A DNA stretch of 64,000 nt. Origin: Candidatus Omnitrophota bacterium (GTDB lineage: Bacteria; Omnitrophota; Gorgyraeia; DTHP01). The notes beneath the pieces are model-generated. The model saw only the letters and a list, made by a program, of their open reading frames with translations, made no database searches and was not told the origin of the DNA. Below are positions 1-64,000 of this stretch, piece by piece; the stretch's first letter is position 1, and each line of letters starts with the position of its first letter. The stretch is from contig JAMWCW010000003.1 in assembly GCA_023819145.1 (NCBI GenBank), positions 78,887 to 142,886 of the forward strand, given 5' to 3'. The position numbers and the translations under genes were made by a program.

Positions 1-2
1 AT

Positions 3-1055
3 ATGGTCTTAGATGATTTATTGGTGCGTTTGGGAGAGTGGCTTAAAGGAGAAGGTTTAAATTCGGATATTGTGATGTCAAGTCGTGTGCGTCTTGCACG
101 CAATGTGGATAAAATACCATTTACTCATTGGGCAAGCAAGAAAGAAAAAGAAGATATTTTGGAGATAATTAAGAATGTTTTGAAAGAGAGCGAGTTTCTA
201 AAAGACGGCATTTTTCTTTTGCTGAAAGAAATTGATGAAATAGACCGAATTTTTCTTTTAGAAAGGCATCTTGTCTCCCATGAGTTTATTCAAAAACCCA
301 ATTCTAAAGCAGTGGCAGTCAGTACAAATGAAATGGTTAGTGGGATGATTAATGAAGAAGACCATCTCCGCCTTCAAGTGATGCAGTCGGGATTTAATAT
401 TTCTGGTGCGTTTGAGATTGCGCGGAAGTTAGATGAGTTTCTTTCTGAGAAGATAAAATTTGCTTTTTCTTCTGAGTGGGGTTATCTTACCGCCTGCCCG
501 ACTAATGTAGGAACAGGTTTGCGTGCTTCGGTTATGCTGCATCTGCCTGTACTTGTATTCACTAAACAGATAAACAAAGTTCTACAGGCAATTACCCGTC
601 TTGGACTTACCGCGCGAGGTTTTTATGGTGAAGGGACGGAAGCAACAGGTAACTTTTTCCAGATATCTAACCAGGTGACTTTAGGACAGAAAGAAGAGGA
701 TATCGTTGATAATTTAGAGAAGATTATTAAACAGGTTGTGGAATATGAACAAAATGCCCGTCAGATGATTATGACCCAGGAAAAAGAAAGGATTACCGAC
801 CGCATCTGGCGTGCTTACGGAGTACTTAAGAATGCCTATATTATCTCTAGCAACGAAACGATAGAACTTCTCTCTCACGTAAGACTGGGTGTAGATTTGG
901 GGATTATTAAAGATATTACTCGTCGACAATTGAACGAACTTTTTATTTTTATTCAGCCCGCCCATCTTCAGAAACTGGAAGGGAAAAAACTTACTCCTCA
1001 ACAACGCGATGTAAAAAGGGCACAGTTAATTCGTAATAAACTGGGAGTGATTTAG
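3..1055 (+). CDS. mcsB: Protein arginine kinase McsB (ATP:guanido phosphotransferase)
   Basis: N-terminus 'SSRVRLARN' and C-terminal guanido-kinase signature; sits immediately upstream of clpC as in Firmicutes. Confidence 0.8.
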   Translation: MVLDDLLVRLGEWLKGEGLNSDIVMSSRVRLARNVDKIPFTHWASKKEKEDILEIIKNVLKESEFLKDGIFLLLKEIDEIDRIFLLERHLVSHEFIQKPNSKAVAVSTNEMVSGMINEEDHLRLQVMQSGFNISGAFEIARKLDEFLSEKIKFAFSSEWGYLTACPTNVGTGLRASVMLHLPVLVFTKQINKVLQAITRLGLTARGFYGEGTEATGNFFQISNQVTLGQKEEDIVDNLEKIIKQVVEYEQNARQMIMTQEKERITDRIWRAYGVLKNAYIISSNETIELLSHVRLGVDLGIIKDITRRQLNELFIFIQPAHLQKLEGKKLTPQQRDVKRAQLIRNKLGVI

Positions 1056-1087
1056 AAAGTTTTCCCTACCCCCAAAGAGGTTTTTAT

Positions 1088-1116
1088 TTGAAATTAGCTT
1101 TTTTGTGTGTTATTAT
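1088..1116 (+). promoter_or_regulatory. Sigma70-like promoter upstream of clpC: TTGAAA-N17-TATTAT with a TGn extended -10
   Basis: TTGAAA at 1088-1093, 17-nt spacer, TGTTATTAT at 1108-1116; about 35 nt upstream of the clpC ATG, with an AGGAGG RBS at 1137-1142. Confidence 0.45.
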
Positions 1117-1149
1117 ATCTCTATAAAATAAAAAACAGGAGGATAAATT

Positions 1150-3600
1150 ATGTTTAATCGATTTACCGAGAGAGCGAGGAAGGTAGTATTGTTGGCAAAG
1201 GAAGAAGCGCGGCGTTTTAACCACGATTATATTGGTACCGAGCACATCCTTTTGGGGCTAATTCGTGAAGGAGAGGGCGTGGCGGCAGCAGTATTGCAAA
1301 ATTTGGGTTTGAATTTGGAAGGTATTCGGTTAGAGGTGGAGAAGATTGTTCAACCTGGCCCCAGCACCGTGGTTTCTGGAGACATTCCGTTTACACCGAA
1401 GGCAAAAAAGGTTATTGAGTTGGCCATGGAAGAGGCGCGTTCCTTGGGTCATAACTATATCGGAACAGAGCATCTACTTTTAGGTTTGATTCGTGAAGGA
1501 GAAGGGGTGGCAGCCCAGGTATTAGTTAATTTAGGATTAGACCTTACTAAGGTAAGAAGAGCGGTGATGGAACTTTTGGGAGCGGGTAGTTCTGGAAGTT
1601 CAATGTATGGGACTCCCGCTGGGCAGAAGACAAAAACCCCTGCCCTTGATGCTTTTGGCAGAGACCTTACTCAGTTGGCACGGGAGAATAAACTTGATCC
1701 GGTAATTGGAAGGAAAGAAGAGATTGAACGCGTAATGCAGATTTTGAGCCGAAGGACCAAAAATAATCCTGTTCTCTTAGGCGAAGCAGGCGTGGGTAAA
1801 ACTGCAATTGTGGAAGGAGTGGCGCAGAAAATTGTACGGGGAGATTTACCGGAAGTAGTACGCGATAAACGTGTAATTACCTTAGACTTAGCCCTTATGG
1901 TAGCAGGGACAAAATACCGTGGACAATTTGAAGAGCGGATTAAAGCGGTGATGGATGAAATAAAACGCTCCGAAAATGTTATTCTTTTTATAGATGAATT
2001 GCACACCTTGGTAGGGGCGGGCGGTGCGGAGGGAGCAATTGATGCTTCCAATATTTTAAAACCTGCTTTAGCAAGGGGAGAATTACAGTGTATTGGTGCT
2101 ACGACCTTAGATGAATATCGTAAATACATCGAGAAAGATGCAGCCTTAGAACGTCGGTTTCAAACAATTATGGTAGACCCGCCTACGGTTGAAGAGACTA
2201 TAGAAATCCTCAAAGGATTGCGTGACAAATATGAGGCTCACCATCGGGTAAAGATTACTGATGAAGCAATTGTTGCCTCGTCCCGTCTATCCGACCGCTA
2301 TATCTCAGGAAGATTTCTTCCCGATAAGGCAATTGACTTAATTGACGAGGCTGGTTCGCGTGCAAGACTTTCGGTACTTACCCCCCCGTCTGAAATGAAA
2401 GAGTTAGAACAAAGGATAGAACAGCTTACTAAGGAAAAGGAGGCGGCAATAAAAGGGCAAGATTTTGAAAAGGCAGCCCATGTACGGGACCAAGAGAGGC
2501 TTGCGCGTCAAGAACTTGAACAACTCAAACGGGAATGGGAAAAAAAGAAAAACGAAATTCAACCTCAGGTTACAGAAGAAGATATTGCTCAGATTGTTTC
2601 CAAATGGACAGGGATTCCTTTGATTAGATTAGAGCAGAAAGAATCAGAGAAACTTCTCCATGTAGAAGAGGAGATTCATCGGCGAGTAATTGGACAGGAA
2701 GAAGCAATTTCTGCCATTGCTCGCGCAGTCCGTCGTTCTCGCGCAGGGCTTAAAGACCTGCGTCGACCCATTGGTTCCTTCATCTTTCTTGGCCCTACAG
2801 GCGTGGGAAAGACTCTTTTGGGTAAGGCTTTGGCAGAGTTTATGTTTGGTGATGAAGATGCTTTGGTTCAATTGGATATGTCGGAATATATGGAAAAATT
2901 TAATGTTTCACGTCTCGTAGGTGCTCCTCCGGGCTATGTGGGATATGAGGAGGGAGGTCAGCTTACCGAGAAAATAAGGAGAAGACCATATTCAGTTATA
3001 CTTCTTGATGAGATAGAAAAGGCGCATCCTGATGTTTTTAATATTCTCCTTCAGGTATTAGATGAAGGGCGTCTTACAGACAGTTTTGGTAGAAGAGTTG
3101 ATTTCAGAAATACTATCCTTATTATGACTTCGAATATTGGTGCTGAATTTTGGAAGAAGCAGGCTAATCTGGGATTCCGCAGTGAAAAAGAGGAAATAAA
3201 TTACGATACGATAAAGATGAGGCTTTTGGATGAAGTTAAAAGAACATTTAAGCCCGAGTTTATCAATCGTATAGACGATATTATTGTTTTTCGTCCCCTT
3301 ACGCGAGAAGATTTACAGAAGATTGTGGAATTGGAGATTAGTGAGGTTCGCAGAAGGCTGGGAGAACAAGGTTATTTTATAGAATTGACTCCAGAGGCAA
3401 AAGAATTTCTGATTGATAAAGGTTTCGACCCGGTTTTAGGTGCTCGCCCCTTAAGGAGGACAATTCAGCGGTATGTTGAAGACCCTCTTGCTGAAGAAAT
3501 AATTGCCGGTAAATTTAAAGTAGGAGATACGATAAGAATTGTATCCCATGAGCAGAGACTTGAATTTGAGACTGCGAAAGAAAAACAAGTTTTGAGTTAG
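1150..3600 (+). CDS. clpC: ATP-dependent Clp protease ATP-binding subunit ClpC
   Basis: Tandem Clp-N repeats (GTEHILLGL twice), two AAA+ Walker A motifs ([16 protein letters not shown]) and a UVR-like middle domain; 816 aa. Confidence 0.9.
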
Positions 3601-3633
3601 TTTTTACATTGAAGGGCTAGATTATTTATTATA

Positions 3634-5250
3634 ATGCGCAGTCGCATACAGAGAAAAAAGAATATTTTTTTAATATTTTTTTTACTAATCATTGGATTAT
3701 CTTTGTTTATTTATGCAGAGCGTGGGCAATTATTGAACGAAATTAAAGCCTCGATCGAGAAAGAACTCAGTAGACAATTATCCGTTTCTTTAAAAATAGG
3801 AGATTTCAAACATTGGTGGGCGAGGAATTTAAATTTCGGTGACGTTCAGATAACAGATAGCAAAGACTCGTTTTTTATATCCGCCAAAGATGTTTATTTC
3901 AATTTTTCTCTGTGGGATATTTTTTTAAGAAGGAAAAGTGAATCAAAAGATATAGGTTTTTTTGTTAAAGATGCAGCTTTTTTTGTAAAAGGAATAAAGA
4001 TACCTCTCCGCATTATTTCACTAAGCGCAGTTTTGAGTAGTGGGTATTTAGAGATTAAGGAATCGAAAGGAATTCTGGCAGAATTTTTCCCTTTTGAATT
4101 GAAGGCAATTCTGGGTAGCTTTGCCCAAAGAAATCCCAAGATAGACTTAAAGTGCCATTTTGAAAGGGATCCTTCCAGTAGATTTCTTTCTTCTTTTATC
4201 CCAACGTTTATTTATATGAGTGGAGATAGTGAAAAGATTCTTATAGAAGGGTTTAATGACTTAGAAAAACCGGTCTTTCATCTTAGCGGAGAATTTCTTC
4301 CCTTGGTCGGCAGATTTAGTTTGATATTTGAAAAATATCAAGACAATAAAAATTTTCCTCTGCGGATTGAGGGCGATTTTAAAGAAAAAAAGAAATCCAT
4401 AAAAATAATTTTTAATCACTTTCCCTTAATGGATAATAATGAATTGATTTCCAATATTTTTATTGAGGGTGAATATGATTCTCAAGAGAAAATCTTGGAA
4501 GGAAAAGTTTATAGTTCAGGGACACTTTTCAATTTTTTGCCTTTACCCGAATTTGAAGGAAGTTACAGATTAAAGGATGGCATGTTAAATATAGATAGTT
4601 TTAAATGGGCAGATTCTTTATGGCTTGAGGGGGATATAAGATTTTTGGATTTTGTTTCGGGAAACCTCCGCGTTTTGCTCAGGAATCTTAACCTTCTTTA
4701 TTTTGCTTATTTCTATTATCCTAACTGGAATGCCTGGGGAGGAATTTCTGGGGGGATTGATTTGCAAATAAGGGAAGGCAATGTATTTACTAAAGGAAGT
4801 TTTGATTTTACAGAAGGGGAATTTGGGCCATTTAAATTTAAAGGAGGGAAAATTAAATTTGAGGGTGAGAATAGCGTTTTCAGATTAACCGATACGCGGA
4901 TTTATCAAGAAAAAGGATATTTTGACCTTGGTGGCGAGATAGATTTGAAGAAATTAGGGAAATACGATTTTGTAAGAAATATTGTACTCATACCCTATCA
5001 GGAAGGGATGGAATGGCAAGGTTGGCGTGTTTCACAAAAGGACTATACTGATTCCATTATTGCAGACAAAGGTATAGATGAAAAATTTAGCATCCAGTTT
5101 CGTTCTTATATGAAAGATAATCAGGGGATAACAAAGGAAAAAAGCGATGAATTTGGTTTAGAATATAAACTTAAGGAAGATAGAAGTTTGAAACTGCGGT
5201 TAAAAGAAAATGAGGAGATTTTTGGCTTTGAGCGAAAAGTTAGATTCTAA
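3634..5250 (+). CDS. Hypothetical membrane-anchored protein (possibly AsmA/TamB-like envelope protein)
   Basis: Single N-terminal TM helix and a long beta-rich soluble region; adjacent to mlaEFD. Family assignment is tentative. Confidence 0.35.
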   Translation: MRSRIQRKKNIFLIFFLLIIGLSLFIYAERGQLLNEIKASIEKELSRQLSVSLKIGDFKHWWARNLNFGDVQITDSKDSFFISAKDVYFNFSLWDIFLRRKSESKDIGFFVKDAAFFVKGIKIPLRIISLSAVLSSGYLEIKESKGILAEFFPFELKAILGSFAQRNPKIDLKCHFERDPSSRFLSSFIPTFIYMSGDSEKILIEGFNDLEKPVFHLSGEFLPLVGRFSLIFEKYQDNKNFPLRIEGDFKEKKKSIKIIFNHFPLMDNNELISNIFIEGEYDSQEKILEGKVYSSGTLFNFLPLPEFEGSYRLKDGMLNIDSFKWADSLWLEGDIRFLDFVSGNLRVLLRNLNLLYFAYFYYPNWNAWGGISGGIDLQIREGNVFTKGSFDFTEGEFGPFKFKGGKIKFEGENSVFRLTDTRIYQEKGYFDLGGEIDLKKLGKYDFVRNIVLIPYQEGMEWQGWRVSQKDYTDSIIADKGIDEKFSIQFRSYMKDNQGITKEKSDEFGLEYKLKEDRSLKLRLKENEEIFGFERKVRF

Positions 5251-5265
5251 AGATAAAAGATAAAA

Positions 5266-6039
5266 ATGCTTAGATATCTAGGGGAAAAATTTCTTTCTCT
5301 GACAAGTTACTTAGGGAGCATCGGGGTTTTGTGCACCCAGACATTGCTTTTATCTTTCGTCCCCCCATTCCGGCGCAAGAGTGTGTTTGAGCAGATGGCT
5401 AAAATAGGAGTGGAGAGTTTATCTCTTGTCTCTCTTACTTCTCTCTTTACGGGTATGGTTCTTGCTTTGCAAAGTGCTTACCAGATGCAGAAACTGGGAG
5501 CAGAGGTTTATATTTCCTCGCTGGTAGCGCTTTCGATTACTCGGGAGTTGGGTCCGGTTTTAACTGCTCTGGTGGTTGCCGGGAGAATGGGGGCAGCAAT
5601 TACTGCTGAACTGGGGACAATGAAGGTAACCGAACAGATTGACGCCCTGGAAACTTTGGCTACCAACCCTATTAAATATCTTGTAGTTCCGCGGTTCCTT
5701 GCACTTATCACCATGTTGCCTCTTCTTACTGTTTACGCAGATTTTATTGGCATGCTGGGAGGTTTTATGATTGGAGTGGGTAAATTAGGGATTGGGCAAA
5801 ATTTATATATAAGAATGACTTTTAATACCTTGACCTTTAAAGATGTTTTTACAGGACTAATAAAGGCTTTTTTCTTTGCAGTTATTATTGCTATTATTTC
5901 CTGTAGAGAGGGTATGGATACCGAGGGAGGGGCGGAGGGAGTAGGACGTGCTACTACGCGTGCGGTAGTTTTTTCTTTTATTTTGATTATTGCTGCTGAC
6001 TGTTTGTTTACCGCTTTATTCTATTTTATGTACCGATGA
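5266..6039 (+). CDS. mlaE: Phospholipid ABC transporter permease MlaE
   Basis: 257-aa polytopic permease with MlaE/YrbE-like conserved core; followed by ATPase and MCE genes. Confidence 0.75.
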   Translation: MLRYLGEKFLSLTSYLGSIGVLCTQTLLLSFVPPFRRKSVFEQMAKIGVESLSLVSLTSLFTGMVLALQSAYQMQKLGAEVYISSLVALSITRELGPVLTALVVAGRMGAAITAELGTMKVTEQIDALETLATNPIKYLVVPRFLALITMLPLLTVYADFIGMLGGFMIGVGKLGIGQNLYIRMTFNTLTFKDVFTGLIKAFFFAVIIAIISCREGMDTEGGAEGVGRATTRAVVFSFILIIAADCLFTALFYFMYR

Positions 6040-6052
6040 TTCTATAACCTAG

Positions 6053-6814
6053 ATGATAGAAATAATTAACTTGTGTAAATCTTTTGATGGCAAGGTAATT
6101 TTAGATAACCTCAATTTACGCATAAAAACGGGGGAGACTATTGTAATTATTGGCCGTAGCGGATGTGGTAAATCTGTTTTACTTAAGTTAATCATTGGTC
6201 TTTTAAAACCTGATAAAGGAGAGATAATTATTGATGGCGATGACATTACCCGTCTTAGAGGTAAGGAATTGGATAGAAGGCGTATGAAGTTTGGAATGCT
6301 TTTTCAGAGCGCCGCTCTCTTTGATTCCCTAACTGTAAGAGAAAACGTAGGGTTCTTTCTTTACGAACACGGATATGCTGATAAGGATAAGATAGAAGAG
6401 AGAATAAGAGAATGTCTTAGGCTCGTTGGGCTTCCGGGAACGGAGGAGCTTTATCCAGCACAGTTAAGCGGAGGTATGAAGAAAAGAGTTGCTTTAGCCA
6501 GGGCGATATGTATGCATCCGGAGATAATTCTTTATGATGAGCCTACCACAGGTTTAGACCCCATTACTGCCGATGCAATAAATTCTCTTATTGTTGACCT
6601 TCACGATAAGTTAAGAGTAACGGCGGTTGCAGTAACTCACGATATGAAGAGTGCGTTTAGAATTGGGGATAGAATTGCCATGCTTTATAAAGGTAAAATT
6701 ATTACCACAGGCACTCCTGAAGAGATCAATAATACAGAGGATCCTTTGGTAAAGCAATTTATTTTGGGAGAGGCAAAGGGAGTGATGGAAATAGAGGAGG
6801 AAGGGGGGATATAA
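6053..6814 (+). CDS. mlaF: ABC transporter ATP-binding protein MlaF
   Basis: Walker A GRSGCGKS, ABC signature LSGGMKKRVALARA, Walker B ILYDEPTTGLD. Confidence 0.8.
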   Translation: MIEIINLCKSFDGKVILDNLNLRIKTGETIVIIGRSGCGKSVLLKLIIGLLKPDKGEIIIDGDDITRLRGKELDRRRMKFGMLFQSAALFDSLTVRENVGFFLYEHGYADKDKIEERIRECLRLVGLPGTEELYPAQLSGGMKKRVALARAICMHPEIILYDEPTTGLDPITADAINSLIVDLHDKLRVTAVAVTHDMKSAFRIGDRIAMLYKGKIITTGTPEEINNTEDPLVKQFILGEAKGVMEIEEEGGI

Positions 6815-6815
6815 G

Positions 6816-7547
6816 TTGAAGAGGAAGATGTTTGAGTTAAAGGTGGGGATATTTGTTTTAATCGGGTTAATAATTTTGACAATTATTGTACTTTCGATAA
6901 GTGATTTTAAGGCGGCAGTAGGAGGATATTATTTAAAGGTAATTTTTAATTTTGCCAATGGGATTGATATAGGAGCACCTGTGAGGTTAGCGGGAGTTAA
7001 GATTGGAGAGGTAAAAGATTTACAAATTGTTTATGCTCCGGATAATGAATTACCACATGTGGAGTTACTTACTTGGATAGATAAAAAGTTTGTTATTTAT
7101 GATGATTCCACTCCTTATATAAACACCCTCGGCCTTTTGGGAGAAAAATATTTAGAGATTATTCCCGGCGTAAATAAAGAAGGTATTTTAAAACCAGGGG
7201 ATGTTATTTATGGGAAAGATTCGGTTTCCATGGGGCAGATTGCGGAACTGGGTTATAGAATTGCTTCCAAGTTAGAAGATTCTATAAACTCGGTAAACAC
7301 TATTTTGAATGATTCTGAGTTTAAGGTTGCTTTTAAAGAGGTAATTTTAAAAGCACAGAGATTAACTGAAGATTTGGATAAATTGAGTCTCTCCTTACAG
7401 GAGATAGTTGATAAAATTAATCAGGGACGGGGAACGGTGGGAAAATTAATTAGTGAAGAAGGTTTGTACAACGAGATTGAAGGCTTTGTGAAGGATTTGA
7501 AACAACACCCCTGGAAATTGCTTTATCGACCAAAAGTAAGGAAGTAG
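6816..7547 (+). CDS. mlaD: MCE-domain protein MlaD
   Basis: N-terminal TM helix plus MCE domain (VRLAGVKIGEV); start overlaps the mlaF stop. Confidence 0.7.
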   Translation: MKRKMFELKVGIFVLIGLIILTIIVLSISDFKAAVGGYYLKVIFNFANGIDIGAPVRLAGVKIGEVKDLQIVYAPDNELPHVELLTWIDKKFVIYDDSTPYINTLGLLGEKYLEIIPGVNKEGILKPGDVIYGKDSVSMGQIAELGYRIASKLEDSINSVNTILNDSEFKVAFKEVILKAQRLTEDLDKLSLSLQEIVDKINQGRGTVGKLISEEGLYNEIEGFVKDLKQHPWKLLYRPKVRK

Positions 7548-7560
7548 AAGTAAAGGACCT

Positions 7561-8916
7561 ATGGCTAAGAATAAAACTATATTCACCTGTCAGAATTGCG
7601 GATATCGTTCTTTACGCTGGTTGGGGAGATGTCCTGATTGTGAAGAGTGGAATTCTTTTGTAGAAGAAGCAGTTGATTCCTTTGTTTCAGAAGAGCGAGA
7701 AAAATCAGAACTACCCCGTCTTCTCGCAGAGATTAATATTCAGGAAGAAGAAAGAGTTTCTACTGGAATAGAAGAATTTGATCGGCTTTTGGGAGGAGGG
7801 ATTGTTCGGGGTTCAGTAATTCTGGTAGGGGGAAATCCCGGGGTGGGTAAATCTACTATCCTTCTTCAAGTTTCCCATAGTTTGAGCATGAGGGGAAATA
7901 CAGTTTTTTATGTTAGTGGGGAAGAGTCCTTGAACCAGACAAAGATACGTGCAGAGAGGTTGGGTTTAGTGGGAGATAAACTTTTTATAGTTAATGAGAA
8001 TGATGTAGATTTTATAATTGAGGATATTAAAAAAATAAATCCTGGGGTTGTAATTATTGACTCAATACAGATACTCTATAAAAAGGAATTCTCGTCCAGC
8101 ACGGGCACAGTGACTCAAGTACGTGAATGTGCTCAACTACTCACCTCATTAGCTAAAGAGAAGGGAATTTCGATGTTTCTGATTGGGCATGTAACCAAGG
8201 AAGGAGTTTTGGCTGGGCCTAAGGTCTTGGAACATCTGGTGGACACAGTTTTATATTTCGAAGGTGAGGATTTCAGTCAAAGGAGAATATTACGGGCGGT
8301 AAAGAATCGGTTTGGTTCGACTAATGAGATAGCAATCTTTGAAATGTCTGCTAAAGGTTTGATGGAGGTGAGGAATCCTTCAGAGATGTTTTTAGGTGAA
8401 CGTGGAGAAAATATTCCTGGCTCTTTAATCGTTCCTGTTATGGAAGGATTGCGCCCATTATTGGTAGAAATACAGGCATTGGTGGTTTCTTCTCTTCCCG
8501 GGATTGCTCGTAGGCGCTGTATTGGTTTAGATTTTAATCGTATACCATTACTGATTGCAGTAATGGAGAAAAGGTTGGGTTTACATCTTGGTGGTCAAGA
8601 TATTTTTGTCAATGTGGTAGGAGGAATAAAAGTAATGGAACCAGCAGTAGATTTAGGGGTGATTTTGGGGATTGTTTCCAGTTTCCGTAATTTAGCGGTT
8701 TCTAAGGACACAGTGGTTTTGGGAGAAGTGGGGTTAGGTGGAGAGGTGAGGTCGGTAAGTTTTGCGGAACTGCGGATTCAGGAGGCACAGAAACTGGGTT
8801 TTAAGAAGGCGATTTTACCTAAAGGTAACCTTTCTTCCATAAAAGATCTTAAAAAAGATTTTGAGATTAGAGGAGTGAAAAATATTGAAGAAGCAGTAGA
8901 CTTGGTTTTAGGATAA
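7561..8916 (+). CDS. radA: DNA repair protein RadA/Sms
   Basis: N-terminal C4 zinc finger (CQNCGY...CPDCEEW), RecA-like Walker [11 protein letters not shown], Lon-like C-terminal domain. Confidence 0.9.
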
Positions 8917-8939
8917 ATTTATTTAAATGGAGGAATAAA

Positions 8940-9926
8940 ATGGCTATTGTTTTTTTGAGATTTTTTTTTATTATTTGCTCTTCTTTTACAGGGTATTATC
9001 TTGGCAAATGGGGATGGTTTAGTCAGCCTTTATTTGGGTTTTTTGTTGGGCTTTTAATCTCTACTTTGGTTGTAGTACTAGAGATATTTATGCGCAGGGT
9101 CTCTCTACGTGATTTTTTTGCCATAATCTTCGGCCTTATTCTGGGGTTGGTTACTGCAAAACTTTTGGTTTGGATATTAGAACTTTTTCCTCTTGAACCA
9201 AAAATTCTCTCTTCTTTACGCCTTATCTTTACTTTCGTTTTTTCTTACTTGGGGATAGTGATTGCTTTGAAAGGTAAAGAGGAGTTTAGTCTTTTGATTC
9301 CTTATGTGAAACTTTCTCCTCAGAGTCGGAAAGAGGAGATTATAATTCTTGATACCAGTGTAATTATTGATGGAAGAATTGCCGATATTTTTCAGACCCG
9401 CTTTATAGAAGGCAAAGTGGTCATTCCCCGTTTTGTGTTAAAGGAACTTCAGCAAATTGCTGATTCTCAAGACCATCTGCGCAGGACGCGGGGAAGAAGG
9501 GGTTTGGATATTCTTAATCGGATAAAAAAAATTCCGCGTATCGAAGTAAGGATTCATGAGGAAGATTATCTGGATATTCCCGAAGTAGATGCCAAATTGG
9601 TTAAATTGGCAAAGAGTATTGAGGCAAGAATTCTTACAAACGATTATAATCTGAATAAAATTGCCGAACTTCAAGGAGTGACAGTTCTAAATATAAACGA
9701 CCTTGCCAACGCTTTAAAACCGGTGGTTCTTCCTGGGGAAACGATGGTTGTGAAATTGGTAAAGGAAGGCAAGGAGCATAATCAGGCAGTAGCTTATCTC
9801 GACGATGGAACGATGATTGTGGTAGAAGAAGCTCGCCATCTTTTGGGTAAAACGGTGGACATCACAGTTACTTCTGTTCTCCAAACTTCTGCAGGAAGAA
9901 TGATATTTGGTAAAGTGGGTAGATAA
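8940..9926 (+). CDS. PIN/TRAM-domain membrane protein (YacL-like)
   Basis: N-terminal TM helices, PIN domain ([13 protein letters not shown]), C-terminal TRAM-like domain; occupies the radA-downstream position as in Bacillus. Confidence 0.7.
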
Positions 9927-9932
9927 CAATTT

Positions 9933-10256
9933 ATGCTAACCAGAAGACAGCGCAGCTTTCTCCGTTTCTGGATTAGCACAATAATAATTAGCAAAGGGAT
10001 ATTGTTTTTATTGAATAGGTATCTTATTCTTCTCTACGCTATAATTTTTTTTCTTTTCTTTTTAGGTTTTTCCCTGCGAATTCTTAATCTTTATCCTGGG
10101 GAAAAAACCATTAATTTTAGATGGTCTGGCGGTTTTGATAGGGATACTTTTTGTTTTTCTTGCCGGAGTTTTCGCTTCTACAAAGTTAAGATTTCTTTTG
10201 ATTACTCTTTCCTTTCTTATAGTTCTTCCGCATCTGGCTTATATCGTCAAGAATAA
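9933..10256 (+). CDS. Small hypothetical hydrophobic protein (possibly spurious)
   Basis: 107-aa ORF, low complexity, no recognisable motifs. Confidence 0.15.
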   Translation: MLTRRQRSFLRFWISTIIISKGILFLLNRYLILLYAIIFFLFFLGFSLRILNLYPGEKTINFRWSGGFDRDTFCFSCRSFRFYKVKISFDYSFLSYSSSASGLYRQE

Positions 10257-10277
10257 AGATATCTAAATAAAGTTTAT

Positions 10278-11033
10278 TTGTTGAATATCTTCCTTCCTTG
10301 TGCTAAAATTTTCTCTAAAATGAGAATTTCTGCTATTATCCCTTCAGCAGGAAGAGGTAAGCGCTTGAGGGAAAATAAAGATAAAGTTTTTGTTACCCTG
10401 GATAACAAACCCATTATTTATTATACACTTAAGAGTTTAGAAGAAATAGAAGAGATAGGAGAAATTATTTTGGTGGTCAGTGGGCGGTCGTTCATGTATG
10501 CAAAGGATGAATTTCTAAAAAAAATTAGATTTACAAAGGTTAAAAAGGTTGTAAAAGGAGGACCTACACGCACCGATTCTGTATGGAATGGACTTAAAGA
10601 AATAGACAAAACAGCAGATTTAATTTTAGTCCATGATGGGGCAAGGCCTTTTATTAATAAGATTTTACTTAAAAAGGTAATAGAGGCAGGAGCAAGGTTT
10701 GGAGCGGCGGTATTAGGAGTTCCCATTAACGCGACGATAAAAAAGGTTAAAAGCGGTTCAGTCGTAGAGACAGTTTCTCGGGAATATATTTGGGAAACTC
10801 AGACACCGCAGGTGTTTAGAAAAGATTTGATTGTATCTTGTTATCAACAGGCAATTAATGAGGGATTTAAGCCTACTGATGATGCTCAAGTTTTAGAACA
10901 TTATGGGAAAAAGGTTAAGATAGTGGAAGGCAGCATTTTAAATATAAAGATTACTACCCCCGAGGATTTATTTCTGGCAAAGGCAATTTTAAAATATCAA
11001 GTAGCAAAGAAAACGTTTAAGTCAATTCGTTAA
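10278..11033 (+). CDS. ispD: 2-C-methyl-D-erythritol 4-phosphate cytidylyltransferase IspD
   Basis: AIIPSAGRGKR motif; the real start is probably the internal M at about 10320 (MRISAIIPSAG). Confidence 0.85.
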   Translation: MLNIFLPCAKIFSKMRISAIIPSAGRGKRLRENKDKVFVTLDNKPIIYYTLKSLEEIEEIGEIILVVSGRSFMYAKDEFLKKIRFTKVKKVVKGGPTRTDSVWNGLKEIDKTADLILVHDGARPFINKILLKKVIEAGARFGAAVLGVPINATIKKVKSGSVVETVSREYIWETQTPQVFRKDLIVSCYQQAINEGFKPTDDAQVLEHYGKKVKIVEGSILNIKITTPEDLFLAKAILKYQVAKKTFKSIR

Positions 11034-11058
11034 GTTTGTTATGTTCTTTTGAATCACT

Positions 11059-11604
11059 TTGTGTCCTTTTACTAAATTAGCCGGGCTAATAAAATTTTCA
11101 AACTTAACGAATAAAAATTTTGGTTTTTTAGCCATGAGAGTTGGTTTAGGTTATGACATTCATCGCTTAGTAAAAGGGAGAAAACTTTTTCTGGGAGGGG
11201 TAGAGATTCCTTATGAGAAAGGTCTTTTAGGGTACTCCGATGGAGATGTAATCCTACATGCCCTTTCGGACGCACTCCTCGGAGCAATAGGAAAAGGCGA
11301 TATTGGAGAACATTTTCCTAATAATGATCCAAAATATAAAGACATTGCGAGCAGAGAAATTCTTAATTTTGTTTTTAAATTGGTTTTAGCTAAGAGATTT
11401 ATAATCAGGAACTTAGATATTACCTTAATTGCGGAGCATCCAGAGATTTCTAAGTATAAAGAGAAGATGAAAAAAAATATTGGTGGAATTCTTAGAATTT
11501 CTAGGGATAATATTAATATTAAAGCCACGACTCATGAAGGGATTGGTTCTATTGGTAAGGGCGAGGCAATGGCAGCATGGGCAGTGGTATTGTTAGATAA
11601 ATAA
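11059..11604 (+). CDS. ispF: 2-C-methyl-D-erythritol 2,4-cyclodiphosphate synthase IspF
   Basis: RVGLGYDIHRL...GYSDGDV...HA motifs; the real start is likely M at about 11134. Confidence 0.85.
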   Translation: MCPFTKLAGLIKFSNLTNKNFGFLAMRVGLGYDIHRLVKGRKLFLGGVEIPYEKGLLGYSDGDVILHALSDALLGAIGKGDIGEHFPNNDPKYKDIASREILNFVFKLVLAKRFIIRNLDITLIAEHPEISKYKEKMKKNIGGILRISRDNINIKATTHEGIGSIGKGEAMAAWAVVLLDK

Positions 11605-11686
11605 TATTTTTACAAGTCAAGATTTTATATAAGAGGCGAAGAAATTTCCGAAAGCGAAGCAGATTGATGAAAAAAATAATGAAGGA

Positions 11687-12418
11687 GTGATTTATATGTG
11701 GAATATAATTCTGTTAGTTCTTGCAATTTTTGCGATAATTATTGTTTTAATTTCCATTATCTTCCGTCCAGAAATAAAGGCTGCTTCAGAGCGTGACCCG
11801 GCAGCAAAATCGGCTTTGGAAATAATCTTAAATTATCCTAGTCTTCACGCCCTCATTTTTTATCGCATCTCCCATCTTTTCTGGAATCTGAAGATTCCCT
11901 TGATTCCGCGTTGTATTTCGCAGTTTGCCCGTAATGTTACAGGAATCGAGATTCATCCCGGAGCAAAGATTGGCAAAGGGTTTTTTATCGATCACGGTAT
12001 GGGGGTGGTCATTGGAGAAACTACGGTTATTGGAGACAACGTTACTTTATATCAAGGAGTTACTTTAGGGGGAACGGGCAAAGAAAAAGGTAAACGGCAT
12101 CCTACAATTGGGAATAATGTAGTTATTGGAGCAGGGGCGAAGGTTTTGGGAAATATTGTTATTGGCGATAACGTTCAGATTGGAGCAAACGCCGTCGTGA
12201 TAAAGGATGTTCCTTCCAATTGTACAGTAGTAGGGGTTCCGGGGAGAGTTGTAAAGCATGAAGGTGTTCCTGTGCCTACGATTAGTTTAGACCATACTAA
12301 TCTTCCTGATCCCCTGGCGCAAGCGGTTGAACGTTTACAGAGCGAGATTGAATTGATTGAGAAACAGTTGAAAGAATGGAGGACTAAAAAAAGTAGTGAT
12401 AAAGATGATAAATCATAG
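11687..12418 (+). CDS. cysE: Serine O-acetyltransferase CysE (with an unusual N-terminal hydrophobic segment)
   Basis: ERDPAAKS N-terminal motif and hexapeptide-repeat C-terminus. The likely true start is ATG 11696, after a GAAGGAG RBS. The first ~25 aa form a TM-like helix. Confidence 0.8.
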
Positions 12419-12480
12419 ATTATAAATCCCCTACTTCTAAACAGATTGATTCTTAGTATTTATGGTTTTGGGTAAATGGG

Positions 12481-13920
12481 ATGGGAATAAGGATTTTTAA
12501 TACATTAACTGGCAAAAAAGAAATTTTTAGACCTATAAATAAGGGTAAGGTGAGGATCTATGTTTGTGGTCCTACAGTTTATGATGAACCGCACATTGGA
12601 CATCTACGTTCTGCCTACATTTTTGAAGTAATCAGACGATATTTGATTTTCAGAGGATATAAGGTTAAATTTGTAAAAAATATTACCGATGTTGATGATA
12701 AGATAATTGAAAAGGCAAAAGAAGAAATTAAATCACTATCTACTAATCCTCAGCCCCCAGTAGATTTAAAGAGTAAAGTTAGGGAAGTAGCAGAAAGGTA
12801 TCTCAAGAAATATCACGAAGCGATGGAAGTTTTTGGTATAACTCCTCCAGATGTAGAGCCGAAAGTAACCGAACATATTCCCGAGATATTAAAAATTATA
12901 GAAGGGCTAATTAAGAAAGGTTTTGCTTATGAAAAAGAAGGTGATGTGTATTTCCGAGTAAAAAGGTTTTCTCGTTATGGTAAGTTGTCAAATCAGAGCA
13001 CGGAAGAATTAATTACTGGTGCACGTGTTGAACCAGACGATAAAAAAGAAGACCCTCTGGATTTTGCTCTCTGGAAGAAAGCTAAAGAAGATGAACCAAG
13101 CTGGCAGACTCCGTGGGGAGAAGGTCGTCCTGGATGGCATATAGAATGTTCTGCAATGAGTATGCGATATTTAGGGAAGAATTTTGATGTGCATGGAGGA
13201 GGTAAAGATTTAATCTTTCCTCACCATGAAAATGAAATTGCTCAAGCCGAAGTTTATACCCGGAAAAGATTTGCCAACTACTGGATTCATAATGGTCTAT
13301 TGACTATAAATGGCGAAAAAATGGCGAAGTCTCTGGGAAACTTTATCTCTGCAGATGAGATTTTCAAAAGGTATCATCCCGAGGTTTTGAAACTTTTTTT
13401 TCTCTCTGCGCATTACAGCCATCCCATAGATTTTAGTGATAAGAAAATGGATGAGGCAAAAAGGGCACGAGAGAGATTTTATATATTACTTAGGAAAATA
13501 GATGAAAGCATACCATTTAACGCTCACCAGTCACCAGTTAAGAAAAAAAAGTCAGCGACTGCTGTTGATAGGTTTCGGAAAGAATTTGTATCCGCGATGG
13601 ATGATGATTTTAATACTTGCCGTGCGTTAGCAGTTCTTTTTGAAATGGTAAATTTTGCTAATAAAAGTCTCGATAAAAAAAGTATTCTTATAGAGGTAAA
13701 GAGATTACTTTTAGATTTAGGCAAAATATTTGGTTTGTTTGAGAGACAAGAGAGAGAGGAGGTATTAGAGAGTTTAATGAAATTGATTATTTATATCAGA
13801 CAGGCTCTGCGCGAAAGAAAGGATTATACTTTAGCGGATAAAATAAGAAAGGATTTAAAAGAAATAGGGATAATTTTGGAAGACGATGCGAAAAATACAA
13901 GCTGGCGTTTCGAAGCGTAA
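12481..13920 (+). CDS. cysS: Cysteinyl-tRNA synthetase
   Basis: HIGH motif (PHIGHLRS), KMSKS motif (KMAKSLGN); 479 aa; directly downstream of cysE. Confidence 0.9.
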   Translation: MGIRIFNTLTGKKEIFRPINKGKVRIYVCGPTVYDEPHIGHLRSAYIFEVIRRYLIFRGYKVKFVKNITDVDDKIIEKAKEEIKSLSTNPQPPVDLKSKVREVAERYLKKYHEAMEVFGITPPDVEPKVTEHIPEILKIIEGLIKKGFAYEKEGDVYFRVKRFSRYGKLSNQSTEELITGARVEPDDKKEDPLDFALWKKAKEDEPSWQTPWGEGRPGWHIECSAMSMRYLGKNFDVHGGGKDLIFPHHENEIAQAEVYTRKRFANYWIHNGLLTINGEKMAKSLGNFISADEIFKRYHPEVLKLFFLSAHYSHPIDFSDKKMDEAKRARERFYILLRKIDESIPFNAHQSPVKKKKSATAVDRFRKEFVSAMDDDFNTCRALAVLFEMVNFANKSLDKKSILIEVKRLLLDLGKIFGLFERQEREEVLESLMKLIIYIRQALRERKDYTLADKIRKDLKEIGIILEDDAKNTSWRFEA

Positions 13921-13935
13921 TACAAAAAATTTATT

Positions 13936-14865
13936 ATGAAAGTACGCACAAAGGAAACTTTAACTGCTTACTTATTTCTTTTGCCCAATTTCTTAGGATT
14001 TTTGGTTTTTACCTCTCTTCCTGTAATTTTTTCTCTAATTTTGAGTTTTTTTGATTGGGATATATTGAATCCTCCCAAATTTGTGGGTTTAGGTAATTTT
14101 ATAAAACTGTTGGGTTTTAGTTTTACTGATAAAACACTCACTTTCAATGATCCTCATTTCTGGTATTATGTTTTTAATACTGTTTTTCTGATGCTGGTAA
14201 TTCCTCTGGAGATATTTGGGGCGCTAGTTATTGCTTTAGCCTTAAATCAAAGAATTCGGGGTATTGTTTTTTATCGCACTATTTTTTATTTGCCTTATAT
14301 CTCCTCGGGTGTCGCTACGGCAATAATATGGAGGGGGATTTTAAACCCGGATTTCGGTCTTCTTAATACAATTATTGCCAAGTTGGGTAATTTTTTGCAT
14401 TTAAGTTTTCAAGGGCCGAATTGGCTCTCTCATCCTTTTTGGGCAAGGATTTCTATGATGCTTGTAGGGCTATGGACAATTATTGGAGGAAATAACTGCC
14501 TTCTTTTTTTGGCTGCTCTTCAGGGGATCCCACGCGACTTATACGAAGCGGCGGAGATAGATGGAGCAAATTCCTGGCAGAAATTCTGGAGAATTACCTG
14601 GCCGATGATTTCCCCGACGACCTTCTTTATTGCCATTATGAGTATTATAGGAGGTTTTCAAGGTGGTTTTATGCTTGCCTATATTATGACCGGTGGTGGA
14701 CCGGGAGGAGCGACTACTACCATTGAATATTATATTTTTAATAACCTCTATACCTTCCAAAAAGCAGGTTATGCTGCCAGCATTGCTTGGGTTTTATTTT
14801 TGATAATTCTTTTCTTCACAAGACTTTCCTGGAAGTTTGGAGGCAAAAAAGTAGAATATCATTGA
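13936..14865 (+). CDS. Carbohydrate ABC transporter permease (MalF/UgpA type)
   Basis: Six TM segments, EAA-loop (EAAEIDGA). Confidence 0.7.
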   Translation: MKVRTKETLTAYLFLLPNFLGFLVFTSLPVIFSLILSFFDWDILNPPKFVGLGNFIKLLGFSFTDKTLTFNDPHFWYYVFNTVFLMLVIPLEIFGALVIALALNQRIRGIVFYRTIFYLPYISSGVATAIIWRGILNPDFGLLNTIIAKLGNFLHLSFQGPNWLSHPFWARISMMLVGLWTIIGGNNCLLFLAALQGIPRDLYEAAEIDGANSWQKFWRITWPMISPTTFFIAIMSIIGGFQGGFMLAYIMTGGGPGGATTTIEYYIFNNLYTFQKAGYAASIAWVLFLIILFFTRLSWKFGGKKVEYH

Positions 14866-14929
14866 AATATGAATAAGGTTTAAAGAAGATGAAAAAGTTG
14901 ATTTTATAACCGCGGAAGAGTCCAAGAAA

Positions 14930-15772
14930 ATGAAGAGAAGAAGGGAATTTTTAAAGAAATTTACGGTATATGTTTTACTTTCTTTGATTGGTGTAAGCAT
15001 GGTCTTACCATTCTTATGGATGGTTTCTACTTCACTTAAAGAAGCCGAAGCGGTATTTATACAAGTAAAGCCGTGGTGGCGTAACTGGATTCCTCAGAAA
15101 ATTGTCTGGGCTAACTATTATCGTGCTTGGAAGGCAGTTCCTTTTGGTAGGTTTTATCTCAACAGTATTATTGTAGCTTTTTGTGTTACTATAGGAGTAG
15201 TTTTTACCAGTTCGTTTGCTGCTTATGCCTTTAGCCGACTAAATTTCCCTGGAAGGGACAAATTGTTTTTTGCATACATCGCTACAATGATGATACCTGG
15301 TTCAGTAATCATAATTCCCCAGTTTGCTTTAATAAGAATTATGGGATGGATTGATACTTACCGGGCTTTAATTATTCCTGCTATGTTTACCGCCTTTGGG
15401 ACATTTCTTTTGAGGCAGTTTTTTATGACCATACCCAAAGACCTTGAAGATGCAGCTAAAATTGATGGTTGTGGTTATTTTGGGATTTATTGGAGAATTA
15501 TTCTGCCCCTCTCCAAACCAGCATTATCTACACTTACCATTTTCACCTTTCAGGGTAATTGGGGTTCTTTTATGTGGCCTCTTCTTGTTACCAATAGAAC
15601 CGAATTACGTACCCTTCCCATTGGTTTAGAGTATTTTAAGAGTCAGTATACCACTGACTGGACTCTACTTATGGCAGGTTCAGTAATGGTCATTCTTCCC
15701 ATAATACTCCTTTTTATCTTTAATCAACGATTTTTTGTAGAAGGAGTAAAACTGAGTGGTATAAAGGGTTAA
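14930..15772 (+). CDS. Carbohydrate ABC transporter permease (MalG/UgpE type)
   Basis: EAA-loop (DAAKIDGCG); paired with the upstream permease; no SBP or ATPase gene nearby. Confidence 0.7.
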   Translation: MKRRREFLKKFTVYVLLSLIGVSMVLPFLWMVSTSLKEAEAVFIQVKPWWRNWIPQKIVWANYYRAWKAVPFGRFYLNSIIVAFCVTIGVVFTSSFAAYAFSRLNFPGRDKLFFAYIATMMIPGSVIIIPQFALIRIMGWIDTYRALIIPAMFTAFGTFLLRQFFMTIPKDLEDAAKIDGCGYFGIYWRIILPLSKPALSTLTIFTFQGNWGSFMWPLLVTNRTELRTLPIGLEYFKSQYTTDWTLLMAGSVMVILPIILLFIFNQRFFVEGVKLSGIKG

Positions 15773-15791
15773 CGTATTTAAAACAAATTTT

Positions 15792-16409
15792 ATGAAAAGG
15801 GGAATATTTATTACTTTTGAAGGTCCGGAAGGTAGTGGTAAATCTACCCATGCAAAAAGATTATCTAGTTTTTTAAAGAGCAAAGGACATTCTGTAATTC
15901 TTCTGAGAGAACCCGGGGGGACAAAGATAAGCGAAGAAATAAGGAGGATTCTATTGGATAAAAGAAATAAGAAAATAGATAGTAAAACGGAGGCACTTCT
16001 CTATCTGGCTGCGCGCGCCCAGTTAGTTAAGGAAAAAATAACCCCTGCTTTAAAAAGCGGTAGAATTGTTATTTTGGACCGTTTTCAAGATTCTACTATT
16101 GTTTATCAGGGACACGGCGGAGGATTGGATTTATCCCTTCTGGATAAACTGGGTAGATTTGTCACGGAAGGATTAATTCCTGATTTGACTTTTCTTCTTG
16201 ATATAAATACCAAAGAAGGTTTAAGAAGATGCGGTCTAAAAGACCGCATGGAGAAAAAATCTTTTTCCTTCCATCAAAGGGTAAGAAAAGGATATTTAGA
16301 ATTGGCTAAAAAAAACCCAAAAAGATTTTTTCTGATAGAAGTAGATAGAGATATTGATGCCGTTAGTAAAAGAATAGAGAAAAAAGTTTTGGAAATAATT
16401 TCAAGATGA
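15792..16409 (+). CDS. tmk: Thymidylate kinase
   Basis: FEGPEGSGKST P-loop, DRF motif, 205 aa. Confidence 0.85.
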   Translation: MKRGIFITFEGPEGSGKSTHAKRLSSFLKSKGHSVILLREPGGTKISEEIRRILLDKRNKKIDSKTEALLYLAARAQLVKEKITPALKSGRIVILDRFQDSTIVYQGHGGGLDLSLLDKLGRFVTEGLIPDLTFLLDINTKEGLRRCGLKDRMEKKSFSFHQRVRKGYLELAKKNPKRFFLIEVDRDIDAVSKRIEKKVLEIISR

Positions 16410-17365
16410 GAAAAACAATTTTCCAAGAAAGCATAATTAATCTTTTGATAAACTCTTTTAAACAGAATAAGCTTAGTCATGCCTATATTTTTTTAGGACC
16501 GGAGGGAGTAGGCAAAGCTTTTACCGCAAAGTATTTTGCCCAATTTGTTAATTGCGAAAATAAAGACATTAGTCCCTGTTTTAGATGTTCAAATTGCATC
16601 AAGATTGAGAATGGCAATCACCCCGATGTGCATTGGGTAAGACCAGAGGATAATTCTCAAGGTATAAAAATTGAAGCAATTCGCAACCTGCAAGAGAGAG
16701 TTTCCCTTAAGCCCTATGAGGCAAAATTCAAAATATTTGTTATTGAAAAAGCCGACTTTATTTTGGAAGACGCGGGTAATTGCCTGCTCAAGACTTTAGA
16801 AGAACCACCCGGTAATTCCCTTTTGATTCTTCTTGCTGAAGAAAGGGAGAGATTTCTTCCTACAATCATATCTCGTTGCCAATTAGTAAGATTTCCTTTA
16901 TTAAAGAGAGAAATTATAGAAAAATTTCTCCAAGATAATTATCATTTGGATAAAATAAAAACTTATTTTTATAGTAAGCTTGCAGAAGGAAGCATAGGGA
17001 AAGCTATTACCTTGGTGAATTCTCATTATATAAATAAACGCAATTTAGTATTGGAAAATTTTTTGAAAAATAAAGAATTAGGCAATGAGTTGCTCTGGAA
17101 AGAAAAGAGAAATTTTTTAGAGGCTTTAAGTCTGTTAAGTGGAATATTTAGAGATGTGCTTTTAGAAAAATTTGGCTTAGACAATCTAATTATAAATATA
17201 GACCAGAAAGATTTAATTAGGGAGATAACGCTTCTTTATTCCCCTAAAGAGTTATATAATTTAATTGACAGATTTATTTTTTATTATGGCTTTATCCAGC
17301 ACAATGCTAATTTGCGACTGGCCTTTACTAATTTAGAGATGGATTTAGAGCGGAAAACAGGATGA
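16406..17365 (+). CDS. holB: DNA polymerase III delta-prime subunit
   Basis: GPEGVGK Walker-like motif, Cys4 zinc module, SRC motif (ISRCQL); overlaps the tmk stop. Confidence 0.8.
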   Translation: MRKTIFQESIINLLINSFKQNKLSHAYIFLGPEGVGKAFTAKYFAQFVNCENKDISPCFRCSNCIKIENGNHPDVHWVRPEDNSQGIKIEAIRNLQERVSLKPYEAKFKIFVIEKADFILEDAGNCLLKTLEEPPGNSLLILLAEERERFLPTIISRCQLVRFPLLKREIIEKFLQDNYHLDKIKTYFYSKLAEGSIGKAITLVNSHYINKRNLVLENFLKNKELGNELLWKEKRNFLEALSLLSGIFRDVLLEKFGLDNLIINIDQKDLIREITLLYSPKELYNLIDRFIFYYGFIQHNANLRLAFTNLEMDLERKTG

Positions 17366-17412
17366 ATTTTGCTAAACTATAAATATTATTATTTATTAGG
17401 AGGGCACATTTT

Positions 17413-18201
17413 ATGTTAGTGGCGCAGATAAAATTGAGAGAAGCGGGTAAAATTTCTCTTTTTGAGATAAGCGGAGAGATAAAACCGAAGATAGGAGATT
17501 TTGTGATTGTTGAACAGGATCGAGGTCTTGATTATGGACAGGTTCTTTCTGACCCAGAGACGGTTACAGATGTAGCCCAGGAAGAACCGGTATATAAAAT
17601 AGTGCGCATCGCTACCGCCGATGATTTAAGTCAAATAAATAAGAATAAACGCCGAATAAAAGGGGTTATAAATCTGTGTCTTAAAAAAATTGCTGAGCAT
17701 AAATTGGATATGAAATTGGTAGATGCGGAATATTCATTTGACCGCACAAAAATTATTTTTTATTTTACTGCCGAAGGAAGAATTGATTTCCGAGAACTAG
17801 TAAAAGATTTAGCCAAGGCATTTAAGGTAAGAATTGAATTGCGTCAGATTGGAGTGAGAGACGAAGCAAAAATGCTTGGAGGATTCGGCCCTTGTGGGAG
17901 GACTTTATGTTGTGCCACTTTCTTAAAAGATTTTGAACCGGTTACGATGCGGATGGCGAAAGACCAGAATTTACCCCTTAACCCCACGAAAATTTCTGGC
18001 TTATGTGGAAGGTTGATGTGTTGTTTAAGTTATGAAGCAGGATTGTATAAAGAGTTTTTACGCGGCCTACCTAAAGTGGGTGAATGGATAACAGTAGAAG
18101 GAGGGGTTAGGGGAAAGGTAGTGGAGTTAAATATTCTGAAACGAACTGCTACATTAGAATTAGAAGACGGAAGAAGAATAAATATAAGCTACAAGAAATA
18201 A
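17413..18201 (+). CDS. ricT: PSP1 domain protein RicT/YaaT
   Basis: PSP1 C-terminal domain with the conserved Cys cluster (CGRTLCC...CGRLMCCLSYE). Confidence 0.8.
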   Translation: MLVAQIKLREAGKISLFEISGEIKPKIGDFVIVEQDRGLDYGQVLSDPETVTDVAQEEPVYKIVRIATADDLSQINKNKRRIKGVINLCLKKIAEHKLDMKLVDAEYSFDRTKIIFYFTAEGRIDFRELVKDLAKAFKVRIELRQIGVRDEAKMLGGFGPCGRTLCCATFLKDFEPVTMRMAKDQNLPLNPTKISGLCGRLMCCLSYEAGLYKEFLRGLPKVGEWITVEGGVRGKVVELNILKRTATLELEDGRRINISYKK

Positions 18202-18352
18202 ATCCGAATGTCAAATTTTCGAAATCCGAAACCGGATTAGTTAAACCCTAAATCTTTAATTCAAGAACCCAAAAGATTTGATTTATTTAGGATTTAGAGT
18301 CTTGAACTTAGAGTTTGAACCGTATTTGTACTTGTTTTGAAATTATAAAGGA

Positions 18353-19873
18353 ATGGATAAGTTATATATCACTACACCGCTTTACTATGTTAACGCTACT
18401 CCCCATATTGGTCATTCTTATACCAATATTGCTGCCGATTGTTTAGCAAGGTTTATGCGTCTTAAAGGTAAAGAGGTATATTTTTTAACCGGAACCGATG
18501 AACATGGTCAGAAAATTTTTCGTTCTGCGCAAAATTCCGGTAAGAGTCCTCAGGAATTTGTAAACAGCATTGTTCCTCATTTTATTGATTTATGGAAAAC
18601 CCTTTCCATTTCTTATAATGACTTTATTCGCACTACTGAAGAAAGACACAAAAAGACAGTAAGTTTTGCTTTATCAAATCTTTATGATAAAAAAGATATT
18701 TACCTTACAGAATATAGTGGTTGGTATTGTACTCCCTGTGAAACATTCTGGACAGAGACCCAACTTGATTCTCCCCTTTGTCCTGATTGCCTGCGACCTT
18801 TAGAGGAACTAAAAGAAAAAAATTATTTTTTTCGTTTAGAAAAATACCGCAATTGGTTAATTAAACATATTGAGGAACACGCTTCTTTCATAAAACCCAT
18901 AAGCCGTAGAAACGAAATTCTTAAATTTTTAGAAAAACCCCTCAATGACTTATGCATTTCTCGTCCAAGAACACGTTTAGAATGGGGAATTCCTATCCCT
19001 TTTGATTCCGGATATGTTACCTATGTTTGGTTTGATGCTTTAATTAACTACATTTCCGCAATTGGTTTTGGTCAAGATGAGGGAAAATTTAGGAAATATT
19101 GGCCTTGTGATATTCATTTAGTAGGGAAAGATATTTTACGCCAGCATACAATTTACTGGCCAATAATGCTTCATGCTTTAGGAATTGAACTTCCAAAAAC
19201 TGTTTTTGCTCATGGTTGGTGGATGGTAGGAGAAGGGAAGATGTCTAAATCTAAAGGAAATATTGTTGACCCATTGGAGATGGTTAAAAAGCATGGTGAA
19301 GATGCCTATCGTTATTTTCTTTTAAGAGAAATTCCTTTTGGTCAAGATGGAAATTTTAGCGAGTCTGCTTTAATTTCACGCATAAATTCCGATTTAGCCA
19401 ATGATTTGGGGAATTTATATTTTAGGACCTTTGGAATGCTTGAAAAGTATTTTTCAGGAAAAATTCCTGAAGTTTCTCCTTTAGATAAAGTTTTTAAAGA
19501 AAAATTGGGAAAATTACCTCAAGAGTTAGAAGAAGCAATAGAAGATTTAAACTTTCAAGAAATGCTTATTTCTATTTGGGAGTTAGTTAATCTTGCCAAT
19601 AAATTTATTGAAGATTCTCGCCCTTGGGAACTTTCCAAAGAAAAAAAGATAGATGAACTTTCCTCCTTTCTGTATAACCTTATAGAAATTCTGCGTATTG
19701 TAACCATCTGTGTTTATCCCTTTATGCCTAAGTTTGCAGAAAAAGTCTGGAGACAATTAGGACAAAGAAAAGAACTTCAAGAAGTAAGTTTCTCAGAAAT
19801 TTATCAATGGGGTTTATCTATTCCAGGTACAGAAATAGAAAAAGGAACCCCTCTATTCCCAAGAATTATTTAA
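18353..19873 (+). CDS. metG: Methionyl-tRNA synthetase (short form)
   Basis: HIGH (PHIGHSYT) and KMSKS motifs, Cys4 knuckle; 506 aa. Confidence 0.9.
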   Translation: MDKLYITTPLYYVNATPHIGHSYTNIAADCLARFMRLKGKEVYFLTGTDEHGQKIFRSAQNSGKSPQEFVNSIVPHFIDLWKTLSISYNDFIRTTEERHKKTVSFALSNLYDKKDIYLTEYSGWYCTPCETFWTETQLDSPLCPDCLRPLEELKEKNYFFRLEKYRNWLIKHIEEHASFIKPISRRNEILKFLEKPLNDLCISRPRTRLEWGIPIPFDSGYVTYVWFDALINYISAIGFGQDEGKFRKYWPCDIHLVGKDILRQHTIYWPIMLHALGIELPKTVFAHGWWMVGEGKMSKSKGNIVDPLEMVKKHGEDAYRYFLLREIPFGQDGNFSESALISRINSDLANDLGNLYFRTFGMLEKYFSGKIPEVSPLDKVFKEKLGKLPQELEEAIEDLNFQEMLISIWELVNLANKFIEDSRPWELSKEKKIDELSSFLYNLIEILRIVTICVYPFMPKFAEKVWRQLGQRKELQEVSFSEIYQWGLSIPGTEIEKGTPLFPRII

Positions 19874-20516
19874 GGGATAACCGAAATCGGTAAGATAAAA
19901 ATTAAATGGGATATAAAAGATAAATATATTATAGAGAGGGTTTTAGGACATTACCAAAAATTTCTCTCTAAAAGTAAGAAAAAGGATATTGAGCTTAAGG
20001 TCTATAACCGAAATTTTTCCTTCCTAAAAAATTCCCTCTGATCACTACGCAAAGCTGGGATTATTTAAGAACAAAAGATAAATTATATTTTTGTTTTTCT
20101 CGTGGAGAAAATAGTTCGGTTGCTTGCGTATCTTGTGATTTTAAAAAGATAGATTTTTATACCCCTAACAAACATGGCCAATTACTTCTTTATCTTTTCC
20201 CTGAACTTCTTTATAGTCTAATTCTTCCTGAATTCAATGGCCTTCTAATTCATGCCGGTGGGGTAAAATTAAATAAAAAAATATTTGTTTTTTAGCCCCT
20301 ACAGAAGGAGGAAAATCAACTTTAGCAAAGCTTGCTTTAAAGAAAGGTTTTCCTGTTTTAAATAACGACCGCATAATTTTAAGAAAAATTAGAAATAAAT
20401 TTATTGCCTTTGGTAATCCTTGGCATGGTGAAGTAAGAAAGACTTCCTCGGATTATGGTAAGATAAAAGAATTATTCTTCTTAGAAAAGGCAGAGAAAAT
20501 TATATTAAGGAAATAA
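19874..20516 (+). pseudogene. HprK-related kinase (RiPP-cluster-associated HPr kinase-like P-loop protein), disrupted by at least two frameshifts
   Basis: Three frame segments translate to ...KWDIKDKYIIERVLGHYQKF..., ...LLIHAGGVKLNKKIFVF* and ...TEGGKSTLAKLALKKGFPVLNNDRIIL.... This matches the HPr kinase C-terminal fold (LxHASxV ... GxSGxGKSTLA). The frame switches fall in A6/A7 homopolymers at about 20026-20031 and 20275-20281. Confidence 0.45.
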
Positions 20517-20677
20517 ATAAACAAGAAATGTTTCTTTACCTTTTAGGAAATACTTTCTGTTTTAGGGGAGATAAAGACCATTACAAAAAGTTGTAGATAT
20601 TATTTTAGAATTGATAGATAATATAAAAGGATATACTTTAGGTTTTGACCCCACTGTAAGTATCTGGAGGTATTTAG

Positions 20678-20977
20678 ATGAAAGATTTAGATAAAGTTTT
20701 CAAGAAAAATACTGAGCTTGCCTGGAGAATAATTGATAATGAGACAATGATCATCCCCCTTGATGAGCAAACTGTAGATACCGAAAAAATTGAAGTTTTA
20801 AATCCTACTGCAACGTGTATCTGGGAATTAATTAATGGGGAAAATACATTAAAGGAGATAATTGAAAAAATATGTGAAGAATATGAAATTGAATATGAAG
20901 AGGCGGAAAAAGAGGTGCTCGGATTTATAAGAGATCTAAGGAATAAGAATTTGATTACCTTAGGAGGTGAGCGATGA
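20678..20977 (+). CDS. PqqD-family peptide chaperone (RiPP recognition element)
   Basis: 99-aa acidic protein with PqqD-like core (ETMIIPLD...VLNPTATCIWELINGENTLKEII...GFIRDLRNKNLI); stop overlaps the next ATG (ATGA). Confidence 0.65.
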   Translation: MKDLDKVFKKNTELAWRIIDNETMIIPLDEQTVDTEKIEVLNPTATCIWELINGENTLKEIIEKICEEYEIEYEEAEKEVLGFIRDLRNKNLITLGGER

Positions 20978-21111
20978 AGAAAAATAAGAAGAAATGGGAG
21001 AAGCCCAAGGTGAAAGAGATGAAGCTAAGGAGGGGAATAAGTCTTTACCTTTGCGACAAGTTTCCCCAGACGGCGCCCTACCATGATATTTGTGCTTCAG
21101 ACTTCTCATGA
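20974..21111 (+). CDS. Candidate RiPP precursor peptide, 45 aa (MKKNKKKWEKPKVKEMKLRRGISLYLCDKFPQTAPYHDICASDFS)
   Basis: Not in the six-frame track (<60 aa). AGGAGGTG RBS at 20962-20969 is 4 nt upstream; ATG is coupled to the PqqD stop; 22 nt before the radical-SAM gene. Lys-rich leader-like N-terminus, two Cys in the C-terminal half. Confidence 0.4.
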   Translation: MKKNKKKWEKPKVKEMKLRRGISLYLCDKFPQTAPYHDICASDFS

Positions 21112-21133
21112 TTTATACTAAAATTATATATGT

Positions 21134-22173
21134 ATGGTCTCAATTTGGTACAGAGGTGTTTTAAATAGAGTTACTGAAAATCTTATTCCTTTTCACTGCC
21201 TCTTAGAGCTTACCTACAGATGCAATCTCAAATGCCTGCACTGTTATGTGGTAAGGGATACTCAAAAAGAACTTACCACTCAGCAATTCTTAAGTATCTT
21301 AGATCAACTTAAGGAATTAGGAACTTTGTATCTCATCATTTCTGGAGGAGAACCGTTAGTAAGAACTTATTTTTTTGAAATTTGCAAACACGCTAAGAAG
21401 AATAATTTTGCATTACGAATATTTACGAATGCTTCCCTAATTAATACAAATATTGCGGAGAGGATTAGAGAACTTAAACCTTTAGTAGTAGAGGTGGGTT
21501 TATACGGGTTTGAAAAGACGCACGATGAAATAACCTAGGTTAGAGGTTCGTTCAAAAAGACTGTAGAAGGAATAAAGCTATTTAAGAAAAGAAATATCCC
21601 AGTTCTGGCAAAATGCGCTCTTTTAAATAAAAATATTTATGAAATTTGGAAATTGAAAGATTTTGTAGAAAAGGAGTTAAAAATAAAAATGCGGGGTATA
21701 GGAGGAGGTTTAGCTTTATCACCTTGTGATAATGGAGACTTAAGACCTTTAAATTATCTACCTACAGATGAGCAATTGAAATGGTATATGAAAGAAGAAA
21801 AAATATCTGAGGAGGAATCAAAACAGCCACCGGATTTTAGAAAACGCCGACTTAATTTTAACCTTTGTGGTTCAGGGATAAGCACTGTTAATATTACTCC
21901 CCATGGAGAAATCAATCCCTGTGTGCAAATAAGAACAAAAAATAAAATAAAATAAATCACAGAAGTATCAAAGATATCTGGCAAAATGCAGAGGAGTTTA
22001 AGTTACTTAGGCAAACGAAGATTAGAGATTTAGAAGAATGTCAAGATTGTGAATATGAAAAATATTGTTTCCGCTGTGCCGGGATTTCCTATCTACTTAC
22101 CGCTTCCTTCATCAAATCCTATCCTGATGCCTGCAGGCAAGCACGTATAAGAAAAGAAATTTACGAGGGCTAA
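21134..22173 (+). pseudogene. Radical SAM/SPASM-domain peptide-modifying enzyme, interrupted by an in-frame TAG (21536-21538) and a frameshift in an A-rich run (~21940-21956)
   Basis: CNLKCLHC (CxxxCxxC), GGEPL, HDEIT*VRGSFKKTVEGIKLF, and SPASM motifs (CGSGISTVNITPHGEINPC; CQDCEYEKYCFRCAG) in a shifted frame. Confidence 0.6.
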
Positions 22174-22246
22174 TTTATTTTACAACCATCTTCTTTCCTG
22201 CTATAATTTTAAACTAACTATTTCCTACTAACTACTATCTCCTAAT

Positions 22247-23614
22247 ATGTTAATTGATACCCATTGTCATTTGGATTTTTCAGAATTTGATAAGGATAGA
22301 GACGAGGTAATAAACCGTGCAAAGGATAGAGGAGTAAAATATTTTATTAATGTTTCCTCCGATTATTCTTCTAATTTAAAAAGTTTAGAGTTAGCTAACA
22401 AATACCCTGAAATTTATGTCTCTTTAGGAATCCATCCCCATTATGCTAAAGATGTGGATGAGAGTATTTTTGAAAGAATTAGAGAATTAGCTAAGGAAAA
22501 TAAGAAAGTAATAGCCATTGGAGAAGTTGGGCTTGATTTTTATAAAAATATCTCTCCAAAAGAAATTCAATTAGAAATTTTCAAGCGATTTTTAGAATTG
22601 GCAGAGGAATTAAATTTGCCCGTAATTGTCCATAATCGGAATGCCCCTAAAGAAATTTTAGAAGTAATTAAAAAATTTTCTTTGAAGGGAGTTTTTCATT
22701 GTTTTTCTGGAGACAACGATTTTCTAAAAGAGGTTCTTAATTTAGGTTTTTATATTTCTTTTACTGCTAATATAACTTATCCCAACGCAGAAAATCTCTG
22801 TGAGATAGTAAAAGAAACTCCCATTGAAAAAATACTTCTTGAGACCGACTCTCCCTTTTTATCCCCTCAAGAAAAGAGAGGTTTGCGTAATGAACCAGCA
22901 AATTTGGTCTATTTAGTTGAGAAATTAGCAGAATTAAAAGGTTTAAGCAAAGAAGACATTATACGCATTAGCGGTTTGAATGCAGTTCAATTATTTAGAC
23001 TTCCGTTTGAAGATAAACCAAAAATTGTTTATCCCATAAGAGATTCTCTATATGTAAATATCACCAATCGCTGTACAAACAATTGCTCTTTTTGTGTAAG
23101 GTTTTATACTGACTATGTTAAAGGGCACAACTTAAAATTAAGAAATGAGCCATCTTTTGAGGAAATTATAAAAGAATTAGAAAAAGAAGATTTCAGAAAA
23201 TATAAAGAAGGGGTTTTTTGCGGTTATGGAGAACCTTTTCTAAGACTTGAGATAGTTAAAAAAGTAGCAAAATATCTAAAAGATAAAGGGATTCGGGTAA
23301 GAGTTAATACCAATGGGCAAGGAAACTTAATTCATAAAAGAAACACTGTTCCTGAATTAAAAGATTTAATTGATGAGGTTTTTGTAAGTTTAAATGTGGA
23401 TAATGAGGAAAGTTATGCTAAAATATGTAAGCCTGATTTTAAGGAGGGTGTTTTTAATAAAATAAAAGAATTTATCTTAGAGTGCAAAAAATACATCCCT
23501 TATGTTACAATTACTTTTATAGATTTACCAGAGGTAGATTTAGAAAGATGTGAGAAGATTGCTAAAGAATTGGGAGTTAATCTTAGAATTAGAAGATTAC
23601 ATCAGGTGGGATAG
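22247..23614 (+). CDS. tatD: TatD-family hydrolase fused to a C-terminal radical-SAM domain
   Basis: N-terminal TatD motifs (IDTHCHLDF...GEVGLD...HCFSG...ETDSPF). C-terminal ~200 aa carries NRCTNNCSFC (CxxxCxxC), GYGEPF and NTNG motifs, as in the TatD-associated radical-SAM protein family. Confidence 0.75.
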   Translation: MLIDTHCHLDFSEFDKDRDEVINRAKDRGVKYFINVSSDYSSNLKSLELANKYPEIYVSLGIHPHYAKDVDESIFERIRELAKENKKVIAIGEVGLDFYKNISPKEIQLEIFKRFLELAEELNLPVIVHNRNAPKEILEVIKKFSLKGVFHCFSGDNDFLKEVLNLGFYISFTANITYPNAENLCEIVKETPIEKILLETDSPFLSPQEKRGLRNEPANLVYLVEKLAELKGLSKEDIIRISGLNAVQLFRLPFEDKPKIVYPIRDSLYVNITNRCTNNCSFCVRFYTDYVKGHNLKLRNEPSFEEIIKELEKEDFRKYKEGVFCGYGEPFLRLEIVKKVAKYLKDKGIRVRVNTNGQGNLIHKRNTVPELKDLIDEVFVSLNVDNEESYAKICKPDFKEGVFNKIKEFILECKKYIPYVTITFIDLPEVDLERCEKIAKELGVNLRIRRLHQVG

Positions 23615-23623
23615 ATATTAAGA

Positions 23624-23666
23624 ATTCGTAATCCGTAACTCGTAATCCGTAATTCGAAACGAAATT
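23624..23666. repeat. Tandem 14-bp direct repeat (TCGTAATCCGTAAC x2) plus a TTCGAAAC tail; member of a dispersed intergenic motif family
   Basis: attcgtaatccgtaactcgtaatccgtaattcgaaacg read directly; related copies at 18201-18238, 26866-26886 and 32591-32617. Confidence 0.5.
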
Positions 23667-24698
23667 ATGTTTAAAAAATTGATTTTGGAAAATCAGGTTT
23701 ATTTTTTACTCTTGTTTTTAAGTTTGGTTTTGGGTATTTTTTCTTATCTAAATCGCGATTACTTAGGAATATCGCCGTTAGAAGAAGCTTTTAAAGGAGA
23801 AATTTCGCAATATGAAAACATTAGTTCCGAAGGTTTTGTTAAAAATATCGAACAGAATATTCAGATTTCTTATCTTCTAAAAATTACTTTTTTCGTTGGG
23901 TTTTTATTTTTTATAATGGGGGTATATTTTTGTTTTTCTTTTTTATTTGCTTTATTTAGAGGAAAGGTCACGCTTTTTTCTCAAGATTTCCCTGCTGTAA
24001 ATTGGCAAATTTTAGATATTTTTCGGGTAGTTATAGTCATAATTTTCTTTACAAGTTTTTTAAAGGTAATTGAGCCAATTTTTTTTAGAATATTTGGAAT
24101 TAACATCTTTGTCCGTTTTATGCTCCATGTCCTATTGTTTGACATTTTTTGCTTGGGGTTAATTATCTATTTTGTATATCAAAAACATCGCTCAACGCTT
24201 ATCAGTCTTGGTCTGGGCTTGAGTAATTTTATAAACAATATTTTGCTTGCTTTCCTTCACTATTTAGGAGTAATTCCTCTTCTGTTTTTATCTATATTTT
24301 TCTCTTTTTCTTTCACTCAACTCTTTAAATATAAACCGGAAATTTCTCCGCTCTTCTATTTCTTTTTTCTTCCTCAGCCAAAATTACTGATTTTCTTTAC
24401 TACAATTTTTATTGCGATTATCGGTCCCGTAATCGAAGAGATTTTCTTTAGAGGGTTTTGCTATCCCGCTTTACGCAGTAAAATTGGTCCTTTAAAGGCA
24501 ATGGTTTTAGTTTCTTTATTTTTTGCACTTTTACATATGAATGTGATAGGCTTTTTACCCATTTTTACTTTGGGTTTACTTCTTGTTTATCTCTATGAGA
24601 AGACACATTCCCTTTTCTCTTCAATTGGTGTACATATAATTCATAATAGTTTAATTCTCTATCTTGTTTTTCTCTATCGAGCTCTTTTGCTAAAATGA
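23667..24698 (+). CDS. CPBP-family intramembrane glutamic protease (CAAX protease/bacteriocin-processing family)
   Basis: Polytopic membrane protein with the EExxxR motif (VIEEIFFRGF) and FxxxH motif (FFALLHMN). Confidence 0.75.
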   Translation: MFKKLILENQVYFLLLFLSLVLGIFSYLNRDYLGISPLEEAFKGEISQYENISSEGFVKNIEQNIQISYLLKITFFVGFLFFIMGVYFCFSFLFALFRGKVTLFSQDFPAVNWQILDIFRVVIVIIFFTSFLKVIEPIFFRIFGINIFVRFMLHVLLFDIFCLGLIIYFVYQKHRSTLISLGLGLSNFINNILLAFLHYLGVIPLLFLSIFFSFSFTQLFKYKPEISPLFYFFFLPQPKLLIFFTTIFIAIIGPVIEEIFFRGFCYPALRSKIGPLKAMVLVSLFFALLHMNVIGFLPIFTLGLLLVYLYEKTHSLFSSIGVHIIHNSLILYLVFLYRALLLK

Positions 24699-25801
24699 GT
24701 TCTCGGCTAGCCATTTTAAAGTGTTTTGATTACTCCCCTGCATTTATATCAGAGTCAATAGAAAAACTTTTTTATCTTTTAGGGGGGATAGAGAAGTTTG
24801 TTAAACCACAGGATAAAATTTTTATTAAACCCAACCTTTTATCAGCAACCTCCCCCCACAGAGGAATAACTACCCATCCTTTATTGGTTAAGGAAGTGGC
24901 AAAGAGATTCAAAGAAAAAGGAGCAGAAGTGTTTATTGGAGATAGTCCTGGGGGAGGGATAAATATCGATGAGGTTTATGAAAAAACGGGAATGCAAAAG
25001 GTTGCTAAAGAACTGGGATTAGAATTGGTTAAATTTGATAAGATTAAAAAGGTTAAAAATTACCCTCTTGCAGAGATAGTTCTTACATGCGATCGTTTTA
25101 TTTCCCTGCCAAAATTAAAGACACATTCCCTAATGGTAATTACGGGAGGAATAAAAAATTCTTTTGGACTTGTTCCGGGCATATATAAAACCGAGCTGCA
25201 TTTAAGGTTTCCTCGTCCAAAAGAATTTAGTAAAGTTATTGTAGATGTATTCAGTTTAAGAAAACCGGATTTGGTAATTGTAGATGGAGTTGTTTCTATG
25301 GCAGGAGAAGGTCCGGCGGGAGGAGTCTTGAAAAATACAGGAATAATTCTAGGAAGTTCTGATGCGGTAGCAATAGATTCGGTTCTGGCAAAACTTATGG
25401 GAATTAATCCCTTTAAAATTCCTACTATCTACGAAGCATATAAAAGAGGATTGGGGAAAGTAGATAAAATAGAAATGATGGGCGAGGATTTGAATTCCGT
25501 TTTATTTAAAGATTTTTCCTTACCTCGCTATTCTTTTCTCAATATTATTCCTCAAACAATTCTCAAATTGGGGGGAAGCTTAATTAGAACTTATCCTTTT
25601 ATAAATGATGTTCTATGTCAAAGGTGTGGGATTTGTATTAAAGGGTGTCCTGCAGGAGCAATTAAAATGGCGTCCCAAAAGATAACAATTGATTATAAAT
25701 TTTGTATAAAATGCCTCTGCTGTTATGAATTCTGTCCTCATAAAGCAATTTCTTTAAAGAAGGGAATTCTTTTAAAGTTATTGGACTTGGTAAGGAGATA
25801 A
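24695..25801 (+). CDS. DUF362-domain iron-sulfur protein with tandem 4Fe-4S ferredoxin motifs
   Basis: CQRCGICIKGCP and CIKCLCCYEFCP ferredoxin-type clusters; start overlaps the CPBP stop (ATGA). Confidence 0.65.
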   Translation: MSSRLAILKCFDYSPAFISESIEKLFYLLGGIEKFVKPQDKIFIKPNLLSATSPHRGITTHPLLVKEVAKRFKEKGAEVFIGDSPGGGINIDEVYEKTGMQKVAKELGLELVKFDKIKKVKNYPLAEIVLTCDRFISLPKLKTHSLMVITGGIKNSFGLVPGIYKTELHLRFPRPKEFSKVIVDVFSLRKPDLVIVDGVVSMAGEGPAGGVLKNTGIILGSSDAVAIDSVLAKLMGINPFKIPTIYEAYKRGLGKVDKIEMMGEDLNSVLFKDFSLPRYSFLNIIPQTILKLGGSLIRTYPFINDVLCQRCGICIKGCPAGAIKMASQKITIDYKFCIKCLCCYEFCPHKAISLKKGILLKLLDLVRR

Positions 25802-25825
25802 ATTTGTGCTATTATAAAAATAGAA

Positions 25826-26863
25826 ATGTCTTTTCAAACATTAAAGTGGCACAAAAATAAATTAATTTTACTTGACCAGCGAAGACTCCCTTTTGAATGT
25901 ATTTATGTCGAATGTGAAGATTTAAAAAGTGTCTGGAAGGCAATTAATACGCTTACCGTAAGGGGCGCGCCGCTTATTGGAATAACTGCAGGTTTTGGAG
26001 TATATTTGGGGGTGAAGGATTCTTCTGCCCAGCATCACTCTTCCTTTAAAAAAGATTTTGATAAAGTAGTCTCCTATTTAGCTACTTCTCGCCCTACAGC
26101 AGTAAATCTTTCTTGGGTATTAGAAAGGATGAAAAATTTAGTGGAGAAAGAGAAAGATAAGCCTATTAAAGAATTAAAAAAAATAATCCTTAAAGAAGCG
26201 GAAAAAATTATGGAAGAAGAGAAACTTGCTTGCAGAAAACTTGCTGAATGGGGGGCGAAGTTGATTAACGATGGTGAAAGAATCCTTACTTATTGTAACA
26301 CAGGAATGTTAGCTACAGTTGAATATGGAACAGCTTTGGGAGCCATTTATCGGGCAAAGGAGAAAGGGAAAAATATAGAGGTTTTTGTTTGTGAAACAAG
26401 ACCATTTTTACAAGGAGCAAGATTAACTGCTTGGGAGTTGAAAGAAAATAAAGTTCCTTTTACTTTAATTTGTGATAATATGGTAGGAACTTTAATTGCC
26501 CGAGGTAAAGTAGATAAGATTTTTGTAGGTTCTGACAGAACTGTAGCTAACGGGGATACTGCCAATAAGATAGGAACCTATAATCTTGCAGTTATTTCTT
26601 ATTACCATAAAATACCTTTCTATGTAGCTTGTCCTTTGTCAAGTTTCGATTTTAGAATTAAAAGCGGTAAAGATATTCCCATTGAAGAAAGACCCCAAGA
26701 GGAGATGCTCTATATAAGGGATAAACGCATTGCTCCCTATGGAGTAAAAGCATATTATCCTTGTTTTGATATTACTCCAGGAGAACTAATTACTGCCATT
26801 GTTACAGAAAAAGGTATATTTAAACCACCGTATACAAAGAGTTTACAAAAGTTAAAACTCTAA
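25826..26863 (+). CDS. mtnA: S-methyl-5-thioribose-1-phosphate isomerase (MtnA/eIF-2B-like)
   Basis: eIF-2B alpha/beta/delta-fold motifs (TYCNTG, VGSDR, ANKIGTY); 345 aa. Confidence 0.75.
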   Translation: MSFQTLKWHKNKLILLDQRRLPFECIYVECEDLKSVWKAINTLTVRGAPLIGITAGFGVYLGVKDSSAQHHSSFKKDFDKVVSYLATSRPTAVNLSWVLERMKNLVEKEKDKPIKELKKIILKEAEKIMEEEKLACRKLAEWGAKLINDGERILTYCNTGMLATVEYGTALGAIYRAKEKGKNIEVFVCETRPFLQGARLTAWELKENKVPFTLICDNMVGTLIARGKVDKIFVGSDRTVANGDTANKIGTYNLAVISYYHKIPFYVACPLSSFDFRIKSGKDIPIEERPQEEMLYIRDKRIAPYGVKAYYPCFDITPGELITAIVTEKGIFKPPYTKSLQKLKL

Positions 26864-26909
26864 ATACGAAATCCGAAATTCGAAACTGTTAAATAAAGGA
26901 GTAGAAAAA

Positions 26910-27821
26910 TTGAAGAGGAGGATAAACGTAGAGGATATTGGTGAGTTTGGACTTATAAATTATTTAAGTAAAACCATTAAGGATAATAAATCAGTAGTTA
27001 AAGGAATTGGCGAGGATGCAGCAGTGATAAATTATTCTAAAACAAAATACTTGCTTTTTACTACAGATATGCTTATAGAGAATGTGCATTTTAAAATAAA
27101 AGAATCCAGTCCTTATCAGATTGGCTGGAAGGCTTTAGGTTGTTCTTTATCGGACATTGCGAGTATGGGGGGAATACCTCTTTATGCTCTAATTTCCTTA
27201 GGAGTTCCTAAAAATTTATCTTTTGATTTTATTAAAGGCATTTATTCAGGAATTAGAAAATTGGCAAATATTTTTAAGGTAAATATTGTGGGTGGAGATA
27301 CAGATAGAGCAGATAAGTTAATTGTTGATGTATTTTTAGTTGGTGAAGTAGAAAAAAAGAAGGTAGTTTATCGTAGTGGGGCAAAGGTAAACGACATCAT
27401 TGCGGTTACGGGGAGTTTGGGAAATAGTTACAAAATAAAAAAACATCTCAAATTTTTACCCCGGATAAAAGAAGCAAGATTTTTGGTTAATAATTTCAAA
27501 ATAAATTCAATGATTGATGTTTCTGATGGTTTAAGTACTGATTTGTTTCATATTTTAAGAGAAAGTAAAAAGGGGGCAATAATCTTTGACAAAAAACTTC
27601 CTTTAGCAAGAAAGGCTACTATTGAGCAGGCTTTAAATGAGGGAGAGGATTTTGAGCTTTTGTTTACCCTTTCAGAAAAAGAGGCAATAAGACTTTCTAA
27701 AAATAAGAAAATAGCCGTTCGTTTTATTGGAAAAGTTACTGAAGATAGTGGAAAGATTATATTTTATAGTAGAAAAGGTGTTATAAACGGAATAAGACCC
27801 AAAGGTTTTAGGCATTTTTAG
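26910..27821 (+). CDS. thiL: Thiamine-monophosphate kinase (PurM-like superfamily)
   Basis: N-terminal EFGLI motif and AIR-synthase-related fold; 303 aa. Confidence 0.65.
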   Translation: MKRRINVEDIGEFGLINYLSKTIKDNKSVVKGIGEDAAVINYSKTKYLLFTTDMLIENVHFKIKESSPYQIGWKALGCSLSDIASMGGIPLYALISLGVPKNLSFDFIKGIYSGIRKLANIFKVNIVGGDTDRADKLIVDVFLVGEVEKKKVVYRSGAKVNDIIAVTGSLGNSYKIKKHLKFLPRIKEARFLVNNFKINSMIDVSDGLSTDLFHILRESKKGAIIFDKKLPLARKATIEQALNEGEDFELLFTLSEKEAIRLSKNKKIAVRFIGKVTEDSGKIIFYSRKGVINGIRPKGFRHF

Positions 27822-28283
27822 ATGAAAGTTTTTATTACTAAAAGCGAAGCGGAGACAAAAAAACTTGGGGAAAATTTAGGGAAAAATTTAATTTCTGGAG
27901 ATGTTCTTTGCTTAGTTGGAGAACTTGGTTCAGGAAAAACGGTTTTGGTAAAAGGGATTGCTCGGGGCTTGGGAATCTTGGAAGAGCTTATAAACAGTCC
28001 TTCATTTATTCTGATTAGGGAATATTCTTCAAAATTAAACCTTTATCACTTTGACCTTTATCGATTGAAGACATTGGGAGAAATAGAATCCCTGGGTTGG
28101 GAAGAATATTTATCCAAAAAAGGGGTTTTGGTTATTGAGTGGGCAGACAAAATGGAGGAAGTTTTACCTCAGGAACACTTGCGTATTGAGATGAAAATTT
28201 TTAGCGAAAAAAAGAGAAAAATTAAGCTAATTCCTAAAGGAAAAAGATATAAAGAGTTGATTAGGAAATTAAAATTTAGTTAA
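27822..28283 (+). CDS. tsaE: tRNA t6A37 biosynthesis ATPase TsaE (YjeE)
   Basis: P-loop GELGSGKT, 153 aa, immediately upstream of tsaB. Confidence 0.8.
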   Translation: MKVFITKSEAETKKLGENLGKNLISGDVLCLVGELGSGKTVLVKGIARGLGILEELINSPSFILIREYSSKLNLYHFDLYRLKTLGEIESLGWEEYLSKKGVLVIEWADKMEEVLPQEHLRIEMKIFSEKKRKIKLIPKGKRYKELIRKLKFS

Positions 28284-28291
28284 TCTGTGTT

Positions 28292-28975
28292 ATGAAAATA
28301 CTTAGTTTAGATTCTTCTACAAAAATTTTAACCATGGCAATAAACGAGAGTCGTGATGTTGTTTTTGAGATTGAACGCGAAGCAGAATTTAGCTGTAATA
28401 AGCTTTTATTTTCTTTACTTAAAGAAATGTTTGAGAAGACCAGAATTTCTTTAAAAGATATTGAGCTTTTTGCTGTAGGCATAGGACCAGGTTCATTCAC
28501 AGGAGTGCGTGTGGCTTTGAGTGTCATGAAAACATTCTCTTATTTGAAAAATAAACCTATAATAGGAATTTCTACTTTAGATACTATTGCCTCAAACCTT
28601 AAAGGCGAAGTTAAAGAATTGATTTGCCCCATAATGGATGCCAAAAGGGAAAAACTCTATAGTGCTATTTATCGCAAAGTGGATGAGAAATTAGAAAGAA
28701 TTTCTGATTATTTATTGATTTCTTTAATTGATTTGTTCGAGAAATTAGATAAGGATGTTTTTTTCTTGGGAGATGGAGTTAATCTTTACCGAAAGGAAAT
28801 TATTAGAAATAGACCAGAAGCCAAAATAGCCAGTTATAATTTATATTACCCTAAGGCAGGAAATTTAGGTATAATTGCTTATGAACGTTTTAAGGAAGGA
28901 AAAGTTGACTCAGTTTTTGAACTTCTACCTTTATATCTTTATCCTAAGGAATGCAGTATAAAAACTAAGAACTGA
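28292..28975 (+). CDS. tsaB: tRNA t6A37 biosynthesis protein TsaB (YeaZ)
   Basis: MKILSLDSST N-terminus and Kae1/YeaZ-type ASKHA fold; 227 aa. Confidence 0.8.
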   Translation: MKILSLDSSTKILTMAINESRDVVFEIEREAEFSCNKLLFSLLKEMFEKTRISLKDIELFAVGIGPGSFTGVRVALSVMKTFSYLKNKPIIGISTLDTIASNLKGEVKELICPIMDAKREKLYSAIYRKVDEKLERISDYLLISLIDLFEKLDKDVFFLGDGVNLYRKEIIRNRPEAKIASYNLYYPKAGNLGIIAYERFKEGKVDSVFELLPLYLYPKECSIKTKN

Positions 28976-28976
28976 A

Positions 28977-30122
28977 ATGGGAGAGATTATTGATATAAAA
29001 ATAAAAAGATATAGTCGGCAAACCTGGGCAGAGGTTGATTTGTCTTCTTTAGGATTTAATCTTAAGCAGATAAAAAACATTTTATCTTCCGAGACAAAGA
29101 TTATGCCCATTGTTAAAGCAGATGCCTATGGGCATGGTTTGGTTGAGGTAAGTAGGTATCTTGTCTCACAAGGAACAGAACAGTTGGGGATTGCGACGGT
29201 AGATGAAGGAATTGAATTAAGAGAAAATGGATTAGGCATATCTTTGTTTCTATTAGGCAATATTTTCCCTGAAGAGGCCGAAGCAGTTATTGAATACAAT
29301 CTTATTCCTACTTTGTGTAACTTAGAAGTAGCCCAAAGGCTCAATGAAGTAGCCCAAGAAAAAAATATTTTTGTAAAAACACATGTTAAGATTGATACGG
29401 GGATGGGAAGAATTGGAGTCTCTTATAAAGAAGCAAAGGAATTTTTCTTAAAAATTAAAGAATTTTCTCATTTAGTTATAGAAGGTCTCTGGACGCATTT
29501 TGCCTCCGCAGAAGATGACTCTTTTACTAGTCTTCAGCTTACAAGATTTAATTTTGTTTTAGAAAGTTTGAAACAATTAGGAATTGGCTTTAACTATATC
29601 CATACCGCAAATTCCATGGCTCTATTTAGAAATAGAGAAACACATTTTAATTTAGTTAGACCGGGAATTACTCTTTATGGAGTTTATCCCGATGTTTCTT
29701 TAAGAGAAATTGTAGAGTTAAAGCCAGCAATGAGTTTAAAGACAAAGATTGTTTTTTTAAAAAAAGTTTATCAAGGAGAGCCAATTAGTTATGGAAGGAC
29801 ATTTTTTACTCAGAGAGAAAGTCTTATCGCTACCTTACCTATTGGTTACGGAGATGGATATAATTGGCTTCTATCCAATAAAGGAAGAGTATTAGTAAGG
29901 GGTCAATATGCTCCTATTGTAGGAAGGGTTTGCATGGACCAGATAATGGTTGATGTGACTGATATCCCCGGAGTTTCTTTAGGAGATGAGGTAGTTTTAT
30001 TGGGTAGGCAAGGAGATTTAGAAATTACTGCTGAAGATCTAGCAGAGCTTTCAGGAACCATTTCCTATGAAGTTCTTTGTAGAATTGGGTCAAGGGTTCC
30101 GCGAATATACAAGGGTGTCTAA
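28977..30122 (+). CDS. alr: Alanine racemase
   Basis: PLP-binding region (VKADAYGHG), 381 aa. Confidence 0.9.
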   Translation: MGEIIDIKIKRYSRQTWAEVDLSSLGFNLKQIKNILSSETKIMPIVKADAYGHGLVEVSRYLVSQGTEQLGIATVDEGIELRENGLGISLFLLGNIFPEEAEAVIEYNLIPTLCNLEVAQRLNEVAQEKNIFVKTHVKIDTGMGRIGVSYKEAKEFFLKIKEFSHLVIEGLWTHFASAEDDSFTSLQLTRFNFVLESLKQLGIGFNYIHTANSMALFRNRETHFNLVRPGITLYGVYPDVSLREIVELKPAMSLKTKIVFLKKVYQGEPISYGRTFFTQRESLIATLPIGYGDGYNWLLSNKGRVLVRGQYAPIVGRVCMDQIMVDVTDIPGVSLGDEVVLLGRQGDLEITAEDLAELSGTISYEVLCRIGSRVPRIYKGV

Positions 30123-30771
30123 ATTTAATTTTAAAAATTTAGATAAAATTATTGAGATTTTACGTAAAGAGGTAAGACAGTATCGCAAGCCGGTAGTAAG
30201 TTTTGTTGCCGATTATTCAAAAAACAACCCCTTCTTAGTTTTAATTTCTTGTCTTCTATCTTTAAGGACTCAAGATAAAACTACGGATAAAGCTACTAAA
30301 GGATTATTTTCCTTGGCAACAACTCCTCAAGAGATGTTAAGACTTTCATTAAGAGAAATTGAGAAAGCAATCTATCCTGTAGGATTTTATCGAGTTAAGG
30401 CAAGAAATATCAAAAGGATCTGTAAAATTTTAATTGATAGGTTTGATGGTAAGGTGCCTAGTGATTTAGAAACACTTCTATCTTTACCGGGGGTAGGAAG
30501 AAAGACTGCCAATTTGGTATTAACCGAAGGGTTTAATAAATTGGGGATTTGTGTAGATACGCATGTGCATCGAATTTCTAATCGCTTAGGGTTTGTAGAG
30601 ACAAAAACCGCCAAAGAAAGCGAGTTTGCTCTACGCAAATTATTACCCCAAAAATACTGGAAAGAATTTAACTATCTTTTGGTTACCTACGGGCAGAATG
30701 TCTGTAAACCCCTAAGACCATTGTGTGCTAAGTGTAAAATTTATACTTATTGTTTGAGAAAAGGAGTATAA
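30067..30771 (+). CDS. nth: Endonuclease III (HhH-GPD DNA glycosylase with 4Fe-4S cluster)
   Basis: HhH motif (LPGVGRKTANLVL), catalytic Lys/Asp region, C-terminal CX6CX2CX5C. The track start overlaps alr; the real start is probably near 30125. Confidence 0.8.
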   Translation: MKFFVELGQGFREYTRVSKFNFKNLDKIIEILRKEVRQYRKPVVSFVADYSKNNPFLVLISCLLSLRTQDKTTDKATKGLFSLATTPQEMLRLSLREIEKAIYPVGFYRVKARNIKRICKILIDRFDGKVPSDLETLLSLPGVGRKTANLVLTEGFNKLGICVDTHVHRISNRLGFVETKTAKESEFALRKLLPQKYWKEFNYLLVTYGQNVCKPLRPLCAKCKIYTYCLRKGV

Positions 30772-30779
30772 TTATATAA

Positions 30780-31508
30780 GTGGAGCAATTTTTTATAGAG
30801 AAAGAGAATATAAAAGGAGATTGTCTTTTTATAAGAGAGTCAGAGGCCCATCACCTAAAGGATGTTTTGAGATACAAAAAAGGAGGGATTTTAAATCTCT
30901 TTGATGGAGAAGGTGGGGTATATCGAGGAGAAATTTTAGAGTTAAGAGGGAAAGAAGTAAAGGTAAAAATATTAAATAAAAAATGCAAAGAGAAAAATCC
31001 ACCCTTTTTCCACTTAGTGCAAGCAATTCCCAAAAGAGAAAAGATGGATTTAGTTGTTGAGAAAGTTACAGAGTTAGGAGTTGAGGAAATCATTCCAGTA
31101 ATTACTGAAAGAACTGTAATTCTTCCTGATAGAGAAAAGGGGGAAAAGCTTCTTGAACGTTGGAGAAAAATTTCTCTTTCGGCAGTAAAACAATCAAAAA
31201 GACTTTTTTTACCCAAAATAAATGAGATTAAAGAATGGTCTCAAGTTTTTAAAGAAATACCCGCTTCAGCGAGTTTATTTATTCCTTCTTTAGAAGAAAA
31301 GGGAATAGCTTTTAAGGAGATTGATTGGGGGAAGCTTAGTAAAGATATTTATATCTTTATTGGTCCCGAAGGAGATTTCACAAAAAAAGAAATCCAGAAG
31401 GCAAAAGAAAAAGGAGCAATTCCTGTGAGTTTAGGAGAGGCGGTTTTAAGAAGCGAGACTGCGGCAATATATTTATTATCGGTTTTAAATTATGAACTGA
31501 AATCCTAA
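30780..31508 (+). CDS. rsmE: 16S rRNA (uracil1498-N3)-methyltransferase RsmE
   Basis: PUA-like N-terminus and SPOUT C-terminus (IFIGPEGDFT); GTG start. Confidence 0.75.
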   Translation: MEQFFIEKENIKGDCLFIRESEAHHLKDVLRYKKGGILNLFDGEGGVYRGEILELRGKEVKVKILNKKCKEKNPPFFHLVQAIPKREKMDLVVEKVTELGVEEIIPVITERTVILPDREKGEKLLERWRKISLSAVKQSKRLFLPKINEIKEWSQVFKEIPASASLFIPSLEEKGIAFKEIDWGKLSKDIYIFIGPEGDFTKKEIQKAKEKGAIPVSLGEAVLRSETAAIYLLSVLNYELKS

Positions 31509-31509
31509 G

Positions 31510-32598
31510 ATGAAAAAAAGGCGTATTGGAATATTAACCGGTGGAGGAGATTGTCCGGGAATAAATGCGGTAATCCGGGCAGTAGTAAAAACTGCCATAA
31601 ATAATTATGGATGGGAGATTATAGGCATTGAGGATGGTTATTTAGGTTTGATTGAAAACCGCATAAGAGTCCTCACTTATGATGATGTTTCAGGAATTTT
31701 GACTTTAGGAGGGACAATCTTGGGAACTTCTAATAAGACCAATCCCTTTGCTCAGCCTGTTAAATTTAAGAAAAGAGTTATTTTCCGTGACCTCTCCAAA
31801 CGCTGTATAGAGAATTTTAAAAAGATGCGCTTAGAATCGCTGGTCTGTATTGGCGGAGACGGAACCCTGAGGATTGCTTATAAATTTCTTGAGAAAGGGC
31901 TTCCGATAATTGGAATTCCTAAAACCATTGACAATGATGTTTGGAAAACAGACTTAACTTTTGGTTTTGATTCGGCAGTAATAACTGCAACCGAGGCAAT
32001 AGATAAGATCCATACTACCGCCCAGTCACATCACCGCGTAATGATTGTGGAAGTGATGGGAAGGTATGCAGGATGGCTTGCTTTATCATCAGGAATTGCT
32101 GCTGGGGGAGATATAATTTTAATTCCTGAAATTCCCTTTGAGATTGGTAAGATTTGTGAGAAAGTAAAAGAGAGAAATAAAAAAGGGAAGAGATTCAGTA
32201 TCATTGTGGTCGCAGAAGGAGCTCATCTTAAAGGGGGGAAGATGGTTGTGCAGAAAGTAGTAAAGGATAGTCCCGATCCCTTGAGATTAGGAGGAATAGG
32301 GAATTTATTGTCAGAGGAAATTGAAGAAAAAACAGGTATTGAATGCCGCGTGACTGTTTTGGGGCATCTTTTGAGAGGAGGGAGTCCATCTCCTTTTGAT
32401 AGAATTTTAGGCTCAAGGTTTGGAGAATATAGCATAAATTTGATTAAGGGATATAATTTTGGGCAAATGGTTGCTCTGCAAGGAAAAGAGGTGATTTCGG
32501 TGCCTTTAAAGGAGGCGGTGAGTCAGATTAAAAAAGTTCCTCTCGACCATCAATTAATTAAAGTTGCTCTTTCAGTAGGAACATATTTTGGGATTTAG
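31510..32598 (+). CDS. pfkA: 6-phosphofructokinase
   Basis: ILTGGGDCPGINAV and GGDGT motifs; 362 aa. Confidence 0.85.
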   Translation: MKKRRIGILTGGGDCPGINAVIRAVVKTAINNYGWEIIGIEDGYLGLIENRIRVLTYDDVSGILTLGGTILGTSNKTNPFAQPVKFKKRVIFRDLSKRCIENFKKMRLESLVCIGGDGTLRIAYKFLEKGLPIIGIPKTIDNDVWKTDLTFGFDSAVITATEAIDKIHTTAQSHHRVMIVEVMGRYAGWLALSSGIAAGGDIILIPEIPFEIGKICEKVKERNKKGKRFSIIVVAEGAHLKGGKMVVQKVVKDSPDPLRLGGIGNLLSEEIEEKTGIECRVTVLGHLLRGGSPSPFDRILGSRFGEYSINLIKGYNFGQMVALQGKEVISVPLKEAVSQIKKVPLDHQLIKVALSVGTYFGI

Positions 32599-33814
32599 GA
32601 ATTCGGATTTCGAATTTAAACTTATGAAGAGAAGCGTTAAATTTTATACTTTTGGCTGTAAGGCAAATCAGTATGATACGCAGGTTTTACGAGAAAAATT
32701 TCTTTCCCAAGGTTTTGTAGAAACAGATAATGGTTTTGCTGATGTGTATGTAGTAAATACCTGTGTAGTTACAAAAAGGGCAGAATCGGAGTGCCAAGTT
32801 TTGTTAAATAAATTAAAAAGAAAATTTCCTTATAAAGAGGTTATTCTTAAGGGATGCTTAAAGAGGCTTATAGAAAAAGAGCATAAGGATAAACGGTTCT
32901 CTAAGGACTTGGCAGAAGAAAAGATTACCTTTTTTGCAAAACACAAACGTGCATTTCTAAAAATTCAAGATGGATGTGATAATTTTTGTGCTTATTGCAT
33001 CGTTCCTTATGTAAGGGGAAAATCGACTAGTAAACCTAAGGAATTAGTCATCGAGGAGTTTAAGGGACTTTTGAGAAACGGCTACAAAGAGGTTGTTTTG
33101 ACGGGAATTTGTTTGGGGGATTACGGCAAGGATTTTTTGCCTCCCTCAACCCTTGTGGCATTACTGAAAGAATTAGAGTCTATAGAAGGAATTTTTCGTA
33201 TCCGTTTAAGTTCTCTTGATCCCCAGTATATCGATAATGAGCTGATTGATTTTTTGGCAAAATCTAAGAAAATTTGTCCTCATTTACATATTCCTTTTCA
33301 AAGCGGAGACGATTTTATTTTAAGAAAAATGAACCGTAAATATAGAAGCGATTTTGCTTATGATATAATAAAAAGAATAAGAAAGAAAATACCGGGGATA
33401 ATTTTTACTACTGATATTATGGTAGGTTTTCCTCAGGAAAAAGAAGAAAATTTTAGTAACACTTTAACACTTTTAGAATATTTAAAACCCCTTAAGATTC
33501 ACATTTTTAGATTCAGTCCGCGTCCAGGAACACCAGCGGAAAGTTTTCTTGGAAGAGTTAATTTAAAAGAGGAATTAGAAAGATTTAATTTGCTAAAAGA
33601 GTTGGATAAAAAATTTCGCGATTTTAATTTGAGAAAGTTTTTGAATAGAAAAATTTCTTTGCTTGTTGAAAGAAGAATTTCAAAGGGGGTATTTTCAGGG
33701 CACAGTGAGCATTACTTTAATGTGCTTCTAGAAGCTGAGGGAAAATTAATTGGTGAAATTGCTGAGGTAAAGGGAAAAGAAATCAAAGAAGATAGGCTTC
33801 TGTGTACTTTATAA
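32588..33814 (+). CDS. Radical-SAM tRNA methylthiotransferase (MtaB/MiaB family)
   Basis: MTTase N-terminal Cys triad, radical-SAM CAYCIVPY, C-terminal TRAM domain; the true start is probably MKRSVKF at about 32624. Confidence 0.8.
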   Translation: MGFRNSDFEFKLMKRSVKFYTFGCKANQYDTQVLREKFLSQGFVETDNGFADVYVVNTCVVTKRAESECQVLLNKLKRKFPYKEVILKGCLKRLIEKEHKDKRFSKDLAEEKITFFAKHKRAFLKIQDGCDNFCAYCIVPYVRGKSTSKPKELVIEEFKGLLRNGYKEVVLTGICLGDYGKDFLPPSTLVALLKELESIEGIFRIRLSSLDPQYIDNELIDFLAKSKKICPHLHIPFQSGDDFILRKMNRKYRSDFAYDIIKRIRKKIPGIIFTTDIMVGFPQEKEENFSNTLTLLEYLKPLKIHIFRFSPRPGTPAESFLGRVNLKEELERFNLLKELDKKFRDFNLRKFLNRKISLLVERRISKGVFSGHSEHYFNVLLEAEGKLIGEIAEVKGKEIKEDRLLCTL

Positions 33815-33885
33815 AGTATAGGCTACTTTTGGTAAGTTGGTGTATTTAAGTGGTTTATGTGCCAAATTTTTAAGAAGTGCTTACC

Positions 33886-33914
33886 TTGACAAAAAGGGTA
33901 TTGTGTGTTATAAT
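33886..33914 (+). promoter_or_regulatory. Near-consensus sigma70 promoter: TTGACA-N17-TATAAT with a TGn extended -10
   Basis: TTGACA 33886-33891, 17-nt spacer, TGTTATAAT 33906-33914; GGGAG RBS and TTG start of cvpA 17 nt downstream. Confidence 0.55.
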
Positions 33915-33930
33915 TAGAAGGGAGTAGAGA

Positions 33931-34446
33931 TTGTTTCCCAATTTATTAAAGGAATTCAACTGGGTTGATGCAGTTGTTTTAATCTTTATTATTCGCGGGA
34001 TTTTTCGAGGAGCAAAGAATGGGTTTGTCCTTGAGGTCCTGAGTTTAAGCGGTTGGTGTGTTGCTTTATATTTGGCGCTTAAGTTTTATAAAACAATAGC
34101 CTCTACCCTTCATGAACGCACAGAAATTCCCCTTGTGCTGAATGAAGTTTTTATCTTTGGAGGAATTATTATAACCACCATATTACTGGCTAATTTTTTA
34201 GGGCAGATTCTTAAGCGCATAGTAAGGATAAAAGTTGTTGAGAGAATAAGTTTCTATGGTGGAGCGATTTTTGGAGTTTTAAAGGCTTGCGTAATTTTAA
34301 GTGCTCTTTTTTATTTCTTAGGAATCTTGGGTATTTCTTACATTAATAAATCTATACAAGAGAGGTCATTAAGTGGTAGAGCAATTACAAAGTTAGCCAG
34401 TGTTGTTTATCGGAATTTAGGAGCAGTTATAGCGGAAAGTAAATAG
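33931..34446 (+). CDS. cvpA: CvpA-family membrane protein (colicin V production protein)
   Basis: 171 aa, four TM helices, CvpA-like N-terminal FNWVD(A/I)xx motif. Confidence 0.65.
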   Translation: MFPNLLKEFNWVDAVVLIFIIRGIFRGAKNGFVLEVLSLSGWCVALYLALKFYKTIASTLHERTEIPLVLNEVFIFGGIIITTILLANFLGQILKRIVRIKVVERISFYGGAIFGVLKACVILSALFYFLGILGISYINKSIQERSLSGRAITKLASVVYRNLGAVIAESK

Positions 34447-34456
34447 GAGGTGAAAA

Positions 34457-35413
34457 TTGAAACTAAAAACACTATATGAATCGGTGGTAAGAGAGGGAAT
34501 AGAACTTGACCCGCGAGGAAAGGAGAAGGTTCTTAAGACCTTGGAACGGGCAAAAAAGGAATACTCCTCTTTAAAAGAAGAAGAGAAAAAAAAGTTTGAT
34601 TTAGAAAAATTGCGTAATCCTTATTCAGATACAAGAATATTAAACGGAGACCCCGAGCGAGAAGTAAAAACTATCCTTGCAGGAATAGATATGGAAGTAA
34701 GCGAGGTTTTACTTGCGGATAGGTTGAAAGAAAGAGGAAAGAAAATAGATTTGATTATGTCTCATCACCCTGAAGGTCGTGCTTTAGCAGGATTCTACGA
34801 AGTTATGCGGATGCAGGCAGATATTTTGAATAAAATGGGTGTTCCTATTACCGTTGCTGAAGGACTCTTAGGGGAAAGAATTAAAGAAGTGGAGAGAAAG
34901 GTTCTTCCCTTAAATCACACCAGAGCGGTAGATGCTGCGAAGTTGTTGAATTTAGCATTTATCTGTGTACATACTCCTGCGGATAACTGTGTTACAAGTT
35001 TCTTGCAAAAATTGATAGATAAGAAAAAACCGGAGTTTTTAGGTGATATAGTGGAGATACTTCTGGAAATCCCTGAGTATAAATTAGCAGAAGCAAACAA
35101 TGCTGGTCCACAGATTCTTATCGGAGATAGAAATAAGAGAACCGGGAAGATTTTTGTAGAGATGACCGGTGGGACTGAGGGTTCAAAAGATATTTTTAGC
35201 AGACTTGCCCAGGCAGGAGTAGGAACGATTGTTGCTATGCATCTTTCTGAGGAACATTTTAATAAGGCAAAAAGTGAACATATAAATGTAGTTATTGCCG
35301 GCCATATTGCTTCGGATTCGTTGGGATTAAATCTGATTTTGGATGTTTTAGAGAAAGGTGAAAGAATGGAAGTGATTACCTGTTCGGGTTTTCAGAGAGT
35401 AAAACATAGCTAA
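34457..35413 (+). CDS. Nif3-family (YqfO-like) dinuclear metal-centre protein
   Basis: DLIMSHHP and AGHxxSD motifs in two halves; sits upstream of dnaG-rpoD as yqfO does in Bacillus. Family assignment is moderate. Confidence 0.5.
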   Translation: MKLKTLYESVVREGIELDPRGKEKVLKTLERAKKEYSSLKEEEKKKFDLEKLRNPYSDTRILNGDPEREVKTILAGIDMEVSEVLLADRLKERGKKIDLIMSHHPEGRALAGFYEVMRMQADILNKMGVPITVAEGLLGERIKEVERKVLPLNHTRAVDAAKLLNLAFICVHTPADNCVTSFLQKLIDKKKPEFLGDIVEILLEIPEYKLAEANNAGPQILIGDRNKRTGKIFVEMTGGTEGSKDIFSRLAQAGVGTIVAMHLSEEHFNKAKSEHINVVIAGHIASDSLGLNLILDVLEKGERMEVITCSGFQRVKHS

Positions 35414-35472
35414 AGATTATAAATACGCAGATTAAGATTTTTTCATAAAAAGGTAAACAAATTTACAACATT

Positions 35473-37245
35473 ATGGCAGGTTTTATTGGGGATAATGTGA
35501 TTGATGAAATCCTTTCAAGGGTTGATATAGTAGAGTTTATTTCTTCTTACTTTCCTTTGAAGAAAACGGGGAGAAACTTTAAGACAATTTGTCCTTTTCA
35601 TAAGGAAAAAACACCCTCTTTTATTGTAAGTCCAGATAAGCAGATTTTTCATTGTTTCGGTTGTAATGAGGGAGGAAATGCAATACACTTTTTGATGCGT
35701 TATGAACATTTAGAGTTTCCTGAGGCAGTAAAAATCCTAGCTAAACGGGCAGGAGTGGTTATTCCCGAAATCAGGAAGGAATCTAAAGGAGTTCTTGATG
35801 TATATAAGATAAACAATTTAGCAATGCAGTTTTATCACAATATTTTGCTTAATTCTTCTCAAAGCGAAGGGATAAGAAAGTATCTTTCAAAGAGGGGTTT
35901 GGAAAAAGCGACGTGGGAGAAGTTTAAATTAGGTTTTGCTCCAACAGAGGGAAATATTTTGAGAAATTTCCTAAAAAATAAAGGAGTAGCTATGGATTTA
36001 GCAGAGAGGACAGGTTTGATTGTTCATAGAATAGAAAAAGATGGCTACTTCGATTTCTTTCACGGAAGAATTATCTTCCCCATATTTGATATCCGACAAA
36101 GGGTTATTGGCTTTGGAGGAAGAATTCTCGATGATTCTTTGCCGAAATATATCAATACTCCCGAGACAATTGCCTATAAGAAGGGAGAAAATCTCTATGG
36201 GTTAAATTTTACGCGCGAATCAATTCGTGAAAAGGGTGTGGTGATTATTGTAGAAGGATACATGGATTTAATTTCTCTTTATCAAGCAGGGGTAAACAAC
36301 GTTGTTGCTACCTTAGGAACCGCTTTGACTCCAGAGCAGGCACGTTTGATAAAAAGACATACCTCTTCGGTAGTTATTGTTTATGATGGAGACAAAGCTG
36401 GTGAATCTGCTTCCTTGAGAGGGATAGAAGTTTTATTAGAGAGTGGTTTAGAGGTAAGGTTGGTAGCGCTACCTCAGGGTTTTGACCCTGATAGTTTCGT
36501 GCGTTTGAAAGGGAAAGATAATTTTAATAGACTACTTAAAGAAGCAAAAAATATTCTTGAGTATAAGCTACAAACTTTGACACCTCATTATGATATTCGA
36601 AAAATAGAAGATAAGGTTAAGTTGATTAAAGAGATACTACCGACACTGTCTAAAATAGAGAATAAAATAATGCTTTCAGAATTTGTTAAACAATTGGCAG
36701 ACAAACTTTCTGTTTCTGAGGAAAGTGTTTGGATTGAGTTTAAGAAGATTTGTTCTAAGAATAAAAATTTTGAACAGAAGGGTTTTTCTTTGCCAGAGAC
36801 AAACACCGTAATTCCTTCTATCCGAGAGGCAGAGATAACGCTTTTAAAAATTATGCTCAAAGATAAATCCTTAATCAAGGAAGCAAAAGCACTTTTGGGT
36901 GAGGAAGAGTTTCTTAGCCCACAAATAAAAAATATCATAGGTTTACTTTATACTCTTGCGGAAGAAAATAAGCCTATAGAGCCAGCAAGAGTTGTAAATT
37001 ATCTTGGTGAAGTTTCTGCAAATAAGGTGTTTACGCGTTTATTGGTAGAAGAAGATTTTGGAGAAGCAGAACAGAAATTTGATACCGTTTTTTCCGATTG
37101 TGTAAAGAAGTTAAAAGAAGACAACCGTCGGAAAATTTGTTTAAGGCTTAAGGAAGAAATAAGCGATGCTCAGAAGAAAGGTGACACGGAGCGCATTGAG
37201 GAATTGCTTAAAGAATTTAATGCCTTAGCACGACAGAGGGATTGA
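35473..37245 (+). CDS. dnaG: DNA primase
   Basis: Zinc-binding domain ([11 protein letters not shown]...HCFGC), TOPRIM domain (EGYMD...DGDKAG); 590 aa. Confidence 0.9.
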
Positions 37246-37246
37246 G

Positions 37247-38818
37247 ATGAAAGAGTATAGTTTAAAACAAACAAGATCGGAAAACATACGCAAGCTTCTC
37301 AGTTTAGGTAAAGATAAGGGGTATCTTACCTACGATGAGGTAAACGATATTATCCCTGAGGATGTAGTTTCTTCTGAGGAAATAGATGAGATCTTGCGTA
37401 TTCTGGGAAATGAGAATATTGAGATAGTCGACTCGGTGAAAGAAATAAAACCCGTTTCCTTGCCTGAGGAAGAAGTAGAAACGGTAGAAGAAGGCGAGCC
37501 TCTCCCTGAGGTATTCCCGATGGAGGACCCCGTGAGGATGTATCTTAGGCAGATGGGGCAAATTCCTCTTCTTACCCGTGAAGAAGAGATTTCTTTGGCT
37601 AAAAGGATTGAGGAGGGGGAGAAAATTTATCGTCAGGCAGTTCTAGATTCAAGAGTTGCCAAGAAGCTTATATTGGAAATTATTGATGAAATTTTGGGAG
37701 GGAAACTCAATTTAGAAGAGTTTATAGATGAAGAACCTTCTATGGCGCGAGAAGATACGATTAAACGTCTTGAGAAACTTGCTAAGAAATTGAAACAGAC
37801 ACGCGAAAGAGATAAGATTATTAAGATCGTTAACCAATTTCTTCTTACCCCCTCTGCGATTGAGGAAACTGCGAAAAGGATGAAACTACTCTGTGACGAG
37901 ATAGAAAAAATAAATCGCAAAATTTACAATTTCAGAAAAAAACGCAAACGTACAATAACTGCTCTCTTGATGCGCGAGAAGAAAAAAATTGAACTTATCT
38001 TTGGTGAGTCCTATGAGAGAATTAAAGAACGGATGGTAGACATCAAGAAAAAAGAATTGCGCTATCTAAGAGCAAAGAGGGCATTAGTAGAGGCAAACCT
38101 TCGTCTGGTAGTGAGTATTGCTAAAAAATACACCAACAAAGGATTGTCTTTCTTGGACCTCATTCAAGAAGGAAACATTGGCTTGATGCGAGCGGTGGAT
38201 AAATTTGAATATCGTCGAGGATATAAATTCTCTACCTATGCCACGTGGTGGATTCGCCAGGCGATTACTAGGGCAATTGCTGATCAATCGCGGACAATTA
38301 GGATACCAGTGCATATGACGGAAACAATTAATAAGCTTATTCGCGTCTCTCGGAATATCGTGCAGGAAAAAGGAAGGGAGCCTACCGCTGAAGAGATTGC
38401 TAAAGAGATGAAGATGCCTGTGGATAGGGTAAGAGGGATATTGAAAATTGCGCAGGAACCCATTTCATTACAGACACCAGTTGGCGATGAAGGAGATACG
38501 CATTTTGGAGACTTTATTGAGGATAAAACCGCAGTATCTCCCGCAAATGCTACTGCCTACTCTTTGCTTAAAGAGCAGTTAGAATCCGTGCTTGATACCC
38601 TTACGGATAAAGAGAAAAGGGTGCTTAAATATCGTTTTGGAATTGGTGATGGCTGTCCGCGAACCTTAGAGGAGGTCGGAGCGCTTTTTAGGGTTACCCG
38701 TGAACGGGTGCGTCAGATTGAGGCGAAGGCATTGCGCAAGCTCCGCCATCCTATACGCAGTAGAAGGTTAAAGAATTTTATAGATATGGTCCTTTCCCAG
38801 CAGAAGCAGACCTTATGA
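37247..38818 (+). CDS. rpoD: RNA polymerase sigma factor RpoD (sigma70/SigA)
   Basis: Regions 1.2 to 4 are present ([11 protein letters not shown]; region 2 [21 protein letters not shown]...[13 protein letters not shown]; region 4 TLEEVG); 523 aa. Confidence 0.9.
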
Positions 38819-38836
38819 ATTAGGTTAATATAAGCA

Positions 38837-38959
38837 ATGCGTTGGATATTGATGTTGTTGATTTTTTTGGTATTGAGCGGTTGTAGTAGGGGAAAATTTT
38901 CTATGCAGGATGGTTCAGCAAAATTTTCCTTTCCCTTTGAGCTTCCTAAGAAAGAGTAA
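38837..38959 (+). CDS. Possible 40-aa lipoprotein (MRWILMLLIFLVLSGCSRGK...), not in the ORF track
   Basis: Signal peptide with an LSGC lipobox; its stop overlaps the ATG of the next gene (TAATG). Confidence 0.2.
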   Translation: MRWILMLLIFLVLSGCSRGKFSMQDGSAKFSFPFELPKKE

Positions 38960-39462
38960 TGAAGAATAAAAGAGGGAAAATGCAGGTATTAGTAGTGTAT
39001 TATTCAAGGACGGGTAATACTAAGCGTTTAGCAGAGGAGATTGCAAAGGGCGTTAGAGAAGTAGAAGGTGTAGACTGCTTGTTAAAAGAGATTTCCCAAG
39101 TAACAAAAGAAGATTTTCTTAATTCTCAAGGAATTATTGCAGGTTCTCCTGTTTATTTTGGGACGATGGCAGGGGAGTTAAAAGAAATTTTTGATAAATT
39201 TGTAGGCATAAGAAGTAAGATGGAGAACAAAATAGGTGCAGCCTTTACTACCAGTGGAGACCAAGCCGGAGGAAAAGAAACTACCTTAATGTCCATAATT
39301 CAGGCAATGCTTATTTATGGAATGATTATTGTGGGTGATCCTTTGGATGCTACAGGACACTATGGAGTTTCTTGTTGCGGAAGTCCTGATAAAGAAACAT
39401 TAGATAATGCAATAAAATTGGGAAGAAGAGTTGCAACTTTAGTGGGAAAATTATATTCTTAA
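38959..39462 (+). CDS. Flavodoxin-like fold protein (WrbA/NAD(P)H:quinone oxidoreductase-like)
   Basis: VVYYSRTGNT FMN-binding N-terminus, SPVYFG motif; 167 aa. Confidence 0.6.
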   Translation: MKNKRGKMQVLVVYYSRTGNTKRLAEEIAKGVREVEGVDCLLKEISQVTKEDFLNSQGIIAGSPVYFGTMAGELKEIFDKFVGIRSKMENKIGAAFTTSGDQAGGKETTLMSIIQAMLIYGMIIVGDPLDATGHYGVSCCGSPDKETLDNAIKLGRRVATLVGKLYS

Positions 39463-39498
39463 TTAATAAGGTCATAAAGCATAAAGAAGGAGAGCGAA

Positions 39499-40464
39499 AT
39501 GGCAGTAAAAGAGTTAGTTTTAGAGAAATTGGATGTGAATAAATTTATTGAAGAAAAGGTAAAAGAGATTAAAGAAACTGTAGGTAAAGAGATTGCTATA
39601 AACGCTTTATCAGGTGGGGTAGATTCTTCAGTAGTTACCATGCTTGGGTTCAAGGCCCTTGGAGAACGTCTTAAAACATATTTTATAGAGAATGGACTAA
39701 TGCGTGAGGGAGAGTCAGAGAAGGTAGTGTCTCTCTTTAAGCGCTTAGGGGTTCCAGTAGAGATTATAGACGCACGTAAAGAATTTTTTTCTGCTTTAAA
39801 GGGAATAACTGATCCTGAGGAGAAGCGCGAGGCCATTACCAGAGCATTCTATCGTGATGTTTTTGTAAAGTTGGTGAAAAAAACAGGAGCAAAGTTTCTT
39901 CTGCATGGAACAATTTATACGGATATTGAGGAAACGGTAGCGGGGATAAAAAGACAGCACAACATATTAGAACAATTGGGCATAGATACCGAAGAACAAT
40001 TTGGTTACAGAGTTATTGAACCGCTTTTACAATTGCGTAAACCTGCGGTGCGAGAAGTTGCTCGAGCTTTGGGTTTGCCGGAGGAAATATACAAAAGACC
40101 TCCTTTTCCCGGTCCTGCCCTCTCTGCGAGAGTGATTGGAGAAGTTACCCCCGAGAAAATTAATTTAGTAAGAAAGTCAACAAAAATTGTTGAGGAAGAA
40201 CTTTCTGAGGTAGGAGCTTTTCAGTATTTGGCAGTTTTACATGAAGATAAAGTTACGGGGATAAAAAACGGAAAAAGAGAGTTTGGTTACCAGATTGAAG
40301 TAAGGTGTTGGGATAGTAAAGATGCGGTAACCGCTTCACCTACGGAACTTTCTTATGAAATATTATTTAGGCTAGCAGAGAAAATTACTGAAGCGATTCC
40401 TCAAGTAGTAAGTGTAACTTATAATATAACTTCTAAACCTCCTTCTACCATAGAAGTGGTTTAG
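39499..40464 (+). CDS. GMP synthase PP-loop ATP-pyrophosphatase subunit (GuaA subunit B-like), stand-alone
   Basis: SGGVDSSV PP-loop, FIENGLMREGE, DPEEKREAI, LHGTIYTDIEE, FPGPALSARVIGEVT; these match the GuaA C-terminal domain. No glutamine amidotransferase subunit is adjacent. Confidence 0.65.
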   Translation: MAVKELVLEKLDVNKFIEEKVKEIKETVGKEIAINALSGGVDSSVVTMLGFKALGERLKTYFIENGLMREGESEKVVSLFKRLGVPVEIIDARKEFFSALKGITDPEEKREAITRAFYRDVFVKLVKKTGAKFLLHGTIYTDIEETVAGIKRQHNILEQLGIDTEEQFGYRVIEPLLQLRKPAVREVARALGLPEEIYKRPPFPGPALSARVIGEVTPEKINLVRKSTKIVEEELSEVGAFQYLAVLHEDKVTGIKNGKREFGYQIEVRCWDSKDAVTASPTELSYEILFRLAEKITEAIPQVVSVTYNITSKPPSTIEVV

Positions 40465-40471
40465 GTTAAAG

Positions 40472-40675
40472 ATGAGCGATATTTTTAAGATTTTATTGAT
40501 TCTTTTTATGCTCCTTTTTCTTCTTCCGTCGTTTATTCGCTTAGCAGGTAATTTCTTTGAGCATTTGGTTTTCGGTAATATGACAAAGACTGAGTTCCTA
40601 GAACATTTTCGCGAGTTTAGTTATGGCCCTACTTTAGATTTCTATAAGGATTTATTCTATAAACTAGCCCACTAG
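40472..40675 (+). CDS. Small hypothetical membrane protein
   Basis: 67 aa, one TM helix, no motifs. Confidence 0.15.
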   Translation: MSDIFKILLILFMLLFLLPSFIRLAGNFFEHLVFGNMTKTEFLEHFREFSYGPTLDFYKDLFYKLAH

Positions 40676-40839
40676 AATTAGGCTTCTGTTTCCCAAATAT
40701 CAACGGAGCCTCTTTCAAGATTACCTTTCCTAAAGAATATCTTTCCTACCTTGACAAAACATTCGATATAAGCCATATCTTATATGTAAGAATGTCTGAG
40801 AATTTTTTCCGATTTAAAATGAATCTTTCGTGATTTAGG

Positions 40840-42909
40840 ATGTTCAAAAATTTATTATATATCATTATAATTATTGCTTATTCTGTTTTTTCTCCGTATA
40901 TATCTGAGGCAAGGCGGAGTAAAGATAGTAGAGCCTCTGCTATAACACCTTACGCATATGAAATCCGTTTTAATAAAGCAAACCATACCTATACCGTTAA
41001 TGGCGAAAAATACCCTTCTGTCCATGCAATCTTAAACCTTTTGGATAAGCCAGCACTTATCCCTTGGGCGATTAAAACGGTAATCACATATTTAGCAGAG
41101 AATAATATAACTCCCAATCCCAAAGATTCTTACCGCTATTATCAAGAGGCTTTGAGAGAAAGGGATAGAGCAGCGACAACCGGGACAGAGACGCACAGTT
41201 TTATAAGCCAAGCATTAAGTGGGCAGAAACATGCTTCCAGTTCACAAGACACCGCTCCTTATGTATCCTTAGCTGATAGAGGAGGTTTTCAGGCTGCATT
41301 TGCGAAATGGTTTAATGAGGCGCAACCAACCTTGGTTGCTTCAGAGGCAGTAGTAATATCACCTACCTATAAGTACGCAGGAACTATAGATGCGCTTTGT
41401 TTAATTCAAGGAGAATTGTGGCTAGTTGATTTTAAGACTTCCCCGAAAATTTACGATGACCATATTCTCCAGATAGCAGCCTATCGTCAGGCAATAGAAG
41501 AAATGGGTGGGTATTGGGTTTTATCAGGGGATAAGTATGTTTTTCATTCGTTGGAGGGCAAAAGAATTGCTCATACAGGTATAGTGCGTTTAGATAAAAG
41601 TAGTGGAGAAGTTGAATTTAAGAAATTAACAGAAGAAGAATACAGTGTGGCAGTAAATAAATTTCTGCTTTTGAGTAAGTATTATAATTTACATAATCCA
41701 GAAGATGTTTCCCGTTTTGGAGTAGTTGCGCCTTCGGGGTTAGAGGATAAGGCAACAGCAACTAATATTTTTGATAATCTGCTTGGCCTTGTCATCCAGG
41801 CAATGCGCGATTGTGGAACGACTGAAGAGGAAATTAGTAGATACATTGCCGAGGAACCTTATTTTTTCTTTCTTCCCGAAGTAAGAGCTATTTTACCCAA
41901 CGCCATTATGGCATTAAAGAATTACGGCATAGGAAGTTTTTCTGAACAGTGGAAAGTTTTTAAAGAGATTATTGATAATACCCGCCACAGAGATGTCAAA
42001 TATAGTGCTACATTTCTTGAAGTCCTCACAGACAGATTAATTAAAGGTGAGAAATTGGAAGATATTTTAAGGGATTTTAAAGATATGTGGCATTTTGGTT
42101 TTGTTTGGGCTACACGCTTTTCCAAAAAAAGCTGGGACAGTTTGATTACCAACAGGAAATATTTGGAAGAGAAGATACAGCAAGGTTTGCCTATTACTTA
42201 TCCCAACCCTCTGGCAATTCAAATTTATCCTGTAAGCGATTTCAATGGAGCTTTTAATAGTGATTTAGAAACCAGCGCTCTTATAGACCATGGGTATTTT
42301 GTGCTATATTACGAGGTGGATAATTTATTTGAGTTGTTAACAGCATTAGTAGATTCTACTGACCCTCAAAATGGTGTTAAGGCCTCTATAATTTGTTTGA
42401 ATGGTCATGGTAATCCCCAGGAAGTAGGAGAATATATTGCTGATTTATCTGATTTTAGGCTATTAGAAAAGTTTGGAGTAAAAGAATGCCTAGAAGAAGG
42501 AGGTTCTATAATTCTCTACTCCTGTGATACGGGTATTAACGGAGGTATAGTCAGTGCGCTATTTAATTTATTCCGACAGGCTAATTATATTTATGCTCCC
42601 ACAGGCAGACCCACTGGCTTAAAAATACAGTTTGATATTAATGGGGGGATAATCGAGGTTGAATATGAAGGTTCAGAGGTATATGATTTATTCAAGGAAC
42701 CAATTTACCAAAAGCCCACCGCCGAAGATATCCAAAGAGAGATTAGGTTATATTACGGTCTACTGGGGATTGACTTTAGAAAAATAAACATTCCGCAGTT
42801 GGTTTCCGAAATACAACGAGAGATTGAATTGCAATTTTATATGTTGGGATATATTATTTTTTCCGATTATCTCTCTCTCATCTATCAAACCTGCGATAAA
42901 TACAAATAA
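40840..42909 (+). CDS. Secreted multidomain protein: N-terminal PD-(D/E)XK (RecB/lambda-exonuclease/Cas4-like) nuclease domain plus C-terminal module with a His-Gly...Cys dyad
   Basis: Signal peptide MFKNLLYIIIIIAYSVFSPYISEA. Nuclease motifs GTETH, GTIDAL, LVDFKTS, QIAAYRQA (D...D-x-K...QxxxY). C-terminal module contains ICLNGHGNPQ ... ILYSCDTG. Confidence 0.5.
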   Translation: MFKNLLYIIIIIAYSVFSPYISEARRSKDSRASAITPYAYEIRFNKANHTYTVNGEKYPSVHAILNLLDKPALIPWAIKTVITYLAENNITPNPKDSYRYYQEALRERDRAATTGTETHSFISQALSGQKHASSSQDTAPYVSLADRGGFQAAFAKWFNEAQPTLVASEAVVISPTYKYAGTIDALCLIQGELWLVDFKTSPKIYDDHILQIAAYRQAIEEMGGYWVLSGDKYVFHSLEGKRIAHTGIVRLDKSSGEVEFKKLTEEEYSVAVNKFLLLSKYYNLHNPEDVSRFGVVAPSGLEDKATATNIFDNLLGLVIQAMRDCGTTEEEISRYIAEEPYFFFLPEVRAILPNAIMALKNYGIGSFSEQWKVFKEIIDNTRHRDVKYSATFLEVLTDRLIKGEKLEDILRDFKDMWHFGFVWATRFSKKSWDSLITNRKYLEEKIQQGLPITYPNPLAIQIYPVSDFNGAFNSDLETSALIDHGYFVLYYEVDNLFELLTALVDSTDPQNGVKASIICLNGHGNPQEVGEYIADLSDFRLLEKFGVKECLEEGGSIILYSCDTGINGGIVSALFNLFRQANYIYAPTGRPTGLKIQFDINGGIIEVEYEGSEVYDLFKEPIYQKPTAEDIQREIRLYYGLLGIDFRKINIPQLVSEIQREIELQFYMLGYIIFSDYLSLIYQTCDKYK

Positions 42910-43061
42910 AAAAACAAAATAATAGCTATTCTTTCCCGCCATAGATTGCCACACTTGACAGGTGTAGATTTGTCAGCCATATTTTATATAGAAGGTATAT
43001 TTATGGATTTATTTAAATAGTTGCGGGAATAAAGAGTTGGGATAAAAAGGATAATCATCAA

Positions 43062-44108
43062 ATGAACAATTTTAGGTTTAAAATCTTTAGACAGTTATGT
43101 TTGTATATTGCCTTGGGTATGTTCTGTGCAAGTCCTGTTTTTGCTCGTCGGACAAAATATGCAACAAGCGAGATGAAAAATGCGGTTTTTTTATCAGTAG
43201 AAGAAAGTAGACAATTGGGAGCAGAAATTATCAGGAGATTGTCTATAGGAGATACATATCAAGGTGAAATTTTGTATGGCAGAGATGATGGGGAGGGAAG
43301 GGTTTTTAATAACGAAAGCATTGATTTTGAATATGATTATCAAGGGAAATATGTACGTCTCGGTCCTCTTGTATTCTTAAATACAGAAAAAGAGGGTTTT
43401 TCTTGGAAGGAAATTTACGCCTGTTTAGGGGAAGAATTTTTGAAAAAATACGGCAGAAATATTATTTTTTATGTCTCTCCTGATAACCATTGGCAGTCAC
43501 GAATAGAAGTAATAGATTTTTTCTATAAGATTCCCCTTCCTTTTATAGATTTTACAACTCTGTCTGCTATTGTGGGCATGCTTAAGAACGGTGTTCAGGA
43601 TAAAGTGGTGGCAGATATCGGTTCTGGATTTGGGATTCTATCCTTAGTAGCTTTGCGTTTAGGAGCAAAAGAAATCTTTGCAGTAGAGGCTGAAGAATAT
43701 TGCTTGGAAAAAGCAGAGGAGATAATCCGCTTAAATGGTTATAGGTTAGGTATAGACGGGGAGGTGAAACTATTTCACCATACAGTTACTGAAGAAGATA
43801 TTTATCTAGGGTTACCACAAGAGGTTATAAATAGAGTAGAGCTAATTATATCCAATACAGGTCCATATTATTATCGACTACCTGCGTGGATTATAGAACA
43901 AGCGGCTATGTTTCCCTCTTGTCGTGCGATAATTTTGACCCATTATAAATCCTCCCGCCAAGATGGGGAGGAGGTTGGCGAAAGTGAAATCATCGCCCTC
44001 ATGAAGAGATTTGGTTTTGCTTATAATAAACATATTTTATTTTTTCCTATCGAGAAGGGAGCAATCCAAGGAGAAAGAGTAATAACTGTATTTTCAGGAT
44101 ATAGATAG
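43062..44108 (+). CDS. Signal-peptide-bearing class I SAM-dependent methyltransferase (PrmA-like)
   Basis: Signal peptide ...GMFCASPVFA; motif I VADIGSGFGILSLVALRLGAKEIFAVEAEE; 348 aa. Confidence 0.55.
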   Translation: MNNFRFKIFRQLCLYIALGMFCASPVFARRTKYATSEMKNAVFLSVEESRQLGAEIIRRLSIGDTYQGEILYGRDDGEGRVFNNESIDFEYDYQGKYVRLGPLVFLNTEKEGFSWKEIYACLGEEFLKKYGRNIIFYVSPDNHWQSRIEVIDFFYKIPLPFIDFTTLSAIVGMLKNGVQDKVVADIGSGFGILSLVALRLGAKEIFAVEAEEYCLEKAEEIIRLNGYRLGIDGEVKLFHHTVTEEDIYLGLPQEVINRVELIISNTGPYYYRLPAWIIEQAAMFPSCRAIILTHYKSSRQDGEEVGESEIIALMKRFGFAYNKHILFFPIEKGAIQGERVITVFSGYR

Positions 44109-44126
44109 AAGTAAACTTTTATTTAT

Positions 44127-45044
44127 ATGAAAGAAACGATAAAAATATTGGTTTTACTACTGGAAGTATTTCTTTTTACAGTTCGTTGTTGGGCATTGGT
44201 TGAATTAAATAGCAATTCTCAAGAAACTAATATCAGCGCAGTAATAGCGCCATATTCCGCCCCTCTTACAATTATAGGAGCACAAGATAAAGATAGCCAG
44301 GGTAGCAAAGAATGGCGGATTTATCTTGATGTTTCTAAATTTATCGAACTTTGGTCTCAAGAAGAGTATTTGCCGTTTGGTAAATATCAGCAATTAAAAT
44401 TGCTTACTACTTTAGAATTATATAAGGATAGAATTTCTCCCCGTTATAGTCAGGGAGAGATTAATGCGGTAGAAGCCTTTAGGAAGATATTAAAAGATGG
44501 CTATATAGATAGACAGACAATGGTAATTGTGGATATGGGAGGAGCGCATAGTGTAGCGGTGGCGATGGAGTTGGTTAAGCAATTGAGATTTCGCCCGATA
44601 ATTTTAGCGGATGTGGAACCATTGTGGCCAATGGGTTCGAATGTGCATGCAATTCAGGAATTGGCTACTTTACTTTATTTTTCTGCAGAGTTTGCAAAAA
44701 TTAAACCAACATTAACTCAAGATGCACCTCCTGTTTTTATTTTAGATTTACATCGTGGGGATAGACCTAGCATGCATAGGTCTTTAGATAATACTTATGT
44801 CATTGAGCCAGAGGAATTGCCTACGGTAGAGGAACTTTGGGCAAATGATGTTCATAAGGTGGTGATAATTAGAGAAGGGATGGGAACAAAAAGCAATGCG
44901 GGTTATCTAGATAATGTTGATTTCGGTCAACGGATTAAAGATTACGCTGTAAATGAAATAGAAGTTAAATTTTTTGAAATTAACCCTTGGCCTGATTTGG
45001 ATATTATTTTAGAAGAAATTAGAAGATTAAATGTATCTCCTTAA
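44127..45044 (+). CDS. Hypothetical exported protein
   Basis: Signal peptide (LLLEVFLFTVRCWA); 305 aa; no recognisable catalytic motif. Confidence 0.3.
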   Translation: MKETIKILVLLLEVFLFTVRCWALVELNSNSQETNISAVIAPYSAPLTIIGAQDKDSQGSKEWRIYLDVSKFIELWSQEEYLPFGKYQQLKLLTTLELYKDRISPRYSQGEINAVEAFRKILKDGYIDRQTMVIVDMGGAHSVAVAMELVKQLRFRPIILADVEPLWPMGSNVHAIQELATLLYFSAEFAKIKPTLTQDAPPVFILDLHRGDRPSMHRSLDNTYVIEPEELPTVEELWANDVHKVVIIREGMGTKSNAGYLDNVDFGQRIKDYAVNEIEVKFFEINPWPDLDIILEEIRRLNVSP

Positions 45045-45154
45045 AATCTATCCTTATTACTTGCAAACTAGTCTTTAGAATGTGAAAATATAGATAATTG
45101 GAGCATGTTGTATTAAAAAACAAGAGGTAAAGTTTCTCAAAATAATGGGCTAAA

Positions 45155-45568
45155 ATGCATGTAACTAAGAATGAGACTTTAAATATCGTAAGAAAAATAA
45201 GCGGATTTATATTAATTTTTATTTTATTTGAAATTTTTAAAATAGTAAATTGTTCCGAGTGGATTGAGTTTTCTTTACAGCGTAGAATTAAAGAACCCGG
45301 CGTTAGAAAAAGCTATACTCTTACTCTGGATAATCTAAAAATCGGTGAAAGAGCTATAATAGATTCTTTTGCTGAACCGGGGAGGGGTTATCGGTTGCGT
45401 TTAGCGAGCATGGGGTTGCGCGTAGGGTCTATGATAAAGGTTCTTTATAAAGAACCATTTAAAGGTCCGGTTTTAATAGAAGTAGATGGTAGCAGAATAG
45501 CCATTGGTAGGAATTTAGCAGAAAAGATAAATGTTATAGTAGAGCGTGATGCGAAGGCGCAGAAATGA
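45155..45568 (+). CDS. Membrane-anchored FeoA-like (SH3-like) domain protein
   Basis: N-terminal TM helix, then a FeoA-like pattern (LDNLKIGERAIIDSF...RLASMGLRVGSMIKVLYKEPFKGPVLIEVDGSRIAIGRNLAEKI); no feoB nearby. Confidence 0.4.
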   Translation: MHVTKNETLNIVRKISGFILIFILFEIFKIVNCSEWIEFSLQRRIKEPGVRKSYTLTLDNLKIGERAIIDSFAEPGRGYRLRLASMGLRVGSMIKVLYKEPFKGPVLIEVDGSRIAIGRNLAEKINVIVERDAKAQK

Positions 45569-45631
45569 TATAGAATCTAAAGGTATTTTATCTGCAGGAT
45601 GCTTTCTTTAACTTCCTTTTGTTAGCCCGCC

Positions 45632-45660
45632 TTGACGGTACATGTTTTTAATGCTATTCT
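45632..45660 (+). promoter_or_regulatory. Putative sigma70 promoter TTGACG-N17-TATTCT
   Basis: Read directly; 30 nt upstream of ORF 45694. Confidence 0.3.
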
Positions 45661-45693
45661 TTGATAAGGGGGGCTTTTATTTTTTAATGTAAG

Positions 45694-47073
45694 ATGAAAA
45701 AAACAGACTTGGTCAGGATGGTTTTTAGATTTAAACCTTTATATATTTTGGGTTTATTATCTTTGCAAACTTTATTACTTACCCCCCAGCGGGTTGGATT
45801 ATCTCAGATTACTCTTTTAATAAGAAGGGTTAAATTCAGCGAAGAGATAAGAGAAGGTTTATATCCTTTTCCTTTATCAGCTGAAGAATTACAGGAAGCT
45901 ATAGAAAACCTTTCTCCCGCGAGATGGTATTCCCGTACAGCGGTTATACCCCTGGGTAACGGCTTTGTGCAGGCAGTTAAGTTTCTCAAGAAAGGAGAAT
46001 CTATTACTGAACTAACACAGGAAGCAAGTATGATACAAGAGTTAAGAGATAAGGGTATAGAAATTTCTCCTTTGTTAGTCAAGGGTGAAGACGGTGAGTA
46101 TATTTTTGAATATAGAGGTAAATTTCTTTATGTTCCCGAGGAAGTGGATGCTTCGGGCAAATACATAAGCTATATTGTACCGCAGGAATACTTTATTTAT
46201 CCTGAGAATATCAACGACCCAGAGAAAATGATGGAGTGTGCATTGCTTTCTCTGAGCCAGTTTGCCAGATTGCTTAAAGCAGGTTATCTCCATCGGTCTC
46301 TTTCTCCGCTTACCCATGAGCAAAATAGTGGCAGAGAATGGTTATGGAACTATGTACCTATCGGCGGGATAGAAAATCTTCAGGATAGCCTTAAATATGC
46401 CAATATGGGATTGGCAGGACTTAGAGATTTTGCGCATGTTTCTGAGATTATTCCTGATGACTACCTTTATTTTTCCGTGGGGCAGGCGCTCTGTGAATGG
46501 GCAATAACCATTACCTATCATTCGCTTAAGAATGGATTTAGCCAAAGCCAGACATTTAATATTTTAGCCGCAGGTTTCGAGAGGTTTTTATCGGAGTGGG
46601 AATTGGATATTAAAATTGTGGAAGAAAATATTGATAAATTAGAGTCGTTTGTGAGCTTAGTTAGGCAGGAAATTAAAAACAATGCTCTATCTTCCCAAAA
46701 TGACGGTGGAAAACCTACCATAAATAATCTAGTTGGTTTTGTAAAGAAGATAATGGAGAAAATGAAGGAATCTTCCCTATATAGTCAATGGGAAACAGCA
46801 ACAGTGCGGGTGGAATATGTCTCCTTTGAAGAATTGGATAGAAATTTTGCTATAGAGCTAAGAGGAAGGATGGTTGTGCAGGAGGGAGAACTGAGATATG
46901 TAACTAATTGGCATAAGCGATGTTTGGAAATTTTTCATATTAGAGACGGTTCTTATCATCGGTACATTGCCCCTGGGAGCATTATAATGCCAAAAGAAAT
47001 ATTTAAGGAGGGAAACATTATTTATGTAGTGGATACAGAGCGAAAATGTATGGTAAAAATTACTCTACCTTAA
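45694..47073 (+). CDS. Hypothetical exported protein
   Basis: Hydrophobic N-terminus; 459 aa; no recognisable domain. Confidence 0.3.
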   Translation: MKKTDLVRMVFRFKPLYILGLLSLQTLLLTPQRVGLSQITLLIRRVKFSEEIREGLYPFPLSAEELQEAIENLSPARWYSRTAVIPLGNGFVQAVKFLKKGESITELTQEASMIQELRDKGIEISPLLVKGEDGEYIFEYRGKFLYVPEEVDASGKYISYIVPQEYFIYPENINDPEKMMECALLSLSQFARLLKAGYLHRSLSPLTHEQNSGREWLWNYVPIGGIENLQDSLKYANMGLAGLRDFAHVSEIIPDDYLYFSVGQALCEWAITITYHSLKNGFSQSQTFNILAAGFERFLSEWELDIKIVEENIDKLESFVSLVRQEIKNNALSSQNDGGKPTINNLVGFVKKIMEKMKESSLYSQWETATVRVEYVSFEELDRNFAIELRGRMVVQEGELRYVTNWHKRCLEIFHIRDGSYHRYIAPGSIIMPKEIFKEGNIIYVVDTERKCMVKITLP

Positions 47074-47138
47074 GAAGATTTGTTTACTTTATTTTCTAAA
47101 GGGAGTATAAATAAAAATAAGTTTTATAAGAGGTTTAA

Positions 47139-47756
47139 ATGAAAATTAGGCATTTTCGAAAAAAGACATTATTTACGGTTTATCTCTGTTTAACTTTCGT
47201 AATTTGCTTTTTTTCTTTTTCTAGCCACAGTTGCCCAGGAAATCTGGAGGTCTCTCTCGGAGCAAGGCGAATTAAAGACATAGTAGGAGCGTTTTCCCTC
47301 TCTCCTTCTATAAACGCCGTTCATAAACTAATTGTTTTAGATAAGCAAAAGATAGTGGTTGTCGATGGGGATACCCTGCACTATGATGATGAAAGAGTTA
47401 GGCTACTGGGAGTTGATTGTCCTGAACTTGCAACAGATACTTTTGGAGGGAGAGGACAAGAACCCTATGCCACAGAAGCCAAGGATTTTGTAATTAAGCG
47501 CTTACAGGAAGGGACAAGGATAGAATTAGTTTTAATTGAGGAGCAGGATAAATACGGAAGAAGTTTAGGACACATTTTTATTGATGGGGAATCCCTTTCT
47601 TTAGAATTAATAAGGAGGGGGTTAGGGTATGAAACCGTTTCCCGTTATGGAGATAATGGGTTTACAGAATTATCCGCTCAAATCTTAGAGGCGGCAAAGA
47701 AAATAACTCCTTCCTTTGAGAATCCTTCTGAATGGCGGAAGAAAAACAGAAGATAA
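47139..47756 (+). CDS. Secreted thermonuclease (staphylococcal nuclease/SNase family)
   Basis: Signal peptide; SNase motifs VVDGDTL...VRLLGVDCPE...GQEPYATEAKDF...YGRSLGHIF. Confidence 0.75.
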   Translation: MKIRHFRKKTLFTVYLCLTFVICFFSFSSHSCPGNLEVSLGARRIKDIVGAFSLSPSINAVHKLIVLDKQKIVVVDGDTLHYDDERVRLLGVDCPELATDTFGGRGQEPYATEAKDFVIKRLQEGTRIELVLIEEQDKYGRSLGHIFIDGESLSLELIRRGLGYETVSRYGDNGFTELSAQILEAAKKITPSFENPSEWRKKNRR

Positions 47757-47827
47757 GGCTCGGGGCTGTTAAAATTTTTGGTATAGGGGTTTATTTACCG
47801 GTTGAGTAAATTATTTGACAGCTTCTC

Positions 47828-47856
47828 TTGACAAAGTGGATTTTTGAGGATATAGT
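47828..47856 (+). promoter_or_regulatory. Sigma70 promoter TTGACA-N17-TATAGT (a second TTGACA lies 13 nt upstream at 47815)
   Basis: TTGACA 47828-47833, exact 17-nt spacer, TATAGT 47851-47856; about 50 nt upstream of ORF 47909. Confidence 0.5.
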
Positions 47857-47908
47857 TTATTTAGAAAGATGGTTCTTTAATTTTTTATTTTAAAATAGAT
47901 ATTAGGAT

Positions 47909-49246
47909 ATGAAACTGACAAACCAAAAACTAAAATATTTTGTTAAGCCATTCAAGATTCTGCTTATTTTTCTTATCCTTAATCTCTCTTTCGGATATTT
48001 ACACATTGCAGATATTTTTGTTATTTCTGTATTATCTCGTCGCATCAGAGATTTTGATTTCAGCTACATAAGAGGTAGCAAAGAGGCAAAGGTGGAATGG
48101 AAATATTTTGGTTTGACGCCTGCAATGTTTCAACGCATCTTGGACGCACTTATTGAGTCAGGTATTTGTTCAGTTTCAGGGAGGAAAGGGGTAATTTTTA
48201 TAGGAGGTACTTCCGCGGGAGGAAAATCTCCTGCGACAGATTTTATTACTGCAATGCTTAGAGGATACGGAATAAACGTAAAGTATATCTCTTTGGATAA
48301 TTATTATAAAGACCGTGAGAAGATGCCTACTTCCCCAGATGGCAATTTTGATTTTGATAGTGTTGAGGCTTTAGACATTGATAAATTTCAAAAACACTTG
48401 CATATACTTTTGACTACCTCAGAAGAGATAACGCCTCCTCACTTTGATATGAAGACCGGAAAAAGTAGCGATGGTAAAGATCCGATTCAGCTTCTGGAAG
48501 GAGAAGTTTTGATTGTAGAAGGAATTCATGCCTTGACTCCTCGGATGACTAATAAAGAGCGAGATGGGGATATTATTCCTCCAGAGGTGGTAAGGCTTAT
48601 GTTTTTTGTGAATGCTGAACGAGATACGCGTTTACCGCGGAGAATGGTGAGAGATAGTGAAGTGCGGGGGTATATTCCCGAAGCAACTATCTGGAATTGG
48701 GATAAGATAGTTGTGCCTGGAGAGGATAATCATATTATTCCCGGGAAAATTGAGGCTTTAAAATTGGCAGAAGAGCGAGGACAGAAGATAATTGAAATTG
48801 ATACAACTCTTCCTTTGGATAAGATAAGTGATATCCAGCCTTTGGGAGAGGTGTTTAGAGAAAGTTTAATTCAGGCCGGAGAAAGAATGGGGAAGTTAAT
48901 TCCGCTTTTAGAAAAAGAAGATTTTTATTCGCTTATCTCGCAGGTTCAAGGTAGTGAGTTAAGTAAAAGTTTGGTTGCTTTTCTAAAGATAAAAAGCCAT
49001 CAGGATAGGATTAGAGATTTATTGCGCAGTTTAGACAGTGAGTCAGAGAAAGGATTTATTAAGATAATAGGAGAAGGTACGCCAGATCAAATTTTGGAAT
49101 TTCTAAGCGAGACTTTGCTTCGTTATTCCACTAACACTTCCTTTAGGGAAGAGATGAACTTACTCCGGTTAGACCTTTTGGGTGCAATGCGCTATGTAGC
49201 AAGAAGAATAGATGAATTACGCAATAAATATTTTTCTATCCCTTAA
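47909..49246 (+). CDS. Membrane-anchored uridine kinase/phosphoribulokinase-family P-loop kinase with a ~250-aa C-terminal extension
   Basis: N-terminal TM helix; GGTSAGGKS P-loop; ISLDNYYKD and LIVEGIHALTP motifs match the Udk family. Confidence 0.55.
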   Translation: MKLTNQKLKYFVKPFKILLIFLILNLSFGYLHIADIFVISVLSRRIRDFDFSYIRGSKEAKVEWKYFGLTPAMFQRILDALIESGICSVSGRKGVIFIGGTSAGGKSPATDFITAMLRGYGINVKYISLDNYYKDREKMPTSPDGNFDFDSVEALDIDKFQKHLHILLTTSEEITPPHFDMKTGKSSDGKDPIQLLEGEVLIVEGIHALTPRMTNKERDGDIIPPEVVRLMFFVNAERDTRLPRRMVRDSEVRGYIPEATIWNWDKIVVPGEDNHIIPGKIEALKLAEERGQKIIEIDTTLPLDKISDIQPLGEVFRESLIQAGERMGKLIPLLEKEDFYSLISQVQGSELSKSLVAFLKIKSHQDRIRDLLRSLDSESEKGFIKIIGEGTPDQILEFLSETLLRYSTNTSFREEMNLLRLDLLGAMRYVARRIDELRNKYFSIP

Positions 49247-49306
49247 CAGCTTTTTAGTTTCGATTTTTGTATAAATAAAATTATTTCTTAAATATACTCT
49301 ACAGAT

Positions 49307-49939
49307 ATGAAGCTAAAAGTATTAAAAGAGATTATTGGGTATTTAGAATTAGTTATTTTATTTTCGTTATTTCTTAACAGGTCTAATCTTCTTAGAGATG
49401 GCGCATTTATTGGGATAAGAAGGGTAAAAGAGGTTTTACAGACGCAAGTAAGGAATAGAAGCAGAGAGCTTGTTGGTTTATTTAAAACAGAAAATGGGCT
49501 TGGGTATAAAATCTATAGAGAAGAAATTCTGCCTCTTATGTTAGCGGGTCCTTCACAAGCAATACCCTTTACAGTGGAAATGAGAGCGATGATAGCAGAG
49601 GTAAATAGTGATGCAGATAGTGGTGAAGAAATGGTGGCGGGAAGGATATCTTTATATATCCCTCAGATACCCTATATAAATATAGCCGAAATTGAGGTTA
49701 ATATAGCTTCCCCTTATAAAGACTCAGGAATTTTAAATAAACTGTTTAGTTTAATTTTAAAAGAAGCACGTAATCGCGGATTTAGTCATTTAAGAATGGC
49801 CACAACATCTTTAAGTTCCGGAGAGATATTTATTTTTCTTAAACAAGAGGAAGCACACGGTATTATTTCCCATCTTACCTTCTATCCGCTACAAGATGGT
49901 CTGGTTTTTATTGGTTTTGATATTGCCAATCGGGAATAA
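49307..49939 (+). CDS. Hypothetical protein (possible GNAT-like acetyltransferase fold)
   Basis: Weak GNAT-like C-terminal pattern (ILNKLFSLILKEARNRGFSHLRM); low confidence. Confidence 0.25.
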   Translation: MKLKVLKEIIGYLELVILFSLFLNRSNLLRDGAFIGIRRVKEVLQTQVRNRSRELVGLFKTENGLGYKIYREEILPLMLAGPSQAIPFTVEMRAMIAEVNSDADSGEEMVAGRISLYIPQIPYINIAEIEVNIASPYKDSGILNKLFSLILKEARNRGFSHLRMATTSLSSGEIFIFLKQEEAHGIISHLTFYPLQDGLVFIGFDIANRE

Positions 49940-50013
49940 ACCATAATTTAACCCCTTTCTCAAAAAACATTTGTAAATCCCTTGCTCTTTTGTTATACTT
50001 TAAGGGAAATTAA

Positions 50014-50706
50014 GTGGGGTTATTCATTTTATCTTTATTCTTAAATTTCACAATGATTATTTCTCAACTAAAACCGTGGAAGGAAATAAGTTCTTATTTT
50101 AAAAAAGGTGAAAAATTATTTATTATAGGGTGCGGTGAATGTTCTACCACTTGCAAATCAGGGGGAGAATTTGAGGTTTTAGCGATTAAAGAAAAATTAG
50201 AAAAAGAAGGATATAGAGTAGCAGGATACTCCATTCCTAAATCTCCTTGTATTTCTGCACAGATAAAGATTGAATTGGCAAAACACAGCAAGGAAATTGC
50301 GGAAGCAGATTCTTTTTTGATTATGGCCTGTGGTTTAGGGGTGCAATCGGTTAAAATAAATCTGCGCCAGGATAAAATTATCCATCCCGCAACCAATACT
50401 TTGTTTATGGGGGCAGTCGATTCTACGGGTTTAGGATTTTTTGAATACTGTTCTGCCTGCGGGGATTGTATTCTAGAATTTACCGCAGGAATTTGTCCGA
50501 TTACCCGTTGTGCTAAGGGATTATTAAATGGTCCCTGCGGTGGACAAAATAAGGGGAAATGTGAAGCAGATAGGAACAAAGACTGCGCTTGGATTTTAAT
50601 CTATGAAGAACTAAAAAAAGCGAATAAATTGGACCTTTTGAAAAAGATAAAACCACCCCGTAATTATGGAGGAATGATTCGTCCGCAGGTGTTAGTATTG
50701 AAATAA
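50014..50706 (+). CDS. MTHFR C-terminal-like (MetV-type) Cys-rich metal-binding protein
   Basis: [15 protein letters not shown] and the characteristic [12 protein letters not shown] motif; 230 aa; no metF adjacent. Confidence 0.55.
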
Positions 50707-50719
50707 TCTTTCTTATAGT

Positions 50720-51286
50720 ATGGATAAAATAAAGATAGAGCAAGCAATTCGGGATATATTGGAAGCAATCGGGGAAAATCCTCGGAGAAAAGACCTGCAG
50801 GAAACACCTCGTCGGGTAGCAGAAATGTATGCAGAAGTGTTTTCGGGCATTAAAAAAGACCCTACACGAGAATTAGAAGTTATCTTAGACCAAAAGCACG
50901 ATGAAATAATTTTACTTAGAGATATTCCTCTTTACAGTTTTTGCGAACATCATCTTCTTCCCTTTATAGGGAAGGTGCATATAGCTTACCTTCCTAAAGG
51001 AGGGAGGGTAACGGGCTTGAGCAAGCTGGTAAGAGTAATTGAGGTTCTTTCTAAGCGTCTTCAGGTTCAAGAAAGACTCACCACTCAGATTGCCGACATT
51101 GTGATGAAAAAACTTCGGCCACTAGGAGTCATGGTGGTGGTGGAAGCGGAACATCTCTGCCTTTCGATGAGAGGGGTAAAAAAATCGGGTATTCTCACTG
51201 TAACTTCTGCAGTAAGAGGGATTTTCAAGGAGAATGAAAAAACCCGCTCAGAAGCGATGATGCTTATTAAAGGCGAACGGAGATAG
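50720..51286 (+). CDS. folE: GTP cyclohydrolase I
   Basis: [16 protein letters not shown] and GLSKL motifs; 188 aa. Confidence 0.9.
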
Positions 51287-51301
51287 TATTTACTACTTTA
51301 T

Positions 51302-52489
51302 ATGGTTACGGAGAAGAAAAGAATTTTAGTGGTGGATGATGAAGAGAATATGCGTTCTGCACTCTTTGATGTGCTGGAGATAGAAGGTTACGCGGTTAGT
51401 ACCAGCGCGGATAAAGAGGAGGCTTTAAGACTCCTCCATAATATTGAATTTGACCTCTTGCTTTTAGACCTCCGTTTAAAAGGAAGCAGTGGTCTTGATT
51501 TAATCTCTGCAGTTAAGGAAATAAAACCCCACATTGCGGTCATAGTTATAACAGGCTATCCTAATTTAGATTCGGCAATTGAATCCCTGCGGTTAGGAAT
51601 TTCTGACTATCTTTTAAAACCCATAAGCATAGAGAGTCTCAAAGCATCTATTCAGAACGCTCTCCTTCAAAAAGATAAAGAGAGACAAAAATCCTACCTT
51701 CTTAAGAAGTTAGAAGAGGCAGAGAAGAAAAGCGCAAAACTTGAAGAAACCTTATCGCAGGCAACCAAATTAATTTCTTTGGGGAAAATCGCTCCTTCTA
51801 TGTTCCATGAAGTAAAAAATCTTTTGGGGATTATGAATATATCTATTTATTATATAAAAAAAAGCATGGATACAAAAGACCCGAAGGTTAAGAAACACAT
51901 TGAGATTATTGAAAAGGAAATAGAACATTCCAACCAAATTATTATGGGGATGCTGGAGCTTTCACGCCGACAAGAAGATAAATATACTCTTTGTGATATA
52001 AATCAGTTAACGGAAGAAGCACTCTCTTTGCTAGCTCATGAACTGGAACTAAAAGGGATTAAAATTATTAAAGAGTACGCTGAGCATTTACCTTTTATTC
52101 CCTGTGAGCCTCACCAGATAAAACAGGTTTTTATCAATATTGTTCTCAATGCCCAAGATGCGATGCCCAAGGGTGGAGAATTGCGTGTTAAGACAGGTAG
52201 AGATAACGATTCTTTATACATAAAATTTATGGATACAGGTTGCGGAATAAAGAAAGGTGATTTGGAAAAAATTTTTACCCCCTTTTTTACCACCAAGAAA
52301 GAAAGCGGTGGTATGGGGTTGGGATTAGTAGTAAGTCAGGATATTGTGAAGAGATACGAAGGCACCATTTTAGTTGAGAGCATAGAAAATAAAGGCTCTA
52401 TCTTTACGGTTAGGTTTCCCATTAATAAGAAGTCCGCGGCGGAAGAAGAAAAGATAGAGAAAGAAAATAGTCTTTGCAATGGAACATAA
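51302..52489 (+). CDS. Sensor histidine kinase with N-terminal receiver (REC) domain
   Basis: REC (VVDDEENMR...DLLLLDLRLKG), HisKA H-box (FHEVKNLLG), HATPase_c (GMGLGLVV); no TM segments. Confidence 0.8.
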   Translation: MVTEKKRILVVDDEENMRSALFDVLEIEGYAVSTSADKEEALRLLHNIEFDLLLLDLRLKGSSGLDLISAVKEIKPHIAVIVITGYPNLDSAIESLRLGISDYLLKPISIESLKASIQNALLQKDKERQKSYLLKKLEEAEKKSAKLEETLSQATKLISLGKIAPSMFHEVKNLLGIMNISIYYIKKSMDTKDPKVKKHIEIIEKEIEHSNQIIMGMLELSRRQEDKYTLCDINQLTEEALSLLAHELELKGIKIIKEYAEHLPFIPCEPHQIKQVFINIVLNAQDAMPKGGELRVKTGRDNDSLYIKFMDTGCGIKKGDLEKIFTPFFTTKKESGGMGLGLVVSQDIVKRYEGTILVESIENKGSIFTVRFPINKKSAAEEEKIEKENSLCNGT

Positions 52490-53993
52490 TTTGGGTGCAA
52501 AAATTTTAGTAGTTGACGACGACCCTTTGATTTTGGAAACATTGAGAGATATATTAGATCTCGGGGGGTTTCAGACAATTTTATCCGCAGAGGCTCAAGA
52601 GGGCCTTGCTTTGATAAAGAGAGACAACATAGATTTGGTAATTACCGATATCAAGATGCCGACGATGAGTGGGATAGAGTTTCTGCGTTTAGTTAAAGAG
52701 ATTGACTTAGAAATCCCGGTGGTTATTATTACTGGTTTCGCTTCTTTGGAAACCGCTATCGAGGCGATTCGTGAAGGCGCTTATGATTATATAATTAAGC
52801 CTTTTGAGGTGGAAAAAATAATCGCGATTATTCAACGTGCGATAAAAGAGAGGAAGTTAACAGAGAAAAATAAAAACTTGCTGCGCGACCTCAAAGAAAC
52901 TGCCAGGGAATTGGATAAGCGTCTTCAGCAACTTTTTCATTTAGACAGGGTAAGTCGGACTATTTGTTCTGATTTTGAGTTGGAAGAATTTTTGCATGAC
53001 CTTTTAAACGCTACTGCCTCGGCAATAAATGCTAAAACAGGTTCACTTATGCTTTTTGATGATGAGGAAGGATGTTTGAGGATAAAAGCGCTTAAAGGAT
53101 TAAACCAAGCGCTCTTTGAGACAATAAAATTGAGAAAAGGGGAAGGCATCCCCGGTTTAGTTATGGAGAAGGCGAATATTATTTCTAGTGAAGATATTCG
53201 GAAAAGTAATTTAAATTTGGGGAAAATTGACTGGGAAATTTATCAATCTCCAAATTTCATCAGTATACCTATAAAGGGGAAGAATCGAATCTGGGGTGTT
53301 TTAAACTTGAGTGGTTGGGGAGAAGGTTTTTCTTTTAGTGAAGTTGATTTAAGACTACTTAGTATCCTTACTTCACAGGCTTGGGTTGCCATCGAGAATA
53401 GTAAATTAAATGGAGAATTGCAAAATTCTTACATCCATACCCTCCAGGTATTAGCCAATGCCATTGAAGCCAAATGTAAATATACACGCGGGCATTCTGA
53501 AAGAGTCACAAAATATGCTCTTCGATTTGCTATGCAATTAAAACTTTCAGAAAGAGAGATTAAGAAGATTCAATTTGCCTGTGGTGTACATGACATTGGC
53601 AAAATAAATATTTCGGATTCTATACTCAGTAAAACTACTCGCCTTGATGAAGAAGAATGGAAGATTATGCGTGAACATCCCAAAAAAGGAGTGGAGATTC
53701 TTATCCCTTTAGGGTTATTAAAAGAACTTATTCCCTTGGTGAAATATCACCACGAGCATTATGATGGGAATGGTTATCCGGAAGGTTTGAGAGAAAAAGA
53801 AATTCCTTTTGAAGCAAGAATTCTTACTCTTTTGGATGCCTATGATGCAATGACCTCCAGTCGTCCCTATAGGAAGAAAATGAGCAAAGAAAACGCCTTG
53901 AAAGAGATAGAAGATAATTTAGGTAAACAATTTGATCCTGAATTAGGAGAGAAATTTCTCAAAATCCATCACACCGTAGGAATTTTAGAGTGA
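52479..53993 (+). CDS. Response regulator with REC-GAF-HD-GYP domains (c-di-GMP phosphodiesterase type)
   Basis: REC (VVDDDPLIL...DLVITDIKMP), GAF region, HD-GYP (HSERV...CGVHDIGK...HHEHYDGNGYPEGL). Overlaps the upstream kinase by 11 nt. Confidence 0.8.
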   Translation: MEHNLGAKILVVDDDPLILETLRDILDLGGFQTILSAEAQEGLALIKRDNIDLVITDIKMPTMSGIEFLRLVKEIDLEIPVVIITGFASLETAIEAIREGAYDYIIKPFEVEKIIAIIQRAIKERKLTEKNKNLLRDLKETARELDKRLQQLFHLDRVSRTICSDFELEEFLHDLLNATASAINAKTGSLMLFDDEEGCLRIKALKGLNQALFETIKLRKGEGIPGLVMEKANIISSEDIRKSNLNLGKIDWEIYQSPNFISIPIKGKNRIWGVLNLSGWGEGFSFSEVDLRLLSILTSQAWVAIENSKLNGELQNSYIHTLQVLANAIEAKCKYTRGHSERVTKYALRFAMQLKLSEREIKKIQFACGVHDIGKINISDSILSKTTRLDEEEWKIMREHPKKGVEILIPLGLLKELIPLVKYHHEHYDGNGYPEGLREKEIPFEARILTLLDAYDAMTSSRPYRKKMSKENALKEIEDNLGKQFDPELGEKFLKIHHTVGILE

Positions 53994-54163
53994 ACTTTGT
54001 TTAAGTTATATTTTTAGATTAATTTCCTACCTTTTTTCGAGAGTTTCATTTATAAGTTTTTTTATAAATCAAGTACTTATCTATCATAAACTTTTCGGGA
54101 ACGTGGGTAAGAACTTTGTGAAAGATAAGAAAATGAGAATAGTGTTTAAATTAAAAGATAACC

Positions 54164-54763
54164 ATGGATAAGGAATTGAGAGAGATAAAATTAGGCGAGG
54201 TAGAGGTCTATTTTTCATATTCCCAGCCTCCGCAGCAGAATTACTTCGTTCTTTCTGAAGAAATTCAGGGTTTTGGGGTTTTTTGTGAGGATAAAAAATG
54301 TAAAAAAGAGTGTTCCCAAGGTGATTGCTCAGGAAAATTAAAAGTAGAAACCAGCGAGCTAGTTTTGGGAAAGGGAACTGTTAGGGCATTGAAATTTAGC
54401 TACGAAGGAGAAGGGAGATTATGGTTCTGGTTTGGTCCGGCGATGAGGGAAATTTTTAGCTTAGAAACAAAAATTCTCTTGGAAGTTCTAGCTAAGGATA
54501 ATATAAGCGGTTATATGATAATTACTGAATTAGTAGTTAGTGAAACCGAGGAGGTTCTTGGTTCTTATAACATTACGGAGAATTTGAGATGCCGTAATCA
54601 ATGGAATGTAGTAGAGATTCCTTTGGGAGTAGGAGGTTTTAATATAGACTGGTTTAAACTTGCTAAACCCGGAACTTTCACTTTAGCAGTTAAAATCCTG
54701 CCTTTAGAAAACGAGAAAGAACCAAAAGGTAGTCTTTACTTTCGAAGCTTGATTATAAAATAG
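54164..54763 (+). CDS. Hypothetical protein
   Basis: 199 aa, Cys cluster CKKECSQGDCSG, otherwise no motifs. Confidence 0.3.
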   Translation: MDKELREIKLGEVEVYFSYSQPPQQNYFVLSEEIQGFGVFCEDKKCKKECSQGDCSGKLKVETSELVLGKGTVRALKFSYEGEGRLWFWFGPAMREIFSLETKILLEVLAKDNISGYMIITELVVSETEEVLGSYNITENLRCRNQWNVVEIPLGVGGFNIDWFKLAKPGTFTLAVKILPLENEKEPKGSLYFRSLIIK

Positions 54764-54780
54764 CCTTATACATAAATCTC

Positions 54781-56346
54781 TTGCAGTTTAATACCTATTT
54801 TCATAAAATATTACCTATGCTTTCCAAAGTTTATTCTGCTTCGGTTTTAGGTTTAGAAGCCTATGGAGTGGAGATTGAGGTGGATGTGGTAGGAGGAATT
54901 CCTACGGTTGCTGTGGTAGGACTTCCGGATACTGCAGTTAAAGAGTCCAAAGATAGGGTTAAGGCAGCAATAAAAAATTCTCAATTTGCATATCCTCCGC
55001 GGAAAATTACCGTAAATCTTGCTCCTGCAGATATAAAAAAAGAAGGCCCGAGTTTTGACCTGCCTATTGCTATAGGTATTATTGCTGCTACCTCTCAGAT
55101 AAATTCGGAAAGATTAAAAGAATTTGTTGTTTTAGGAGAGCTTGCGCTTAATGGTGAGGTAAGAAAGATAAAAGGAGTTTTACCCATTGCTTTATATTTA
55201 AAGAATGGTCCTTTGAGAAAGTTGATTCTCCCTTTGGATAATGCGAAAGAGGCAGCAGTGGTAGAGGGAATTGAAGTTTATGCGGTGAGAAGCTTATCGG
55301 AGGCAGTGGCTTTTTTAAATGGGGCAATAGAGATTATTCCATATAAACTGGATAGGGAGGAATTGTTAAAGAGATTATCCCATTACGAAGTGGATTTCTC
55401 TGAGGTTAAAGGACAAGAATTCGTTAAACGCGCTTTAGAGATAGCTGCTACGGGTTACCATAACATCCTTATGATTGGGCCACCCGGTGGGGGTAAAACT
55501 ATGCTGGCAAAGAGACTCCCTACCATCCTTCCGGAAATGACTTGGGAGGAGTGTCTGGAAACCACACGGATCTATAGTGTAGCAGGAGCTATTTCTTCAG
55601 GAGAGGCACTGGTTACCGAGAGGCCATTTCGCATTGTTCATCACACCGCTTCGGACATTGCTCTTGTCGGAGGAGGGGCAATTCCTAAGCCCGGAGAAGT
55701 GAGCCTTGCTCACAATGGTATTTTATTTTTAGATGAACTTCCGGAGTTTCATCGAGATGCCTTAGAAGTTTTGCGACAGCCATTGGAAGATGGGAAAATT
55801 ACCATTTCTCGTGCCAGTAGGACATTGACTTTTTTTTCCCGTTTCCTACTCTGTGCCACTATGAATCCTTGCCCTTGTGGTTATTTTGGTTCATCTCGTG
55901 AATGCCATTGTACTCCTCGGAGGATTCAGCAATATCGTGCGAAGATTTCCGGACCCCTTCTTGACCGCATTGATATTCATATAGAAGTTCCTGCTCTAAA
56001 ATATAAAGAACTCTTGGGTAAACAAGAAGGGGAATCTTCTTCAGAGATAAGGAAAAGGGTGAATAGAGCAAGAAAGATACAACTTAAGCGTTTAAAAAGC
56101 TCAGGCATAAATTTTAATTCACAAATGAATAGTCGCTTGATAAAGAAATTCTGTCAGTTAGGAAAAGAGTCTCAAGAGTTATTAAAAATGGCAATTGATG
56201 AATTGGGAATTTCTGCCCGCGCGTATGACAAAATACTGAAAGTGGCACGAACTATCGCTGACTTAGCGGGTAGAGAAAATATACTCCCAGAACATATCTC
56301 CGAAGCAATCCAATATAGGACTCTGGATAGAAATCTCTGGATGTGA
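54781..56346 (+). CDS. comM: Mg-chelatase-like AAA+ ATPase YifB/ComM
   Basis: ChlI-like N-terminal domain, Walker A GPPGGGKT, C-terminal Mg-chelatase domain; likely start MLSKVYSA at about 54817. Confidence 0.85.
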   Translation: MQFNTYFHKILPMLSKVYSASVLGLEAYGVEIEVDVVGGIPTVAVVGLPDTAVKESKDRVKAAIKNSQFAYPPRKITVNLAPADIKKEGPSFDLPIAIGIIAATSQINSERLKEFVVLGELALNGEVRKIKGVLPIALYLKNGPLRKLILPLDNAKEAAVVEGIEVYAVRSLSEAVAFLNGAIEIIPYKLDREELLKRLSHYEVDFSEVKGQEFVKRALEIAATGYHNILMIGPPGGGKTMLAKRLPTILPEMTWEECLETTRIYSVAGAISSGEALVTERPFRIVHHTASDIALVGGGAIPKPGEVSLAHNGILFLDELPEFHRDALEVLRQPLEDGKITISRASRTLTFFSRFLLCATMNPCPCGYFGSSRECHCTPRRIQQYRAKISGPLLDRIDIHIEVPALKYKELLGKQEGESSSEIRKRVNRARKIQLKRLKSSGINFNSQMNSRLIKKFCQLGKESQELLKMAIDELGISARAYDKILKVARTIADLAGRENILPEHISEAIQYRTLDRNLWM

Positions 56347-56375
56347 TTAATAAATAGATTAAAGGGAGGGTAATA

Positions 56376-57308
56376 ATGAAGGATTTTAAAAAGATTATAC
56401 GTCCGCTGCTGGGGTTATTTATTTTAGTTTTAATCTTCTTCAGCATTGTTTCTTTAGTAACGATTTTTCCATCAAAAGGGTTCGCTAAGCGATGGGAATT
56501 TAAAAAGATATATACAAAAGCATTAGAGGAGGAAAAAAGAGGAAGTCTCGGCAAAGCGATAGAATATTTAGAGAAGATAGATGATAGTTTTGGAAAGGAT
56601 AAAAAAATTTATAATGCTTGGTTTAAACTCGCTTTGCTTTATGAGAAGGCTAATCGCTTCTTAGAAGCAAAAAAGCTTTTAGAAAAGATAATCTTAGAAT
56701 CGGGGACAGGAGACATCATTAAGAAAGCCCAAGAAGAATTGGGTAAGCTTAATATAAAGATTATTTTTTCTCCTCTTGTCACCGAAAACGCTTTTCTTTA
56801 TGAAGTAAAAGAAGGGGATTCACTAATTAAAATTGCTCAACGGTTTAATACTACCGTAGAACTTATTAGAAAGGCAAATAATCTTAAAGAAGATGCCTTT
56901 CTTCGCCCAGGGATGAAACTAAAAATAACTAAAGAAAAATTTTCTGTTTTGGTAGATAAATCTCAGAATACCCTTACCCTTAAGGCAGATGATAGAGTGG
57001 TTAAAGTATATACCGTTTCCACCGGTCTAAATAATATCACTCCTGTGGGTACCTTTAAAATTATTAACAAAATTACCAAGCCGGTATGGTATAAAGATGG
57101 TAAAGTTATTTCCCCGGATGATCCGGAAAATATTTTAGGAAGTCACTGGTTAGGAATTTCTGAACGCGGATACGGCATACATGGAACAACCCAACCCGAG
57201 ACAATTGGCAAGCATGTTACTCAAGGTTGCGTAAGGATGTATAATCATGATGTAGAAGAACTCTATATTATTTTGCCTATCGGAACGGAAGTAACCATTA
57301 TGGAATAA
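56376..57308 (+). CDS. LysM-domain L,D-transpeptidase (YkuD family)
   Basis: N-terminal TM anchor, LysM (YEVKEGDSLIKIAQRFNTTVELIRKANNL), catalytic HGT...GCVRM motif. Confidence 0.8.
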   Translation: MKDFKKIIRPLLGLFILVLIFFSIVSLVTIFPSKGFAKRWEFKKIYTKALEEEKRGSLGKAIEYLEKIDDSFGKDKKIYNAWFKLALLYEKANRFLEAKKLLEKIILESGTGDIIKKAQEELGKLNIKIIFSPLVTENAFLYEVKEGDSLIKIAQRFNTTVELIRKANNLKEDAFLRPGMKLKITKEKFSVLVDKSQNTLTLKADDRVVKVYTVSTGLNNITPVGTFKIINKITKPVWYKDGKVISPDDPENILGSHWLGISERGYGIHGTTQPETIGKHVTQGCVRMYNHDVEELYIILPIGTEVTIME

Positions 57309-57447
57309 GAATATTTTTATTCCGCACTAGAAAAAACCTATTTGGGATAGAGGGGGGGGGAAGAACAGTTCTTCTGAAAGTTTGTTTCCCAAAGTCGCAG
57401 CGGTAAAGCTGTGGTTAGATGTTTACTAATTAACGAAGGTTACTAAA

Positions 57448-58407
57448 ATGAATGGACTTGATTTTGAGAAACCGATTATAGAATTAGAGCGAAGAATTGA
57501 AGAATTAAGAAAATTTTCTGAGGCAAAGAAGATAGACCTTTCTATAGAGATAAAACGCCTCGAAGATAAACTTGAGACCATCCGGCATAATATCTTTGAG
57601 AATCTTACTCCTTGGCAGAGAGTTCAGATTGCAAGGCATCCTTCACGACCTTATACCTTGGATTACATAAATATGATGATGACTGATTTCATAGAATTTC
57701 ATGGAGATAGACTCTTTGGTGATGACAAAGCAATCGTGTGTGGTTTTGCCCGCTTGGAAAAGACAAAAGTCTGTGTCCTGGGGCATCAGAAAGGAAGAGA
57801 TACAAAAGAAAATATCTATCGTAATTTTGGCTGTGCTCACCCAGAAGGATACCGTAAGGCAATGCGTTTAATGCAGATGGCAGAGAAATTTAGAATCCCA
57901 GTAATTGTTTTTATCGATACTCCCGGTGCTTACCCGGGAATTGGAGCAGAAGAAAGAGGGCAAGCACATTCTATTGCTTATAATCTAAGAGAAATGGTTA
58001 ACCTCAAAATTCCCATCATTGTGATAGTGATCGGTGAAGGAGGCAGTGGTGGGGCTTTGGGAATAGGCATCGGAGACAAACTTCTTATTTTAGAGAATGC
58101 TTACTATTCAGTAATTTCTCCCGAAGGTTGTGCTGCAATTTTATGGAGAGAACGTTCTAAAGCGAGTGAAGCAGCAGAGGCATTAAAACTAACTGCTGAA
58201 GACTTATTGGAATTGGGTATTGTGGATGAAGTGCTGGCTGAACCTTTAGGAGGGGCACACCATGACCCTCAGGAGACTGCCGAGACAATTAAGAAAGCTT
58301 TAAAGAGGTATCTGAAAGAACTTTCAGAAATTCCTGTAGAAGAACTGTTGAGTAGACGCTACGATAAATACCGGAAGATAGGATTATGGGAGGAGAAAAA
58401 CGGATGA
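57448..58407 (+). CDS. accA: Acetyl-CoA carboxylase carboxyltransferase alpha subunit
   Basis: DTPGAYPG and [10 protein letters not shown] motifs; 319 aa. Confidence 0.9.
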
Positions 58408-58441
58408 ATACGGCTTGAAAAAGATATAAAAATAGATACGG

Positions 58442-60091
58442 ATGAAAACGATTGTTGAAATTTTTTCAGAAGCAACAGAAAAATTTAAAGATAGAGTAGG
58501 AATACAGATGGTCTCTGATGGGGAAAAAGAGGCCATTTTTTATGCTCAGATTCGGTTGAAGGTAGAGAAAATCATTTGGCGATTGAAGAATTGGGGTATA
58601 GAGAAAGGAACTCCTATTGGCATTTTGTCGGAGAATCGTCCCGAATGGGTCTATGCTTATTTTGCCATTTTAAGTGCAGGGGGAGTAGTAGTAGGTATTG
58701 ATATCAATCTGAAGCCACAGGAAATTTTATTCATTCTTCAGCACGCGGAGATAAAGATCATCTTTGTGTCTAAAAATAACCTCCCTATAATCTCAGAGAT
58801 GGACAAAAGCTCTTTACTTGAGAAAATAATTTGTTTTGATGATGGGGAGGGAGATGGGATATGCCGTCTCTCTGATATTCTTAAGGAAGATTTTGCATTT
58901 TTACCTTCTACTGAAGTTTCAGTAGATGACCTTGCGATGCTTGTTTACACATCCGGAACAACCGGTAATCCTAAGGCGGTTATGCTTAGCCACCGTAACA
59001 TTACGAGCAATATAAAAATGATACGCAAGATTTTTCAATGGGATTGGCGGGACAATTTTTTGTCCCTTTTACCCCTTTCTCATATGTTTGAGCTCACCTG
59101 CGGATTACTTGCTCCATTCTCTTCGGGAGCGAAGATTACTTATATCAGTTCATTGAGACCCGATTATATTTTAGATACGATGAAGGACGAGAAGGTAACT
59201 TTTGTGATGGTAGTCCCTGGCATATTACGTTTAATCCGTATGGAGATATTAAAACACATAAAACAAATTTCCCTAAAGAAAAAACTTATTTTTTATTTAT
59301 GTTTTGGAATCTGTGCGGTATTTCGGTTGTTTAATTTAAATTTGGGTAAGATAATGTTTAAAAAAATCCATGAGCGCTTTGGCAGGAGTTTAAAATTTTT
59401 TGTCAGTGGAGGAGCTCCTTTGTCTCCTTTTATTATTTGGTGGTTTGATGTTTTGGGGATTACAATATTACAGGGCTATGGACTAACCGAAGCTTCTCCC
59501 GTTATTTCTGTGAATACTCCTTTAGAAAACCGCATCGGTTCAGTAGGAAAACCTCTTCCGGGTATAGAGGTAAGAATCGAGAACGATTTCGCTACGGGAG
59601 AAGTATTGGTAAGGGGTGAAAATGTAATGCTTGGCTATTATAAAAATACCCAGGAGTCAAAAAGCGCTTTGAGAGACAATTGGCTCTATACGGGTGATAT
59701 AGGAAGAATAGATAGCCATGGTTTTCTCTATATTCTGGGAAGAGAAAAAAATGTAATTGTTTTGGAATCGGGGTTAAAAGTTTATCCTGAAGAATTAGAA
59801 GAAGAATTACTCAAGAAACCCGCGATTCGTGAAGTATGCGTCATTGGTAAGAGAGAGTTTGGTTATCCCGAGGAGAAGGTATATGCCTTAATTGTTCCTC
59901 ATGAAGAATACCTGGGTTTGACGTTAGATAAAGATTTAGATAAAATAAGGGAGTTTTTGGAGAAAGAGGTAAAGGCTTTAAACGAACGTTTGGCTGCCTA
60001 TAAGCACATCCGTGGATTTGAGATACGCAAGGACCTTCCCAAAACTGCCACCCGAAAAATAAAGAAAGAACTAGTTAAAAATACGCTTTAA
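58442..60091 (+). CDS. Long-chain-fatty-acid--CoA ligase (AMP-binding enzyme)
   Basis: AMP-binding signature LVYTSGTTGNPKAVMLSHRN, GYGLTE, and a C-terminal lid with conserved Lys. Confidence 0.8.
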   Translation: MKTIVEIFSEATEKFKDRVGIQMVSDGEKEAIFYAQIRLKVEKIIWRLKNWGIEKGTPIGILSENRPEWVYAYFAILSAGGVVVGIDINLKPQEILFILQHAEIKIIFVSKNNLPIISEMDKSSLLEKIICFDDGEGDGICRLSDILKEDFAFLPSTEVSVDDLAMLVYTSGTTGNPKAVMLSHRNITSNIKMIRKIFQWDWRDNFLSLLPLSHMFELTCGLLAPFSSGAKITYISSLRPDYILDTMKDEKVTFVMVVPGILRLIRMEILKHIKQISLKKKLIFYLCFGICAVFRLFNLNLGKIMFKKIHERFGRSLKFFVSGGAPLSPFIIWWFDVLGITILQGYGLTEASPVISVNTPLENRIGSVGKPLPGIEVRIENDFATGEVLVRGENVMLGYYKNTQESKSALRDNWLYTGDIGRIDSHGFLYILGREKNVIVLESGLKVYPEELEEELLKKPAIREVCVIGKREFGYPEEKVYALIVPHEEYLGLTLDKDLDKIREFLEKEVKALNERLAAYKHIRGFEIRKDLPKTATRKIKKELVKNTL

Positions 60092-60099
60092 GATTTATA

Positions 60100-60182
60100 T
60101 GCTGGAGGTGGGAGTTGAACCCACACGGGTGTAACCCCACCGGTTTTTGAGACCGGCGTGTATGCCATTCCACCACTCCAGC
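60100..60182 (-). tRNA. tRNA-Leu (anticodon CAA), class II with long variable arm
   Basis: Reverse complement GCTGGAG...CTCCAGCA folds into a cloverleaf. 7-bp acceptor stem; anticodon stem CCGGT/ACCGG with loop CTCAAAA; long variable arm; GTTCAACTC T-loop. Confidence 0.75.
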
Positions 60183-60221
60183 ATTAATTCTTATACCCAT
60201 AAACTCTACTACCACTTTTTA

Positions 60222-60635
60222 CTAGTGAAGCACCTGTCTATTTTTTGCTCCTTGACGTAATTGCAAGGCTCGAGGAGGTCCGATAATCGCAGAGTAAATT
60301 ATGGCAGTTTCTAATTCATGGGGAGAGATTGTTTCTCCCTTTTCTGTTTTAGATAGTTTTATTTCTTCAACCTTTTCTTTTTTTTCTAAGTTTATCTCTT
60401 GAATTTTTTCAACTTCTAATTCTTGCGCTTTTTCTTTTTCTTCAAACACTACCTCTGCAGGAAGATTTTCTTCCCCGTAGGGTATTTCCAGAGTTTCCAA
60501 AAGGTCTTCTAAGGGGTTTTTGGGGGAAGTTTTTTCTTCAACAGGTGTATGTCTTTTCTTGCGTTCTAAAATTTGTCCCACCGATTGTAAGACAAAGAGG
60601 ATAACGATAAAAAATAGAAAAAATAAATTCTCCAT
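60222..60635 (-). CDS. Hypothetical N-terminally anchored Glu/Lys-rich protein
   Basis: One TM helix followed by a charged low-complexity region; downstream of floA on the - strand. Confidence 0.3.
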   Translation of the reverse strand: MENLFFLFFIVILFVLQSVGQILERKKRHTPVEEKTSPKNPLEDLLETLEIPYGEENLPAEVVFEEKEKAQELEVEKIQEINLEKKEKVEEIKLSKTEKGETISPHELETAIIYSAIIGPPRALQLRQGAKNRQVLH

Positions 60636-60683
60636 TACCTAAATTACCTCTTTACAAACGGATTGTTATAGATAAATTTATAT

Positions 60684-61667
60684 TTAATCTTTTTCTTTCT
60701 TTTTCTCCTCAGTCGGTTTACCAATTCGCTCCCGCATCTCCGTATCTGCTTGGATGTTTCGTAGCGAATAATAATCCATTACTCCCAGTTTTCCCTCTTT
60801 AAAGGCATAAGCAATTGCTTTAGGAATTTCTGCCTCTGCTTCTACCACCTTTGCTCGCATCTCTTGGACGCGTGCTTTCATTTCCTGCTCTTGGGCTACG
60901 GCAAGAGCCCTTCTTGTCTCCGCTTTTGCCTGGGCAACTTTTAAATCTGCTTCTGCCTGGTCTGCCTGAAGCTGAGCGCCGATATTTTTCCCTACATCAA
61001 CATCCGCAATATCAATGGAAAGAATCTCAAAAGCAGTGCCCGAATCCAACCCTTTTGCCAAAACAGTTTTAGAAATTAAATCAGGGTTCTCTAAAACATT
61101 TTTATAACTCTCGGCAGAACCGATGGTAGTAACAATTCCTTCCCCAACACGGGCGATAATCGTTTCCTCAGTTGCTCCTCCTACCAGCCGTTCGATATTG
61201 GCACGCACCGTTACGCGTGCTTTTGCCTTTAATTCTATGCCATCTTTGGCGACTGCTGCCAGAACTCCTTCTTTAGGGGCATCAATTACTTTGGGATTTA
61301 CTGAAGTTTTCACTGCATCCAAAACATCCCGTCCCGCAAGGTCGATAGCACAGGCCCGTTCAAATTTTAAGTCGAGATTTGCTTTATCTGCAGAGATTAA
61401 TGCTTTAACGACACGAATTACGTCTCCGCCTGCAAGATAATGCGCTTCTAATCCATCCAATTTTATAGAAAGCCCAGCTTTATGGAGCATAATTAGACCG
61501 GGAACAATAATCCGCGGGTCAACATTGCGTAGGCGCATGCCGATTAGACTGAAGATAGAAATTCTTACTCCTGCGGCAATAGCCGCAATCCAGAGTCGCA
61601 CGGGAATGAAATAGCCAAAGAGAAAAAGCGTTGCTACAATAACTATAGCGATGACAAATACAGGCAT
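60684..61667 (-). CDS. floA: Flotillin-like protein FloA (SPFH/band-7, YqfA family)
   Basis: Near-colinear match by eye to the FloA family pattern (GVRISIF..GMRLR...AHYLAGG...[10 protein letters not shown]...[11 protein letters not shown]...[19 protein letters not shown]...QADQAEAD). Confidence 0.85.
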
Positions 61668-61707
61668 TTTGCACCTCCATTCTTGGTTAAATGTTAACTG
61701 GTTTTAA

Positions 61708-62187
61708 CTAAATTTGTTTGACGATGACACGATTGCCTTCTGTTTTTATGACTAAAACTTGTTTATTCTGTTCAATGAATACCCCTCCTTCAGAGAGTGC
61801 ATCGATTCTTTTCCCTTCAATTAAGCATATTCCAACAGGGCGAAGAGGTGAGATGGTTTTCCCTATTTTGTTGACTAAACTACTTAAATCGCCTTTAAAG
61901 GGTTTAAAACCTGCTTCTTTCGTTTCCTGATGTTCCAAACGGAGTTTTTTCCAGATTTTGGTTTTGGGAAAGAGCCTCCATGATAAAATAATAAGCATCA
62001 AACTGCCTAAAGAAACAATCAATCCTAATCCAAGGTTTAATTTTGTCCAAGCGAAATAGGAAGCAAGGATTAAAGAGGCAATTCCACTCATTCCCAGTAT
62101 GCCAAAACCGGGAATAATTAAAATCTCAATGGCTAAAAGCACATAGCCTAATAAAATAAGCGTTAAAACCAATAACCAATTAGGCAT
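61708..62187 (-). CDS. NfeD-family membrane protein (short form, OB-fold C-terminus)
   Basis: Three TM helices plus a C-terminal beta-barrel (GKTISPLRPVGICLIEGKRIDALSEG); paired with floA. Confidence 0.7.
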   Translation of the reverse strand: MPNWLLVLTLILLGYVLLAIEILIIPGFGILGMSGIASLILASYFAWTKLNLGLGLIVSLGSLMLIILSWRLFPKTKIWKKLRLEHQETKEAGFKPFKGDLSSLVNKIGKTISPLRPVGICLIEGKRIDALSEGGVFIEQNKQVLVIKTEGNRVIVKQI

Positions 62188-62221
62188 TATCTTATTCCTT
62201 GATTTATTTGTAAATCAGGAA

Positions 62222-63739
62222 TTAAATCGATTTAACTACTACTTTTGCTCCTTCGATACTTATGACTTTTACCTCTTTATCCTTTTCAATAAATTCACCT
62301 TCGCTGATTACATCCAGGACTTTTCCCGAGAATTCTGCCTTACCCGATGGTCTAAGATAGGTAATAGTTTTACCTATTTTACCGATTAAATTTTCTTTAG
62401 TCAAATCAATAGTACTGTAACCTTCTTCTTTAGATTCTTTCTCTTGTAAAATTATTCTTTTCCAGAGTCCGGTGCGAGGAAGAAAATTTATGGACAACAG
62501 TAACACTACCAAAGTAGCAAAGAAAGAGTAAACAACAACCTGAAATGCTTGAAGTAGTTCTCTGTGCGGGGTATGCAAGGGGTGTTTAATTAAAGCTAAG
62601 AAAATGCTAACCAAAAGCAGTATTCCTCCTGAGATTCCTGCGAAGCCAAATCCGGGAAAGACAAAAATTTCTAAAAAGATTAGAATCAGTGCAAGGATGA
62701 AAAATATTATCTCCGTCCAGTTTGCTAGACCTACAAGATAATGTCCCCAGAAAAATAGTGCTAAAGAAATTACCCCCAAGGTTCCTGCTATCCCCCAGCC
62801 AGGGATTTTTATCTCAAAGATAATTCCCAAGAAACCCAACGTTAAAAGTAAGGAACTCACAATTGGATGGGTCAAGAAGCGCACCAGATTTTCCGACCAG
62901 CTGGGTTTAGGTTCAAACATTTCTTTTTCTTTTAGATTTAAAAACGCAAGGAGTTCTTCGCGCTGAGAAATAATTTTTTTTACCATCCCCAATTCTTTTG
63001 CCTCTTCGGCAGTGAGATTGAGAAGTTTACCTTTTTCTGTCACGGTTTTTATTATTTTTATTTTTTCTTCTCCCAGTTCACTTTTTTTCTCTGCAACTTC
63101 CTCAGGGTAAAGGATAAAATTTTCTTCACCGATTCTTACCAATTTTAATTCTAAATCTTTATCCACAAAAGCCTCTGCCAATTTAGGACTGTGTTTATTT
63201 GCTTCTGCGGTAGCTTTAAATTTCGCTCTTAAAGCGGAAATGGTTTTTTCGTCTTTTACTTCTTCTTCATTACCCATGCCTATGGCACGGGGTTCTGCGG
63301 AGCCAATACTTGAACCAGGAGTCATGTAAATTTCTTCACAGGCAAGAGAAATCAATGCCCCTGCAGACCAGGCTTCACCTAACACAAATGCCTTTACGGG
63401 AATGGGCTTTAGCTCTTCCAAGGATTTAACAATTTCCCCAGCAGCATCCACTCTTCCCCCAAAAGTATCAATCTCTACTATTACTGCAGAGGCGTGTTCT
63501 TCCTTTGCTTCTCTGGTTACGCGTTTAACAAATGCCGAAAGCCCCAAGTCAATTACCCCTTTTATGGGGACGACATAAACCGCACTTTTTTCCTGACTAT
63601 ATCCGGAATTTAATAACCCCCCTAACCCGTAACCAAGAACCAGTAACCAAAGAAATAATTTGGGAAATCTCTTAAAAATCTGTGCAATCATAGTTATTAA
63701 TATACCATTCAAATCTGGATGTGTCAATTGTATTGACAT
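62222..63739 (-). CDS. NfeD-family membrane-bound ClpP-class serine protease (YqeZ-like long form)
   Basis: ClpP-like domain (VVPIKGVID...EIDTFGGRVDAA...GEAWSAGALISLAC), multi-TM region, C-terminal OB domain. The true start is probably the internal M (MIAQIF...) at 63691. Confidence 0.8.
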   Translation of the reverse strand: MSIQLTHPDLNGILITMIAQIFKRFPKLFLWLLVLGYGLGGLLNSGYSQEKSAVYVVPIKGVIDLGLSAFVKRVTREAKEEHASAVIVEIDTFGGRVDAAGEIVKSLEELKPIPVKAFVLGEAWSAGALISLACEEIYMTPGSSIGSAEPRAIGMGNEEEVKDEKTISALRAKFKATAEANKHSPKLAEAFVDKDLELKLVRIGEENFILYPEEVAEKKSELGEEKIKIIKTVTEKGKLLNLTAEEAKELGMVKKIISQREELLAFLNLKEKEMFEPKPSWSENLVRFLTHPIVSSLLLTLGFLGIIFEIKIPGWGIAGTLGVISLALFFWGHYLVGLANWTEIIFFILALILIFLEIFVFPGFGFAGISGGILLLVSIFLALIKHPLHTPHRELLQAFQVVVYSFFATLVVLLLSINFLPRTGLWKRIILQEKESKEEGYSTIDLTKENLIGKIGKTITYLRPSGKAEFSGKVLDVISEGEFIEKDKEVKVISIEGAKVVVKSI

Positions 63740-63760
63740 AAAAGGGTATTTTTGTTATTT
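63732..63760 (+). promoter_or_regulatory. Putative promoter for tRNA-Ala: TTGACA-N17-TATTTT with TGn (also TATAAT at 63768-63773)
   Basis: Same TTGACA-N17-TGnTAT... architecture as the cvpA and clpC promoters. Its spacer shares the 11-mer AAAAGGGTATT with the 33886 promoter. Confidence 0.4.
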
Positions 63761-63787
63761 TATTTGTCTATAATAGCAAAAATCTTT

Positions 63788-63863
63788 GGGGCCGTAGCTC
63801 AGTTGGGAGAGCAACAGGCTGGCAGTCTGTGGGTCAGGGGTTCAAATCCCCTCGGCTCCACCA
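63788..63863 (+). tRNA. tRNA-Ala (anticodon GGC), CCA encoded
   Basis: GGGGCCGTAGCTCAGTTGGGAGAGC... cloverleaf, G3:U70 alanine identity pair, anticodon loop CTGGCAG, T-loop GGTTCAAATCC, 3' CCA. Confidence 0.85.
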
Positions 63864-63938
63864 TATTGAATTATCCGCATCGCCCTCGCCTTCGGCTCGG
63901 GCTTCGGCAGGCAGATTGGCGAGGAAATTAAAAAGTTT

Positions 63939-64000
63939 ATGAAATCAATTGACACGCTTCAGAAATTTACCCCCACACCAATAAATTATGTATTATGTTT
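63939..64000 (+). CDS. Possible 5' end of a CDS (MKSIDTLQKFTPTPINYVLC...), truncated by the window edge
   Basis: ATG preceded by GAGGAAA 10 nt upstream; too short to classify. Confidence 0.15.
   Translation, partial: MKSIDTLQKFTPTPINYVLC

Follow-up and report, generated by a model that had tools for sequence, protein, structure and literature searches.

What unites eight neighbouring genes for apparently exported proteins in an uncultured Candidatus Omnitrophota MAG (locus tags NC818_)? A sequence-only reading of the window, i.e. the whole stretch of 64,000 nucleotides that was analysed, had described them as a loosely spaced island of individually promoted genes, and had proposed as their organising principle the scavenging of nucleic acids or, alternatively, a surface-exposed nuclease/methylase conflict system.

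A variable island at a synteny breakpoint

The island was confirmed as eight + strand open reading frames (ORFs) spanning 40840-49939, delimited by comparison with two relatives, L006 and L086:

40680-50052, + strand: island, variable stretch flanked by the 67-aa ORF and the MetV-like gene
40472-40675, + strand: left flank outside the island, 67-aa conserved membrane ORF following the GuaA-B-like gene (39499-40464)
50053-50706, + strand: right flank outside the island, MetV-like gene (DUF5981; PF12225, E=8e-33)

The MetV-like gene probably starts at 50053 and not at the GTG at 50014, since its L086 ortholog begins at the corresponding Met. The island is located at a synteny breakpoint. Its left edge, 40680, coincides exactly with the end of homology to the closest relative, L006, in which an ORF 80% identical to the 67-aa flanking ORF directly follows GuaA-B, DNA homology stops at window position ~40679 to restart at ~1082, and the corresponding junction contains no island. 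In L086 a shorter version was found, its alignment to the window being limited to 41492-42923, 45314-45550, 47329-47756 and 50051-50555; this version keeps the nucleases, lacks the nucleoside kinase and does not retain nuclease and methyltransferase together. Island content is therefore variable between relatives. No tRNA was found at the island boundaries, and composition sets up no contrast with the rest of the window (GC 0.364 vs 0.365, GC3 0.307 vs 0.309).

The first gene is preceded by a gap of 164 bp, and the gaps between and after the ORFs measure, in order, 152, 18, 110, 125, 65, 152, 60 and 74 bp, with a spacer GC of 0.11-0.34. Packing is indeed looser than elsewhere, the spacers having a median of 110 bp, compared with 23 bp for the 47 same-strand gaps in the rest of the window (Mann-Whitney p=0.003). 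Most spacers fall within the 60-165 bp originally given, but the one separating the genes at 43062 and 44127 is only 18 bp long. The claim of individual promoters stood in part. TTGACA hexamers do occur at 40751, 42955, 47815 and 47828, at most one position from the coordinates first reported, and 4 of the 13 + strand TTGACA hexamers of the window fall within island spacers; the site at 45632, however, reads TTGACG, and a generic promoter scan revealed no significant enrichment (39 matches vs 30.4 +/- 4.8 in shuffles). A CTTGAC(A/G)-N17-TAxxxT element precedes only four genes (40840, 43062, 45694 and 47909), so four transcription units appear more likely than eight. Relative to the L086 alignment, each window-specific block opens with one of these promoter-like elements:

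40751-40786, + strand: P1, TTGACA-N17-CATATC, consensus match only
42955-42983, + strand: P2, TTGACA-N17-CATATT, opening window-specific block 1
45632-45660, + strand: P3, TTGACG-N17-TATTCT with TG, opening window-specific block 2
47828-47856, + strand: P4, TTGACA-N17-TATAGT (11/12), opening window-specific block 3

Domains of the island products

As originally proposed for nearly all products, a hydrophobic N-terminal segment is present in 8/8, signal peptides being judged by their n/h/c anatomy and not by a dedicated predictor. The genes are as follows:

40840-42909, + strand: 689-aa protein; leader aa 1-24, RRSKD aa 25-29, putative PD-(D/E)XK/Cas4-like domain aa ~167-241
43062-44108, + strand: 348-aa protein; leader, RRTKY aa 29-33, PrmA-like SAM methyltransferase domain (PF06325, E=3e-8)
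44127-45044, + strand: 305-aa orphan; hydrophobic N-terminus, no RR motif, 18 bp 3' of the methyltransferase gene
45155-45568, + strand: 137-aa protein; leader, RRIKE aa 43-47, FeoA (SH3-like) domain (PF04023, E=3e-21)
45694-47073, + strand: 459-aa protein; leader, RRVKF aa 44-48, SidJ-like kinase-fold domain aa ~58-370, C-terminal beta-propeller blades
47139-47756, + strand: 205-aa protein; leader, RRIKD aa 43-47, staphylococcal-nuclease (SNase) domain (PF00565, E=6e-14)
47909-49246, + strand: 445-aa protein; leader, RRIRD aa 44-48, PRK/uridine-kinase P-loop domain, C-terminal extension (PF00485, E=9e-12)
49307-49939, + strand: 210-aa protein; leader, RRVKE aa 38-42

Profile matches uphold the earlier methyltransferase, FeoA, SNase and PRK/uridine-kinase calls. 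The methyltransferase has motif I (DIGSGFG) at aa 185, the SNase intact DGDT and RLLGVDCPE, and the kinase an intact Walker A (GTSAGGKS, aa 100-107); the latter also matches the udk model NF004018 (E=3e-22, below cutoff), its closest relatives being leaderless cytoplasmic TGS-Udk fusions. The PD-(D/E)XK assignment of the 689-aa protein is weak but consistent, combining a match to the Cas4 model TIGR00372 (E=1.8e-5, below cutoff) with D184 and VDFK 197-200. Beyond this domain, the protein (72% identical to its ortholog P0015) comprises a helical middle and a C-terminal region with an H523-G...C562 signature, which resembles clan CD at the motif level, the pattern having been defined post hoc after its sighting and not being detected by Pfam or PDB profiles. 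The 305-aa orphan is probably a co-translated partner of the methyltransferase. The 210-aa protein is a possible, weakly matched GNAT acetyltransferase (ArsN1, E=0.012; best PDB match an acetyltransferase, E=0.55; RNRGFS at aa 155).

One of the two exported proteins initially left as unknown, the 459-aa product, can be assigned a SidJ-like kinase fold on three concurring lines from sequence profiles and fold search: a match to NF033874 (E=5e-17, 61.8 bits vs a curated cutoff of 300), SidJ as top PDB profile matches, and the best 14 Foldseek matches all SidJ with probability 1.00. Legionella SidJ is a calmodulin-dependent glutamylase with a kinase-like fold (PDB 6K4K, 6OQQ, 7MIR), whose family model and structures the island protein matches over the kinase-like domain, including the beta3 Lys (AVKF) and a DFA motif. 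The two nevertheless differ in that identity is 13-15%, with a TM of 0.4 over the query, in that the island protein lacks the calmodulin-binding IQ region and the SidJ N- and C-terminal domains, and in that a predicted Sec leader takes the place of the Dot/Icm signal. In the AlphaFold model, leader aa 1-55 have pLDDT <50, and the Arg-Arg pair falls in a low-confidence linker N-terminal to the folded domain. Overall, the cargo domains are of cytoplasmic-type families, with intact catalytic motifs.

An Arg-Arg tag behind the predicted signal peptide

Seven of the eight island products share a tag, (A/I/T)-R-R-(V/I)-(K/R)-(D/E), located 0-18 residues past the hydrophobic core and apparently undescribed:

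40912-40926, + strand: RRSKD, 689-aa protein
43146-43160, + strand: RRTKY, 348-aa methyltransferase
45281-45295, + strand: RRIKE, 137-aa FeoA protein
45823-45837, + strand: RRVKF, 459-aa SidJ-like protein
47265-47279, + strand: RRIKD, 205-aa SNase
48038-48052, + strand: RRIRD, 445-aa kinase
49418-49432, + strand: RRVKE, 210-aa protein

This unifying motif had been overlooked in the sequence-only reading.

The pattern RR-x-(K/R/H) after an N-terminal hydrophobic segment occurs in 7/8 island products, in none of the 53 remaining ORFs of the window and in one of 698 ORFs from 80 further loci. Among the 184 ORFs of these two outside sets with signal-peptide-like N-termini it is found once, against 7/8 inside (Fisher p=3.7e-11; binomial from composition 6e-11), counts that may be less independent than such statistics assume if leaders share descent. 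All 15 other window ORFs with signal-peptide-like N-termini lack it. The pair is Arg-Arg in 17/17 leaders, never KK, KR or RK, even though Lys accounts for 8.6% of residues and Arg for 5.5%; under a charge-only model, seven window leaders all with RR have P~2e-6. Seven different codon pairs encode it, indicating selection at the protein level. Apart from M1 and RR, the sole invariant columns, the window leaders cannot be aligned, and BLAST of these leaders against one another gave no matches.

RR is placed outside the folded body, behind a hydrophobic core of 12-20 residues, and of the 17 leaders, 9 have Ala and 12 a small residue at position -1. The n-region carries a net charge of +1 to +6, mostly above that of the C-flank, from which an N-in/C-out orientation is predicted. 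A paralog elsewhere in the same MAG, P0002, reads ...PAFA-RRVH. Between orthologs, leaders are 16-32% and bodies 55-67% identical, and RR is retained in the FeoA (FRRIRS in L086) and SidJ-like orthologs despite leader divergence. The tag is not obligatory, since in the L086 SNase ortholog RWTRG replaces RRIKD, with loss of RR, and the 305-aa protein has no motif. When 1.84 billion proteins were searched with a leader profile, nothing beyond the profile's own training sequences was retrieved, so the search gives no census of the tag. No RR-recognising protease or receptor was identified.

The tag recurs in a second island from another Omnitrophota MAG (L001/L003; GC 0.45), located between ilvC and leuA, non-syntenic with the window island and tagged on 8/8 genes; the sample comprises three MAG lineages and two independent islands. 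The SidJ-like protein is the only body common to both. In three L001 genes a 45-aa leader is 75-80% identical in front of unrelated bodies. The cargo of this island includes an HTH protein, and neither nuclease nor kinase.

Competing explanations

Considering the observed motif, its island specificity, its protein-level conservation and recurrence on unrelated bodies, the cargo domains and the variability of the island, we lean on balance towards a variable cargo island whose products, exported by Sec, bear a second, lineage-specific tag for sorting or processing and are plausibly effectors of a predatory or parasitic bacterium. Export would proceed through Sec by an N-terminal signal peptide whose n-region is positively charged and whose core is hydrophobic; after translocation, we infer, a dedicated factor, be it a processing protease with Arg specificity or a sorting receptor, would read the tag and route the proteins past the periplasm to the cell surface, vesicles, or an attached prey or host cell. 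The effector set would act in the cytoplasm of another cell, and cargo genes would be gained and lost as small promoter-bearing blocks. This effector reading is the most coherent because of what the cargo domains require: ATP for the nucleoside kinase and the SidJ-like kinase fold, SAM for the methyltransferase, and DNA/RNA substrates for the PD-(D/E)XK nuclease, the SNase and the HTH protein of the second island.

The same proteins might instead be ordinary exported or anchored products served by no dedicated machinery, their basic cluster being a generic topology or retention feature that recurs by descent of duplicated leaders. In E. coli, basic residues directly after the signal peptide impair Sec export, so RR could be such a feature. 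The three L001 leaders are clear paralogs, the window's genuine periplasmic L,D-transpeptidase is also basic after its signal peptide (GFA-KRWE), the L086 SNase gene lost RR without obvious decay, and no recognising machinery was found. Yet a charge-only role would not predict exclusive Arg-Arg in a Lys-rich proteome, its upkeep with varied codons in unalignable leaders, or its absence from the 15 comparable window ORFs, and we regard this explanation as unlikely, if worth serious attention. The originally proposed scavenging, in which secreted nucleases would degrade environmental DNA/RNA and the kinase capture the freed nucleosides outside the cell or in the periplasm, accounts for the presence in one island of a catalytically intact SNase, a PD-(D/E)XK domain and a uridine-kinase-like P-loop protein, all three with export-type N-termini. 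As an organising principle it is not supported, and we consider it decidedly improbable: it covers at most 3/8 genes, leaving the methyltransferase, the 305-aa orphan, FeoA, the SidJ-like and the GNAT-like proteins (5/8) without a salvage role; a Walker-A kinase depends on ATP and so should have no activity outside a cytoplasm; L086 keeps the nucleases but has no kinase; the second island has the tag without nuclease or kinase; and a nucleoside transporter and phosphatase are absent.

Modular leaders, variable bodies, nucleases among the cargo and gene turnover between relatives also recall interbacterial polymorphic-toxin clusters, which pair a conserved N-terminal delivery module and variable toxic C-terminal domains with nearby immunity proteins. 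Here, however, spacers of 18-164 bp are too short for small immunity ORFs beside the cargo genes, domain searches showed no Rhs/PAAR/LXG/CdiA-type delivery domain, the leader is merely signal-peptide-sized, and FeoA, TPR, HTH and kinase bodies are atypical of toxins, making this origin very unlikely. Even less credible is the anti-phage defence or nuclease-methylase conflict system suggested at the outset: PADLOC matches to Cas4, mad2 methyltransferase and SNc+LTD are at the domain level, concern generic catalytic domains and add up to no complete known system, such enzymes work on intracellular DNA while the island proteins carry export leaders, and in L086 nuclease and methyltransferase do not persist as a pair. 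Unusual twin-arginine translocation (Tat) substrates deserve the least credence of all. The invariant N-terminal Arg-Arg, not replaceable by Lys, is indeed reminiscent of the Tat targeting sequence (S/T-R-R-x-F-L-K), but the order is reversed, with RR after the hydrophobic core instead of before it and followed by polar or charged residues without an h-region, and the Pfam TAT_signal model has no match.

Relation to known export signals

Among the closest parallels to the proposed tag are the PEXEL/TEXEL motifs (RxLxE/Q/D in Plasmodium, RRLxx in Toxoplasma) and the oomycete host-targeting motif RxLR, likewise short Arg-containing linear motifs a few to a few tens of residues past a Sec-type signal peptide, which mark large, fast-evolving, clustered repertoires of unrelated parasite effectors. 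R-x-(I/V/M)-x-(D/E) fits 8/17 leaders; in the island tag, however, the second residue is invariably Arg and position 3 never Leu. Those systems are moreover eukaryotic, with processing enzymes (plasmepsin V/ASP5) that are aspartyl proteases of the ER or Golgi, while the island host is a bacterium. The likeness would be one of logic, not of membership, with cleavage and host delivery hypothetical here. Phylum-specific residues right behind the signal-peptide cleavage site are also known from the Bacteroidetes 'Q-rule' and lipoprotein export signal and from the Lol +2 rule. These too are secondary sorting or processing determinants in one lineage, but they cover most substrates of a phylum's pathway and the island tag only a clustered subset. 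Sec-dependent effectors have been described in phytoplasmas (SVM-type conserved signal sequence, PMU islands) and 'Ca. Liberibacter' (PMC12108763, PMC6888338). There, in reduced genomes of obligate host-associated bacteria, genes clustered in variable regions encode effectors with a conserved leader and a variable mature part, exported by the N-terminal Sec signal peptide alone; their leaders differ in lacking a twin-arginine motif after the h-region. Phytoplasmas have no outer membrane, so Sec export alone suffices, whereas the presumably diderm Omnitrophota would need a further export step.

Omnitrophota have been proposed to live as predators or in dependence on a host (PMC10066038; bioRxiv 10.1101/2023.11.21.568195; PMC13153191), and the effector reading is in keeping with this. 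The tag itself suggests a signal dedicated to the sorting or processing of a set of secreted enzymes, which might serve as weapons against prey cells.

Results

Organization of the island

The segment 40680-49940 holds eight plus-strand ORFs of 137-689 aa, encoding in order a 689-aa protein with a putative PD-(D/E)XK domain, a 348-aa methyltransferase, a 305-aa orphan, a 137-aa FeoA protein, a 459-aa SidJ-like protein, a 205-aa SNase, a 445-aa kinase and a 210-aa GNAT-like protein. They are separated by spacers of 18-152 bp with a GC content of 0.11-0.34, a further 164-bp spacer precedes the first gene, and the median spacer is 110 bp vs 23 bp for the 47 other same-strand gaps of the window (p=0.003). 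All the products (8/8) have a hydrophobic segment at the N-terminus, and ORF calling together with the spacer medians bore out the sequence-only reading of eight loosely spaced genes with AT-rich spacers and hydrophobic N-termini. Identical database proteins carry the locus tags NC818_02705, NC818_02725 and NC818_02735 and are annotated as MAG: Candidatus Omnitrophica/Omnitrophota bacterium.

The same reading took the genes to be individually promoted. A CTTGAC(A/G)-N17-TAxxxT element was found upstream of four genes only (40840, 43062, 45694 and 47909), so that four transcription units are likelier than eight. The TTGACA hexamers placed at 40752, 42954, 45632 and 47828 lie within 1 nt of those positions, although the one at 45632 reads TTGACG. 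In a generic promoter scan, the excess in the island was not significant (39 vs 30.4 +/- 4.8).

Boundaries and turnover

Features at the island boundaries and in the clpC region (window coordinates)
3-3600: protein arginine kinase of the McsB type (PF00217, E=8e-68), directly upstream of clpC
40472-40675: 67-aa membrane ORF right after the GuaA-B-like gene, 80 % conserved in L006
40680 to about 50052, plus strand: the island
50014-50706: MetV-like (DUF5981) gene; the GTG start is probably wrong, the L086 ortholog starting at a Met that matches 50053

The closest relative found, L006 (72-91 % amino acid identity), is colinear with the window over 30.0-40.68 kb, including the 67-aa ORF, past which it runs directly into the clpC block (window 1.1-9.9 kb). 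This jump places the island at a synteny breakpoint, with its left edge at about 40680, and the conservation of the 67-aa ORF assigns it to the conserved flank rather than to the island. In L006, clpC comes directly after the GuaA-B/67-aa ORF pair without mcsB. On the right, a MetV-like start at 50053 gives a spacer of 113 bp.

A shorter island with the same right neighbour was found in a third MAG, L086 (GCA_050252475.1), in the order 689-aa ortholog, FeoA, SNase, MetV-like gene, colinear with window positions 41492-42923, 45314-45550, 47329-47756 and 50051-50555. Three blocks are specific to the window in this comparison, namely the methyltransferase with the 305-aa protein, the SidJ-like protein, and the kinase with the 210-aa protein, and a promoter-like spacer stands at the start of each. 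Synteny agrees with the delimitation of an island from sequence, the segment being absent at the L006 junction and reduced in L086.

Composition lent no such support: in GC and GC3 the island equals the remainder of the window, and its tetranucleotide distance, at 0.018 vs 0.0138 +/- 0.0014, is no more than modestly elevated. No tRNA was found within 10 kb of the island and no integrase at its boundaries; searches for flanking repeats, cassette recombination sites or spacer repeats gave nothing convincing. A classical mobile genomic island was rejected because boundary tRNA or integrase, convincing direct repeats and deviant composition were lacking, and recent horizontal transfer was rejected as well, GC and GC3 being the same inside and outside the island and neither tRNA nor integrase being present.

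A twin-arginine tag behind the hydrophobic core

In seven of the eight island products, RR-x-(K/R) occurs at residues 25-44, shortly past the hydrophobic segment (RRSKD, RRTKY, RRIKE, RRVKF, RRIKD, RRIRD and RRVKE). By a fixed criterion (a hydrophobic 12-mer, then RR.[KRH] within 38 residues, at positions 16-76), the motif was present in 7/8 island ORFs vs 0/53 other ORFs of the window, 15 of them starting in the manner of a signal peptide. In 80 further loci, related or unrelated, it was present in 1/698 ORFs, among which 169 have such N-termini, an enrichment in the island with a Fisher p of 3.7e-11 and a composition-based binomial probability of 6e-11. KK, KR and RK never occupy the tag position, though Lys exceeds Arg in the proteome (charge-only P~2e-6). 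Seven different codon pairs encode RR, which points to constraint at the protein level and rules out a DNA- or RNA-level element at the motif. Apart from M1 and RR the leaders of the window are unalignable, and BLAST of leader against leader among the window proteins returned no matches.

The consensus of 17 leaders is (A/I/T)-R-R-(V/I)-(K/R)-(D/E); position -1 is Ala in 9/17, and position +5 is acidic in 9/17. Short-form leaders have RR at 23-30, directly after an A-x-A-type site, and long-form leaders at 36-44, a polar turn and a hydrophobic stretch of 7-10 residues intervening between core and RR. AlphaFold models the 459-aa protein (pTM 0.63) with residues 1-55, including RR, at low confidence ahead of the folded body and with a helix predicted at aa 14-27.

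The charged n-region and hydrophobic core of a Sec/SPase I-type signal peptide were found in 15/15 leaders analysed, with an N-flank net charge of +1 to +6, from which an N-in/C-out orientation is predicted, and an uncharged stretch of 12-27 residues. Among the 17 leaders, the residue at -1 from RR is A, S or T in 12 and that at -3 is A, L, S, V or I in 13; in the long form RR lies 12-18 residues past the core, so that cleavage may fall elsewhere. Tat substrates were ruled out, since RR follows the hydrophobic core in 17/17 leaders, whereas the Tat RR precedes it, and no h-region comes after RR, the following residues being polar or charged (e.g. RRSKDSRASA, RRIKEPGVRK). Elsewhere in the window (56376-57308), the signal peptide of a periplasmic LysM + YkuD L,D-transpeptidase ends in GFA followed directly by KRWE, and basic residues at this place seem tolerated in this organism.

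No Pfam or NCBIfam model spans the leaders, and such a motif goes unmentioned in searchable Omnitrophota papers. A leader-profile search of 1.84 billion representative proteins had no power, retrieving nothing beyond its own training set except an internal repeat of no relation; the tag as described here comes from three MAG lineages.

Recurrence in other loci and genomes

The tag recurs at another locus of the same MAG, in the paralog P0002, whose N-terminus is MKVFGLKIKWLVILVLIIFSWQPAFARRVHI. A second island lies between ilvC and leuA in locus L001 of another Omnitrophota MAG (GCA_964555025.1; strain variant L003; GC 0.45), where 8/8 leader-bearing genes carry the tag (RRIRD, RRARG twice, RRSKV, RRVRD, RRVKT, RRMKE and RRVKD). 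The SidJ-like body is the only one common to the window and L001 islands, the L001 cargo being mainly orphans plus a TPR protein and one XRE-type HTH protein. Three L001 genes begin with one 45-aa leader (75-80 % identical) and continue into unrelated bodies, 456, 303 and 378 aa long, of which the 378-aa one is the TPR protein. The two strains differ at one place within the island, a minus-strand PIN toxin/antitoxin pair in L001 (6079-6706) corresponding to a different 243-aa ORF in L003 (6191-6922), which is a small indel hotspot.

Between orthologs, leaders are 16-32 % identical vs 55-67 % for the bodies. The L086 FeoA protein retains RR (FRRIRS), and the L086 SNase has RWTRG, indicating that the tag can be lost. 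The SidJ-like domain is also found behind a classical signal peptide, at the C-terminus of the 745-aa protein P0004 (L002/L005 5331-7568), with Arg-Arg inside the n-region (TIIRRIVATILLV...AAFA), in a classical/Tat-like position; unlike in the island leaders, another lineage exports the same domain by a different leader type.

Cargo proteins

Pfam and NCBIfam upheld most of the domains read from the sequence, namely the methyltransferase (PrmA-like, SAM-dependent), FeoA, SNase and PRK/uridine kinase, the PD-(D/E)XK match being weak. The SNase matches PF00565 at 52.8 bits (cutoff 21), with DGDT and RLLGVDCPE present, and the methyltransferase retains its catalytic motif DIGSGFG. The kinase belongs to the PRK/uridine kinase family by its PF00485 score (45.7 bits, cutoff 22) and Walker A motif (GTSAGGKS), but its 79 bits against NCBIfam udk lie under the cutoff of 180, so that it is not a demonstrated uridine kinase; its nearest relatives are leaderless cytoplasmic TGS-Udk fusions (33-38 % identity). 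The GNAT match of the 210-aa protein is weak.

The 459-aa protein matches NF033874 (SidJ-related pseudokinase) at 61.8 bits (E=5e-17), over model positions 127-345 only and under the curated cutoff of 300, with the catalytic motifs AVKF and DFA intact. A SidJ-like fold was recovered from the model, the top 14 Foldseek PDB matches all being SidJ chains (probability 1.00, E=7e-5 to 1e-3, TMq ~0.4), with other kinases listed after them, and SidJ also gave the best matches of the family sequence profile against PDB (E=0.009). In a SPRUCE Omnitrophota MAG, the whole of locus L004 (JBEKHW010000001.1, 1-21704) is a single uninterrupted frame of at least 7,234 aa, whose modules include a GlnD-type nucleotidyltransferase, a SidJ-like domain, DUF6923, sigma-70 region 4, RNAP alpha-CTD and XRE-HTH (HTH_3). 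The modules in common suggest that the island cargo comes from the same pool as giant Omnitrophota proteins.

By homology, only 1-4 relatives each were found for the 689-aa protein, the SidJ-like protein and the kinase, which makes the cargo proteins near-orphans. A genome-contig scan with the kinase gave no matches, a genome-contig scan with the SidJ-like alignment gave three loci only, and a viral-contig scan gave no matches.

The Cas4/RecB-type PD-(D/E)XK match of the 689-aa protein reaches 24.7 bits against TIGR00372 (cutoff 65), with D184 and VDFK present. Its C-terminal part contains IICLNGHG (H523) and IILYSC (C562), 39 residues apart, each after a hydrophobic strand and both kept in the ortholog P0015; the same H-G/C pattern matches 2/759 background ORFs. 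No clan-CD protease was matched in this protein by Pfam at E<=10 or by PDB profiles, which gave only a PPR-like helical hairpin (about aa 365-420), and the single-sequence AlphaFold model was unusable (pLDDT 37), making a fold search of it meaningless. L001 has no counterpart of this C-terminal part. From its residue pattern, the clan-CD-like part could, speculatively, be what reads the tag.

Other features of the window

19874-21955: 804 bp without an ORF of at least 90 aa, then a PqqD-family ORF (20678-20977) and a radical-SAM enzyme apparently broken into two ORFs (21134-21538 and 21653-21955)
23667-24698: intramembrane protease of the CPBP/Rce1 type (PF02517, E=3e-21), its N-terminus hydrophobic, at a distance of 17 kb from the island
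60684-63739, minus strand: FloA flotillin-like and NfeD membrane protease pair, between tRNA-Leu (60099-60183) and tRNA-Ala (63788-63863)
near 60 kb: sign change of GC skew, at the flip in gene orientation

The first of these may be a decayed RiPP-maturase locus or reflect a sequencing frameshift. In other bacteria, leader or sorting peptides are among the substrates processed by members of the CPBP/Rce1-like family.

Discussion

The tag has a defined anatomy, is specific to the island within the window and recurs in other loci, its cargo is identified, and the island that carries it varies between relatives. We hold it somewhat more likely than not that it is a secondary sorting signal borne by the proteins of a variable cargo island. 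The main rival is that RR serves a generic charge or topology role in leaders of shared ancestry. Neither KK, KR nor RK replaces RR, as a requirement for charge alone would allow, and the other ORFs of the window with signal-peptide-like N-termini lack the motif; both observations weaken this explanation, which we consider improbable. A nucleic-acid scavenging system, as the sequence-only reading suggested, would account for at most three island genes and is at odds with an extracellular role for a kinase that depends on ATP, and we hold it very doubtful. The nuclease/methylase conflict system raised beside it did not hold up either, PADLOC giving only generic domain matches (Cas4, mad2 methyltransferase, SNc) and no complete system, on which ground anti-phage defence was rejected; polymorphic toxins failed specific tests.

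The n/h/c anatomy and charge balance suggest that the island proteins are exported by Sec, and the Arg-only use, together with the survival of RR in otherwise freely drifting leaders, that RR is specifically recognized. Given the cofactors that the cargo requires and the way of life proposed for Omnitrophota, the destination, offering ATP, SAM and nucleic acids, would be the cytoplasm of another cell. A predatory or host-dependent lifestyle has been proposed for Omnitrophota (PMC10066038; bioRxiv 10.1101/2023.11.21.568195), and predator RNA has been reported inside dead prey cells (PMC13153191). In logic, the nearest analogues of the tag are the host-targeting motifs PEXEL/TEXEL and RxLR and the phytoplasma Sec effectors with a conserved leader; in chemistry, it stands nearest to the twin-arginine signal of Tat, with the order of elements reversed. 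The likeness to PEXEL/RxLR is positional and in sequence only. By this analogy RR-x-(K/R)-(D/E) would be their bacterial counterpart, an export element close to the signal peptide that marks out the effectors of predatory or parasitic Omnitrophota, read by an Arg-specific processing enzyme, possibly the clan-CD-like domain of the 689-aa protein, and licensing the passage of ATP-, SAM- and DNA-dependent enzymes into prey cells, a proposal that we judge unlikely in this full form.

Omnitrophota are widespread, uncultured and ultra-small, and are thought to be predators or parasites. Ideas on their means of attacking other cells have, to our knowledge, been limited to speculation on giant proteins. 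With a tag for secreted cargo, if true, effectors could be predicted from a genome sequence alone, the machinery for sorting or processing could be sought through phylogenetic profiling, and simple experiments would be at hand. Ordinary cytoplasmic enzymes such as a nucleoside kinase, a methyltransferase and an HTH protein would have been recruited as exported cargo through the gain of a leader, and the tag would represent a new kind of bacterial N-terminal secondary sorting signal, whose logic converges on that of the motifs by which eukaryotic parasites target their hosts.

Follow-up and report, generated by a model that had tools for sequence, protein, structure and literature searches.

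A predicted exported Omnitrophota protein that combines a PD-(D/E)XK exonuclease domain with a caspase-like His/Cys module

Overview

A gene from an Omnitrophota bacterium encodes a 689-aa protein in which an intact PD-(D/E)XK exonuclease domain is followed by a C-terminal module of a DUF4347-related family and preceded by a leader that looks like a Sec signal peptide. This is a new architecture built from known domains. The best explanation, in which we place moderate confidence, is that the protein is an exported multidomain enzyme made up of a leader, an exonuclease and a caspase-like module. Such an enzyme is probably a DNA-degrading effector or scavenger. The window (the whole stretch of 64,000 nucleotides that was analyzed) contains the gene at the opening of a variable island of eight leader-bearing genes, and its features are collected in Table 1. 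The product is 100% identical to NC818_02705 (NCBI), a hypothetical protein from a Candidatus Omnitrophica MAG. Omnitrophota are uncultured, ultra-small bacteria which are thought to be predators or parasites, and what is known of their effectors comes, to our knowledge, almost entirely from giant surface proteins.

Table 1. Features of the gene, its product and the neighboring island in window coordinates
Feature	Residues	Position	Strand	Remarks
Complete ORF	689 aa + stop	40840..42909	+	ATG start; no start lies further upstream in the open frame
N-terminal leader	1-24	40840..40911	+	Sequence inspection and hydropathy
RRSK, RRx(K/R) motif	25-28	40912..40923	+	
PD-(D/E)XK exonuclease domain	~37-290	40948..41709	+	MGME1/Cas4/RecE/lambda-exonuclease type
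Catalytic core	D184 to D197-x-K199	41389..41436	+	D184 at 41389-41391; D197-x-K199 at 41428-41436
Predicted flexible linker	~291-320	41710..41799	+	pLDDT <50 for residues 296-314
All-helical repeat region	~321-450	41800..42189	+	
DUF4347-related caspase-like His/Cys module	~455-620	42202..42699	+	Caspase-like by prediction
H523 codon	523	42406..42408	+	Invariant His of GHG motif
C562 codon	562	42523..42525	+	Invariant Cys of SC.TG motif
C-terminal three-helix tail	625-689	42712..42906	+	
Rest of leader-bearing island		43062..49939	+	Seven genes
PrmA-like methyltransferase		43062-44108	+	
305-aa protein		44127-45044	+	Unknown function
FeoA-domain protein		45155-45568	+	
SidJ-related pseudokinase-like protein		45694-47073	+	
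SNase		47139-47756	+	
PRK/uridine-kinase-like protein		47909-49246	+	
210-aa protein		49307-49939	+	

The PD-(D/E)XK Nuclease Domain

The original prediction, made from the sequence alone, described a PD-(D/E)XK nuclease, and this was strongly confirmed. Its nuclease motifs are present at residues 115-119 (GTETH), 181-186 (GTIDAL), 194-200 (LVDFKTS) and 211-218 (QIAAYRQA), and those quoted for the C-terminal half at 518-526 (ICLNGHGNP) and 558-565 (ILYSCDTG). Judging from the alignments, these motifs exceed chance. In a 148-sequence alignment the columns of the nuclease residues H119, E169, D184, D197, K199, Q211 and Y215 are at least 90% conserved, and in 22 copies of the C-terminal module the His and Cys are invariant. 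The nuclease domain matches the exonuclease family phrog_298 (E=5.6e-30), the Cas4 model TIGR00372 (residues 167-241, E=1.8e-5) and PDDEXK_1.

A first structure prediction, based on the query and one homologue only, had a mean pLDDT of 43.8 and was unusable. In the second, an AlphaFold model based on the 148-sequence alignment, the nuclease domain reached pLDDT values of 85-98. It has the core alpha-beta-beta-beta-alpha-beta fold of the PD-(D/E)XK superfamily together with the catalytic D...(D/E)xK and QxxxY signatures, which are represented by D184, D197-F-K199 and Q211...Y215. By fold and catalytic residues, residues 37-290 are an intact PD-(D/E)XK exonuclease, and they would be expected to have metal-dependent exonuclease activity.

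Homologues of this domain are numerous (4818 at E<=1e-3) and nearly all are stand-alone proteins of about 250 aa; 126 phage records of the family are annotated as exonuclease. The PHROG 298 members (annotated as exonuclease, Cas4 exonuclease or RecE-like) and human MGME1 are likewise stand-alone, leaderless proteins of about 210-270 aa, of cytoplasmic, phage or mitochondrial-matrix location. In contrast, the protein described here begins with an export-like leader and is extended by 400 aa at its C-terminus. The PD-(D/E)XK core is common to this protein and Cas4, and Cas4 structures are found among the fold matches. However, the match scores 24.7 bits, far below the TIGR00372 equivalog cut-off of 65, which places the protein outside that family. 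Moreover, the nuclease domain has only one cysteine (C187) and therefore lacks the four-cysteine Fe-S cluster of Cas4.

With phage exonucleases and Cas4 as the best family matches, the gene might be regarded as the remnant of a prophage recombination exonuclease, or as a Cas4-like defense nuclease acting on intracellular DNA. Besides the missing Fe-S cluster, several observations make this extremely improbable. No phage, CRISPR, cas or recombinase genes were found nearby, and the flanks (dnaG, rpoD, a flavodoxin-like gene and a GMP-synthase-like gene) are conserved in a relative. PADLOC returned generic domain matches only, and the defense-system reading was rejected on this basis. Furthermore, the leader is rare in the nuclease family: it was seen in 3 of the 257 homologues examined, all three from Omnitrophota, and the other 254 have no hydrophobic leader.

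The N-Terminal Leader and the Leader-Bearing Island

By inspection, the leader has the layout of a Sec signal peptide. A basic n-region (MFK) is followed by a hydrophobic h-region (NLLYIIIIIAYSVF) and a c-region (SPYISEA). Signal peptidase I is predicted to cut after SEA, which leaves small residues at -3 (S) and -1 (A). The maximum 19-residue hydropathy is 1.68. This is the classical n/h/c layout of a signal peptide, as named in the original prediction, and it makes export of the protein plausible. The same layout is found in the ortholog fragment P0005 and in a stand-alone Omnitrophica nuclease, P0163. In addition, all complete relatives of the C-terminal module begin with signal peptides (P0006, P0159, P0126/L009 and the L014 protein).

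Other kinds of N-terminal signal were considered as well. A Tat signal was rejected because the RR pair lies after the hydrophobic segment, not in front of it, with no second hydrophobic region after the pair. A lipoprotein signal was rejected since there is no lipobox cysteine. For most island proteins a helical-hairpin anchor was also rejected, the second hydrophobic stretch being only 7-12 residues long.

An RRx(K/R) motif is found just after the hydrophobic segment in seven of the eight island leaders. In most island leaders, sequence inspection showed the N-terminal flank of the segment to be more positive than the C-terminal flank; in the target protein the C-terminal flank is slightly more positive (+2 vs +1). 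An RR pair at +1/+2, directly behind the predicted cleavage site, is unusual in Sec substrates and hampers Sec export in E. coli. These two features of the target leader speak against the preferred explanation. The island genes have diverged faster than the flank, with 52-59% identity compared to 84%, and the gene downstream of the target differs in the relative, where it encodes a FeoA-like protein. A phmmer search with the SidJ-like neighbor gave no PDB match.

These leaders could also be read in another way. An uncleaved N-terminal anchor would tether a cytoplasmic protein to the membrane, the RRx(K/R) motif would set the topology by the positive-inside rule, and the products of the island would be membrane-associated cytoplasmic enzymes rather than exported ones. 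Positive charges just after a signal peptide disfavor Sec translocation, and both the placement of the motif directly after the hydrophobic region in seven of the eight proteins and the flank charges of the target are in line with a tether. So are the ATP- or SAM-dependent neighbors (the PrmA-like, PRK-like and SidJ-related proteins), which would be inactive outside the cytoplasm and in this respect speak against export. According to a preprint (10.64898/2026.06.07.730766), moreover, many long Omnitrophota proteins are predicted to have a membrane anchor and cytoplasmic domains. Membrane tethering is nonetheless unlikely in our estimate. Most island n-regions are strongly basic (+3 to +5), as expected for the N-in orientation of a signal peptide, and in three of seven proteins a small residue, alanine at -1, directly precedes the RR pair. 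In five of seven the motif lies 10-20 residues past the hydrophobic core, too far for a simple stop-transfer flank. The ordinary signal peptides of the C-terminal-module relatives also argue for export, as does the SNase in the island, whose homologues are typically secreted.

Linker, Helical Repeats and Tail

The nuclease domain and the C-terminal module are separated by a predicted flexible linker, which is a candidate processing site, and by an all-helical repeat region. The latter is common to P0006, P0013, P0015 and P0024 and ends in a conserved W..I.W..RFS....I.NR element just before the His/Cys module. A PDB match to a designer pentatricopeptide protein (E=0.011) was dismissed as helical-repeat noise. 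The three-helix tail was seen only in the target protein and its ortholog P0002, and its hydrophobicity is too low for a membrane helix.

The C-Terminal His/Cys Module

The original prediction had also proposed a caspase-like His/Cys module at the C-terminus. No element of that prediction was refuted, and for the module several lines of evidence, each weaker by itself, converge: the invariant His and Cys, along with matches of relatives to DUF4347 and caspases. A match to a clan CD model above its threshold did not emerge. Every one of the 22 aligned copies of the module has retained H523 and C562. They lie 39 residues apart, within a spacing of 39-55 for the module as a whole. As in clan CD peptidases, the His-Gly comes first and both it and the Cys end a hydrophobic strand (IICLNGH523G and IILYSC562DTG). 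Eleven representative proteins match residues 322-640 with E values of 5e-37 to 2e-15. The family is small and mainly seen in Omnitrophota. Some of its members, 1733 to more than 6218 aa long, contain the module at an internal position and in some cases in duplicate.

The link to DUF4347 (PF14252) comes through two relatives, P0069 and P0015, which are connected to the query protein at E 1e-16 to 1e-20. Their scores of 36.2 and 31.5 bits, respectively, are above the gathering score of 24.6, and the matches align over the His and Cys region. A further relative, P0024, is named DUF4347 domain protein in UniRef. Family membership and residue conservation, as read from these profiles and alignments, place the module in a DUF4347-related family. 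Within it, the subfamily of the query differs from DUF4347 in having its own conserved N-terminal element (RFS...NR...RPLAV.IYP.SDWNGAF) and in occurring with HEAT repeats in Omnitrophota proteins.

Further comparison pointed to caspases. The CHAT and Peptidase_C14 models are the next-best Pfam families after DUF4347 in the relatives, although these matches are below the gathering scores (best E 1.3e-4 and 8.1e-4). In a PDB search with the family profile, 36 of 41 weak matches were caspases, including caspases-3, -4, -6 and -7, aligned on the catalytic His of their SHG motif. A comparison of the profile with caspase-3 by hhalign gave P=0.0035. The shared layout, hhhhGHG followed by hhL.SC.TG, resembles that of the clan CD families C14 and CHAT, and a caspase-like fold and protease activity may be expected of the module. 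The difference from clan CD is that all matches to its Pfam models come from the relatives and are below the family thresholds, and that the fold is modeled at low confidence. The low pLDDT of residues 455-620 (40-55) arises because only about 10 of the 148 alignment rows covered them. Foldseek matches to KaiC and B12-binding domains fell on this low-confidence region and were dismissed.

It is possible, though rather improbable, that the module has a role other than that of a protease. An alpha/beta domain with a structural, adhesive or ligand-binding function is one option; another is a different thiol enzyme such as a GPI8- or PorU-like transpeptidase or sorting enzyme of clan CD, with the His and Cys used for other chemistry or for binding metal. 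The publications found to mention DUF4347 give no function for it, and weak matches to other alpha/beta families, DAGK_cat and DUF4159, also speak for this reading. Searches with residues 291-467 and 451-689 of the query gave no Pfam match at E<=10, and hence no peptidase or DUF4347 model; together with the low pLDDT, this weighs against the preferred explanation. A protease is favored by the clan CD signature, which is unchanged in the 22 copies, by the specificity of the caspase enrichment among the PDB matches and by the rank of the CHAT and caspase models.

Rarity and Relation to Secreted Toxins

The combination of nuclease and His/Cys module was found in two related MAGs only. The rarity of the fusion was confirmed, with one other genome containing it among the best matches from 1.84 billion representative proteins. 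A word-index homologue search performed poorly, returning two proteins for the full-length query and one for the profile of the C-terminal module. According to the original prediction, no family with such a fusion was known to have been described. The architecture is indeed rare, but its general idea has a precedent in polymorphic toxins, where secreted proteins combine a caspase-like peptidase with a nuclease domain (PMC3482391).

In secreted toxins, caspase-like domains serve as releasing peptidases or as toxins (PMC3482391). Large surface proteins contain such modules too, and arrays of the modules are known (PMC3482391, PMC2900308). The C80 peptidases (MARTX and clostridial CPD) and Tox-Caspase offer an analogy, being clan CD-like modules of secreted multidomain proteins that can free an enzymatic payload. 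The module described here is similarly internal, and duplicated in giant proteins. Unlike these systems, its payload is N-terminal rather than C-terminal, and there is no sign of InsP6-type activation. No C80 CPD chains were found among the PDB profile matches at E<=10, and the module was not assigned to C80.

From this resemblance, the protein could be the toxin component of a polymorphic-toxin system or of a system for contact-dependent competition, in which the caspase-like peptidase frees a nuclease toxin and a neighboring gene encodes the immunity protein. The same pairing of a caspase-like releasing peptidase with a restriction-endonuclease-fold nuclease is known from such toxins (PMC3482391), and the locus is variable between relatives, as seen from the identities given above. 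Nevertheless, this is very unlikely. The nuclease is N-terminal, whereas toxin domains of these systems are C-terminal, a difference that also counts against the preferred explanation. No RHS, filamentous-haemagglutinin, PAAR, VgrG or other trafficking domains were found, and no obvious immunity-like gene or secretion machinery adjoins the gene. The downstream genes all encode the same export-like leader, and their products look like enzymes rather than immunity proteins. In the relative the adjacent gene is a different one, encoding a FeoA-like protein. No immunity candidate was identified.

Origin and Proposed Function

The fusion probably goes back to two exported Omnitrophota proteins, a P0163-like nuclease of 289 aa and a P0006-like protein of ~700 aa, the latter contributing its helical and His/Cys half. 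As an exported enzyme, the protein would be carried across the inner membrane by its Sec-type leader, as suggested by the layout of the N-terminus, and the exonuclease would digest DNA ends outside the cytoplasm. It could work there because it needs no ATP. The linker and the helical repeats would join the nuclease to the C-terminal module, which, by analogy with secreted toxins and large surface proteins, would most likely cleave the protein itself and so release or activate the nuclease. Alternatively, the module may cleave target proteins. The role of the enzyme would be to degrade or scavenge foreign, prey or host DNA. The presence of a second exported nuclease, the SNase, in the same variable island fits this role.

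A more speculative possibility, to which we give little credence, is that the genes form a hypervariable island encoding the effectors of an Omnitrophota predator or parasite. The hydrophobic leader with RRx(K/R) would then be an undescribed export or host-targeting signal, with a function comparable to that of RxLR and PEXEL in eukaryotic parasites, and it would send enzymes of otherwise cytoplasmic type from the bacterium into its prey. Inside the target, the module would free the nuclease. The cargo would include two nucleases, a SAM methyltransferase, a SidJ-like pseudokinase, a nucleoside-kinase-like enzyme and an SH3/FeoA-like protein.

The protein suggests that a normally leaderless family of phage and stand-alone nucleases has been turned into an exported enzyme. 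In it, the nuclease is welded to a His/Cys module that recurs, often twice, inside the giant HEAT-repeat proteins of the phylum. If the module is an autoprocessing peptidase, this would explain how the giant proteins are cut into working parts and would provide the first functional assignment for DUF4347. Moreover, the RRx(K/R) leader shared by functionally unrelated neighboring enzymes is a candidate for a lineage-specific sorting or processing signal.

A PD-(D/E)XK Nuclease Fused to a His/Cys Module

The ORF at 40840-42909 (+) belongs to a metagenome-assembled genome (MAG) of Candidatus Omnitrophica (Omnitrophota). Its 689-aa product is 100% identical to NC818_02705, a hypothetical protein encoded on a 144-kb contig. 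Upon inspection of the sequence, all motifs quoted in the original prediction were located where they had been placed (see table). Residues ~37-290 match PHROG 298 "exonuclease" (E=5.6e-30) and, more weakly, TIGR00372 Cas4 (1.8e-5), PADLOC Cas4 models, and Pfam PDDEXK_1. When 1.84 billion representative proteins were searched exhaustively with a profile, 4818 matched at E<=1e-3, and almost every one of the best 150 is a stand-alone protein of ~210-270 aa spanning residues 40-285. Columns at least 90% conserved in a 148-sequence alignment include H119, E169, D184, D197, K199, Q211, and Y215, which are the full catalytic set of the RecB/Cas4/lambda-exonuclease branch. An intact PD-(D/E)XK exonuclease fold is shown, in line with the proposed nuclease domain. 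The domain contains a single cysteine (C187) and therefore lacks the iron-sulfur cluster of Cas4; it should not be given that name. Phage homologues were detected by tblastn in 126 genomes (23-33% identity) and are annotated as exonuclease, Cas4 exonuclease, or RecE-like exonuclease. A prophage or defense nuclease is a less likely reading of the target, and PADLOC recognized no defense system in the gene island to which it belongs.

Among the best 150 of the 4818 matches (71.6 bits or more), no protein spans both domains except one ortholog that is split between two contigs of GCA_050252475.1, its C-terminal (P0002) and N-terminal (P0005) fragments showing 72-75% identity. The suspected rarity of the fusion is thus upheld, with two MAGs carrying it so far. 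The closest nuclease relatives (P0163/P0004, from Omnitrophota, and P0003; 44-47% identity) end directly past the nuclease, and the closest C-terminal relative is P0006, a 682-aa Omnitrophica protein in which a helical N-terminal half replaces the nuclease. The most parsimonious account has an exported nuclease joined to that half of an exported P0006-like protein which holds the helices and the His/Cys module.

The C-Terminal Module

The nuclease is followed by a stretch of predicted disorder (residues 291-320). The helical repeats that come next (residues 321-450) are shared with P0006, P0013, P0015, and P0024, and are closed by a conserved W..I.W..RFS....I.NR element immediately ahead of the His/Cys module. 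The last segment (residues 625-689) forms three helices otherwise seen in the ortholog only, with a hydrophobicity too low for a membrane span.

In the exhaustive search, eleven representatives matched residues 322-640 but not the nuclease, with E-values from 5e-37 to 2e-15 (P0006, P0013, P0015, P0018, P0024, P0041, P0059, P0069, P0094, P0109, and P0126). Those with organism names belong to Omnitrophota and Margulisiibacteriota/WOR-1. Scanning genomes contributed ten further loci, of which seven lie in MAGs named Omnitrophota. Only four columns (G485, E492, H523, and C562) are invariant in an alignment of 22 module copies, which places H523 and C562 among the most conserved residues. Their contexts are hhhhGHG and hhL.SC.TG, the His preceding the Cys as in clan CD. 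Although the C-terminal domain of the query matches no Pfam model, P0069 (36.2 bits) and P0015 (31.5 bits) exceed the gathering score of 24.6 for DUF4347 (PF14252), which 5 of 14 members match at E<=0.1; CHAT (best 1.3e-4) and Peptidase_C14 (best 8.1e-4) were each matched by four members. Searching all PDB sequences with the family profile gave 41 weak matches, 36 of them to caspases (best E=0.013; caspases-3, -4, -6, and -7 and reconstructed ancestors), in which the strand-GHG falls on the catalytic strand-SHG. An hhalign comparison with human caspase-3 gave the same register (P=0.0035). The conserved module is shown to be related to DUF4347. As judged from sequence, the best reading is a putative clan CD-like thiol enzyme, a non-proteolytic role being less likely.

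The module also occurs internally, often twice, in very long HEAT-repeat proteins from Omnitrophota and "Planctomycetales" MAGs (two copies in loci L007, L013, and L015; also L014, L009, and L011). The Omnitrophota proteins with internal, duplicated modules range from 1733 to >6218 aa, the longest being an L013 ORF open at both contig ends. In L007 (= P0094), GHA replaces GHG in both copies and the Cys context is GCS.G.

Putative Export Leader and Gene Island

The N-terminus of the target is laid out like a signal peptide: MFK forms a basic n-region, 14 residues make up the hydrophobic core, and SPYISEA, the c-region, places Ser at -3 and Ala at -1. Export is further supported by retention of the leader in ortholog fragment P0005 (FSEA-RRIK), by the hydrophobic leader of P0163, which is 44% identical to residues 1-290, and by ordinary signal peptides in every module relative with a complete N-terminus (P0006, P0159, P0126/L009, and the L014 protein). 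Export by the proposed signal peptide is plausible. Not one of 254 further nuclease homologues examined starts with a hydrophobic stretch, so the leader was added within this lineage to an enzyme that is normally cytoplasmic or phage-encoded. Two arginines immediately past the predicted cleavage site are, however, unusual for Sec substrates.

The target is the first of eight consecutive same-strand genes (40840-49939, +), each starting with a hydrophobic segment. Seven of the eight products carry RR[STIV][KR] at residues 25-44 (RRSK, RRTK, RRIK, RRVK, RRIK, RRIR, and RRVK); amino-acid composition predicts 0.0044 per 40-residue slot. Only four further instances of the motif occur among the 60 proteins encoded in the window, and other exported-looking proteins lack it (e.g., 3634-5250, 23667-24698, and 56376-57308). 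A leader followed by RRx(K/R) was also found in three other Omnitrophota MAGs. Because different residues precede RR (A, Q, I, S, L, F, or T), a plain signal peptidase I site does not explain the motif. It may serve as a signal for sorting, processing, or topology specific to this lineage.

Table. Positions of motifs and genes in the target protein, the window, and related loci
Feature	Position	Strand	Remarks
GTETH	residues 115-119
GTIDAL	residues 181-186
LVDFKTS	residues 194-200
QIAAYRQA	residues 211-218
ICLNGHGNP	residues 518-526
ILYSCDTG	residues 558-565
67-aa membrane ORF	40472-40676	+	One hydrophobic helix (MSDIFKILLILFMLLFLLPSF...); between GMP-synthase-like gene and target; conserved in related MAG (L005 3849-4052)
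PrmA-like SAM methyltransferase	43062-44108	+	Leader
305-aa protein			Leader; RR motif absent
FeoA/SH3-like protein	45155-45568	+	Leader
SidJ-related pseudokinase-like protein, 459 aa	45694-47073	+	Leader; NCBIfam NF033874, E=5.3e-17, residues 64-266
Staphylococcal nuclease homologue (SNase)	47139-47756	+	Leader; PF00565, E=6e-14; second leader-bearing nuclease of the island
PRK/uridine-kinase-like P-loop protein	47909-49246	+	Leader; intact GGTSAGGKS
210-aa protein			Leader; last of the eight
tRNA gene	60100-60182	-
tRNA gene	63788-63860	+
FeoA-like ortholog	L001 1460-1900		LNF-RRIR
SNase ortholog	L001 1938-2543		59% identity; RRx(K/R) lost (VRWTRG)
Target ortholog fragment	L005 5944-6510		SEA-RRIK
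Unrelated 326-aa protein, other Omnitrophica MAG	L002 17992-18972		FLT-RRVK
P0163, stand-alone 289-aa Omnitrophica PD-(D/E)XK nuclease			YQL-RRMR

The main alternative is that the leader is an uncleaved hydrophobic anchor, with RRx(K/R) as a positive-inside signal holding the enzymes on the cytoplasmic face. This would account for the same leader on ATP- and SAM-dependent enzymes. The PrmA-like, FeoA/SH3-like, and PRK-like products have normally cytoplasmic domains and would need a cytoplasm, their own or that of a host, for activity. However, two features speak against an anchor: the n-regions of most leaders are strongly basic, and in five of seven proteins 10-20 residues separate the hydrophobic core from RR. 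SidJ is a Legionella effector; the SidJ-related protein gave no match in Pfam, PHROG, PADLOC, or PDB sequence searches.

Upstream of the target lie dnaG, rpoD, a flavodoxin-like gene, a GMP-synthase-C-like PP-loop gene, and the 67-aa ORF, an order kept in the single related genome that could be compared. There (L005 and L001), identical flanking genes enclose an island that holds a 454-aa signal-peptide protein, absent from the window, together with the target ortholog, FeoA-like, and SNase genes; the methyltransferase, 305-aa, SidJ-like, PRK-like, and 210-aa proteins encoded at 40465-50013 of the window are missing. Because content differs and shared island genes are 52-59% identical, compared to 84% for the flanking DUF5981-like gene, the island is fast-evolving and variable. 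Farther downstream (positions ~60000-64000 of the window) comes a switch: up to ~60.1 kb GC skew is positive and all 56 listed genes are on the + strand, and from 60.2 kb genes lie on the - strand with negative skew, which may mark a replication-related switch or simply transcription-linked skew.

Proposed Function

The superfamilies of both catalytic domains were known beforehand, as were, in principle, secreted proteins combining caspase-like peptidases and nucleases. What is new is a putatively exported form of a phage-type exonuclease family, which among the examined homologues is limited to Omnitrophota; the fusion of this form, in two MAGs so far, to a DUF4347-like module recurring in giant proteins of the phylum; and the RRx(K/R) leader common to island genes.

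From the leader layout and its relatives, the target would cross the inner membrane. The C-terminal module could then act as a cysteine peptidase processing the target itself, most plausibly at the disordered linker (residues 291-320); alternatively, it would cut target proteins instead. In secreted toxins and large surface proteins, caspase-like domains are releasing peptidases if internal and toxins if C-terminal (PMC3482391; PMC2900308), and the internal, duplicated modules of the long HEAT-repeat proteins are consistent with the former. HEAT repeats in giant proteins of the phylum have been reported as extracellular (10.1101/2023.11.21.568195). That the target is a classical polymorphic toxin paired with an immunity gene is less likely. 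Tentatively, the leader may be a new type of signal that targets effectors, and the module may serve giant proteins in autoprocessing. Requiring no ATP, the metal-dependent exonuclease could be active in the periplasm or extracellularly, where it and the neighboring SNase would break down foreign, prey, or host DNA for attack or nucleotide scavenging.
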